DNA of 14,223 nucleotides from a virus. The position numbers and the translations under genes are program-made. How positions within the stretch are numbered: position 1 is the first letter of the stretch; every line of letters starts with the position of its first letter. The DNA is taken from UHGV virus genome UHGV-0138819; one strand, 5' to 3'. Below are positions 1 to 14,223 of the stretch, in pieces. The notes beneath the pieces were generated by a model. It did no database searches. It was not told the origin of the DNA and saw nothing but the letters and a program-made list of their open reading frames with translations.

Positions 1-90
1 ACGGAACACATCGTTCACCAGGGGGATGAGCTAAAACGTGAAGAAGATCTGGATGTCGTTCTGAAGGTGCTGGATTCATATATCAAATAA
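1..90 (+). CDS. rcnR: 3' end of rcnR (Ni/Co-responsive repressor, CsoR/RcnR family), partial
   Basis: Frame 1 reads TEHIVHQGDELKREEDLDVVLKVLDSYIK then TAA at 88-90, which matches my recollection of the E. coli RcnR C-terminus. rcnR lies directly upstream of thiM in E. coli K-12. Start codon is outside the window. Confidence 0.8.
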   Translation, partial: TEHIVHQGDELKREEDLDVVLKVLDSYIK

Positions 91-187
91 TTTATTAACG
101 CTATTGTAAAACTGCCGTTTTTCCTCGTTTACAACGGGTGCGCTGGACATTACCATCCTCCTCTGCGATTTATCATCGCAACCAAAC

Positions 188-258
188 GACTCGGGGTGCC
201 CTTCTGCGTGAAGGCTGAGAAATACCCGTATCACCTGATCTGGATAATGCCAGCGTAG
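188..258 (+). repeat. attL: native 5' portion of the thiM TPP riboswitch aptamer; left copy of the 71-bp imperfect direct repeat
   Basis: 188-258 equals 13557-13627 except at 206, 207 and 232. The left copy carries the bases I recall for the canonical E. coli thi-box (CUUCUGCGUGAAGG, GUAUCACC). Homology ends abruptly after 258. Confidence 0.8.
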
Positions 259-319
259 TCTTGGCGATTATCCAAGATATAAATCAAAGACTTGCACGGT
301 TTTTTCTCTTCATTTTGTT

Positions 320-1702
320 ATGTTGTCACTCAGAGAGACAAACAAAATGGCACACACACCGATCAATCACACCATCATCCGTAACGGGATCTACTACGTC
401 AGCTTTCGCCTGTCGGGTCATAAATATTTCCGTCGGTCGTTAGAGACAGATAGCCACAGCCACGCGCAACTCTTGATGTCATTTGCATCTCCAGCCATTC
501 CATTAGTCAAACGTGGAACCATTCACCCGGATCAGTTTGGTCAACGTCTTTCTGATTTCAGCAACCGCTTAAAGCAACAGAATGAACACTGGCTGGTTCA
601 ACAATTTCTCAGTGATGAACGGCGCAATCTTCAGCCGATAGTTGTTCAGGAATACCGGGAGACTGTTACACCTTCAGAAGATGAGGAAGAACAAACTGAA
701 GCACAGTCAAAGGATGTGTTAACACTGGCTGGCGCTTGGAATATGTACAAAAAGGAGAAAGCCCAAAACTGGACGAAGGCAATTTCACAGGCCAATGAGC
801 GCTTTATGGAAGTCATGTTCATTGTCCTCGGTGCATCAACAGACGTAACGACGATAACCAAGCAGGACATCAAGCAGGTGATGGAAGTTGTTGAAAACTT
901 ACCAAAGCGTGTTGTACAGCCTTATCGGTCGATGACGGTTCAGCAACTGATCGAGTGTGATGATGTGCCACCTGAAGATTTGGTTGGCGCTGAGTCTATC
1001 CACAAGCATTTGAAGATTTACAAATCGCTCTTCAAAACCTTCCTGACTGATAATAAAGATATTCTGGAGAAGTCTCCGACAGATGGAGTAGTCGCCGCAC
1101 CGTCAAAAGCGAGGTTTGGTGCATACAGTGCGGCAGAAATGAGAAAGTTTGTGGGGTGGGCGCTCAAGCAGCCTGATGGCTGGCAGAAATGGATCACCTT
1201 GTTGTTGGCGTATACGGGAGCCAGAAGAGGGGAGATCGCCAAGCTGGAGAAATCACAGATCAAATTTGATGAAGATAGCCAGCGGCACTATCTCCTGATA
1301 GCGGAAGGAGGGCAGGGGAAAACCGAGAATGCTACAAGGCAGGTGGCTATCCATCCCAAACTGATCGAGTGGGGTTTTCTTGATTTTGTAAACCGCCAAT
1401 GGAAAGAGAAAATCTTCTCGCCTGTGTCAGGTAAGAACATGCCAAAAATCGGCAAAGTCTTGGCTGATGTCCGTGATCAGCTTGGTATTCCGTACCTTGA
1501 TGATTATGGGCAGCGGCGATTAGTGCATAGTTTCCGGCATACCATGATTTCAACCTGTTTAGCTGGTTGGGTTGGGAACTTAGCGCACTTGCAACAGGTG
1601 GTTGGGCACGAGAAAAGCGGGTCAGGGATCACTCGGCGCTATCTTCATACGTTCCCGCTTTCCACTGTTTGTTATGTGATTGATGGCTTGGGTTGGTTGT
1701 AG
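320..1702 (+). CDS. int: Tyrosine site-specific integrase
   Basis: 460-aa ORF. C-terminal catalytic motifs are visible: TGARRGE (Arg), HSFRHT (His-x-x-Arg), VGHE, RRYLH (Tyr nucleophile). Alternative start at ATG 347 with a purine-rich AGAGAG upstream. Confidence 0.85.
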   Translation: MLSLRETNKMAHTPINHTIIRNGIYYVSFRLSGHKYFRRSLETDSHSHAQLLMSFASPAIPLVKRGTIHPDQFGQRLSDFSNRLKQQNEHWLVQQFLSDERRNLQPIVVQEYRETVTPSEDEEEQTEAQSKDVLTLAGAWNMYKKEKAQNWTKAISQANERFMEVMFIVLGASTDVTTITKQDIKQVMEVVENLPKRVVQPYRSMTVQQLIECDDVPPEDLVGAESIHKHLKIYKSLFKTFLTDNKDILEKSPTDGVVAAPSKARFGAYSAAEMRKFVGWALKQPDGWQKWITLLLAYTGARRGEIAKLEKSQIKFDEDSQRHYLLIAEGGQGKTENATRQVAIHPKLIEWGFLDFVNRQWKEKIFSPVSGKNMPKIGKVLADVRDQLGIPYLDDYGQRRLVHSFRHTMISTCLAGWVGNLAHLQQVVGHEKSGSGITRRYLHTFPLSTVCYVIDGLGWL

Positions 1703-1755
1703 AAGCAGAGTGATGGTTAAGTGTGAAGTGTATCAAAAAATCAGTAAGATTCGTC

Positions 1756-1785
1756 TTGAAAGTACATTTTGGATAACCATATAAA
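1756..1785 (+). promoter_or_regulatory. Candidate sigma70 promoter for the cargo genes (TTGAAA, 18-bp spacer, TATAAA)
   Basis: -35 TTGAAA at 1756-1761 and -10 TATAAA at 1780-1785, about 35 bp upstream of the ATG at 1820. Sequence-only prediction. Confidence 0.3.
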
Positions 1786-1819
1786 GCTTAAGTTAATTCC
1801 AACCAGATGAGGATGAGTA

Positions 1820-2077
1820 ATGGCAAGATGTACAGATCAGCACCGCTATTGGGATTTTTTCGAACACTTACCCGACGACCAAGGTGGTATTGGCAGACAT
1901 AAATGTTGCGGTTGTGCTTACGAAAAAGGTTATCAAGCAGGATTAATACGATCCGAAATTTTGAACATTGATCTTGATTCCTTACATGAAAGCCAAGCAG
2001 GCACTGTCCGTCATAAGAGTCCACATGCAGCCTATGCTCAAGGATATTTAGATGGTATTACAGCATCTTATCGGTAA
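1820..2077 (+). CDS. Hypothetical small Cys/His-rich protein (85 aa)
   Basis: ORF with AGGA 6 nt upstream of the ATG. Contains HKCCGC and two AYxxGY repeats. No family recognised. Confidence 0.45.
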   Translation: MARCTDQHRYWDFFEHLPDDQGGIGRHKCCGCAYEKGYQAGLIRSEILNIDLDSLHESQAGTVRHKSPHAAYAQGYLDGITASYR

Positions 2078-2109
2078 TAGCCGCCTAAAAGACAGGAGAT
2101 ACGCTATTT

Positions 2110-2541
2110 ATGTCTGGAATGTTAGCAAGCACAGCGGCCGCTGTAGGAATAATTGATAAAGCTGTAGGAATTGCAAAGAAACTTGCTGATGATGGCGGTG
2201 AACTCGATAAGGCGACGCTTAAACTTGAGCTTGCAAACCTCATGACAGAGCTTGCCAGTGTTAAAATGGAAGTTATCACCACCCAGGCGCTACTTTTTGA
2301 AGCGGAACAGAAGAACAAGCAACTTGAAAACCAATTGAAAGATAAGGAATCATTTGTTTTCAATGCCCCTCTTTATTGGAAAAATGGTGACCAAGTTCCG
2401 TTTTGCCCAAAATGTTATGAGGGTGAAGATAAGAAAGTTCATTTACGCTTAATTGTTCACAATGGTACACCGCAACTAGGACTTCCTCCTGAAAACAAAT
2501 GGGCGTGTATGCATTGTCGTTTTTCGCACTCGAACATTTAG
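2110..2541 (+). CDS. Hypothetical protein, N-terminal coiled coil plus C-terminal Cys4 zinc-ribbon-like motif (143 aa)
   Basis: AGGAGA 10 nt upstream of the ATG. C-terminus has CPKC ...(~30 aa)... CMHC. Heptad-like N-terminal segment. Confidence 0.55.
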   Translation: MSGMLASTAAAVGIIDKAVGIAKKLADDGGELDKATLKLELANLMTELASVKMEVITTQALLFEAEQKNKQLENQLKDKESFVFNAPLYWKNGDQVPFCPKCYEGEDKKVHLRLIVHNGTPQLGLPPENKWACMHCRFSHSNI

Positions 2542-2549
2542 TAAATCAA

Positions 2550-2759
2550 TCATTTTTCGTTTTCAGAAGAGTTAAACGTCTTAGAATAGGGGCAGGATTG
2601 AGAGCGAGTCATCAGGGTAAACAGGTAAACGCTGTTTTCGTAAGTGCAAAGCCTCTTCCCGCCCTGCAACTCCTGTTCGTCGGGGTTGCTCATGGTGATT
2701 TTGCTTGCCGCAGCATTAAAAGCCAGCAACATACCGCAAATCAACAGAATACCTCTCAT
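2550..2759 (-). CDS. Hypothetical small secreted protein (69 aa) with N-terminal signal peptide
   Basis: Strong SD (AAGGGGGAGA) just upstream of the ATG on the minus strand. N-terminus MRGILLICGMLLAFNAAAS looks like a signal peptide. Convergent with the 2110-2541 gene. Confidence 0.5.
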   Translation of the reverse strand: MRGILLICGMLLAFNAAASKITMSNPDEQELQGGKRLCTYENSVYLFTLMTRSQSCPYSKTFNSSENEK

Positions 2760-2831
2760 ATCTCCCCCTTGAATGAACTGCCCTCTTCAATGCTAAATTG
2801 CATCCATCGTTCAACGATTATAGTAACAAAG

Positions 2832-2872
2832 TTGATCAATTTTACCGATCGATTTCGTAATTTCGATCGATT
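2832..2872. promoter_or_regulatory. Three GATC sites and two copies of CGATCGATT in the divergent intergenic region
   Basis: GATC at 2834-2837, 2847-2850 and 2865-2868. CGATCGATT at 2846-2854 and 2864-2872. Lies between the minus-strand gene start (2759) and the plus-strand gene start (~2928). Confidence 0.35.
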
Positions 2873-2927
2873 AAAATAATTAAAAATGTTAAGGCACATG
2901 TCGATGGTGTACTTAATCTATTCATCT

Positions 2928-3692
2928 ATGGAGGCTGTTTTGAAAAAGATTCTTGCATTACCTCTTATGTTCTTTTCCTTCTCGTCCTTCTCTGAAGGCG
3001 TTTCGTCTACAGATGTACAACCATACCCTGAGTACCTGGCGGCCTATGTAAAAACGTTGATTGCTGCTGGATGTGAAGAAACATTGAAAGGCGGTTCTGA
3101 GGACGTATTGATCAAACGGGCAACGGAGGGAATGAAGAAGGGCACGACGGGTTACGATAATGTACACAATGCTATCGTGTTGGGGGCTGGTTTCGGTAAT
3201 GGACTGAAGGAAAAAGGAAAACTTATCACAAAAGAAAAAATCGCGATTGATAGTTGTGGTGGTGCAGCGGCCTATACCATGATGCAAAAAGAATTTATAA
3301 AAACGGTCGTTGCTAGTATGACTAATCCGGAACAATCGCAGGTTGCCGATAGTAAACCCAAAGTGCCAGCTTCTGATGATGCAATTTACCGTACAAAAGC
3401 ACTAGCTCTGGCTGAACTTTATAAAGCTAACGAGGTTGCAGCCGATGACAAAATTGGTGGTCGTAAGGTGGAAGTAACCGGAACTGTACAGGACATAACA
3501 AAAAATTTCACGGATGATGTAGTTCTTAAACTTGAAAGCGGTAATCGCTTCATGCCAGTCAGTCTGAGTATGTCTGATTCAGAAAAGGCGAAAGCGTCGA
3601 AATTGGAAAAGGGCCAGAAGATCACCGTGACTTGCGAAAAGATGCAGTTTTTCATCGGTGCACCGTCTGGCGGAAACTGCACCTTTAACTAA
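2928..3692 (+). CDS. Hypothetical secreted protein (~255 aa) with signal peptide and a possible OB-fold-like C-terminal domain
   Basis: Long ORF ending TAA 3690-3692. N-terminus MEAVLKKILALPLMFFSFSSFSEG looks like a signal peptide. Start ambiguous: ATG 2886, 2898, 2928, or TTG 2940 preceded by GGAGG at 2930-2934. The OB-fold resemblance is my guess. Confidence 0.6.
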   Translation: MEAVLKKILALPLMFFSFSSFSEGVSSTDVQPYPEYLAAYVKTLIAAGCEETLKGGSEDVLIKRATEGMKKGTTGYDNVHNAIVLGAGFGNGLKEKGKLITKEKIAIDSCGGAAAYTMMQKEFIKTVVASMTNPEQSQVADSKPKVPASDDAIYRTKALALAELYKANEVAADDKIGGRKVEVTGTVQDITKNFTDDVVLKLESGNRFMPVSLSMSDSEKAKASKLEKGQKITVTCEKMQFFIGAPSGGNCTFN

Positions 3693-3706
3693 TCTGTCAT
3701 ACGGTC

Positions 3707-3727
3707 TGCCGGGTAAAATTCCCGGCA
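3707..3727 (+). other. Hairpin just downstream of the cargo CDS (7-bp stem TGCCGGG/CCCGGCA, 7-nt loop), no U-tract
   Basis: Inverted repeat seen directly. Not followed by a T-run, so terminator function is uncertain. Confidence 0.3.
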
Positions 3728-4986
3728 ACTCATCTACCCCACCTCATGGATGTCCCTGCTATTTGACGATCCAGCTTACATGCTCTTGCTGAAAATATCT
3801 TACGGCTCTCTGGGCCAGGTGCCTGACGTGACAGACGATCCCTCAATAATTTCTTATCTTCTTGCTGAAATATCGCAGAGCCGACAGGCCCAGTAACGTA
3901 TTTCACCACTTCATCCCGTAGAGCATCACAGCAGGGAAAACTTGCCGCAATAGGGCATTCTACTGTTCGTTTTCTGGTCTATTTAACATAATGGTTCTTA
4001 TAAGTACTTGACTGGAATGGTCAGGTATTACTTTTCGGAACGTTGACGCGAAGCTGGGTACACAACAGCGATTTCACCAACAGAAGGAAAGCATTCAGGA
4101 GGATTCGAGGTGAGTTCTCTTGTTCAAGGATTTTGGATGAGTTTGCCTGGTCACCACACAATTTCAGGTTTCAGACCTTTGAGGCTGCCAGTGTGTCAAA
4201 CGCCATAAAAGCACTTTTTTCTGTTTACCAGCAGACACAAAGCCACTACACCGACGTTACCACAACGGGCTGAAGGTCTGCCATCACCTGGTGATATTCA
4301 CGAGCCTGACCGCCACTGTTTCGTACCATTTCCCAAAACAATGTAAACAGCCAACCCACCAATCCCTTCTACGCTCCACCAGAAGCGCTACAGTGCGTTA
4401 TCCCCCCAGATGTAAACTGACGTACCGATAATCCACGACATCCCACAGCGCGATACAGGAACCACCAGAGGACATCTGTTTTAGTTTTAATGTGTCTTTT
4501 TTATTTTTTGTAAAAAGATGGTTCAGAAAGTGGGTTGTGTTTAGCACCCATTCAATTGGCGGATTCGCCTAGGCCGCGCCATTACTGGCTTCGCTGCATG
4601 CACCACACCATAACGCCCATAGGTACAAACTTGTGATTTGTACGTTTAGTGACCACTTTAGCATGATTAACTACGGATTATAGGCTATTTGAGGTGTATT
4701 TAATCTACTTTGTTCGCAGGATAGCCAATGATAAAGATCATCCACCAAATTTTCACAGAAAACTAGTATAGGGTTGCCAATCTTCAGCCAGCGCGGAGAA
4801 TGGTCGGTATTTTCAGATGAAAGCGGGGGAGGGAGATGATCAATTCTCGGAGCGGATCAGGTGCCTGGACCGCCTCAGGTGTTGCCGTCGATTGTGCCAT
4901 TGAAGCATGACGCGGACATATCAAACCAGAAGTTTTCATCGGTACGTTGGTCGCTTGGATGACTTGGAAAATTCTCACCCGGTGAT

Positions 4987-5075
4987 ACCTGCACGATTTT
5001 CGTGTACCCACCCCCTCGATTTTCGAGCACCTACCTGCACGATTTTCGAGTAGGGGGTAGTCGATTTTCGAGCAC
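4987..5075. repeat. Iteron-like array: four CGATTTTCG-centred repeats at 22-23 bp spacing, followed by an AT-rich tract; candidate replication origin or protein-binding array
   Basis: CGATTTTCG at 4994, 5017, 5040 and 5062. ACCTGCACGATTTTCG is exact at 4987-5002 and 5033-5048. CGATTTTCGAGCAC is exact at 5017-5030 and 5062-5075. AATAATAATAAATAACAAT follows at 5076-5094. Confidence 0.55.
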
Positions 5076-5649
5076 AATAATAATAAATAACAATCTCCAT
5101 AAAAGAACTGATAAGAAAAGTACCTCCAGGTCGAGAGCACGGAATGACGGTTGGTCATTCTGTTAGTTTTAATAGTGATGCTTCTGCATCGCTCCGCTCT
5201 GCAATGGCTGGTCAGCCACTTCAGATATGTTTGTGGTAAGAAGCTCACCTTTGCTGACGTGAAACAGCCGCGCCATCTCGTGACCTTCTAACCCTCGTTA
5301 ACACATCGCTACGCTCTGTGACTCGGGTAACCCGACAGGCTACGCCAGAGAGCTACGCTCTCACTCTGTGTGGAAGCTGCGAACTTGTTCGCCATATGTG
5401 GATCGGAGCACGGCGGAGAGGACTGCTTTGCATCTGTCCGGTTCACTCCGGGGCGGCGCGGGTTGTCTAACTGACTTCCTCAGCGCCTCTCTACGGCGTT
5501 TAAATGGTGTGGGTAACACGATGGTACTGCTATAACGACGAGTCCCCGCAGAACGCGTCACAGAACGATCTAGCACTATTGACAAAGATTTTTTAAACTT
5601 GTAATGTTATGGTGATTATTATGCATTATAAAATGCTACATGATAATGA

Positions 5650-5678
5650 TTGCTATTTACAAACAAATCTGATACAAT
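5650..5678 (+). promoter_or_regulatory. Candidate sigma70 promoter for the 5824-10406 operon (TTGCTA, 17-bp spacer, TACAAT)
   Basis: -35 TTGCTA at 5650-5655 and -10 TACAAT at 5673-5678 in an AT-rich region about 145 bp upstream of the first operon ATG. Confidence 0.4.
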
Positions 5679-5823
5679 AGATTTTAGTAGGGTAATGATT
5701 TACCTACGAATCCTCGAATAATTCTGCCGTCATCACGACATTCCTTGTCAACCTCACGGCAATACAAAATGGGTTACAAATAGAACCTCCGCGAATAATT
5801 CTTTTAACAGAACGGAGAACCCA

Positions 5824-6270
5824 ATGAATAAACCAAAATCCCAACGTCTCGACCTGACCACTATGACAGGCGAGCAGATCGCTGATCTCATCCTGAACGG
5901 CAAATACACCAAATCAGCTTTGTGGGCCTTCATTAGTAGAAACGGCGGGGCAGACGCTGTACATGCTCGACTTCCTCAGATCGCCGTCTGCCTGCAAATC
6001 CTGAAGCAGGCGCGGAAGAAAGCGAAGCAGGCACGAGTGGTTAAGACGGTGCTGAAGCCTCTGAGCAATAAATATGCTGAGGGTAATTCCTTAACGCAAA
6101 TCCTGAATCCTGTGTTACAGGGCTACCGCGAGCTATATAGAGAAAAACTGAATCTGGACCTGACACCAGAACAGGTGATCTTGCTCTTGATCGCCACTGA
6201 TGGTGTGGAACGTCTGGAATCCTACGGTTACACCTGTGCGGGTGACTTCCCGACCGCAACCGCAGTCTAA
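5824..6270 (+). CDS. Hypothetical protein (148 aa), first gene of the rightward operon
   Basis: GGAGA 8 nt upstream of the ATG. No family recognised. Confidence 0.6.
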   Translation: MNKPKSQRLDLTTMTGEQIADLILNGKYTKSALWAFISRNGGADAVHARLPQIAVCLQILKQARKKAKQARVVKTVLKPLSNKYAEGNSLTQILNPVLQGYRELYREKLNLDLTPEQVILLLIATDGVERLESYGYTCAGDFPTATAV

Positions 6271-6357
6271 CAACACTGAACAAAACCTGAGCCGGTTCGC
6301 CTTTGGGCGACCACTGGCGGGAGGTCTTTTGTACCTAAAACGAGGAGGACAACTTGA

Positions 6358-6561
6358 ATGAACATCAAATTTCAACAGCACGTTTATCAGGCTCTACTAG
6401 CTGAGGCCAAAAGGCAGGACAAGCCCCTGGCACGGCTCTGTAATGAAATCTTGGAGACTGCCGCGAACATTTTCGACAACACACCAGACATCAAACCAGC
6501 ATTAGCCAGCAAGGCGACACTTTACGGAGAACAGAATGAGCAAACAGAACCGGGACAGTAA
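6358..6561 (+). CDS. Small putative ribbon-helix-helix (Arc/MetJ/CopG-like) DNA-binding protein (67 aa)
   Basis: AGGAGGA upstream of the ATG. N-terminal strand-like MNIKFQQ followed by two predicted helices (QALLAEAKRQ, PLARLCNEILETA). RHH assignment is by pattern only. Confidence 0.55.
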   Translation: MNIKFQQHVYQALLAEAKRQDKPLARLCNEILETAANIFDNTPDIKPALASKATLYGEQNEQTEPGQ

Positions 6562-7282
6562 GGATTTTGTAAAACTTGAATACAGCATTCTCGACCTTAC
6601 CGAGTACAACGGCCTGACCATTAATGGCAACATGAAAATTTTGCTATCTCTGGTTTACAGCTATGACAAAACAGGCAGAACTTATTACGAGTCTGTTGGC
6701 ATGATTGGTAAACGTTGCGGCTGCAAGCCCGAAGCCGTTCGTAATTTCAGGAACAAGCTTCGTGAAGCGGGAATGATCACTTTTGAGGAAGAGCAGGGGA
6801 GAACACACAAAATTTCTCCGGTCGAACTCGATCCATCGTTGATGGTTTTTCTTGACGATCATAATTCCACGCAGGTGAGTAATAGAAAAGTGGAAACCGA
6901 GGAGAGCGGTAAGAATGAGCAGAAACGTGATGTGGAATCTTTCGTGGTGGAACCTGCCGCGCCTGTTGCTGGAAAACCAGACGGCCTACCTGTTGTGGAT
7001 ATTCCTGTCGATGCTGATGTACCTGCCAATGATGATGCGGTGAACGCTTCTGATAGGTATACCGATGAACAATTAGGCACCAAGCTGAGGCGATGGCGCA
7101 ATTGGGGACTGGATGAAGAAGCAAAAGCGTTTTGTCTCTCTCATGGTATCAGCAGCGATGAGGACAGCATGAATCTGTTTATTCAAAATTATCATGTACC
7201 CGCACCGGAGTCAGTAGAACAACAGGTTAACGCCCCAGCAGATGAGCTGCCGCTTGATTATGATGACTCGATCCCTTTCTGA
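6536..7282 (+). CDS. Hypothetical protein (248 aa) with a putative winged-helix DNA-binding segment and acidic C-terminal region; candidate replication initiator or regulator
   Basis: GGAGA 5 nt upstream of the ATG. Overlaps the previous ORF by 26 nt. Segment YESVGMIGKRCGCKPEAVRNFRNKLREAGMI resembles wH/HTH domains. C-terminal half is D/E-rich. Confidence 0.55.
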   Translation: MSKQNRDSKDFVKLEYSILDLTEYNGLTINGNMKILLSLVYSYDKTGRTYYESVGMIGKRCGCKPEAVRNFRNKLREAGMITFEEEQGRTHKISPVELDPSLMVFLDDHNSTQVSNRKVETEESGKNEQKRDVESFVVEPAAPVAGKPDGLPVVDIPVDADVPANDDAVNASDRYTDEQLGTKLRRWRNWGLDEEAKAFCLSHGISSDEDSMNLFIQNYHVPAPESVEQQVNAPADELPLDYDDSIPF

Positions 7283-7296
7283 TACTGGAGGAATAA

Positions 7297-7818
7297 TTGT
7301 GTGATGTTGCCAACAGCCTGACGGCTGAAACCCTTACGGTGCGAAGCACTTTACCAGAGGTAAACAAATCCGGTGCTGACGCCCCTGATTTGTCCCGTTT
7401 TTACAAGGCCCGCTCTCGTGATACCTCGTTGATCGAGACTGCTAAAAAAATGCTCGTTCACGGTTACACCCCAGGCAAAACGGCGCTGCTCCTACGCTTG
7501 CCGTATGACCTGGTAAAAGGCCTTTACGATAACTCGTGGAATCCTCGCTGTCGCAAGATAAGTAATACCAGTCAGTACGCTACTAAGCGAATGGCCCGAA
7601 TGTACTACGAATCCGGCGCAATGCTGGCAAAAATCTGTGCTGACCTTCAACTGCCTCTATTCACTGTGGTAACGCTGCTCAAGCGTGAAGGAATCACTGA
7701 AAAAGAAATGGCATCTCGAATGCCTGTTAGTGATGATCCGTTGTTCATTGAGTACCGGAAGACTATTTCACGCAAGCAGGCAGCGCCCCAACGCCGATCA
7801 CCACGACTGCATTATTAA
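7297..7818 (+). CDS. Hypothetical protein (173 aa), possible tandem HTH-like segments
   Basis: TTG start 5 nt after GGAGG (7287-7291). No family recognised. Confidence 0.5.
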   Translation: MCDVANSLTAETLTVRSTLPEVNKSGADAPDLSRFYKARSRDTSLIETAKKMLVHGYTPGKTALLLRLPYDLVKGLYDNSWNPRCRKISNTSQYATKRMARMYYESGAMLAKICADLQLPLFTVVTLLKREGITEKEMASRMPVSDDPLFIEYRKTISRKQAAPQRRSPRLHY

Positions 7819-7836
7819 TACCCCAGCCGGGGAAAC

Positions 7837-8265
7837 TTGACCCTATTTGAATATTTATCCTTTCTGCCGTTAGCGGTAGCTGTTCTCCAATGGCTTCGTG
7901 ACGGCCTGGACCTCTACAGGAAACATAACAATATGAATAACATTGAAGCAATCCGCGCCAGTATCCGGGAAGCAATGACCGCAGGAACAGACGAACCGGA
8001 AGATCTGAACAAATCCGCTGAAGAAGCATTGGCGGAGGCGGTGCAGAGTTACCTGTCCGCTTCGACTGCAACAGCCAGCGAGCCAGCCCCAAAAAGTGGT
8101 AAAACCATCAAGGAAAAAGGGATCGCTCTGTGCCACCAAGCCCAAGGTTATAGCGCTAATCTGCGTCCGGTAAGTCTCATGATGAAGGCAAGTCTTGATG
8201 AGCTAACACCTGAACAACGCGCCGCGCTTGAGCGTCTGGGTTACGATATCAATCAGGGGGTGTGA
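7837..8265 (+). CDS. Hypothetical protein (142 aa from TTG 7837, or 111 aa from ATG 7933)
   Basis: TTG 7837 preceded by GGGGA. In-frame ATG at 7933 preceded by AGGAAA. Its stop TGA (8263-8265) overlaps the next ATG (8265-8267). Confidence 0.5.
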   Translation: MTLFEYLSFLPLAVAVLQWLRDGLDLYRKHNNMNNIEAIRASIREAMTAGTDEPEDLNKSAEEALAEAVQSYLSASTATASEPAPKSGKTIKEKGIALCHQAQGYSANLRPVSLMMKASLDELTPEQRAALERLGYDINQGV

Positions 8266-10406
8266 TGTCTGGCACAAATAAGATTGTTACCAGCACCGTT
8301 AATGAAATCTCGTGGATCACAGACGATGCCTCATATCAAAAAGCCAAAAAGAAGATTATCTCGCTTAAGGCTGCTCATGAGAAACCAGCTAAAGCGCTTG
8401 AGAAGGCCCAGAAGCGGACCGTCCAGAGTGAAGGCAAAGCAGCACTAGCCGCAGCGAAAGCCCAGACAGCGAAGCTACGCCAGGCTGAACAATTGTCAAA
8501 ACAGCAACAGAAACAAGCTCAGATACAAGCCAAAATGGAACGGGATGCAGTCTCCCACGCTAATAAAATGACCTCATTACAGGCGCGTCAGTTATCCCAG
8601 CAGGAACAGGCCGCACGGCAGAATGCCAGACTAGCAGCGATATCTGACAAGGTGAGACAGGCGAGTCGCTCCCGTGCAATGACCTACAATCCCAACATGC
8701 CTGGAGTTCACTCCGATCCATCTCTGGTGGCACGTCAAAATGCAGCGATGAACCGTGGTCACGGCGCTGTTGCTGCTGACATCGCAGCCACCAAAAAGGC
8801 GATGGCCTTGGAGGAGAAGCGTCAGCGTGAGAAAGAGGCAGGCCTTAAGCGCGAGGTGACTTATTACAACAGTTTGCGCCGTAGCGCTCTGACTCTGGCA
8901 AACGTGAACGGCGCTGACGTTGCAACCCGGTACAAAGCCATCAGTGCAGCAAAAGAGGCACTTAAAGCCCAGAAAGAAGAGCGCTATACGGTTGAAGAGA
9001 CCCGCTTCGAAATGGCTCGTATCACCACCGAATTACGCAAGCAGGCTCGTCTGCAACAGCGTATGACCCGTGAGCAGAAAGCCGCAGGTGTTCGTGCTGG
9101 TCGTGTACGCACAGAAAGCCGTGGTGGTAGAGCTGGTCTTGCAGCTGCTGGTGTTATTGGTGGTGCGTCGTTAGTGGGTAGTATGGGCGTTTCTCGTGTC
9201 GGTCAGACCCTCCAGGGAAGCCTTGAGCGCTCTCGCGATGTGAAAAAACTCCAGCAGTACGGGATCAGCAACCTTGAGTTCGCTGCACTTCAGGATCTCT
9301 CGATGAGCCGTGTTGGTTACTCACTGAGTGCTGACAAGCTGGCTGACCTCAACAAGGACACAACCGAAAAGGCCGGGGAATTGTTAAACACCGGCTCTTT
9401 CAAACGTAACAAGAAAACTGGACAGGTGAATTTCAGCGGCGGTGGCGAGTTCGCAGATATCATCAACAATGTGCTGACCTCCACCAACGGTAACCAGAAG
9501 GTAGCACAGAAGGTGATCGGAGAACTGCAAAAGCTGGATTTTCCGACCTTCATCACTTACCTGAAACAGTTGCAGAAAACTTTCAAATGGACGGACAACC
9601 AGACCCGGCACCTGGCTGAGGCTGTGAATGATGGTTCGGTCTTCCTCGAAGTGTTCAATGATGAGGGGCAGGGACTTATCCAGCGTATGCATCAACTCTC
9701 TTCTGAAGGATGGACCCTATCTGATGCGCAGCAAGCCAACCTCGATAAACTGGCGGCGTTAGGTGCTGAGTACAACCGAGTGCAAACCAGCCTTGCAGAT
9801 CATTTCTCAGCCTCGTTTGTTGAAGGCCTGGGGCAGTACGCTGCCAATACTGAAACTCTACGTCAGAAGATGACTGGACTGATCCCAATTTCCGATGCCC
9901 TCGGCGTTGCCCTTGGTGAGCTAACCACCAACATTCTCTCCTTCTCTGGTCGAGTCGGTGAAGAACTTAAGAAAGGCGCGACATTGCCGGATGCGGTGTA
10001 TACGAGCGTGGTAGATGAATCTGCAAACGGTGCTGCCGATTGGATTAAGGAAAAGACAGGCTTTGATCCACGTAGCATCGGTCAGACGCTTAAGCAGATT
10101 TACCCGTGGCTGGATAGTTCAGCACCGAGCAATATTGGCTCAGGCACGGCGTATAACGATCCAGCGCTAGCGTTGAATGTTCCTAGCCTGAACTATCTGA
10201 CACCCCAGCAACCGACGTTTACGGTTCCGACAATTGACAGCATGACGCTGCGACAGCCGATTCCTGTCAGTGTTACCGGGCAAGCGAACATTAATCAGCA
10301 GATGGATGTGTTTGTCCATGACGATAAGATCGCAGGGCTGGTTGATACCAAGATAAGGGAGAACAACCACGCGCAGAATAACCTCATCCTTGGGATTGCA
10401 GACTAA
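8265..10406 (+). CDS. Large hypothetical protein (~713 aa): Ala/Lys/Gln-rich coiled-coil N-terminal ~300 aa, Gly-rich hydrophobic segment, unrecognised C-terminal region
   Basis: Uninterrupted 2.1 kb ORF with start overlapping the upstream stop (TGATG). Hydrophobic GLAAAGVIGGASLVGSMGV mid-protein. No Walker A, no relaxase HxH motif, no primase zinc-finger pattern seen. Confidence 0.7.
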   Translation: MSGTNKIVTSTVNEISWITDDASYQKAKKKIISLKAAHEKPAKALEKAQKRTVQSEGKAALAAAKAQTAKLRQAEQLSKQQQKQAQIQAKMERDAVSHANKMTSLQARQLSQQEQAARQNARLAAISDKVRQASRSRAMTYNPNMPGVHSDPSLVARQNAAMNRGHGAVAADIAATKKAMALEEKRQREKEAGLKREVTYYNSLRRSALTLANVNGADVATRYKAISAAKEALKAQKEERYTVEETRFEMARITTELRKQARLQQRMTREQKAAGVRAGRVRTESRGGRAGLAAAGVIGGASLVGSMGVSRVGQTLQGSLERSRDVKKLQQYGISNLEFAALQDLSMSRVGYSLSADKLADLNKDTTEKAGELLNTGSFKRNKKTGQVNFSGGGEFADIINNVLTSTNGNQKVAQKVIGELQKLDFPTFITYLKQLQKTFKWTDNQTRHLAEAVNDGSVFLEVFNDEGQGLIQRMHQLSSEGWTLSDAQQANLDKLAALGAEYNRVQTSLADHFSASFVEGLGQYAANTETLRQKMTGLIPISDALGVALGELTTNILSFSGRVGEELKKGATLPDAVYTSVVDESANGAADWIKEKTGFDPRSIGQTLKQIYPWLDSSAPSNIGSGTAYNDPALALNVPSLNYLTPQQPTFTVPTIDSMTLRQPIPVSVTGQANINQQMDVFVHDDKIAGLVDTKIRENNHAQNNLILGIAD

Positions 10407-10440
10407 AATCATCGTTCCGTCGAAAATGGCGCAGCAAATT

Positions 10441-10460
10441 GGCCCACACGAGAGAGGGCC
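10441..10460 (+). terminator. Weak terminator-like hairpin after the 714-aa gene
   Basis: GGCCC (10441-10445) pairs with GGGCC (10456-10460) around a 10-nt loop, followed by a T-rich stretch (GTTATTGTTTTTGTTGTTG). Confidence 0.25.
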
Positions 10461-10490
10461 GTTGAATTCGCCATGTTATTGTTTTTGTTG

Positions 10491-10520
10491 TTGCAAATGA
10501 TAATCATTCGTGTTAAAATA
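10491..10520 (+). promoter_or_regulatory. Fur-box-like palindrome (AATGAT-A-ATCATT) overlapping a candidate sigma70 promoter (TTGCAA, 18-bp spacer, TAAAAT)
   Basis: Perfect 6-1-6 inverted repeat at 10495-10507 inside 10493-10511, about 14/19 match to the Fur consensus GATAATGATAATCATTATC as I recall it. -35 TTGCAA 10491-10496, -10 TAAAAT 10515-10520. Confidence 0.35.
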
Positions 10521-10926
10521 ATATACAAGGTGAATTACAACAGCCAAATGTTTTCCCTTCTCCTTAGGAATCAAAGTGCGCTTTTCCCAGAGCGCCTTTT
10601 CTCATACAGCCAATATTCGCACCCTCTCACGGTAAGGTTAGGCCATTGCCGCTGGCTGTATCAGAAAAGATTTTCTCCGACCTTGGATCGGGGATTTGCC
10701 AAAGCCTTTCATCCTCGGAAGGCCGTCTTGCCAGACGAAAACTGGCATTGAGTGCGGCAGCGAAGATATGAGGTCTCCCGCTGCTGTGCTCCCTCATTCC
10801 TGAAGCGTGACCCGCCGATCATGCTTTCCAAATCTCTCCATCAGAAAATACCATCGTGAAGCTATTAGCAACGCATGTTGCTAACCCGTAAACGGGTGAA
10901 TTTCATCATCTCCGATGATCTACCAA

Positions 10927-10962
10927 CCGGGGCAGGCGTTTTCCTGCCTCCGGCTCTTTTTC
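10927..10962 (+). terminator. Terminator-like hairpin (CCGGGGCAGG / CCTGCC-T-CCGG) followed by CTCTTTTTCT
   Basis: About 10-bp GC-rich stem with one bulge, T-rich tract a few nt downstream. Confidence 0.4.
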
Positions 10963-10984
10963 TGTTGGGAATACAAATAAAAGA

Positions 10985-11010
10985 ATGCCGTCCGATGGAC
11001 GGTATTTTTT
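10985..11010. terminator. Rho-independent terminator, probably bidirectional
   Basis: Stem ATGCCGTCC / GGACGGTAT with loop GAT, then TTTTT on the plus strand. The plus-strand AAATAAAAG just upstream gives a U-rich tract on the minus strand. Confidence 0.6.
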
Positions 11011-11049
11011 CAACACAACCCGGCATATTCGCCGGATTATAAAAATTGC

Positions 11050-11412
11050 ATGGAGATACAACAAAATATGGCATTCGAACATGAAAGCAAAACCCCACAG
11101 GATGTATTGGTTTATACCGATAGCCCGATCTTTCATAAGCGCACCGTGATCTTTGATCTGGCTGCTGATGTGACTTGTGGTGATGTGATTAACCCGACCA
11201 CTGGCGCGGCATACGTTGCAGCCGATGCTGATAACTGTGCTGTAGCTCTGCAAAATCAAATCGCTGGTGATGCCCGTAGCCTGGTCATTTCAGACCGTGG
11301 CTGTGTGTTCAATCCATCTGGTCTGGTTGTAGCGGCTGCTGCAAAAGATGCTGCTTACGCTGCCCTTGTTAAGCAAGGCAACCGCATTGCTGACGCAAAC
11401 ACTGCAATCTAA
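11050..11412 (+). CDS. Putative phage head decoration-like protein (120 aa, or 114 aa from ATG 11068)
   Basis: Small Ala/Gly/Val/Asp-rich protein immediately upstream of a ~340-aa capsid-like ORF, the lambda D-E arrangement. Product call is inference from size, composition and gene order. GGAGA at 11052-11056 fits the 11068 start. Confidence 0.5.
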   Translation: MEIQQNMAFEHESKTPQDVLVYTDSPIFHKRTVIFDLAADVTCGDVINPTTGAAYVAADADNCAVALQNQIAGDARSLVISDRGCVFNPSGLVVAAAAKDAAYAALVKQGNRIADANTAI

Positions 11413-11430
11413 TCAAGGAGTGATAACAAT

Positions 11431-12447
11431 ATGAAATTAAGTGATTTTACTAACCTTTCCGGTCAGTTTGTGAAGCCAAGCGGCGAGGGGTTCCTTCTGT
11501 CCAGCCTGGGGATCTTTACCAGCCGTCCAAGTGATACGCAAATCATCGCGCTCGACACACTGGAAGATGTGCAGCGTGAAGTGACCAAATCTGTTGCCCG
11601 TTATGGTTCTGAAATGTCCGGTCTAAACTTCCCTAAAGCGGCTAACGTGACTGTTCAGGCTCCACTGCATGTCTACAGCTCAACCATCACCAGCCAGGAT
11701 TGGCAGGGGAAACGTCAGCCGGGAACAAATCGCCAGATGACCGCTGAAGATGTAGTTGCTAATCATACCCTGAAGCACTACCTGCAAACCCGCCGTGATG
11801 TTGAATATGCCATGGCGCAGAGCCTGCTTCACAATACTGTAGAGGCGACACACCTTCGTGAAGGTCCTGATCTGAACTGGCAAACCTTCTGGGGTATTAA
11901 CCAGCCGTCTGCTGTGGTGAAAACTGGCATCAGTGCCAACGTTATTACTGAGATGCAGAACGCTGTCACGCTGCTGAAGAAAAATCTGGGTGGCTGGTCT
12001 TCCAGCATCAAGCAGGTTTATCTGCTAGCGAGTCCGAGTCTTTTCACCGCCATTCAAGGCAACCCAACCGCATATCAGGCGGCTCTGTTTGGTGCTACGT
12101 CCCGTGACATCATTTTCCCTGACACTTTGGGCGCATATGATCGATACAACATCGGGCGCGTAACTGTAGTTCAGGTTGACGATCCGCTATACGGCATTGC
12201 AGATGGTGAAGGCTACATGCTGGCGACGTTCTCCAATGTTGTTGAAGGCGACCTTTCACCTTATATGACTTACCAGACTCCGGCGAGCCGTCATGCTGAC
12301 GTTGCTAATGGTCCGGTTTATCCGTCTTACCATTACGTTCTGCGTGATAAGTTCATGAATTATGAGGTGGTCAGCGAGCTATCACAAATTCAGATCCCAA
12401 TGCGTCCAGACTTCGTTTTGAAAATTACGATGGATGACGCGGCGTAA
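11431..12447 (+). CDS. Putative major capsid protein (338 aa), possibly lambda gpE-like
   Basis: AGGAG upstream of the ATG. Length and position after the small decoration-like ORF fit a major capsid protein. Family assignment not verified. Confidence 0.6.
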   Translation: MKLSDFTNLSGQFVKPSGEGFLLSSLGIFTSRPSDTQIIALDTLEDVQREVTKSVARYGSEMSGLNFPKAANVTVQAPLHVYSSTITSQDWQGKRQPGTNRQMTAEDVVANHTLKHYLQTRRDVEYAMAQSLLHNTVEATHLREGPDLNWQTFWGINQPSAVVKTGISANVITEMQNAVTLLKKNLGGWSSSIKQVYLLASPSLFTAIQGNPTAYQAALFGATSRDIIFPDTLGAYDRYNIGRVTVVQVDDPLYGIADGEGYMLATFSNVVEGDLSPYMTYQTPASRHADVANGPVYPSYHYVLRDKFMNYEVVSELSQIQIPMRPDFVLKITMDDAA

Positions 12448-12509
12448 GACAGCGTATTTTGGGGGCGCATTGCCCCCGCTGCAGGCGAGCCAAAGGAAAG
12501 GAGATACAT

Positions 12510-12722
12510 ATGAAATTAGCTTTGATCGGTACTGGCAACATGCCGCTGATGCAGTGGATTCTAGATGGCAAGGGCGATGATGCGATTATCAACATGTCAG
12601 CGTTAGCACGCAGGCTTGAGTGTAGTCGTTCCAGCCTACTTGACCGCATCCATACGCATGGATTCGACAGCGCTATTAGGTACTACCTCAACGAACAGCG
12701 ACAACGAAAACTGAAAACATGA
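12510..12722 (+). CDS. Small HTH-like protein (70 aa); candidate DNA-binding, excisionase or packaging accessory
   Basis: Strong SD (AAGGAAAGGAGA) 6 nt before ATG 12510. The ORF track extends it to 12459, but the SD supports 12510. INMSALARRLECSRSSLLDRI resembles a helix-turn-helix. Confidence 0.55.
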   Translation: MKLALIGTGNMPLMQWILDGKGDDAIINMSALARRLECSRSSLLDRIHTHGFDSAIRYYLNEQRQRKLKT

Positions 12723-12723
12723 G

Positions 12724-12749
12724 AGCCGGGTTAATCCCGGCTTTTTTTA
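12724..12749. terminator. Strong rho-independent terminator shared by convergent genes
   Basis: AGCCGGG-TTAAT-CCCGGCT followed by 7 T (12743-12749), 1 nt after the plus-strand stop. The hairpin overlaps the last codons and stop of the minus-strand CDS. Confidence 0.8.
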
Positions 12750-13366
12750 TGTACTTTGCTGAAGTCAAAAAGATTGTCAAATTTAATGATATCTAATCCA
12801 GAGATAGCGTGATTAACATCTTTCATCATTGCGCCATGTTCATCATAAGCGTTACGTATTGCCATGAATTCTTCTGGTGTTATCTGTGCTTTAAGCAAAG
12901 CCTGCATGATGAGAGTCATCAGTTTTGAGATGGCTATTTGCGTATTACCAGAAGATCGAAGAAGGGCGTTGAATGGCTCCCAGGAAACCTTTTTAATCAG
13001 AACATTATAGTGACTTAACTTGATGAAAGAGCTACCAATGCGAAAGGTATTTTCCGTCATATCTTTCAAGGATTCTTGAATATGATAATAGCTTTCTTCG
13101 TCGGCTTTTTGTCCTGATTTCGCCAGTGTGTCGAGAAAAGTCATAATGCGGTTTAAGTCAAAGCGCATACGATTGTAACGGCTTCTGGTGCTATCAATTT
13201 CTTCTTTAAGAGCGATTGCTGAATCAATTGCCCGCTCCATTTTTCTCGTCTTCACAATCTCCTGAAGTTTAACCCCTCCGAAGATGACGCCGCCAACCAC
13301 ACTCAACGCTGTTACAGCATTCGAAGCGATAGAGATAATGTTATCCCATGCTTGTAAATCCATCAT
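12731..13366 (-). CDS. Hypothetical membrane-anchored protein (211 aa) with one N-terminal transmembrane helix; candidate exclusion or defence gene
   Basis: AAGAGG SD before the ATG on the minus strand. N-terminus IISIASNAVTALSVVGGVIFGGV looks like a TM helix. Appears AT-rich by eye. Convergent with the capsid operon, adjacent to attR. Confidence 0.65.
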   Translation of the reverse strand: MMDLQAWDNIISIASNAVTALSVVGGVIFGGVKLQEIVKTRKMERAIDSAIALKEEIDSTRSRYNRMRFDLNRIMTFLDTLAKSGQKADEESYYHIQESLKDMTENTFRIGSSFIKLSHYNVLIKKVSWEPFNALLRSSGNTQIAISKLMTLIMQALLKAQITPEEFMAIRNAYDEHGAMMKDVNHAISGLDIIKFDNLFDFSKVHKKSRD

Positions 13367-13405
13367 AACCTCTTTTTTTAATGCGGTAGTTGACGACTTA
13401 AGAGC

Positions 13406-13435
13406 ATTCTACATGGCACACATTGTGTCACTCAA
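13406..13435 (-). promoter_or_regulatory. Candidate sigma70 promoter for the 12731-13366 gene (minus strand: TTGAGT, 18-bp spacer, TAGAAT)
   Basis: Reverse complement of 13406-13411 is TAGAAT and of 13430-13435 is TTGAGT, about 35 nt upstream of the minus-strand ATG. Confidence 0.3.
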
Positions 13436-13556
13436 CCTGTCACACATAGACCAAAAGGGCCGCTTTTACCGTTTACAAGACTTCCCGCTGGCATTACTAT
13501 CCTGATCAGGGATTAATGAGGAGCATTAATCGCAAGCTTTTGATTTTATAGTACAT

Positions 13557-13627
13557 GACTCGGGGTGCCCTTCTTTGTGAAGGCTGAGAAATACCCGTAT
13601 TACCTGATCTGGATAATGCCAGCGTAG
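13557..13627 (+). repeat. attR: element-derived riboswitch-like 5' arm plus shared core; right copy of the 71-bp direct repeat
   Basis: Differs from 188-258 at three positions (TT for GC at 13575-13576, T for C at 13601). Canonical host sequence resumes after 13627 (GGAAGTCACGG...). Confidence 0.8.
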
Positions 13628-13681
13628 GGAAGTCACGGACCACCAGGTCATTGCTTCTTCACGTTATGGCAGGAGCAAACT
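13557..13681 (+). promoter_or_regulatory. TPP (thi-box) riboswitch in the thiM 5' leader, hybrid of element-derived 5' aptamer half and host 3' half plus expression platform
   Basis: GGGGTGCCCTTCT..GTGAAGGCTGAGAAATACCCGTAT.ACCTGATCTGGATAATGCCAGCGTAGGGAAGTCACGGACCACCAGGTCATTGCTTCTTCACGTTATGGCAGGAGCAAACTATG matches the E. coli thiM riboswitch as I recall it, apart from three substitutions in the 5' half. Confidence 0.85.
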
Positions 13682-14223
13682 ATGCAAGTCGACCTGCTGA
13701 GTTCAGCGCAATCTGCGCACGCGTTACACCTTTTTCACCAACATTCCCCTCTTGTGCACTGCATGACCAACGATGTGGTGCAAACTTTTACTGCCAATAC
13801 CTTGCTGGCGCTCGGCGCATCGCCAGCGATGGTTATCGAAACCGAAGAGGCCAGTCAGTTTGCGGCTATCGCCAGTGCCTTGTTGATTAACGTTGGCACA
13901 CTGACGCAGCCACGCGCACAGGCGATGCGTGCTGCCGTTGAGCAAGCAAAAAGCTCTCAAACACCCTGGACGCTTGATCCAGTAGCGGTTGGTGCGCTCG
14001 ATTATCGCCGCCATTTTTGTCATGAATTTTTATCTTTTAAACCGGCAGCGATACGTGGTAATGCTTCGGAAATCATGGCATTAGCTGGCGTTGCTAATGG
14101 CGGACGGGGAGTGGATACCACTGACGCCGCAGCTAACGCGATACCCGCTGCACAAACACTGGCACGGGAAACTGGCGCAATCGTCGTGGTCACTGGCGAG
14201 GTGGATTATGTTACCGATGGACA
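13682..14223 (+). CDS. thiM: Hydroxyethylthiazole kinase, 5' part (continues beyond the window)
   Basis: Translation from ATG 13682 reads [60 protein letters not shown]..., matching E. coli ThiM as I recall it. Preceded by the TPP riboswitch. Absent from the ORF track only because there is no in-window stop. Confidence 0.9.

Follow-up and report, generated by a model that had tools for sequence, protein, structure and literature searches.

In an island of the Escherichia coli chromosome that encodes its own capsid protein, a strongly conserved sigma-70-type promoter appears to drive a structured non-coding RNA of about 485 nt, predicted to end at an intrinsic terminator just ahead of the head genes. 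Our reading is that the 17-bp spacer of this promoter serves as a functional, exchangeable operator cassette, and that the cassette found in the E. coli islands is a Fur-type operator, as predicted from its sequence. The RNA family and the cassette-like spacer are the more robust and the newer result, more so than the control by Fur. The DNA analysed, hereafter the window, is a stretch of 14,223 nucleotides (UHGV virus genome UHGV-0138819), and all coordinates refer to it unless a related locus is named; the features are listed in Table 1.

Sequence identical to the window is carried by the chromosomes of E. coli TC24 and AREA_C483. The order at the insertion locus is rcnR, an island of ~13 kb and thiM, with the island inserted into the TPP riboswitch of E. 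coli thiM. It is flanked by direct repeats of 71 nt that differ at 3 positions (187-258 and 13556-13627). The left copy of the riboswitch is truncated and the right copy is complete (TPP riboswitch match at 13551-13647, 73.6 bits). The 5' part of the right copy and the sequence upstream of it are island DNA, so that the riboswitch seems to be restored by the island, which probably supplies the thiMD promoter as well. The same site is used by the Klebsiella relatives L088 and L226-L228.

The gene content is that of a satellite-like element, and relatives were found in Klebsiella, Raoultella, Enterobacter, Pseudocitrobacter, Kluyvera, Silvania and Pantoea, with more distant ones in Aeromonas. 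No portal, protease, terminase or connector was matched among the ten largest ORFs, and no iron-related gene was found in the island by RefSeq annotation, Pfam or PHROG comparison. Identification of a helper through the capsid and tape-measure-like proteins was tried and abandoned: the major capsid protein gave no tblastn match (E <= 1e-5) among 50,697 phage genomes, and the tape-measure-like protein gave only patchy matches, its tape-measure similarity being patchy too. The islands may form a family of capsid-encoding satellites, perhaps of an undescribed type; our literature search found no paper on these islands, on thiM integration or on Fur boxes associated with satellites. Inside the ORF-free stretch, four CGATTTTCGAG iterons (~4995-5065) lie beside an AT-rich tract (5075-5100), and together they are likely to be the origin of the satellite. 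The same stretch holds a cluster of promoters at 5570-5690, and comparable gaps of ~2 kb occur in L005, L088, L090, L234 and L235.

Table 1. Features of the island in window coordinates, in order of position
Feature	Position	Strand	Remarks
Tyrosine integrase	320-1702		
Sie-like / tRNA_anti-like protein	2886-3692		
ORF-free stretch, 2.1 kb	3700-5820		unannotated in RefSeq; no credible ORF
Second Fur-like site, GATAATGATTGCTATTTAC	5642-5660		16.6 bits; 13/19 on + strand, 14/19 on - strand
HTH / DnaD-like replication initiator	6536-7282		within a block of small genes
Tape-measure-like protein	8262-10406		714 aa
640-bp gap	between tape-measure-like gene and lambda-D-like gene		holds palindrome and promoter
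-35 hexamer, TTGCAA	10491-10496	+	TTGCAA, TTGTAA or TTGACA in ~20 related islands
Predicted 19-bp Fur-type operator, GCAAATGATAATCATTCGT	10493-10511		14/19 to consensus; 18.3 bits
Perfect palindrome, AATGAT-A-ATCATT	10496-10508		in promoter spacer
Extended -10 element, TGT-TAAAAT	10511-10519	+	TG at 10511-10512, TAAAAT at 10514-10519
Predicted structured non-coding RNA, ~485 nt	10526-11012	+	start from -10 element, 3' end from terminator
First hairpin, then CTTTTCT	10578-10595	+	kept with different arms in L002, L072 and L007
Long helix, CTTTTCTCATACAGCCA / TGGCTGTATCAGAAAAG	10596-10669	+	predicted
Conserved RNA core	10687-10801	+	helices P2, P3 and P4
P2	10706-10709/10719-10722	+	CU-rich UCCUC loop
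P3	10724-10727/10734-10737	+	
P4	10750-10762/10779-10791	+	predicted in each of 14 sequence types
3' domain, closed by CCATCAGAAAA / TTTTCTGTTGG	10838-10968	+	variable inserted hairpins, e.g. 10865-10884, 10885-10896
Intrinsic terminator, GCCGTCC-GAT-GGACGGT then TTTTTT	10980-11012	+	ends 38 nt before D-like gene
Head-decoration (lambda D)-like gene	11050-11412	+	weak Pfam HDPD match, E = 6e-4, under curated cut-off
Major capsid protein, lambda E / HK97-fold type	11431-12447	+	phrog_29, E = 2.5e-9; RefSeq: major capsid protein

A promoter scan of the + strand between 10000 and 11500 returned one sigma-70-like site only, TTGCAA-17-TAAAAT, with 9 of 12 matches and an extended -10 element; the 17 bp between its hexamers read ATGATAATCATTCGTGT. 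About 25 related loci were collected for comparison. Almost everywhere among them the -35 hexamer, the 17-bp spacing and the TGnTAAAAT motif are kept, and the spacer is variable. The exceptions in the -10 region are L229/L232, which lack the TG, and L005/L031, which have TAAACT. Hexamers and spacing of the sigma-70 extended -10 type are retained in about 20 islands from six genera. In the sense of such strong conservation we take the promoter to be real, with the start position predicted from the -10 element. The preliminary description had reported that a perfect AATGAT-A-ATCATT repeat overlaps the spacer and the -35 hexamer of this promoter, in the layout of a Fur-repressed promoter. The sequence at 10491-10519 is as stated, the palindrome sharing the final base of the -35 hexamer and taking up most of the spacer, and the layout was confirmed too, in that the 19-mer at 10493-10511 takes in the 3' end of the -35 hexamer and the entire spacer as far as the TG. 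The palindrome as evidence in itself was nevertheless discarded, four perfect 6-1-6 palindromes occurring in the window where 3.5 are expected. Matches of 14/19 to the Fur consensus number three in the window (0.35 expected), and neither the palindrome count nor the consensus count is compelling when taken alone.

A search for the Fur consensus allowing up to three mismatches gave no match, because the site at 10493-10511 has five mismatches, all of them within the outer triplets, and a Fur weight matrix was therefore built. The matrix was symmetrised and iterated from the consensus, using as training set 13 Fur-controlled promoter regions of E. coli K-12 (fepA-fes, fepD-entS, fepB-entC, fhuA, fur, fiu, tonB, cirA, exbB, ryhB, fecI, fhuF and fhuE). 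With this matrix the site scores 18.3 bits, compared to 8.0-23.3 bits for the training sites (6.6-22.0 in leave-one-out), and a score as high was attained by 0.3% of 3000 Markov-shuffled windows (P about 0.003). The maximum over 168 kb of K-12 DNA outside the training regions was 15.3 bits, so that the resemblance of the palindrome to a Fur box, another point of the preliminary description, was borne out by a score above background and in the upper part of the training range. Furthermore, the matrix-picked fepB-entC site shares the 14-mer AAATGATAATCATT with the window. The L002-type variant, AATAATAATCATTC (15.5 bits), is present in 23 other E. coli genomes and has 14 nt identical to the matrix-picked ryhB site and 13 nt identical to the fhuA site. 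By sequence and position, the 19-mer is thus predicted to be a bona fide Fur-type operator with the palindrome as its core, and it is so placed that binding would occlude RNA polymerase. The site has one perfect NATWAT hexamer and two with 4/6 matches, where strong natural operators have three or more in clusters of overlapping sites, and the overlapping shifted Fur-like sites are weak (12/19 at 10487, 8.3 bits at 10499).

Such scores have to be read against what is known of E. coli K-12, in which 363 Fur clusters have been predicted, 83% of them overlapping sigma-70 promoters (Chen et al. 2007, PMC2189734); AT-rich promoter DNA therefore inflates Fur matches. Moreover, strong predicted sites at oppA (21.5 bits) and acnA were not found to be Fur-repressed in published microarray data (PMC2189734), and a good Fur score is hence not proof of regulation.

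The second Fur-like site of the window overlaps the -35 hexamer of the other main promoter of the island (TTGCTA-17-TACAAT, 5650-5678), which precedes the block of replication genes. In none of the 3000 shuffled windows did two sites with 16.5 bits or more occur together. The second site is common to the L003-type island and absent from the L002-type island, and a different site, of 16.5 bits, lies at the equivalent promoter of the Klebsiella island L088 (position 4028). We take the site at 5642-5660 to resemble the tonB operator.

The distribution of the spacers among the islands defines how far the Fur-like character extends. Every E. coli island found carries a Fur-like spacer (~41 genomes in four sequence types), as do six IMG/VR contigs and one Pseudocitrobacter island (L007). 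The operator scores 15.5-18.3 bits in all the E. coli islands found and in L007, where the 17-mer CAAATGATAATCATTCG occurs as the exact reverse complement with a score of 18.3 bits, as expected for a symmetric dimer site. In about half of the sampled islands the hexamers are kept with spacers that have no resemblance to Fur sites. These spacers score below 11 bits in L006, L008, L011, L012, L013, L088 and L090 and are not Fur-like by sequence in L223, L226/L227 and L229/L232; many of the non-Fur-like spacers contain ATAGT. They occur in islands of Klebsiella, Enterobacter, Pantoea and Raoultella-type contigs and in one of the two islands of a Pseudocitrobacter genome. Compared to L012 (spacer AAGAAATAATCCCATGA) and L013, the window differs at 10-11 of the 17 spacer positions, with ~95% identity just downstream. 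Similarly, L007 (3919-3947) and L008 (3928-3956), both in one Pseudocitrobacter vendiensis genome, have near-identical flanks around wholly different spacers of 17-20 bp. Such swaps between near-identical flanks suggest that factors specific to the island or to its helper recognise the spacer as a specificity determinant. The same 29-bp Fur-like promoter also recurs ahead of three different leaders, in islands that share only 25-32% identity in their capsid proteins.

As the Fur-like spacer is one of several swappable cassettes, iron control would be specific to a lineage and not a defining feature of the islands; the iron wiring, if real, would be a lineage-specific overlay. The earlier proposal that the promoter is wired to Fur thus survives in part: a predicted Fur-type site is there in the E. 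coli lineage, but it is not a conserved property of the promoter, many orthologues of which score below 11 bits. Regarding phages, a blastn search of 10470-10600 against the 50,697 genomes gave only spurious matches to Lak phages. An exact 16-mer scan of 2.9 million viral contigs gave 73 matches, of which 6 are related islands and the rest lie in unrelated contexts. Mimicry of a helper promoter was dismissed, as none of the phage genomes and viral contigs searched, other than the islands, has this promoter context.

What lies downstream of the promoter is better defined than its regulation. It had been noted beforehand that this region holds no credible ORF and that the product might be a non-coding RNA or a long leader of the capsid operon. 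The absence of coding capacity stood up to comparison. An ORF of 73 aa with its end at 10751, or 67 aa when counted from the ATG at 10548, was rejected as coding, having no counterpart in homologous islands; no conserved ORF is common to the homologous leaders, and the longest ORFs of those islands differ in position, frame and sequence. Of the two products considered, a discrete, conserved, structured and terminated non-coding RNA is the one retained, and a plain leader of the capsid operon is not. The minimum free energy of 10526-11012 is -180.4 kcal/mol, which relative to shuffled sequences corresponds to z = -6.96 on the + strand versus z = -4.18 on the - strand. A search of the whole window against Rfam 15 gave only the TPP riboswitch at 13551-13647, and comparison of 3600-11200 with 4227 Rfam models gave no credible match at E <= 1. 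Homologous leaders were recognised in 19 islands; they are 428-765 nt long and align to one architecture, in which hairpin modules have been inserted or have changed place.

Compensatory changes were found in several helices of the RNA. The long helix that follows the first hairpin has in L002 the equivalent CTTTTGTGATGT / ACATCACAAAAG, with compensatory changes. In the conserved core, RNAalifold detected double changes at 7 of the 10 pairs of P2 and P3, with pair types such as GC:6 UA:5 UG:2, CG:10 UA:4 and AU:8 GC:6. Eight P2/P3 pairs are formed in 93.3% of the cells, compared to 25-54% in controls with slid partners, and their covariation score is 0.473, against 0.220 for shuffled alignments; neither the pairing nor the covariation was reached by any of the 500 shuffles. 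When whole leaders were aligned with MAFFT and folded with RNAalifold, the modular insertions misaligned P1 and P4, so that only P2 and P3 were recovered; P4 was assessed sequence by sequence. This hairpin was predicted independently in 14 of 14 sequence types with different arms, for example GAGUGCGGC/GCUGUGCUC, GAGCGCGAC/GUCGCGCUC, AGGUGUGCA/UGCACACCU and GAGUGCGAU/AUCGCACUC. P4 includes G-U pairs, for which the opposite strand would have A-C, in keeping with a transcript from the + strand. With a covariance model of the core, 16 islands were recognised at 69-108 bits; a metagenome scan with ATCTCTCCATCAGAA for homologues of the RNA returned 120 loci, none of them homologous. Taken together, the compensatory pairs, a stability beyond that of shuffled sequences and the lack of a conserved ORF characterise a structured non-coding RNA.

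Some parts of the RNA are variable or recur in other places. The first hairpin could act as a weak early terminator giving a species of ~75 nt that ends at 10595-10603. In the 3' domain, L003 and L012 have the same hairpin module at a different place. A module of ~50 nt with two hairpins (UUAGCAAC-loop-GUUGCUAA, then CCCGUAAACGGG; 10865-10898 in the window) takes varying positions within the RNA, being located also at ~3320-3375 in L003 and ~4420-4470 in L007, as if it were a mobile RNA domain. CU-rich single-stranded motifs also recur, among them the UCCUC loop of P2, CUCCCUCAUUCCU and AUCUCUCCAU, and a 5' AAGGUGAU is notable as well. All of these match the complements of Shine-Dalgarno-like sequences, the GGAGA before the D-like gene among them, a complementarity too generic to serve as evidence.

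The 3' end of the RNA is equally constant in its arrangement. A hairpin followed by a T-run is found there in nearly all homologues, with stems that differ in sequence, and the D-like gene is always 3' of the RNA in the related islands. The stretch from the promoter to the head genes contains three terminator-like hairpins, and the + strand scan of 10000-11500 found no other promoter-like site upstream of these genes. Without a second recognisable promoter, transcription of the head genes probably requires read-through or antitermination, or else an activator-dependent promoter that was not recognised. In the interval from the terminator to the ribosome-binding site of the D-like gene (11012-11050) there is a conserved hairpin, CCGGCATATTCGCCGG, with TATAAA behind it; this may be an RNA element, or else a late promoter that depends on an activator and has no -35 hexamer.

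Combining these observations, we put at even chances a model in which, in the E. coli lineage, Fur-Fe2+ represses the RNA promoter by binding at about -33 to -15, so that the RNA would be made under iron limitation. In this model, the predicted operator occupies the spacer of a strong extended -10 sigma-70 promoter; iron-loaded Fur would sit on it and block RNA polymerase (both occupancy and direction of regulation are inferred), and the RNA would be made mainly when iron is scarce. Transcription from the promoter would yield the structured RNA of ~485 nt and be halted at the intrinsic terminator before the D-like and capsid genes, and any read-through into the head genes would come under the same control. 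Fur repression is plausible for the E. coli island lineage.

An alternative is that the spacer serves as operator for a regulator encoded by the island or by a helper, such as a repressor or a late activator, or as a loading site for a Q-type antiterminator, with the alleles reflecting specificity and the likeness to Fur sites being incidental or only partly relevant. The discrete spacer alleles in near-identical contexts (the window versus L012/L013) would be explained in this way, as would the different alleles of L007 and L008, co-resident in one genome, and the concentration of the Fur-like allele in E. coli islands among hosts that all have the same Fur specificity. A strong promoter, a terminated leader and structural genes in a layout like that of lambda PR'-6S RNA-tR', with three terminator-like hairpins ahead of the head genes, would also suit such a regulator. 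However, no similar sequence to the promoter region exists in the 50,697 phage genomes, and among the 73 exact 16-mer matches the promoter context is seen only in the 6 islands themselves. The palindrome lacks the second copy in the island that is usual for an autoregulated repressor, variation in the tape-measure-like protein does not follow the spacer allele, and an accidental Fur match of 18 bits is unlikely at P about 0.003. Taking both sides into account, we consider a dedicated regulator somewhat unlikely.

It is improbable, in our view, that the promoter is essentially constitutive, needing of its spacer only 17 bp and AT-richness, and that the palindrome has no partner of consequence. 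Spacer identity among the non-Fur-like islands is 0.51, versus 0.64 for the flanks, which means that drift of the spacer is tolerated in much of the family; perfect 6-1-6 palindromes are about as frequent as chance predicts, and AT-rich promoter-like DNA often scores as Fur-like (PMC2189734). Against this, Fur-like spacers show 0-1 differences while their flanks are ~65% and the capsids ~25-32% identical, a comparison that is partly circular as the group is defined by its spacer. Both the common variant (15.5 bits) and the flipped version (18.3 bits) score high, and the score of the window site exceeds that of every background position in 168 kb. A role at the level of DNA, with the palindrome as a protein-binding site within a packaging site (cos/pac) or replication origin, is very improbable. 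Satellites do need a packaging signal, and the island has only two large non-coding regions, of which this one adjoins the head genes. Yet the compensatory changes in the helices, the use of G-U pairs, which would be A-C on the other strand, and the better fold of the + strand (z = -7.0 versus -4.2) argue for an RNA rather than a DNA element, and the conserved geometry of -35 and extended -10 elements is that of a promoter. The origin-type iterons and AT-rich tract lie in the other non-coding region (~4990-5100), and a cos or ori reading of the palindrome region was accordingly given up in favour of RNA.

Regarding the function of the RNA, we lean, from its fixed position, towards a control in cis of the head genes through termination, read-through or access to the ribosome-binding site. 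As a speculation, Fur de-repression would coincide with high levels of FhuA, FepA and CirA, and hence with exposure to TonB-dependent siphophages, a signal to which a satellite of lambda-like phages could usefully respond. A wider scheme would have a new Enterobacterales family of capsid-encoding satellites, each with such a structured RNA in the fixed order promoter, RNA, terminator and head genes, in which a swappable 17-bp cassette sets the signal that induces the RNA, the E. coli cassette reads iron starvation as a possible cue of helper infection, and the RNA controls read-through or translation of the capsid genes or acts on the helper; as a whole we regard this scheme as rather unlikely.

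Likenesses to known systems exist on both the promoter and the RNA side. As in the fepB-entC, fhuA and ryhB promoters, a 19-bp Fur-type operator is predicted to lie over the core promoter and, as with ryhB, the product is a non-coding RNA. Unlike Fur-repressed iron promoters, the site belongs to a mobile satellite-like element without iron genes and, unlike those of E. coli, the operator is missing from many orthologous promoters. RyhB is ~90 nt long and Hfq-dependent, whereas the island RNA is ~485 nt long and highly structured; it has no match to RyhB in Rfam and is not a small RNA of the RyhB type. Prophage genes can be controlled by host iron repressors, as are stx1 by Fur and the corynephage tox gene by DtxR. 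The island promoter is similar in being carried by a mobile element with an operator, here predicted, for an iron-sensing repressor of the host. Those promoters, though, serve toxin genes of benefit to the host, whereas that of the island serves a structured RNA beside satellite capsid genes.

In phage lambda, PR' is followed by 6S RNA and the terminator tR', and the Q-binding element is located between -35 and -10. The island resembles this arrangement in having a strong promoter with a terminated non-coding leader directly 5' of structural genes, and a sequence-specific element between -35 and -10; in both cases the structural genes would need read-through of the terminator. The differences are that no Q gene or known Q-binding sequence was found in the island and no matching phage promoter in databases, and that the leader is more than twice as long as 6S RNA and has a conserved, covarying structure, for which lambda 6S RNA is, to our knowledge, not known. 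By eye, no convincing sigma-dependent pause element (-10-like) was seen near the promoter. The promoter does not qualify as a lambdoid Q-dependent late promoter; downstream terminators are present.

Like GOLLD and ROOL, the island RNA is several hundred nt long with many helices and modular inserted hairpins, and its carriers are phage-related; it differs from them in having no Rfam match and a fixed place in the order promoter, RNA, terminator, head genes. The island itself is like capsid-forming PICIs and P4-like satellites in its size of ~13 kb, its integrase, its own replication module and its capsid-related genes. In contrast to these, it encodes only the D-like, major capsid and tape-measure-like proteins (among the ten largest ORFs), and its capsid protein has no relative among sequenced phages.

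Control by Fur, if true, would make this the first phage-satellite-like element known to us to be wired to a host iron regulator; a full-text literature search for Fur boxes together with phage satellites found nothing. Independently of Fur, an undescribed family of islands has a covarying RNA of ~485 nt, outside Rfam and always located between a strong promoter and the head genes, and a promoter spacer that acts as a swappable regulatory cassette. RNA and cassette both bear on how a satellite times the expression of its own capsid genes relative to host and helper.

Two further arrangements were observed among the relatives. In L005 (4007-4889) and L023 (1687-2565, - strand), where the gene order diverges, the Fur-like promoter is identical and the first ~13 transcribed bases are unchanged; they are followed by a non-homologous leader of ~880 nt that is not recognised by the covariance model of the RNA core. 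The ~1 kb preceding this leader contains several more Fur-like sites of moderate score (13-15 bits). In Pantoea cypripedii (L090), two related islands adjoin each other in opposite orientation (2795-11333 and 13077-21020), each with its own pair of D-like and capsid genes and its own non-coding gap of ~2 kb.

Follow-up and report, generated by a model that had tools for sequence, protein, structure and literature searches.

The gap upstream of two capsid-like genes in the virus genome UHGV-0138819 is, as judged from its sequence and from related loci, a conserved, pseudoknotted RNA of about 0.5 kb that was previously undescribed. The stretch analyzed here, referred to as the window, comprises 14,223 nucleotides, and the features discussed below are collected in Table 1. 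Beyond a cluster of hairpins, the region looks like a conserved transcription unit, and the leader RNA it would encode most likely controls the timing of capsid-gene production. In our preferred reading, to which we assign a probability of about 45%, termination in the structured leader, probably aided by masking of ribosome binding sites (RBS), would keep the capsid operon blocked until relief by antitermination that is likely helper-derived.

Table 1. Features of the predicted leader and the adjoining capsid-like genes (positions in the window).
Feature	Positions	Strand	Details or basis
Sigma-70 promoter, extended -10	10491-10519	+	TTGCAA-17-TGtTAAAAT
Predicted ~480-nt structured leader RNA	10527-11010	+	Inferred start to U-tract of second terminator; both ends inferred from sequence
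Hairpin P1 (AAGG-U-GAA ... UUC-CCU)	10528-10558	+	MFE folds
Hairpin H2, weak terminator-like	10578-10595	+	Followed by CUUUUCUC
Long hairpin H3 (17-nt arms, inner hairpin)	10596-10669	+	Helix and covariance model R2
Conserved 110-nt core	10692-10801	+	Covariance model R1
Pseudoknot GCCA (10730-10733, loop of hairpin b) : UGGC (10743-10746)	10730-10746	+	Covariation
Hub motif C-AAAUCUCUCCAUCAG, most conserved stretch	10829-10844	+	
Twin-hairpin module UUAGCAAC-GCAU-GUUGCUAA, then CCCG-UAAA-CGGG	10865-10896	+	
Small hairpin, loop AUCUCC	10903-10918	+	-4.2 kcal/mol, weak alone
Terminator-like hairpin T1 (CCGGGGCAGG-CGUUUU-CCUGCCUCCGG), tract CUCUUUUUCUG	10927-10963	+	
Canonical intrinsic terminator T2 (A-tract, GCCGUCC-GAU-GGACGGU, U6)	10980-11010	+	z -5.3
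Post-terminator hairpin CCGGC-AUAUUC-GCCGG	11020-11035	+	
RBS region of gpD-like gene, UUGCAUGGAGAUAC	11046-11070	+	SD GGAGA 11052-11056, ATG 11068
gpD-like head-decoration protein	11068-11412	+	Pfam HDPD E = 6e-4, below Pfam's own cut-off
gpE-like major capsid protein	11431-12447	+	Pfam Phage_cap_E E = 3e-3, below Pfam's own cut-off

The leader belongs to a ~13.4-kb integrase island that sits within the thiM TPP riboswitch, with the integrase gene at 320/347-1702 and 71-bp att repeats at 188-258 and 13557-13627. It encodes a DnaD/O-like initiator and contains four ~23-bp, origin-like iterons (4986-5075). The gpE-like protein matches a PHROG major head protein (E = 2.5e-9) and is named 'major capsid protein' by PGAP, and searches with Pfam, PHROGs, NCBIfam and PGAP recovered no recognisable terminase, portal, protease or tail-structure gene in the island. 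A further island protein of 714 aa has weak tape-measure-like PHROG matches. With its integrase, att repeats, own replication functions and partial virion gene set, the island can be regarded as a satellite-like element of enterobacteria. Markers of P4-like, PICI, cf-PICI, PLE and PICMI satellites (including P4 alpha/sid/psu; cf-PICI terminase, portal and protease; PICI alpA/pri-rep) were not detected with Pfam, PHROGs or NCBIfam. Public assemblies list the exact gpD-like protein in 2039 blocks, while no relative of the capsid protein occurs among 50,697 phage genomes. Full-text searches of the literature with protein accessions, motif sequences and topics yielded no description of the island or its leader. 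The island family is apparently undescribed and very common.

The original prediction described 10520-11010 as a highly structured, ORF-free region ending in tandem terminators, and this description is borne out. No conserved ORF is found between 10407 and 11049. Relatives with ~80-88% nucleotide identity carry indels of 1, 5, 15 and 54 nt inside the ORF at 10473/10548-10751, tblastn matches to this ORF are scattered over different frames, and the longest ATG ORF in the relatives' leaders measures 26-35 aa. The frameshifting indels and the absent conservation rule out a coding role for 10473-10751, and in the identical E. coli TC24 record the interval from the 713-aa gene to the gpD-like gene is free of PGAP annotations. 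The four hairpins that had been named (10578-10595, 10865-10884, 10927-10953 and 10985-11010) all fold at these positions with the energies given below, and a scan of 10300-11150 returned four terminator-like sites where 0.8 would be expected. The view of the region as mostly hairpins and terminators holds for the hairpins but had missed the promoter at 10491-10519 and the larger long-range helices. Several of the named hairpins are portions of these bigger helices; the covarying pseudoknotted core, the family-wide conservation and the satellite-like context had likewise escaped notice.

The promoter combines a -35 element at 10491-10496 with an extended -10 element at 10511-10519 across a 17-bp spacer, matches the consensus at 9/12 positions with the TG present, and predicts a transcription start at ~10526-10527. 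Of 46 related loci, 39 contain a single exact match to its pattern, TTGNNN-N14-TGNTAAAAT, located 466-715 nt before the gpD-like ATG, and the hexamers are kept across these loci while the spacer sequence is variable. Within the spacer, which resembles a Fur box, lies a 13-bp palindrome (AATGATAATCATT, 10496-10508) that is unique in the window (0.02 expected). Its dyad symmetry is retained in one variant (AATGGTTACCATT), and about half of the spacers in related loci are without a dyad; the palindrome suggests an extra layer of repression at initiation. Scanning the plus strand from 10519 to the capsid genes, including the interval between T2 and the gpD-like RBS, revealed no further promoter-like site, although the scan used the sigma-70 consensus and an activator-dependent capsid-gene promoter would escape it. 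When 34 aligned starts were compared by eye, no fixed position held a recurrent -10-like hexamer with A2 and T6, and the conserved bases of the initially transcribed region are those of the P1 stem.

Folding energies point to the plus strand as the structured one. For 10520-11015 the plus strand reaches -180.4 kcal/mol (z = -8.0 against 100 dinucleotide shuffles), compared with z = -3.9 for the minus strand. Among 34 distinct homologues, plus-strand z-scores range from -3.2 to -10.6, and the minus strand of the same homologue is always less negative. Together with the promoter, the terminators and the G-U:A-C ratios given below, these scores rule out a minus-strand GGA sponge of the CsrB/RsmZ type; on the plus strand the repeated motif is CUCC rather than GGA, and Rfam finds no match to the CsrB family in the region. 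The Rfam scan that had been proposed as a check places the region in no known family. With the 4227 models of Rfam 15, the sole match in the window is the TPP riboswitch at 13551-13647, and the leader has no match at the gathering threshold, including to GOLLD, ROOL, OLE, HEARO, EAR, CsrB, C4 and riboswitches. When 10380-11080 was searched with E-values up to 10, the best hits scored 12-23 bits (E 0.06-8) against thresholds of 45-95.

None of 50,697 phage records shows sequence similarity to the leader, and nucleotide comparisons with near and distant phages, using either the whole region or the promoter and 5' end, gave nothing or noise. Of 5426 complete E. coli genomes, 35 match the region, each in one place, which rules out REP/BIME or ERIC extragenic repeats. 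A 17-mer scan of viral contigs returned 12 matching stretches; four are from island-family contigs, and the remaining eight are without island proteins or extended similarity. A search for transcript-like contig ends recovered only long genomic contigs. Across relatives the leader has a mosaic architecture with insertions and deletions of whole hairpins and one module that changes place. Its nucleotide conservation exceeds that of the neighbouring capsid proteins, and its 3' part travels with the capsid type.

The strongest conservation of structure is found in the core. Model R1 has one full-length match per locus in 44 of 45 islands, spread over many enterobacterial genera and always on the capsid-gene strand. 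In the loci checked, the core sits between the large gene and the gpD-like gene, a position that is held even at capsid-protein identities of only 23-33%. The core begins ~165 nt from the transcription start, and variable modules can precede it. It consists of hairpin a (10704-10723; loop AUCCUC, CUCCUC in most relatives), hairpin b (10724-10737), hairpin c, a 13-bp helix (arms 10750-10762 and 10779-10791) with GGUCUCC in its loop, and the 3' tail CCUCAUUCCU. Because an unguided alignment of the core (MAFFT and RNAalifold) gave a poor consensus owing to indels, the covariance-model alignment was used instead. In the core, 93.7% of cells are paired versus 69.8% after shuffling and 30-53% in slid controls, and compensatory changes are seen in 23 of 25 pairs. 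Covariation scores 0.617 compared with 0.206, and none of 500 shuffles reaches the observed value. G-U combinations outnumber A-C combinations by 76:3, as expected for pairing at the level of plus-strand RNA. Hairpin a occurs in 18 different stem versions around a constant loop motif, (C/A)UCCUC. The pseudoknot covaries as well: its partner sets comprise GCCA:UGGC, GCCG:CGGC, GUUG:CAAC, GUCG:CGGC, GUCA:UGAC and GCUA:UGGC, all four pairs form with the own partner in 31 of 38 sequences versus 13 of 126 mismatched partners, and RNAalifold found the same pairs independently. A resemblance of GTGCGGCAGCG in hairpin c to the RfaH ops element (GGCGGTAGCGTG) was rejected, as inspection showed that it is lost in other lineages.

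Upstream of the core, the loop of P1 carries the conserved motif UACWACWGCCAAWUGU, and a pyrimidine tract (UCUCCUU, 10560-10566) follows 3' of the hairpin. By eye, the P1 stem changes to AGCGA/UCGCU in one relative (L005) and to AAGGGAAA/UUUCCCU in another (L014), and the loop motif is unchanged in both. H2 (GCGCTTT-TCCC-AGAGCGC in the DNA, then CTTTTCTC; -9.8 kcal/mol) is replaced in relatives by GCCUG...CGGGC, which includes a U-G pair, or by AGGCUCUG...CAGAGCCU. Model R2 recovers H3 in 22 loci with 24-107 bits on the capsid strand, compared with at most 32 bits for reverse matches; 94.4% of H3 cells are paired, double changes affect 5 of its 25 pairs, and the G-U:A-C ratio is 31:3. The internal loop of H3 holds a conserved CCUCUCA. 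A switch between the P1 loop and the 5' arm of H3, both of which contain ACAGCCA, was dismissed: H3 covaries internally and the P1 loop does not follow.

The 3' domain ends in two plus-strand intrinsic terminators, so that the predicted tandem arrangement before the capsid-like genes is confirmed at the level of sequence. T1 consists of a hairpin at 10927-10953 (-18.9 kcal/mol) followed by CTCTTTTTCTG, is found in most window-type leaders, and its U-tract doubles as the 3' side of the domain-closing helix. T2 (-17.6 kcal/mol) has the stem GCCGTCC/GGACGGT and six U. Most lineages place a terminator-like hairpin and its U-tract 60-200 nt ahead of the ATG, in at least four unrelated sequence versions; its position is thus kept and its sequence is not. 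Further upstream, TTAGCAAC-GCAT-GTTGCTAA (10865-10884) is adjoined by CCCG-TAAA-CGGG (10885-10896), both together folding with -15.7 kcal/mol. This twin-hairpin module is located after H3 in RM10740, L012 and L023, with two copies in L023, and behaves as a movable RNA module when relatives are compared. The small hairpin that follows it is kept in window-type relatives. Some relatives carry extra hairpin modules between the post-terminator hairpin and the RBS. This extension of hairpin modules beyond the terminator suggests that transcription sometimes proceeds there. A boxA-like stretch 3' of T1 (GGCUCUUUUU) was rejected by inspection, as GCUCUUU is not kept in relatives (GGUCUUUUU, GUGUUUUUU); its conserved part is the helix partner UUUUCUG.

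Two long-range helices converge on the hub motif. CAAAUCU (10829-10835) pairs with GGAUUUG (10692-10698) and thereby closes the core, with the variants GGAUUAG:CUAAUCU, GGGUUU:AAACCC, GGAUUU:AAAUCC and GGGAUG:CAUCUC in relatives; these were read by hand, and the automated scoring was off register and lends no support. In helix I2, the hub sequence CAUCAGAAAA pairs with UUUUCUGUUG (10958-10968). The hub is moreover complementary to the RBS region of the gpD-like gene through UCUCCAUCAG (10835-10844). The best leader-RBS duplex falls on the hub in 11 of 34 distinct leaders, that is, in 11 of the 20 with this capsid-type RBS, and includes the variants UCUCCGUCAG:CUGAUGGAGA and UCUCC-C-UCAG:CUGA-C-GGAGA. 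The leader 3' part is also complementary to the matching RBS in UCUCCAU(-)CAG:CUG(U)AUGGAGA and, for the other capsid type, in UUGACUCC:GGGAGUUAA. The independent variants behind this pairing are few, and GGAG/CUCC complementarity easily arises by chance. CTCC occurs seven times in 10501-11000, an interval free of GGAG, versus about once per 500 nt elsewhere in the window, and CTCC is ~2-fold enriched over shuffles in nearly all homologues. UCUCC is also exposed in the loops of hairpin c and of 10903-10918. The loops and junctions of the predicted leader would display CUCC in an anti-Shine-Dalgarno-like manner.

How these elements might act together can be outlined as follows. The promoter would start a plus-strand transcript that forms the promoter-proximal leader of the capsid operon and folds into several domains, comprising P1, H2, H3, the core with its long-range helix and pseudoknot, and a second multi-hairpin domain. 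It would end at one or two intrinsic terminators, 60-140 nt ahead of capsid genes without a recognisable promoter of their own. In the resting island, polymerase would halt at the terminators, giving a stable ~480-nt RNA and silent capsid genes. Upon helper infection or island induction, processive antitermination may allow read-through into the capsid genes, and the activity responsible might be helper-encoded, island-encoded or brought in by the leader RNA. In transcripts that extend through the terminators, hub UCUCCAUCAG and exposed CUCC could pair with GGAG RBSs and form a translational gate, and the spacer palindrome may add repression at initiation. Two observations fit this reading less well: a promoter-to-terminator unit is equally typical of a stand-alone ncRNA gene, which counts against a leader, and the elaborate fold far exceeds what a terminator needs and is left unexplained by it.

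A stand-alone, trans-acting RNA similar to RNAIII, whose C/U-rich loops would serve as multiple anti-SD seeds on GGAG RBSs, is a rather unlikely alternative. Its targets could be helper-phage mRNAs (e.g., of helper capsid genes), island mRNAs or host mRNAs. The unit's own conserved promoter and strong terminators, the enrichment of CTCC together with the absence of GGAG in 10501-11000, and the loop of hairpin a, constant through 18 stems and accompanied by UCUCC in other loops, are all consistent with such a role, and a terminated late leader that acts as an sRNA has a precedent in StxS (PMC7547250). However, the RNA is found only next to the capsid genes, and its 3' part changes together with capsid type, which indicates a link in cis; hairpin modules extend beyond the terminator, and the CUCC motif is too short for target prediction.

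Somewhat less probable again is an RNA-autonomous processive antiterminator in the style of HK022 put or Bacillus EAR, in which the core would make its own polymerase terminator-resistant. Control would then lie at the promoter, for instance through a repressor on the palindrome, and T1 and T2 would insulate the operon from upstream read-through. A complex, pseudoknotted and highly conserved core between promoter and terminators, the lack of a recognisable protein antiterminator in the island (Q, N and others; Pfam, PHROG and NCBIfam) and the unique spacer dyad, with its symmetry kept in the variant, would suit this mechanism. The same is true of the absent competing antiterminator hairpin, which fits processive antitermination rather than attenuation. 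Yet about half of the spacers lack the dyad, the core is ~165 nt away from the start, with variable modules sometimes ahead of it, no Rfam family, EAR included, shows similarity, and the analogy is purely structural.

We consider it improbable that the region is a passive barrier, i.e., an insulator against upstream transcription padded by hairpin modules that serve only termination or RNA stability. The mosaic architecture, with whole-hairpin indels, a relocating module and several terminator-like hairpins, could be read in this way, but the conserved promoter would be superfluous. Invariant loops on covarying stems, the covarying pseudoknot, the long-range helices and nucleotide conservation exceeding that of the neighbouring capsid proteins would all be unexplained, and the modules are not genome-wide repeats, being confined to a single place in each of 35 E. 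coli genomes. A DNA-level signal, be it a cos/pac packaging site or the replication origin of the island, is very improbable: satellites need a packaging site, none was located in the island and the region is non-coding and conserved, but the conservation concerns RNA base pairs (G-U allowed, A-C avoided) and is strand-asymmetric, a lambda cosN-like sequence (GGGCGGCGACCT) is absent from the window at up to two mismatches, and the origin-like iterons lie elsewhere.

The original prediction had offered an sRNA, an attenuator-like leader, or a processing or packaging signal. A plus-strand, RNA-level element that separates a conserved promoter from the capsid genes and has terminators at its end fits a leader governing these genes and/or a non-coding RNA. 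A classical attenuator or riboswitch expression platform is not supported, as no competing alternative helix exists for either terminator stem; outside its proper partner, no terminator arm has a complement longer than 6-7 nt in the leader, even with wobble pairs allowed. A DNA packaging signal is likewise unsupported, because base pairs are conserved with G-U but not A-C tolerated and a lambda-type cosN is missing.

Known systems offer partial parallels. The E. coli phage satellite P4 controls its early/replication operon with a processed small RNA that pairs with leader repeats. As in the P4 immunity leader (CI RNA, seqA/B/C), a structured leader and premature termination would silence an operon here; unlike the P4 leader, it lies in front of capsid genes and shows no internal repeat-antirepeat pairs, in an island that has no relation to P4. 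S. aureus RNAIII, with 514 nt and many hairpins, binds SD regions through C-rich loops. The leader resembles it in size (~0.5 kb), in its many hairpins and long-range helices, in its own promoter and terminator, and in exposed, SD-complementary pyrimidine loops that are kept while stems vary. This is a similarity of features and does not imply homology: the two RNAs are unrelated in lineage and sequence, the leader displays CUCC/UCCUC instead of UCCC, and it is physically tied to the operon it precedes. HK022 putL/putR and EAR of Bacillus eps operons are likewise folded RNAs between promoter and terminators for which no dedicated protein is recognisable, and EAR contains a pseudoknot, as does the leader; in contrast to them, the leader is several times larger and has no Rfam sequence or structure match. 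With GOLLD, ROOL, OLE, HEARO and raiA it shares a large, covariation-supported non-coding fold and carriage by a mobile element, but it differs in its fixed place before capsid genes, its clear promoter/terminator frame and the lack of an Rfam match at E up to 10.

A further parallel in arrangement is the lambdoid PR'-qut-tR' unit, in which a sigma-70 promoter upstream of late/structural genes is followed by an intrinsic terminator, as predicted here by sequence. The lambda 6S RNA measures 194 nt, compared with a ~480-nt leader with a covarying, multi-domain pseudoknotted fold. No Q gene was found in the island with Pfam, PHROGs or NCBIfam, although a helper-encoded Q is possible. Neither a Q-binding element nor a promoter-proximal pause signal was found, and Q-binding elements vary with the Q type and need the cognate Q to be recognised. 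The island is also without lysis, terminase, portal and tail-structure genes. In lambdoid phages, the late promoter PR' is always active and terminated just downstream until Q acts, which yields a short RNA, and in Stx phages the terminated late leader RNA, StxS, is itself a regulator (PMC7547250).

A bolder proposal, which we regard as unlikely, is that the leader represents a new class of large pseudoknotted RNA and forms the functional centre of a hitherto unrecognised family of capsid-encoding satellites, either as a helper-sensing antitermination switch or through multi-seed anti-SD shut-down. If the former is true, sensing of the helper would turn on private capsid genes by antitermination that is protein-free or dependent on a helper factor; if the latter, translation of the helper capsid would be shut down and the satellite capsid protein would take over assembly. 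Satellites are known to hijack their helpers mostly via proteins, with the P4 CI RNA as the classic RNA-based exception. A conserved RNA of riboswitch scale at the entry to satellite capsid genes would be a new control point in the conflict between satellite and helper. With a defined promoter, a 110-nt pseudoknotted core, invariant loop motifs and two terminators, the leader is readily testable, and it would join the short list of large bacterial RNAs with covariation-supported structure.

The region upstream of the capsid-like genes is highly structured and in effect free of open reading frames (ORFs). The fold of segment 10520-11015 has a z-score of -8.0 for the + strand compared with -3.9 for the minus strand, the four hairpins named in the original prediction are present where it placed them and are stable (-9.8, -15.7 for the twin hairpin, -18.9, and -17.6 kcal/mol), and a scan finds four terminator-like sites vs. 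0.8 expected. The one ORF it had listed is not a real coding sequence because close relatives carry indels of 1, 5, 15, and 54 nt in it and their longest leader ORFs span 26-35 aa. Hairpins, terminators, fold, and non-coding ORF thus confirm the observation. Sequence comparison further supports a conserved promoter, a covarying, pseudoknotted + strand RNA of ~480 nt, terminators, and capsid genes that lack a recognizable promoter. We tentatively read this RNA as the leader of the capsid operon, with a probability of about 0.45: termination would keep the capsid genes silent, a processive antitermination activity, supplied by a helper phage, the island, or the RNA itself acting on the polymerase, would switch them on, and masking of the ribosome-binding site (RBS) might provide a second lock.

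Features of the island and of its structured leader region
Feature	Coordinates	Remark
Integrase	320/347-1702	
Small proteins without known function and a Sie-like protein		
ORF-free 2.1-kb stretch	3692-5824	four ~23-bp iterons at 4986-5075
DnaD/lambda O-like HTH protein	6536-7282	
714-aa protein	8262/8265-10406	weak tape-measure-like PHROG matches
Structured leader region	between the genes for the 714-aa and gpD-like proteins	
Candidate promoter	10491-10519	sigma-70, extended -10
5' hairpin P1	10528-10558	
Long hairpin H3	10596-10669	second covariance model
RNA core	10692-10801	hairpins a, b, and c; model R1
Terminators	10927-10963 and 10980-11010	+ strand
Lambda gpD-like protein	11068-11412	
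gpE-like major capsid protein	11431-12447	
Two further small genes	after the capsid gene	

Related islands were gathered via the capsid protein and stem from E. coli, Klebsiella, Enterobacter, Pantoea, Kluyvera, Pseudocitrobacter, Dryocola, Silvania, and metagenomes. The core model R1 (110 nt, three hairpins), built from five close sequences, matches 44 of the 45 loci, each exactly once, at full length, and on the strand of the capsid genes; among them are loci with a capsid protein that shares just 23-33% identity with that of the window. E-values of the covariance models are rough owing to a shortened calibration. Across 38 distinct rows, 93.7% of the cells in the core alignment hold standard pairs vs. 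69.8% in shuffled alignments, two-sided changes occur at 23 of the 25 pairs, and no shuffle out of 500 attains the covariation score of 0.617 (vs. 0.206). With the partners displaced by 1-3 columns, pairing drops to 30-53%. Fitting the alignment to the model favors the structure, but this bias is insufficient to account for the pairing because the effect is large and many distinct pair types occur. Furthermore, the pairing partner of the hairpin b loop is a tetranucleotide located 9 nt downstream, and both co-change (GCCA:UGGC, GCCG:CGGC, GUUG:CAAC, GUCA:UGAC, GUCG:CGGC, GCUA:UGGC). All four pairs form in 31/38 sequences vs. 13/126 with mismatched partners, which points to an H-type pseudoknot, an alternative helix being less likely. 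A long-range helix closes the core (GGAUUUG, 10692-10698, with CAAAUCU, 10829-10835), with variants read by hand (GGAUUAG:CUAAUCU, GGGUUU:AAACCC, GGAUUU:AAAUCC, GGGAUG:CAUCUC). The model of H3 covers 22 loci with 94% paired, five pairs with double changes, and 31 G-U to 3 A-C. For P1, the 3' domain, and the long-range helices, the basis is inspection and minimum free energy folds, not a formal covariation test.

The loop of hairpin a, (C/A)UCCUC or CUCUCCU, is kept across 18 stem versions, and further loops and junctions display UCUCC, CCUC, or CUCUC. CTCC occurs seven times in 10501-11000 compared with about once per 500 nt in the rest of the window, GGAG is absent from the same segment, and most homologs show a roughly twofold CTCC excess. 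Such motifs complement the GGAG-type RBSs of the island's genes, as would befit a stand-alone, trans-acting anti-SD RNA resembling RNAIII, which we consider unlikely. In the capsid operon leader, conservation peaks at AAAUCUCUCCAUCAGAAAA, which could pair in three ways: in the core-closing helix, in the closing helix of the 3' domain (10838-10848 with 10958-10968), or with the gpD-like RBS region (UCUCCAU-CAG with CUG-N-AUGGAGA). This stretch forms the best leader-RBS duplex in 11 of 34 distinct leaders, that is, in 11 of the 20 with this capsid-type RBS. Variant pairs are UCUCCGUCAG:CUGAUGGAGA and UCUCC-C-UCAG:CUGA-C-GGAGA, and leaders of the other capsid type place UUGACUCC opposite GGGAGUUAA. 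Because independent variants are few, pairing with this RBS region is suggestive, not proven.

The predicted promoter, which the original prediction missed, consists of TTGCAA, a 17-bp spacer, and TGtTAAAAT. In 39 of the 46 loci, TTGNNN-N14-TGNTAAAAT has a single match, which lies 466-715 nt ahead of the gpD-like start. The hexamers stay constant while the spacer is free to change in sequence, as happens when a real promoter evolves. A scan revealed no sigma-70-like promoter between the terminators and the capsid genes. Within the spacer, 10496-10508 is a perfect 13-bp palindrome, AATGATAATCATT (0.02 expected per window). It corresponds to the center of the E. coli Fur-box consensus, GATAATGATAATCATTATC (14/19 overall). 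The variant AATGGTTACCATT keeps the dyad, but in about half of the related promoters the spacer is not palindromic. The palindrome may be an operator for Fur or another dimeric repressor.

At the 3' end, most lineages carry a U-tract hairpin 60-200 nt before the start of the capsid operon, in at least four unrelated sequence versions, so that terminator function rather than terminator sequence appears to be conserved. Some relatives have extra hairpin modules between terminator and RBS. A classical attenuator is not borne out, neither terminator having a competing antiterminator helix in the leader. An RNA-only antiterminator of the put/EAR type, with control exerted at the promoter, is less probable still than a trans-acting RNA.

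The leader is a mosaic whose lineages differ mostly by insertion, deletion, or swapping of whole hairpins, and one twin-hairpin module occupies different places in different leaders. Even so, the + strand folds of all 34 distinct leaders are far more stable than those of shuffles (z -3.2 to -10.6), and each leader folds better than its own minus strand. A passive insulator built of hairpins appears improbable next to the covarying core. A cos or ori signal at the DNA level is very improbable: G-U outnumber A-C pairs 76 to 3 in the core, and therefore the constraint lies on the + strand RNA and not on DNA. A distant AT-rich relative (L016, IMG/VR UViG_2541048008_000005; capsid 29% identical) has a 585-nt ORF-free stretch after the large protein (4159-4742, z -4.3) that contains a + strand terminator, does not match R1, and is separated by two extra genes from the decoration-like gene; it may be an analogous, non-homologous leader. 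Two copies are damaged. In L028 (2337-5488), the RNA core and an N-terminally truncated gpD-like gene lie ~2.8 kb apart (a suspected insertion), and L004 (E. coli GPT21-003_1, 9001-9653) stops within the leader RNA, lacks the capsid genes, and adjoins ygeQ and an IS3 element.

The window is E. coli chromosomal DNA, with 100% identity over the query to strain TC24. Its ~13.4-kb island, with nearly all genes on the + strand, lies between rcnR and thiM, flanked by direct repeats of 71 bp (188-258 and 13557-13627, three mismatches) that correspond to the thiM TPP riboswitch aptamer over its 5' two-thirds. On the right, the copy belongs to a complete riboswitch before thiM (Rfam, 13551-13647, 73.6 bits); the left is truncated and below the Rfam gathering score, and PGAP annotates it as a riboswitch. 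Hence, the island integrates inside the riboswitch and rebuilds it. Since genes for a terminase, portal, protease, tail structure, or lysis are not recognizable, it looks like a phage satellite carrying its own capsid genes; it matches none of the described satellite families, and we found no paper on it. The 2.1-kb stretch holds no annotated or conserved-looking gene and is ORF-poor at the same place in two relatives (L003, L004). Its direct repeats, upstream of the HTH gene, have a palindromic core, CGATTTTCG, and are probably the replication origin; the remaining ~2 kb has no Rfam match. The 714-aa protein combines a long, charged coiled-coil N-terminus with a Gly/Ala-rich hydrophobic segment. 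It resembles tail tape-measure PHROGs weakly (E = 9e-14, residues 5-138), although no other gene of the island is tail-related, and lacks Pfam, NCBIfam, and PDB sequence matches; the RefSeq name "chemotaxis protein" of one homolog is probably a coiled-coil artifact. Two small basic proteins (70 aa, 12510-12722, after the capsid gene; 173 aa with 29 K+R, 7297-7818) match no family, look by eye as if they contained HTH-like stretches, and could be DNA/RNA-binding factors for packaging or the leader.

Among public assemblies, 2039 blocks are listed with exactly this gpD-like protein. None of 50,697 phage records gives a tblastn match (E <= 1e-5) to the major capsid protein, whose only Pfam relation, to lambda gpE, is sub-threshold (E = 0.003). 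In related islands, this leader RNA nevertheless precedes capsids of at least three types (about 95, 33, and 23-27% identity), so that these capsid lineages seem to be confined to the island family.

In the lambdoid PR'-tR' unit, the promoter is constitutively active, and the short RNA made by termination can be a regulator in its own right (StxS, PMC7547250). The same control logic is proposed for the island leader. Its RNA, however, has no relation to the lambdoid one and greatly exceeds it in size and in degree of structure, and neither Q nor a Q-binding site nor a pause signal was found for it. The suggested Rfam scan gave no family at any useful score, and nucleotide searches with the leader region found neither similarity to phages nor dispersed copies. 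By these tests, the leader RNA is a new family. Its mode of action is probably of an already known kind, that of a terminator-ended late leader, with a small but real chance of something more unusual.

Follow-up and report, generated by a model that had tools for sequence, protein, structure and literature searches.

The shell of the Escherichia coli satellite P4 consists of the P2 capsid protein together with the external scaffold Sid. P4 itself is 11.6 kb in size, is either integrated or plasmid-borne, and has a T=4 shell and a decoration-type protein, Psu (see also PMC7552001). Small T=4 capsids are also made by PLE of Vibrio cholerae (PMC10945586). According to the same paper, CpmB of SaPI is an alternative internal scaffold, which imitates the helper scaffold and acts on the helper coat protein (PMC10945586). 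Ccm of SaPIbov5 is a satellite homologue of a capsid protein (PMC8569155). The enterobacterial cf-PICIs form their capsids from HK97-fold proteins of their own and encode all proteins for capsid formation and packaging, taking only the tails from the helper (10.1101/2022.09.08.507074). Finally, the EPIPs of Mycolicibacterium are satellites of about 11 kb with genes for a major capsid protein and a tape measure protein; the preprint describing them notes that no tape measure is known from other satellites (PMC12822802).

Here, we analysed a window of 14,223 nucleotides (the whole stretch of DNA under study), in which a putative decoration gene and a capsid gene sit in a 13,369-bp E. coli island between rcnR and thiM, two core genes. 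A 71-nt direct repeat, which is the duplicated thiM TPP riboswitch, marks its two ends. The left copy, attL (188-258, plus strand), lies within a copy of this riboswitch (182-278) directly 5' of the integrase gene, and the right copy, attR (13557-13627, plus strand), lies within the intact riboswitch (13551-13647) preceding thiM. The two repeats are 96% identical and spaced by 13,369 nt, and the Rfam TPP model scored 53.6 bits at the left riboswitch copy (gathering score 54.3) and 73.6 bits at the right one. These two copies were the only Rfam matches in the whole window, with none in its 2.1-kb gene-free region; the window contains no tRNA gene, and a megablast search with its entire sequence against 50,697 phage genomes yielded no match. 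The integrase (347-1702, plus strand) is a tyrosine recombinase according to RefSeq and matches Pfam Phage_integrase (29.2 bits) and phrog_1 (E=6.9e-26). Since att repeats and core genes bound the island, the element can have no further head module outside this stretch. The possibility, named in an earlier, sequence-only reading of this DNA, that the window is just part of a normal prophage is ruled out.

The larger gene of the pair (11431-12447, plus strand) begins 18 nt past the stop of the decoration gene, is preceded by AAGGAG and encodes a protein of 338 aa, which matches phrog_29 (E=2.5e-9). As a single sequence it scored 17.2 bits against Pfam Phage_cap_E (PF03864), below the gathering score of 22.9, with residues 23-305 aligned to positions 19-301 of the 329-position profile; several orthologues have precomputed PF03864 matches. 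A profile built from 20 sequences of the family matched E-type capsid proteins in the PDB, with phi92 gp124 at the top (E=2.7e-20, full length, 4-333 versus 8-332) and the phiTE capsid protein (E=1.2e-13) and 9zbi (E=1.9e-12) among the further matches. An AF2 model of moderate confidence (pLDDT 58, pTM 0.64), which includes a long helix at residues 105-134, gave 128 Foldseek matches in the PDB at E<=1e-3. The best of these were tailed-phage capsid proteins, headed by phiTE (9cul, E=3.5e-14, TM 0.60) and followed by Bas63, the ICP1 coat protein, Sf14, YSD1, P1 and lambda. Identity to any phage capsid protein is about 24% at most. Profile and model comparisons thus identify the 338-aa protein as a major capsid protein with HK97 fold of the lambda-E/phi92-gp124 type, and the capsid assignment made from the sequence alone, including the expected relation to PF03864 and the expected fold, stands.

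The decoration gene can be read from its first ATG (11050-11412, 120 aa); this ATG overlaps the GGAG ribosome-binding site of the true start, which lies at 11068 in RefSeq (11068-11412, plus strand, 114 aa), and the homologues all begin with MAFE. The protein had been described as about 115 aa long and rich in Ala and Gly, of which the size and the alanine content (20.2%) are correct and the glycine content (5.3%) is not. Pfam HDPD (PF02924) aligns to residues 6-103 (profile positions 4-110 of 116) at 20.6 bits versus a gathering score of 29.1, is matched below threshold by 28 of the 38 close family members, and is matched by 12 of the 42 members of an extended family found with the family profile (best E=5e-19). 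The top PDB match of the decoration profile was the phiTE decoration protein (E=0.013), with phi92 gp123 at E=0.35. An AF2 model from the alignment of 38 sequences was poor (pLDDT 47), and its best five Foldseek matches were chains of about 123 aa in the Sf14 and Bas63 capsid entries (E=0.5-2.6), which are presumably decoration proteins, though the output does not name them. No similarity between the decoration family and lambda gpD was found with hhalign, no match of the close family in the PDB with phmmer and hmmsearch, and no match of the protein in phage genomes with tblastn. From the sub-threshold HDPD score, the phiTE match and the canonical position just 5' of the capsid gene, we conclude that the 114-aa protein is probably a remote gpD-type decoration protein, a link that is weak and transitive and holds less firmly than the capsid assignment.

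Pairwise comparisons with orthologues in other genera gave dN/dS values of 0.05-0.10 for the capsid gene and of 0.07-0.30 for the decoration gene, with dS up to saturation. At 86-99% and 77-96% amino acid identity across genera, respectively, the two exceed all other genes of the island in conservation (35-87% for the rest). This confirms that the pair consists of intact adjacent genes under strong purifying selection and not of chance open reading frames. Their adjacency is kept in all related islands and also in the phages naam, phiTE, FBKp34, ICP1, Ro1, pEa55 and 2L372X. The proposed lambda-like D-E arrangement is accordingly right as to gene order, but the closest phage relatives are not lambda-like temperate phages; they are large virulent myoviruses of the Vequintavirinae, the Stephanstirmvirinae and the ICP1-like group, in which the order of decoration and capsid gene is identical.

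The absence of terminase, portal and protease genes, which had already been noted, was borne out. None of the open reading frames in the window had a Pfam or PHROG match to any of the three, NCBIfam gave no useful match for the island proteins, and tblastn with the portal, TerL and protease of the phage relatives detected no remnant at E<0.3, the 660-nt spacer included. The island likewise contains no connector, tail-tube, sheath, baseplate or lysis genes.

The pair does not form a two-protein system by itself, the fallback that had been offered in case the capsid assignment failed, because the conserved module also holds a mini-scaffold and a tape-measure-like protein. The mini-scaffold (7933-8265, plus strand, 110 aa) matches phrog_2970 (E=2.7e-16), has relatives in Pfam Phage_phiTE_211, and copies with its C-terminal ~50 residues the N-terminal motif of the protein in scaffold position of Vequintavirinae. 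In tblastn, the motif was 76% identical over 38 aa to naam_20 of Vequintavirus naam, in contrast to the capsid protein with its identity of about 24% to any phage counterpart, and the mini-scaffold matched 321 phage records. In naam, phiTE, Ro1, pEa55, 2L372X and ICP1 the motif is N-terminal in the protein encoded between the S78_2 protease and decoration genes, and phiTE_211 adjoins the phiTE decoration and capsid genes on their 5' side. ICP1 gp124, which carries this motif, is an experimentally demonstrated scaffold (PMC10945586). The scaffold is shortened from 325-369 aa in the phages to about 100 aa in the island. For an Aeromonas island the best match of the motif was an Aeromonas phage, and in one Pantoea genome with two islands the motifs best matched two different genera of Vequintavirinae. 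Across the islands, the motif variants track phage genera. The motif shows sequence mimicry, as distinct from an interaction, and is a specific link to the putative helpers. The hosts of the motif-carrying phages overlap with those of the islands.

Directly downstream, the tape-measure-like protein (8265-10406, plus strand, 713 aa) matches PHROG tape-measure families down to E=8.7e-14, its orthologues match Pfam TMP_3, and it is 28-31% identical over 260-370 aa to gp168 of the Klebsiella phage FBKp34 (Stephanstirmvirinae), which occupies the tape-measure position. Some islands lack this gene.

Relatives of the island were found in Enterobacteriaceae and Aeromonas, with E. coli, Klebsiella, Enterobacter and Pantoea among the hosts. 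The Aeromonas islands carry genes for an S78_2 protease, the mini-scaffold, the decoration protein and the capsid protein in phage order. Sister elements are circular plasmids of 13.2-13.7 kb in complete E. coli assemblies, and three integrated islands and four plasmid forms all fall within these sizes despite differing cargo, integrases and capsid types. The evidence for circular forms is confined to finished plasmid records. Many assembly contigs of about 13 kb were considered as further circular forms and rejected, since the two that were inspected (L016 and L017) contain the end of the island with the integrase, which makes breaks at the att repeats the likelier cause of such contigs. Together with another integrase, the same backbone was also found inserted at a tRNA-Gly site. 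The element is rare, as this capsid type is present in 12 of 5,426 complete E. coli genomes; IMG/VR holds three matching loci, and these gave no evidence of a virion origin. No published description of this island family was found in the literature searched. Phanie is reportedly a phi29-like system and unrelated.

The region between the cargo and the conserved operon (3693-5823) is a 2.1-kb non-coding stretch with an origin-like core, in which four to five iterons (core CGATTTTCG) at 4986-5075 are followed by an AT-rich stretch. Related islands hardly differ in the block 4868-5367; per 250 nt, there are only 2-5 mismatches in the core, as opposed to 30-60 in the flanks. A 3-base periodicity is absent from the substitutions in the non-coding region, and at the equivalent place other islands carry iterons of their own. 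The operon starts with a gene for a conserved 148-aa protein (5824-6270, plus strand; orthologues with 27-88% identity in 9 related loci), followed by one for a conserved 67-aa protein (6358-6561, plus strand; orthologues in 6 loci), neither with a family match. Next is the gene for an HTH protein (6536-7282, plus strand), a candidate replication initiator of the lambda-O/DnaD-like type, which matches Pfam HTH_36 (E=4.6e-4) and PHROG replication initiators or helicase loaders (down to E=5.6e-6) and whose relatives are annotated as DUF6945. Iterons and an AT-rich region in an ultra-conserved core next to this O-like protein predict that the island is a replicon of its own. A conserved 173-aa protein with two HTH-like segments (7297-7818, plus strand), with orthologues in 9 loci including a plasmid form, is a candidate regulator or TerS-like packaging-specificity protein; examined as a small terminase, it showed weak generic HTH similarities only. 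Directly 3' of the capsid gene, and always in this position, is the gene for a conserved 70-aa protein (12510-12722, plus strand; orthologues in 12 loci, no family match).

The variable cargo beside the integrase (1820-3692) comprises three small open reading frames (1820-2077, 2110-2541, 2550-2759 on the minus strand), which match phrog_3941, phrog_1244 and phrog_4641 (function unknown in PHROGs), and an OB-fold Sie-like protein (2940-3692), which matches Pfam tRNA_anti-like (E=8e-16) and phrog_8545 (superinfection exclusion Sie-like, E=6e-22). Related islands carry in this slot an ATP-dependent nuclease or a methylase with an NmeDI-like endonuclease. Variable, defence-like cargo beside the integrase is also a feature of other satellites. 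A 211-aa protein at the other end (12731-13366, minus strand), present in only 2 other loci and without a significant family, also belongs to the variable cargo.

Taken together, the island has generic features of satellites, i.e. an integrase, att repeats, a length of 13,369 bp, an iteron origin, an initiator-like HTH protein and an incomplete set of virion and lysis genes, and in the light of the sequence comparisons a phage satellite of an undescribed kind is the most likely interpretation. We consider it reasonably probable that the pair serves as the shell module of a small integrative satellite, which would exploit large virulent myophages and build a small capsid of its own. The idea that a satellite uses its own shell protein was part of the sequence-only reading and is partly supported: the comparative evidence (scaffold motif, relatives, size) speaks for it, the lambda-like relatives have to be given up, and both the remodelling of helper capsids and any mobilisation of the element are inferred. 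Upon infection by a large virulent myophage (rV5-, phi92- or phiTE-like, 115-150 kb; the phiTE head is T=13), the island would excise and replicate from its own origin. Its capsid and decoration proteins would assemble a small shell, about T=3-4 and sized for about 13.4 kb, into which the mini-scaffold could bring the helper portal and/or the S78_2 prohead protease via the copied motif. With an identity of only about 24% between the capsid protein and its helper-type counterparts, a fit with the helper portal is presumed. Terminase, neck and contractile tail of the helper would finish the particle, the tape-measure-like protein, where a family member has it, may enter or alter helper tails, and interference with helper production would be a side effect. 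More tentative, though plausible, is the wider proposal of a new satellite class in E. coli, Klebsiella, Enterobacter, Pantoea and Aeromonas with a mixed strategy, in which own capsid and decoration proteins are combined with a scaffold mimic of about 100 aa capturing the helper portal and/or protease and with an own tape measure for a hijacked contractile tail.

Packaging signals bear on this question as well. The non-coding spacer 5' of the decoration gene (10407-11067, plus strand) contains a double hairpin (10865-10896) and a terminator-like hairpin with a T-run (10988-11010), and its 3' part, compared among 11 islands, holds the conserved hairpin CCGGCATATTCGCCGG followed by ATTATAAAAA. 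When the two non-coding regions were compared with phages by blastn, no shared cos or pac site was identified, and the sole DNA match was the 38-nt double hairpin, which resembles an intergenic stretch of two Seunavirus phages (E=4e-4) and is present in the closest islands only. An excisionase, a small-terminase match or a recognisable derepression or induction module was not found in the island. That neither a packaging signal nor a small terminase was recognised would suit an anti-phage decoy, i.e. an island whose capsid, decoration, scaffold-motif and tape-measure-like proteins poison the assembly of Vequintavirinae-type phages by titrating portal or protease or by mis-measuring tails, and which protects the clone while itself staying unpackaged. 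A mimic of the scaffold N-terminus is the form expected of a competitive inhibitor, other defence-like cargo occurs on the islands, and the two readings overlap, as helper interference is also known from described satellites. However, none of these proteins matches a PADLOC defence family, and a decoy needs neither a full-length capsid protein at a dN/dS of about 0.07 nor its own decoration protein. Members that otherwise differ greatly share a narrow size range, which would be difficult to account for if there were no packaging limit, and near-identical capsid genes are spread widely across genera, which implies efficient horizontal transfer. We therefore regard a decoy as unlikely.

The island capsid protein could instead co-assemble with that of the helper, e.g. 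at the vertices, and thereby change the capsid size. Ccm of SaPIbov5 is a precedent for a satellite-encoded capsid homologue that redirects the capsid shape of the helper (PMC8569155), and the fold and length of the island protein equal those of helper-type capsid proteins. The low identity to any phage capsid protein, about 24%, argues against such mixed shells, and the matching decoration protein, joined in Aeromonas by an own protease, points to a self-sufficient shell. In addition, two unrelated capsid/decoration types (26% and 34% identity) are found on the same backbone, each inherited as a pair. Co-assembly is thus, in our view, quite improbable.

A decaying prophage remnant, in which the pair has no present function, would account for the many missing structural genes and for the rarity in E. 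coli, but this reading is already contradicted and highly improbable. The reduced gene set and its order recur from Aeromonas to Enterobacteriaceae, with capsid identity down to 28%, the pair is under strong purifying selection, and there are no pseudogenes of portal, terminase or protease. Intact att sites, the ultra-conserved origin core and circular episomal relatives do not fit decay either, and the phage relatives are virulent and form no prophages. Least credible of all is an encapsulin-like or gene-transfer-agent-like compartment, either DNA-free or filled with random host DNA, as might be proposed for an HK97-fold shell protein without portal or terminase and with encapsulins among its weak Foldseek matches (E about 1e-5), because phage capsid proteins match about nine orders of magnitude better (1e-14), the gpD-type decoration, scaffold-derived and tape measure proteins encoded nearby are hallmarks of virions, there is no cargo enzyme gene next to the shell gene, and the context is a mobile element with integrase and origin.

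If the island is indeed a satellite, it would represent a new form of mimicry, in which a short motif of the helper scaffold is grafted onto a satellite protein. Such grafting suggests that the scaffold N-terminus has a conserved but as yet uncharacterised role in the myophages with this motif, a very large group of 321 phage genomes. The likely helpers are rV5-, phi92- and Mydovirus-type lytic phages, which are popular in therapy and biocontrol directed at E. coli, Klebsiella, Salmonella, Cronobacter and Erwinia. If this is true, both efficacy and gene flow would be affected by a resident element that interferes with these helpers and travels in their particles. A satellite reading would also provide a function for a set of non-mobilizable E. 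coli "plasmids" of about 13.5 kb.

Compared with described satellites, the island is set apart from P4 by the lack of Pfam or PHROG matches to sid, psu, delta, the alpha primase, epsilon and alpA. It also lacks the PICI backbone (AlpA, primase-type): a classical PICI has the order int - alpA - primase/replicase with TerS or with capsid-redirecting genes whose target is the helper capsid protein, whereas the island has no match to AlpA, primase or TerS and encodes its own shell protein. From the cf-PICIs, as described, it differs in that their capsid and packaging set, with portal, protease, connectors and terminase, is absent, and in that a scaffold mimic and a tape measure are present in addition. 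In SaPI the helper capsid protein forms the shell, whereas both the scaffold-derived and the capsid protein are self-encoded in the island; neither CpmB nor Ccm is related to it in sequence, and what the island copies is the N-terminal motif of the scaffold, with portal or protease as the putative partner. The EPIPs also encode a small terminase, a head-tail adaptor, a stopper, a scaffold and a serine integrase and parasitise a temperate siphophage, while the island has a tyrosine integrase, no recognised TerS or adaptor, and virulent myophages as phage relatives. PLE is a chromosomal satellite of the virulent myophage ICP1, whose head module (S78_2 protease, scaffold with the N-terminal motif, decoration protein and coat protein) is of the type of the putative island helpers; PLE, however, uses the ICP1 coat protein with the external scaffold TcaP, encodes no capsid or decoration protein and has no sequence relationship to the island. 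With the heads of the Vequintavirinae, Stephanstirmvirinae and ICP1 type (portal, S78_2 protease, phiTE_211 scaffold, beta-tulip decoration protein, capsid protein) the island has the order of the decoration and capsid genes and the sizes of their proteins in common, although Vequintavirinae-type phages are virulent and 115-150 kb in size and the island is 13.4 kb and integrative or plasmid-borne. As a satellite, it would follow a strategy intermediate between that of the coat-takers P4, SaPI and PLE and that of the cf-PICIs, which supply all but the tails.

Both open reading frames of the gene pair proposed by the sequence-only reading are real and lie where it had placed them, the start of the first one being best set at 11068 (11068-11412; 114 aa, MAFE...), in agreement with RefSeq and all homologues. 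Its description as an Ala/Gly-rich protein of about 115 aa holds for size and alanine (20%), but not for glycine (5% only). The second gene (11431-12447; 338 aa) begins 18 nt after the first and is preceded by an AAGGAG site. Compared with orthologues in hosts of the Klebsiella, Enterobacter, Kluyvera and Pantoea type, the 338-aa gene has a dN/dS of 0.05-0.10 and the 114-aa gene one of 0.07-0.30, synonymous sites being nearly saturated. The two products are the best conserved ones of the inserted element carrying them (hereafter the island), with amino-acid identities across orthologues of 86-99% and 77-96%, respectively, compared to 35 to 87% for the remaining conserved island genes.

The capsid assignment suggested for the 338-aa protein was borne out by profile comparison. 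On its own, the protein aligned over its full length with Pfam Phage_cap_E at a sub-threshold 17.2 bits and matched phrog_29 'major head protein' (E=2.5e-9), and a 20-member profile matched the phi92 capsid protein gp124 end to end (E=2.7e-20), followed by further end-to-end matches to the solved capsid proteins of phiTE (1.2e-13) and then 9zbi, Sf14, Bas63 and ICP1. Structure prediction likewise favoured the HK97 fold, since the AlphaFold2 model (pLDDT 58, pTM 0.64) has a long spine helix and finds tailed-phage capsids as best Foldseek matches (128 PDB chains at E<=1e-3; top match phiTE, E=3.5e-14, TM 0.60), encapsulins appearing only at about 1e-5. With a length equal to that of phi92 gp124, the protein has no fused scaffold (delta) domain. 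From this we conclude that the 338-aa protein is the major capsid protein, the confidence of the model being moderate.

The evidence for the 114-aa protein is transitive and weaker than for the capsid. Its full-length alignment with Pfam HDPD reached only 20.6 bits, the gathering score being 29.1, and the same weak sub-threshold match was obtained for 28 of the 38 members of its family, whose profile retrieved only 47 relatives from 1.84 billion representative proteins. In the extended family, HDPD was matched by 12 of the 42 aligned members (best E=5e-19). The top PDB match of the extended profile, albeit weak (E=0.013), was the 'head stabilization/decoration protein' of phiTE, a trimeric beta-tulip protein (PMC11972413), and phi92 gp123, which adjoins gp124, was also among its PDB matches. 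The AlphaFold2 model is poor (pLDDT 47); its five best Foldseek matches are non-significant; they are chains of about 123 aa, presumably decoration proteins, from the capsid entries of Sf14 and Bas63. A direct comparison with lambda gpD revealed no similarity. The location directly 5' of an E-type capsid gene is shared with all phage relatives that were examined. Taken together, these data identify the 114-aa protein as a probable decoration protein of the gpD type.

As noted before, terminase, portal and protease are missing: none was found among the open reading frames of the window, and no remnant was detected by tblastn using the corresponding proteins (portal, TerL, protease) of phage relatives. 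Matching reading frames for connector, tube, sheath, baseplate or lysis proteins were not found in the window either, and no cos/pac site or small terminase was identified in the island. The window is E. coli chromosome (100% identity to strains AREA_C483 and TC24), in which a 71-nt direct repeat (188-258 and 13557-13627) delimits an insertion of 13,369 bp flanked by the core genes rcnR and thiM. As the repeat is part of the thiM TPP riboswitch, two copies of the latter are present (182-278 and 13551-13647; Rfam 53.6 and 73.6 bits). The left copy is slightly degraded and is located behind the native thiM promoter side, directly 5' of the tyrosine integrase gene (347-1702, within 320-1702), while the intact right copy precedes thiM, with a promoter-like site at 13472-13500 within the island. 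Integrase expression might thus be TPP-responsive, and thiM may be transcribed from the island promoter.

Apart from variable cargo, which includes an OB-fold Sie-like protein, the island contains a gene-free region of 2.1 kb (3693-5823) in the 13.4-kb element, which matches no Rfam family and which we consider non-coding because its substitutions lack codon periodicity. A 500-nt core (4868-5367) is almost invariant among islands that differ by 10-25% elsewhere and includes four to five CGATTTTCG-centred iterons (4986-5075), followed by an AT-rich stretch, an arrangement that looks like a replication origin; about 1.5 kb of conserved non-coding DNA remains outside this core. The subsequent operon of conserved genes encodes an HTH protein resembling initiators of the lambda-O/DnaD type as well as a double-HTH protein. 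Directly 5' of the decoration gene (10988-11050), a terminator-like hairpin with a T-run is followed by a hairpin, CCGGCATATTCGCCGG, and then by ATTATAAAAA. According to an alignment of the window with the equivalent region of 10 related islands this arrangement is conserved, which suggests regulated late expression; some islands carry an insertion of 60-150 nt between these hairpins and the ribosome-binding site. Further upstream (10859-10896) are two adjacent perfect hairpins, TTAGCAAC-gcat-GTTGCTAA and CCCGT-aa-ACGGG, which among the fetched islands were found only in the window and its closest relative (L002). A counterpart (89.5%, E=4e-4) with identical stems and one differing loop is present in an intergenic region of two Salmonella phages of the genus Seunavirus (Vequintavirinae); in SalP219, it is located about 200 nt from the record end. 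This double hairpin could represent a regulatory or packaging signal common to island and phage, or else a short fragment that has been exchanged.

Two further genes had been overlooked. The first one (7933-8265) encodes a protein of 110 aa, here termed mini-scaffold. In 321 phage genomes, its C-terminal approximately 50 residues (GKTIKEKGIALCHQAQGYSANLRPVSLMMKAS...) have a counterpart at the very beginning of a protein of 325-369 aa. Sequence identity amounts to 76% (38 aa) for Vequintavirus naam_20, 54-57% for the Mydovirus and Henunavirus proteins, and 61% (23 aa) for ICP1 gp124. The latter is a scaffold by experiment (PMC10945586), and in the phages examined the motif-bearing gene is always located between the S78_2 prohead protease and the decoration/capsid genes. 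This phage protein is phiTE_211, which names the Pfam family precomputed on the island orthologues. The motif of about 30 residues, (K)GIAxxHxxQG(Y/G)SAN.RP.SLL.KS, is kept at the very N-terminus of the scaffold-position proteins (loci L022, L023 and L028-L031) and is common to phages as far apart as ICP1, Aeromonas 2L372X and rV5-like phages, while the remainder of the protein diverges; we found no description of its function. Several unannotated 'Campylobacter phage' records of 59-135 kb (MG065676.1, MG065658.1, MG065661.1) match the motif as rV5-like E. coli phages do (76.3%, residues 90-127) and may be mislabelled or contaminated. The second overlooked gene (8265-10406) encodes a tape-measure-like protein of 713 aa that matches PHROG tape-measure families and, over 260-370 aa, is 28-31% identical to the tape-measure-position protein of FBKp34 (Stephanstirmvirinae); its orthologues match Pfam TMP_3. 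Tape measures and altered tails have been reported in mycobacterial satellites (preprint PMC12822802).

Members of the close capsid clade (>75% identity) occur in E. coli, Klebsiella, Raoultella, Enterobacter, Kluyvera, Pseudocitrobacter, Silvania, Dryocola and Pantoea, always inside islands of one gene order, and the capsid type of the window is present in 12 of 5,426 complete E. coli genomes. Integrases and sites (thiM riboswitch or tRNA-Gly) vary among islands, as does the cargo (ATP-dependent nuclease, or methylase with NmeDI-like endonuclease), and the tape-measure gene is absent from some of them. The island of E. coli H8 (L010, NZ_CP010172.1) shares with the window the thiM site, the integrase (90%) and the tape-measure-like protein (57% identical), but harbors a different type of pair (capsid 26%, decoration 34% identity), indicating that the shell module is exchanged as a unit. 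Pantoea cypripedii (L014, CP024768.1) carries two family islands side by side (6311-11333 and 13378-21020) with different capsid types and scaffold-motif variants, one of them without a tape-measure gene. The gene order in Aeromonas islands (capsid 28% identical) is exactly that of the phages, with an S78_2 protease, a phiTE_211-like protein of 98 aa, a protein of 110 aa and then the capsid, which suggests that the family originated by capture and reduction of such a phage head module.

Five E. coli 'plasmids' (L020, NZ_CP035869.1; L021, CP134895.1; NZ_CP020521.1; CP148565.1; L024, NZ_CP043822.1) encode a distant capsid homologue (24-26% identity) behind a 111-aa gene. Four of them are circular, 'non-mobilizable' and 13,238-13,697 bp in size, while the fifth, p3RM10740 (39.6 kb), consists of three such units joined head to tail; strain RM10740 additionally carries a chromosomal island of the window's type. 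L020 and L021, which were examined in detail, encode a tape measure protein and an HTH protein besides the upstream 111-aa gene, have no annotated integrase and contain a 2.2-kb gene-free region like that of the island; the tape measure of L021 exceeds the Pfam TMP_3 threshold, and a Dit-like tail protein is also encoded. Integrated islands with definable ends measure 13,248, 13,369 and 13,698 bp; in L008, which looks rearranged, the att copies are only 8.5 kb apart. This narrow size range across very different members fits a capsid-capacity limit.

Among the capsid proteins of 50,697 phage genomes, none exceeded about 24% identity to that of the window, whereas conservation of the scaffold motif is much stronger, with variants that follow the lineages of the phages. 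The Aeromonas island motif (QGGAAS) is closest to Aeromonas phage 2L372X (QGGSAN; score 74 versus about 30 for enterobacterial phages). In the Pantoea genome with two islands, one motif is closest to phiTE (Certrevirus, 138) and the other to Erwinia Henunavirus pEa55 (146), and the window motif scores best with pEa55 (154), Ro1 (148) and naam (141). Island hosts overlap the hosts of motif-carrying phages. Helper-specific mimicry would produce such a pattern. The putative assignment of helpers is based on sequence similarity and on co-variation among a small number of islands and phages.

The island most likely works like a satellite. Infection by a myophage of the Vequintavirinae or Stephanstirmvirinae type would trigger excision and replication from the iteron origin. 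The decoration and capsid genes would be expressed behind the terminator-like and the second conserved hairpin, whose position suggests regulated, possibly helper-dependent, read-through or promoter use, and their products would assemble into a small shell. A genome of about 13.4 kb is in line with a T=3-4 capsid of the HK97 type; for comparison, 11.6 kb are packed by P4 and PLE particles are T=4 (10.1101/2025.06.18.659913; PMC10945586), the head of the helper-type phage phiTE being T=13 (PMC11972413). The copied motif of the mini-scaffold would recruit a conserved helper partner, candidates being the portal, whose incorporation in P2/P4 and 80alpha/SaPI is believed to require an internal scaffold (PMC10945586), and the S78_2 protease, whose gene is adjacent to that of the scaffold in phages and to that of the mini-scaffold in Aeromonas islands. 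Terminase, neck and tail of the helper would complete the particle.

The main alternative is a pure defence island that acts as a decoy; as satellites interfere with their helpers, the two readings partly coincide. Evidence against defence alone comes from the full-length, strongly constrained capsid gene with its own decoration partner, the size constraint and the wide horizontal spread, and a PADLOC search gave no match. Co-assembly of the island capsid with the helper coat protein, like Ccm of SaPIbov5, is possible but less likely given 24% identity and the presence of a decoration protein of its own. The readings as a decaying prophage and as an encapsulin or gene-transfer agent are contradicted by the evidence.

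Returning to the satellite reading, we found no description of the element in the full-text literature, though the subscription literature may contain one. The element does not show the defining features of cf-PICIs, P4-like elements or classical PICIs and is also distinct from PLE, EPIPs, MiniFlayer and Phanie. While phage satellites as such are already known, the satellite gene set and the putative mimicry device appear to be new.

Follow-up and report, generated by a model that had tools for sequence, protein, structure and literature searches.

Williams is said to have described in 2002 how integrases acting on tRNA and tmRNA genes use an attP site that carries the displaced gene end. For SXT, an element found in prfC, Hochhut and Waldor reportedly showed in 1999 that it supplies a new promoter and a new 5′ end. 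The interval between rcnR and thiM has itself been named as an island location. The McrX island of E. coli B was reported beside thiM (PMC5487053), and 'rcnR-thiM' entries are found in the supplement of Hochhauser 2023 (PMC10121019), in both cases as a location only. These islands occupy the same interval as the element described here and often carry anti-phage cargo; the reports are silent on att site, riboswitch and reconstitution. In addition, the att site AGAAATACCCGTAT of the PICI EcCI224 is listed as 'frmR-thiM', with no mention of a riboswitch (Fillol-Salom 2018 supplement, PMC6092414). A full-text literature search returned no published link of the thiM/TPP riboswitch with a natural att site, only location-level mentions of rcnR-thiM.

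Here we analysed a window of 14,223 nt (the whole stretch of DNA under study, from virus genome UHGV-0138819, read as one strand from 5′ to 3′). In it, a 13.4-kb mobile element sits between rcnR and thiM of E. coli, inside the thiM TPP aptamer. A repeat search revealed a single 71-nt direct-repeat family (188–258 and 13557–13627, 96% identity, spacing 13,369 nt), which comprises the 5′ two-thirds of this aptamer. The two copies differ at three positions (13575, 13576 and 13601) and share a 26-nt identical block (233–258 and 13602–13627), the same block that the initial annotation had proposed as a crossover core inside the aptamer. The locus is laid out as follows:

1–90, plus strand: 3′ end of host rcnR, stop codon 88–90 (RefSeq annotation of the identical locus in strain TC24)
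188–258, plus strand: attL aptamer segment from the P1 5′ strand to the P4 3′ strand, host allele (repeat, Rfam, K-12 identity)
233–258, no strand assigned: 26-nt core at attL (aptamer P4-P5), maximal strand-exchange interval (repeat and core comparison)
259–13556, no strand assigned: integrated element, satellite-like (gene content; absent from 4728 genomes)
13557–13601, plus strand: element-derived aptamer part with P1 5′ strand, P2, P3/L3, J3-2, P2′ and J2-4 (variants 13575, 13576, 13601)
13602–13627, plus strand: 26-nt core at attR with P4 5′ strand, P5/L5 and most of the P4 3′ strand (repeat)
13628–13681, plus strand: host-derived P1 3′ strand, expression platform and Shine-Dalgarno sequence AGGAG at 13671–13675 (identical to the empty-site sequence)
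13682–14223, plus strand: 5′ part of thiM, hydroxyethylthiazole kinase (PF02110, E = 7.5e-74)

Comparison with an uninterrupted rcnR-thiM locus, which the initial annotation had suggested, confirmed the boundary: the reconstructed empty site is contiguous in 4728 of the 5426 complete E. coli genomes. The attL 71-mer is 100% identical to K-12 MG1655, and among the 4728 uninterrupted E. coli sites none carries all three attR variant bases (the best match, in one genome, reached 99.2%). With 0 of 4728 uninterrupted loci carrying them, we rejected native polymorphism as the source of the three bases; the segment 13557–13601 thus arrived with the element. Exchange occurred right of 13601. The arrangement is that of lambda-type attP/attB recombination, with a direct repeat at each junction, relatives whose site is empty and int adjoining one junction. 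The repeat is the insertion boundary, and what stands before thiM is a chimeric riboswitch with an element-derived 5′ part and a host-derived 3′ part. The element origin of 13557–13601, claimed from the window alone, is borne out by the window sequence and by 23 further loci in other genera. The exact element is rare (two genomes), and related integrases occur in 178 genomes. The TT variant by itself was also observed on the host side in strain A37 (attL of locus L007).

We then looked at the integrase, its putative sites of action and the other genes of the element:

241–274, no strand assigned: 8-nt dyad TGGATAAT (241–248) and ATTATCCA (267–274), centred between 258 and 259, putative core-type integrase sites (inverted-repeat search)
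282–294, plus strand: IHF-consensus site AATCAAAGACTTG in the left, int-proximal arm (match to WATCAANNNNTTR)
347–1702, plus strand: tyrosine integrase of 451 aa (PF00589, 29.2 bits versus a cutoff of 27.1; annotated as tyrosine-type recombinase)
6536–7282: O/DnaD-like replication initiator (weak hits)
8262–10406: 714-aa coiled-coil protein (only weak tape-measure PHROG hits)
11050–11412: gpD-like protein
11431–12447: major capsid protein, lambda-E-like (PF03864, E = 0.0028; phrog_29)
13533–13545, minus strand: IHF-consensus site AATCAAAAGCTTG in the right arm, containing TTGATT (motif conserved in 12 of 12 element right arms)

The integrase shows the catalytic signature of its class, with ARRGE (R293/R294), HSFRH (H394-x-x-R397), GHE (H421) and RY (Y432) invariant in alignment A1. 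It has no PDB relative at E <= 0.01, and no NCBIfam family scored above cutoff. Because the dyad is centred on the end of the homology, exchange probably takes place where the identity block ends on its 3′ side, which would parallel the integrases that target tRNA genes. The IHF consensus WATCAANNNNTTR has only two matches in the whole window, both in the att arms, one 24 nt to the right of its repeat copy and the other 12 nt to the left of its own. Together with the core dyad, these matches are strikingly placed; they are matches to a consensus, and IHF binding is predicted.

The element looks like a phage satellite. For a cf-PICI, the capsid and gpD-like proteins are the only structural-type hits, and profile searches gave no hits for portal, protease or terminase in the element, all of which are present in the cf-PICI at locus L042; we rejected this assignment. 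Compared with a classical Gram-negative PICI (int, alpA, pri-rep, 10–15 kb, no structural genes), size and int fit, the replication hits are weak, a capsid protein is encoded, and no AlpA was recognised in the element. A known defence system was likewise dismissed, as PADLOC gave no hits for the variable genes. A tblastn search of 50,697 phage records gave no match to the capsid protein. No excised attP was recognised in IMG/VR by its junction pattern, and the core pattern matched only PICI-type attR ends and one tandem junction.

To see the site in other hosts we used a family sample of one genome per species, which gave 24 loci from about 15 Enterobacterales genera. In 23 of the 24 loci, the integrase homologue is preceded by a thiM-type aptamer copy that ends about 90 nt before it; wherever a copy has a host 3′ side, a thiM orthologue follows about 125 nt downstream. 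Across about 15 genera, 40 of the 42 copies have an unaltered core ACCTGATCTGGATAATGCCAGCGTAG, so that one integrase family can serve many enteric hosts. Several left-arm types were found, as well as two integrase subfamilies that are 71% identical, with most of the differences in the N-terminal 120 residues. The loci differ in cargo, and defence genes are frequent in it (OLD-like nuclease, HamA with a helicase, and HNH in the sampled loci), and four loci are tandem arrays (L016, L021, L025 and L027). Two protein searches revealed no distant integrase relatives at other targets among the matches listed, which were confined to Enterobacterales at >=57% identity. On the evidence of these loci, targeting of the thiM aptamer is a trait of the integrase family across enteric bacteria.

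How well does the chimera match a TPP aptamer? The rebuilt copy stands in the thiM 5′ leader, with a platform identical to the empty-site sequence and the thiM start at 13682:

13551–13647, plus strand: reconstituted chimeric TPP aptamer RF00059 (73.6 bits; PGAP riboswitch annotation; P1 formed by 13556–13560 paired with 13631–13635)

The initial annotation had suggested folding the hybrid leader and comparing it with the native one. With the Rfam RF00059 model this comparison was informative: the attR chimera scored 73.6 bits against a gathering score of 54.3, versus 71.2 bits for the native E. coli aptamer, and eight other attR copies (E. coli, Enterobacter, Pantoea, Silvania, Mangrovibacter) scored 73.1–77.7 bits. 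Minimum free energy (MFE) folding was not, as it gave a ligand-free alternative fold for the native and the chimeric leader alike; missing the ligand-bound aptamer in both, thermodynamic prediction cannot separate the two. The predicted fold of the expression platform is the same in native and chimeric leaders, and the element's U before GACUC adds a fifth P1 pair to the chimera.

We next placed the substitutions in thiM numbering (n = window position − 13546; anchors U39GAGAA, A12:U87, A53 and A69; PMC2018614). Positions 13575 and 13576 correspond to G29U and C30U in loop L3, in agreement with the P3 loop region to which the initial annotation had assigned them, and 13601 corresponds to C55U in junction J2-4. 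The residues described as ligand or tertiary contacts are C24, U39–A44, U52/A53, A69 and G72 (PMC2018614); all are spared by the three substitutions, and the J3-2 sequence UGAGA is present. Among 15 distinct attR or native aptamers, standard pairing in P1–P5 was found in 98.6% of the pairing cells. For the three distal P3 pairs, both bases have changed in a compensatory manner in 11 cells of the same 15 sequences (CUUC/GAAG, CAUC/GAUG, CUGU/ACAG). Pluralibacter has GNAT and LysR genes upstream of its host-side thiM aptamer, and the 5′ part of that aptamer has exactly the element allele of the window (UGACUC...CUUUGUG...GUAUUAC). All three 'substitutions' are thus found natively in another host. 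Judged by covariance model and base-pair counts, the chimeric aptamer looks intact.

An intact aptamer bears on the possibility that thiMD is mis-regulated in carriers, either because the leader is silent or because it is transcribed without TPP control, and that the host tolerates this. Such tolerance has precedents at this very site. The contrasting cf-PICI (L042; IMG/VR and RefSeq loci) carries HK97 capsid, protease, portal and terminase genes and a 406-aa integrase that is unrelated to ours (BLASTP E = 0.12). Its 13–14-nt core GAAATACCCGTAT is the att site listed for EcCI224 and lies in J3-2/P2′/J2-4, not in P4-P5. The junctions read ...CCCGTAT/tttctc at attL and gtaaGAAATACCCGTAT/CACCTG at attR (slashes mark the boundaries), and neither carries a riboswitch annotation. 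This insertion splits the aptamer without rebuilding it and yet persists in 76 genomes, which indicates that restoration is not obligatory for the host. Furthermore, 340 genomes of the O157:H7/O55:H7 group have lost both the native promoter and the attL copy; a 2.3-kb remnant that lacks int stands in their place, and thiM is preceded only by an element-type right arm. Taken together, the PICI splits and these deletions reveal a site that tolerates rearrangement. Against mis-regulation in carriers of our element, however, the chimera scores above the native aptamer with all contact residues and helices kept, and the host's expression platform is unaltered. Carrier TC24 has full-length thiM and thiD genes with no pseudogene mark, and carriers from many genera likewise retain both reading frames intact. 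Since cells depend on ThiD to make thiamine de novo, a silent operon should be costly. We consider mis-regulation quite improbable.

If the rebuilt riboswitch is to be expressed, the position of the promoters matters. A promoter scan and a repeat search gave the following sites:

128–156, plus strand: native thiM promoter-like site TTTACA-17-TACCAT, left at attL and facing the element and int (promoter scan)
13472–13500, plus strand: element-borne thiM-type promoter-like site TTTACA-17-TACTAT (promoter scan, homologous position; predicted start near 13507)
13511–13531, plus strand: leader palindrome GATTAATG-N5-CATTAATC (repeat search)

With the native promoter at attL facing int, thiM needs an element-borne promoter. 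This much of the earlier proposal stood; its location did not: the better candidate lies at 13472–13500, outside 13520–13556. A promoter formed by TTGATT (13540–13545) and TATAGT (13547–13552), as originally suggested, would have the merit that TATAGT matches the −10 consensus at five of six positions and that a start at G13557 would fall exactly at P1. But the two hexamers are 1 nt apart and do not form a −35/−10 pair, and the scan reports no site there. TATAGT is not conserved, as other right arms have GATTTAAAT or GTTTTATTT in its place. TTGATT is part of the conserved right-arm motif TTGATTTT within 13520–13556, which is one of the two IHF-consensus matches. We rejected this pair, from which transcription seems most improbable.

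The site at 13472–13500 fares better on conservation. Homology to the sequence upstream of host-side thiM in E. coli and Pluralibacter extends from the −35 region to P1 in each of the 12 right arms sampled (alignment A2). At the homologous position, nine of 12 hexamer bases match in five arms and eight of 12 in three; the remaining four arms match at seven of 12, counted by eye and below the 8/12 listing threshold of the script. Host-side thiM aptamers of Pluralibacter, C. koseri, Enterobacter and Winslowiella are likewise preceded by the pattern TTTACA-17-TA(T/C)(C/T)(C/A)T. In the related L006-type arms, the scan gave no sigma-70 site. As a consensus match alone the element promoter is unremarkable, since four sites of its 9/12 score were found versus 2.2 expected in shuffled sequence, i.e. 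about as frequent. The leader palindrome also varies in step: in the other arm subtype and in the host-side leader of Pluralibacter it reads TTAACG...CGTTAA, a symmetric change. Alignment and hexamers together indicate that the element carries a homologue of the thiM promoter and leader, beyond the aptamer half. TTTACA-17-TACTAT is thus the better candidate for the thiM promoter, with an activity that we infer from consensus and conservation.

The right-arm promoter may, however, serve mainly the element. In the circular attP it would read across the att site into int, the host promoter would take over after integration, and expression of thiM would be secondary. In support of this, int begins 88 nt past the repeat on the same strand, and we found neither a sigma-70-like site nor a terminator between the native promoter and int. 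This geometry is shared by 23 loci. The start codon of int lies in a hairpin (311–319 paired with 341–349), an arrangement suggestive of post-transcriptional control acting on read-through RNA. TPP sensing at attL is another matter. The attL copy (182–278) scored 53.6 bits, just under the gathering score of 54.3, with non-canonical P1 and P4 pairs, because beyond 258 the final pair of P4 and the 3′ strand of P1 have given way to element sequence. Other left-arm types gave 54.9–61.3 bits at attL, and a conserved P1 3′ strand was not found among the left-arm types. With scores that are sub-threshold or marginal, a TPP-sensing attL aptamer that controls int is disfavoured, and we keep it as a low-probability reading. 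A promoter that acts mainly for int is in our view unlikely, and it would be compatible with the explanation that we prefer.

That explanation, which we consider probable, is insertion targeted to the aptamer, with an element cassette that rebuilds riboswitch and promoter; the promoter activity, TPP response, transcription start, exact cleavage positions and IHF binding that it involves are deduced from sequence. The tyrosine integrase would target, as attB, the P4-P5 hairpin of the thiM TPP aptamer and insert the element site-specifically, with strand exchange inside the 26-nt identical block, probably at its 3′ edge. The part of attP left of the crossover would act as a replacement cassette, consisting of a thiM-type promoter, a leader of about 50 nt that contains a hairpin and a putative IHF site, and the aptamer portion between the P1 5′ strand and J2-4, both included. 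On integration, the host's promoter and its 5′ share of the aptamer stay behind at attL, where they face int, and the cassette is fused at attR to host sequence, namely the 3′ end of P4, the 3′ strand of P1, the expression platform and thiMD. The aptamer rebuilt in this way is complete, with P1 and P4 as hybrid helices of element and host. thiM would be transcribed from the element promoter, and since regulation acts via the aptamer and the unchanged host platform, TPP control of thiMD is expected to persist.

The rebuilt riboswitch could also be a by-product, if the homology served recombination (binding of Int or accessory proteins, RecA exchange, gene conversion) and not RNA function on the element. 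This would fit the IHF-consensus sites and the dyad in or next to the homology. Copy exchange would likewise fit the P3 variants of elements, which often equal the local host P3 (e.g. CCCCATCGCTGATGGG in Enterobacter, at attL of L009 and attR of L016), and the tandem arrays would supply many recombination partners. Indeed, the aptamer variation borne by elements could partly be host-derived via recombination in the 71-nt homology and would then not reflect selection on the element. But core-type sites need about 20–30 bp, not 71 nt together with a diverged promoter and leader of about 110 nt. In window-type arms the near-identical homology begins exactly at the P1 5′ strand, variation is found only in loops and junctions or is compensatory, and the 17-nt hexamer spacing is kept in two arm subtypes of divergent sequence. 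We therefore regard a mere by-product as somewhat unlikely; like the promoter for int, it is compatible with aptamer-targeted insertion and repair.

Several consequences follow from aptamer-targeted insertion. The landing-pad logic of tRNA genes would extend to a metabolite-sensing mRNA leader, and with a new polarity: it is the 5′ side that is replaced, so the element must bring a promoter and form hybrid helices. Elements that repair and elements that do not repair one and the same riboswitch would constitute a natural experiment on the value of riboswitch control of thiMD. For genome annotation, duplicated or truncated 'TPP riboswitch' features between rcnR and thiM would point to att sites of islands, often with anti-phage genes, and in engineering the integrase with its attB could serve as an orthogonal, broadly conserved landing site. 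A bolder view is that riboswitch aptamers form an unrecognised class of att sites on which at least two unrelated integrase families have converged. The arms of the restoring family would then act as a swappable regulatory cassette, in which the element promoter drives int in the circular form and thiMD in the integrated form, and the host promoter with the truncated aptamer drives int after integration. If so, expression of the integrase, and possibly excision, would be coupled to thiamine physiology, and the element would control thiamine salvage and synthesis of its host. We hold this view to be decidedly unlikely as a whole.

Compared with described systems, the thiM element is closest in logic to the integrases of tRNA and tmRNA genes. 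As with these, the target is a conserved structured RNA with the dyad symmetry of a hairpin, and attP carries the displaced piece. The block of identity begins at the crossover and extends over the rest of the functional unit, and an intact copy is regenerated. A conserved target that is restored in this manner, as in the tRNA and tmRNA systems, would account for both the tandem arrays and the broad host range. In contrast to the tRNA and tmRNA integrases, the thiM element targets a cis-regulatory mRNA leader and not an RNA gene, and it replaces the 5′ side including the promoter, with P1 and P4 as element/host hybrids.

SXT is alike in that its tyrosine integrase inserts it at the 5′ end of prfC, likewise a conserved host function, and that it comes to lie upstream of the interrupted gene (PMC2791158, PMC5812530). 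However, prfC is protein-coding, with no RNA fold or ligand sensing to rebuild, and the integrase families are unrelated. The PICI EcCI224 and the L042 element share with ours the riboswitch, the rcnR-thiM interval, a satellite-type organisation and int beside attL, but they differ in an unrelated integrase, a core elsewhere in the aptamer and an aptamer that is left split. The integration had originally been called unusual. This applies to the class of target and to the polarity of 5′ replacement, whereas the general logic of a target-restoring attP is well known. What is new is a riboswitch aptamer as the target, the replacement of a piece that comprises promoter, leader and the 5′ two-thirds of a ligand-binding RNA, and the two hybrid helices that join element and host.

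Junctions of attP-like order, in which the right arm of the element runs through an aptamer segment into a left arm with int, the element's tyrosine integrase gene, were found at L025:9721-9930, L016:1-210, L027:9720-9930 and L032:1190-1500 among the loci compared with the window. These junctions show that tandem arrays occur at the thiM aptamer site. At L032, the left arm and int are of the window type, and the right end joined to them is of the PICI type. Two attL copies (L012:9840-9915 and L023:9845-9920) carry ACCC>AUCC in the 3' strand of aptamer helix P2, a change compatible with G.U pairing.

In the O157:H7/O55:H7 group (340 genomes), an int-less remnant of 2.3 kb was identified (L043:13731-16003), and neither the native promoter of thiM nor the aptamer copy at attL is left. 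Upstream of the aptamer, this group has the element-type right arm only, and no sigma-70-like site was found on the thiM strand of the remnant region.

The right arm of the window element contains a leader palindrome, GATTAATG...CATTAATC (13511-13531), which at homologous positions (L002, L004 and L008) is replaced by TTAACG...CGTTAA, a symmetric change shared by the other arm subtype and the host-side thiM leader of Pluralibacter. In the native leader of E. coli, the 5' hairpin is a different one (GCGAU...AUCGC, 165-180). The palindrome represents a conserved stem-loop at the 5' end or else a palindromic binding site for a protein. On the minus strand, a promoter-like site (TTGAGT-18-TAGAAT, 13406-13435) is directed leftwards to the gene of a 211-aa protein (12731-13366), and the 190-nt intergenic region at the right end may therefore hold divergent promoters.

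At the opposite end, the start codon of int (347-349) lies within a 9-bp hairpin (CATTTTGTT / AACAAAATG, window 311-349). A Klebsiella sp. locus (L012) is arranged in the same way, and the hairpin may exert translational control of int. Within the 2.1-kb stretch 3693-5823, which lacks RefSeq-annotated genes, the palindromic motif CGATTTTCG(A/T)G occurs four times with a spacing of about 23 nt (4987-5075). The four copies look like iterons or operators, and the array is possibly the replication origin of the element.

The thiM aptamer is also the target of a capsid-forming PICI (cf-PICI) with the 13-nt core GAAATACCCGTAT (L042:830-880 and L042:15980-16045; IMG/VR loci L033-L041). Its integrase (406 aa) is unrelated to that of the window, and the aptamer stays split after this insertion, which is present in 76 of the 5426 E. 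coli genomes. For PICI EcCI224, GAAATACCCGTAT is given as the core in the supplement of a publication that leaves the riboswitch unmentioned (PMC6092414). The core module of the window element (3977-12748) has copies of ~91% identity elsewhere on the chromosome in other E. coli genomes. Its major capsid protein (11431-12447) had no match in a tblastn search of 50,697 phage records. Since no portal, protease or terminase is recognisable in it, the element falls outside every described satellite family.
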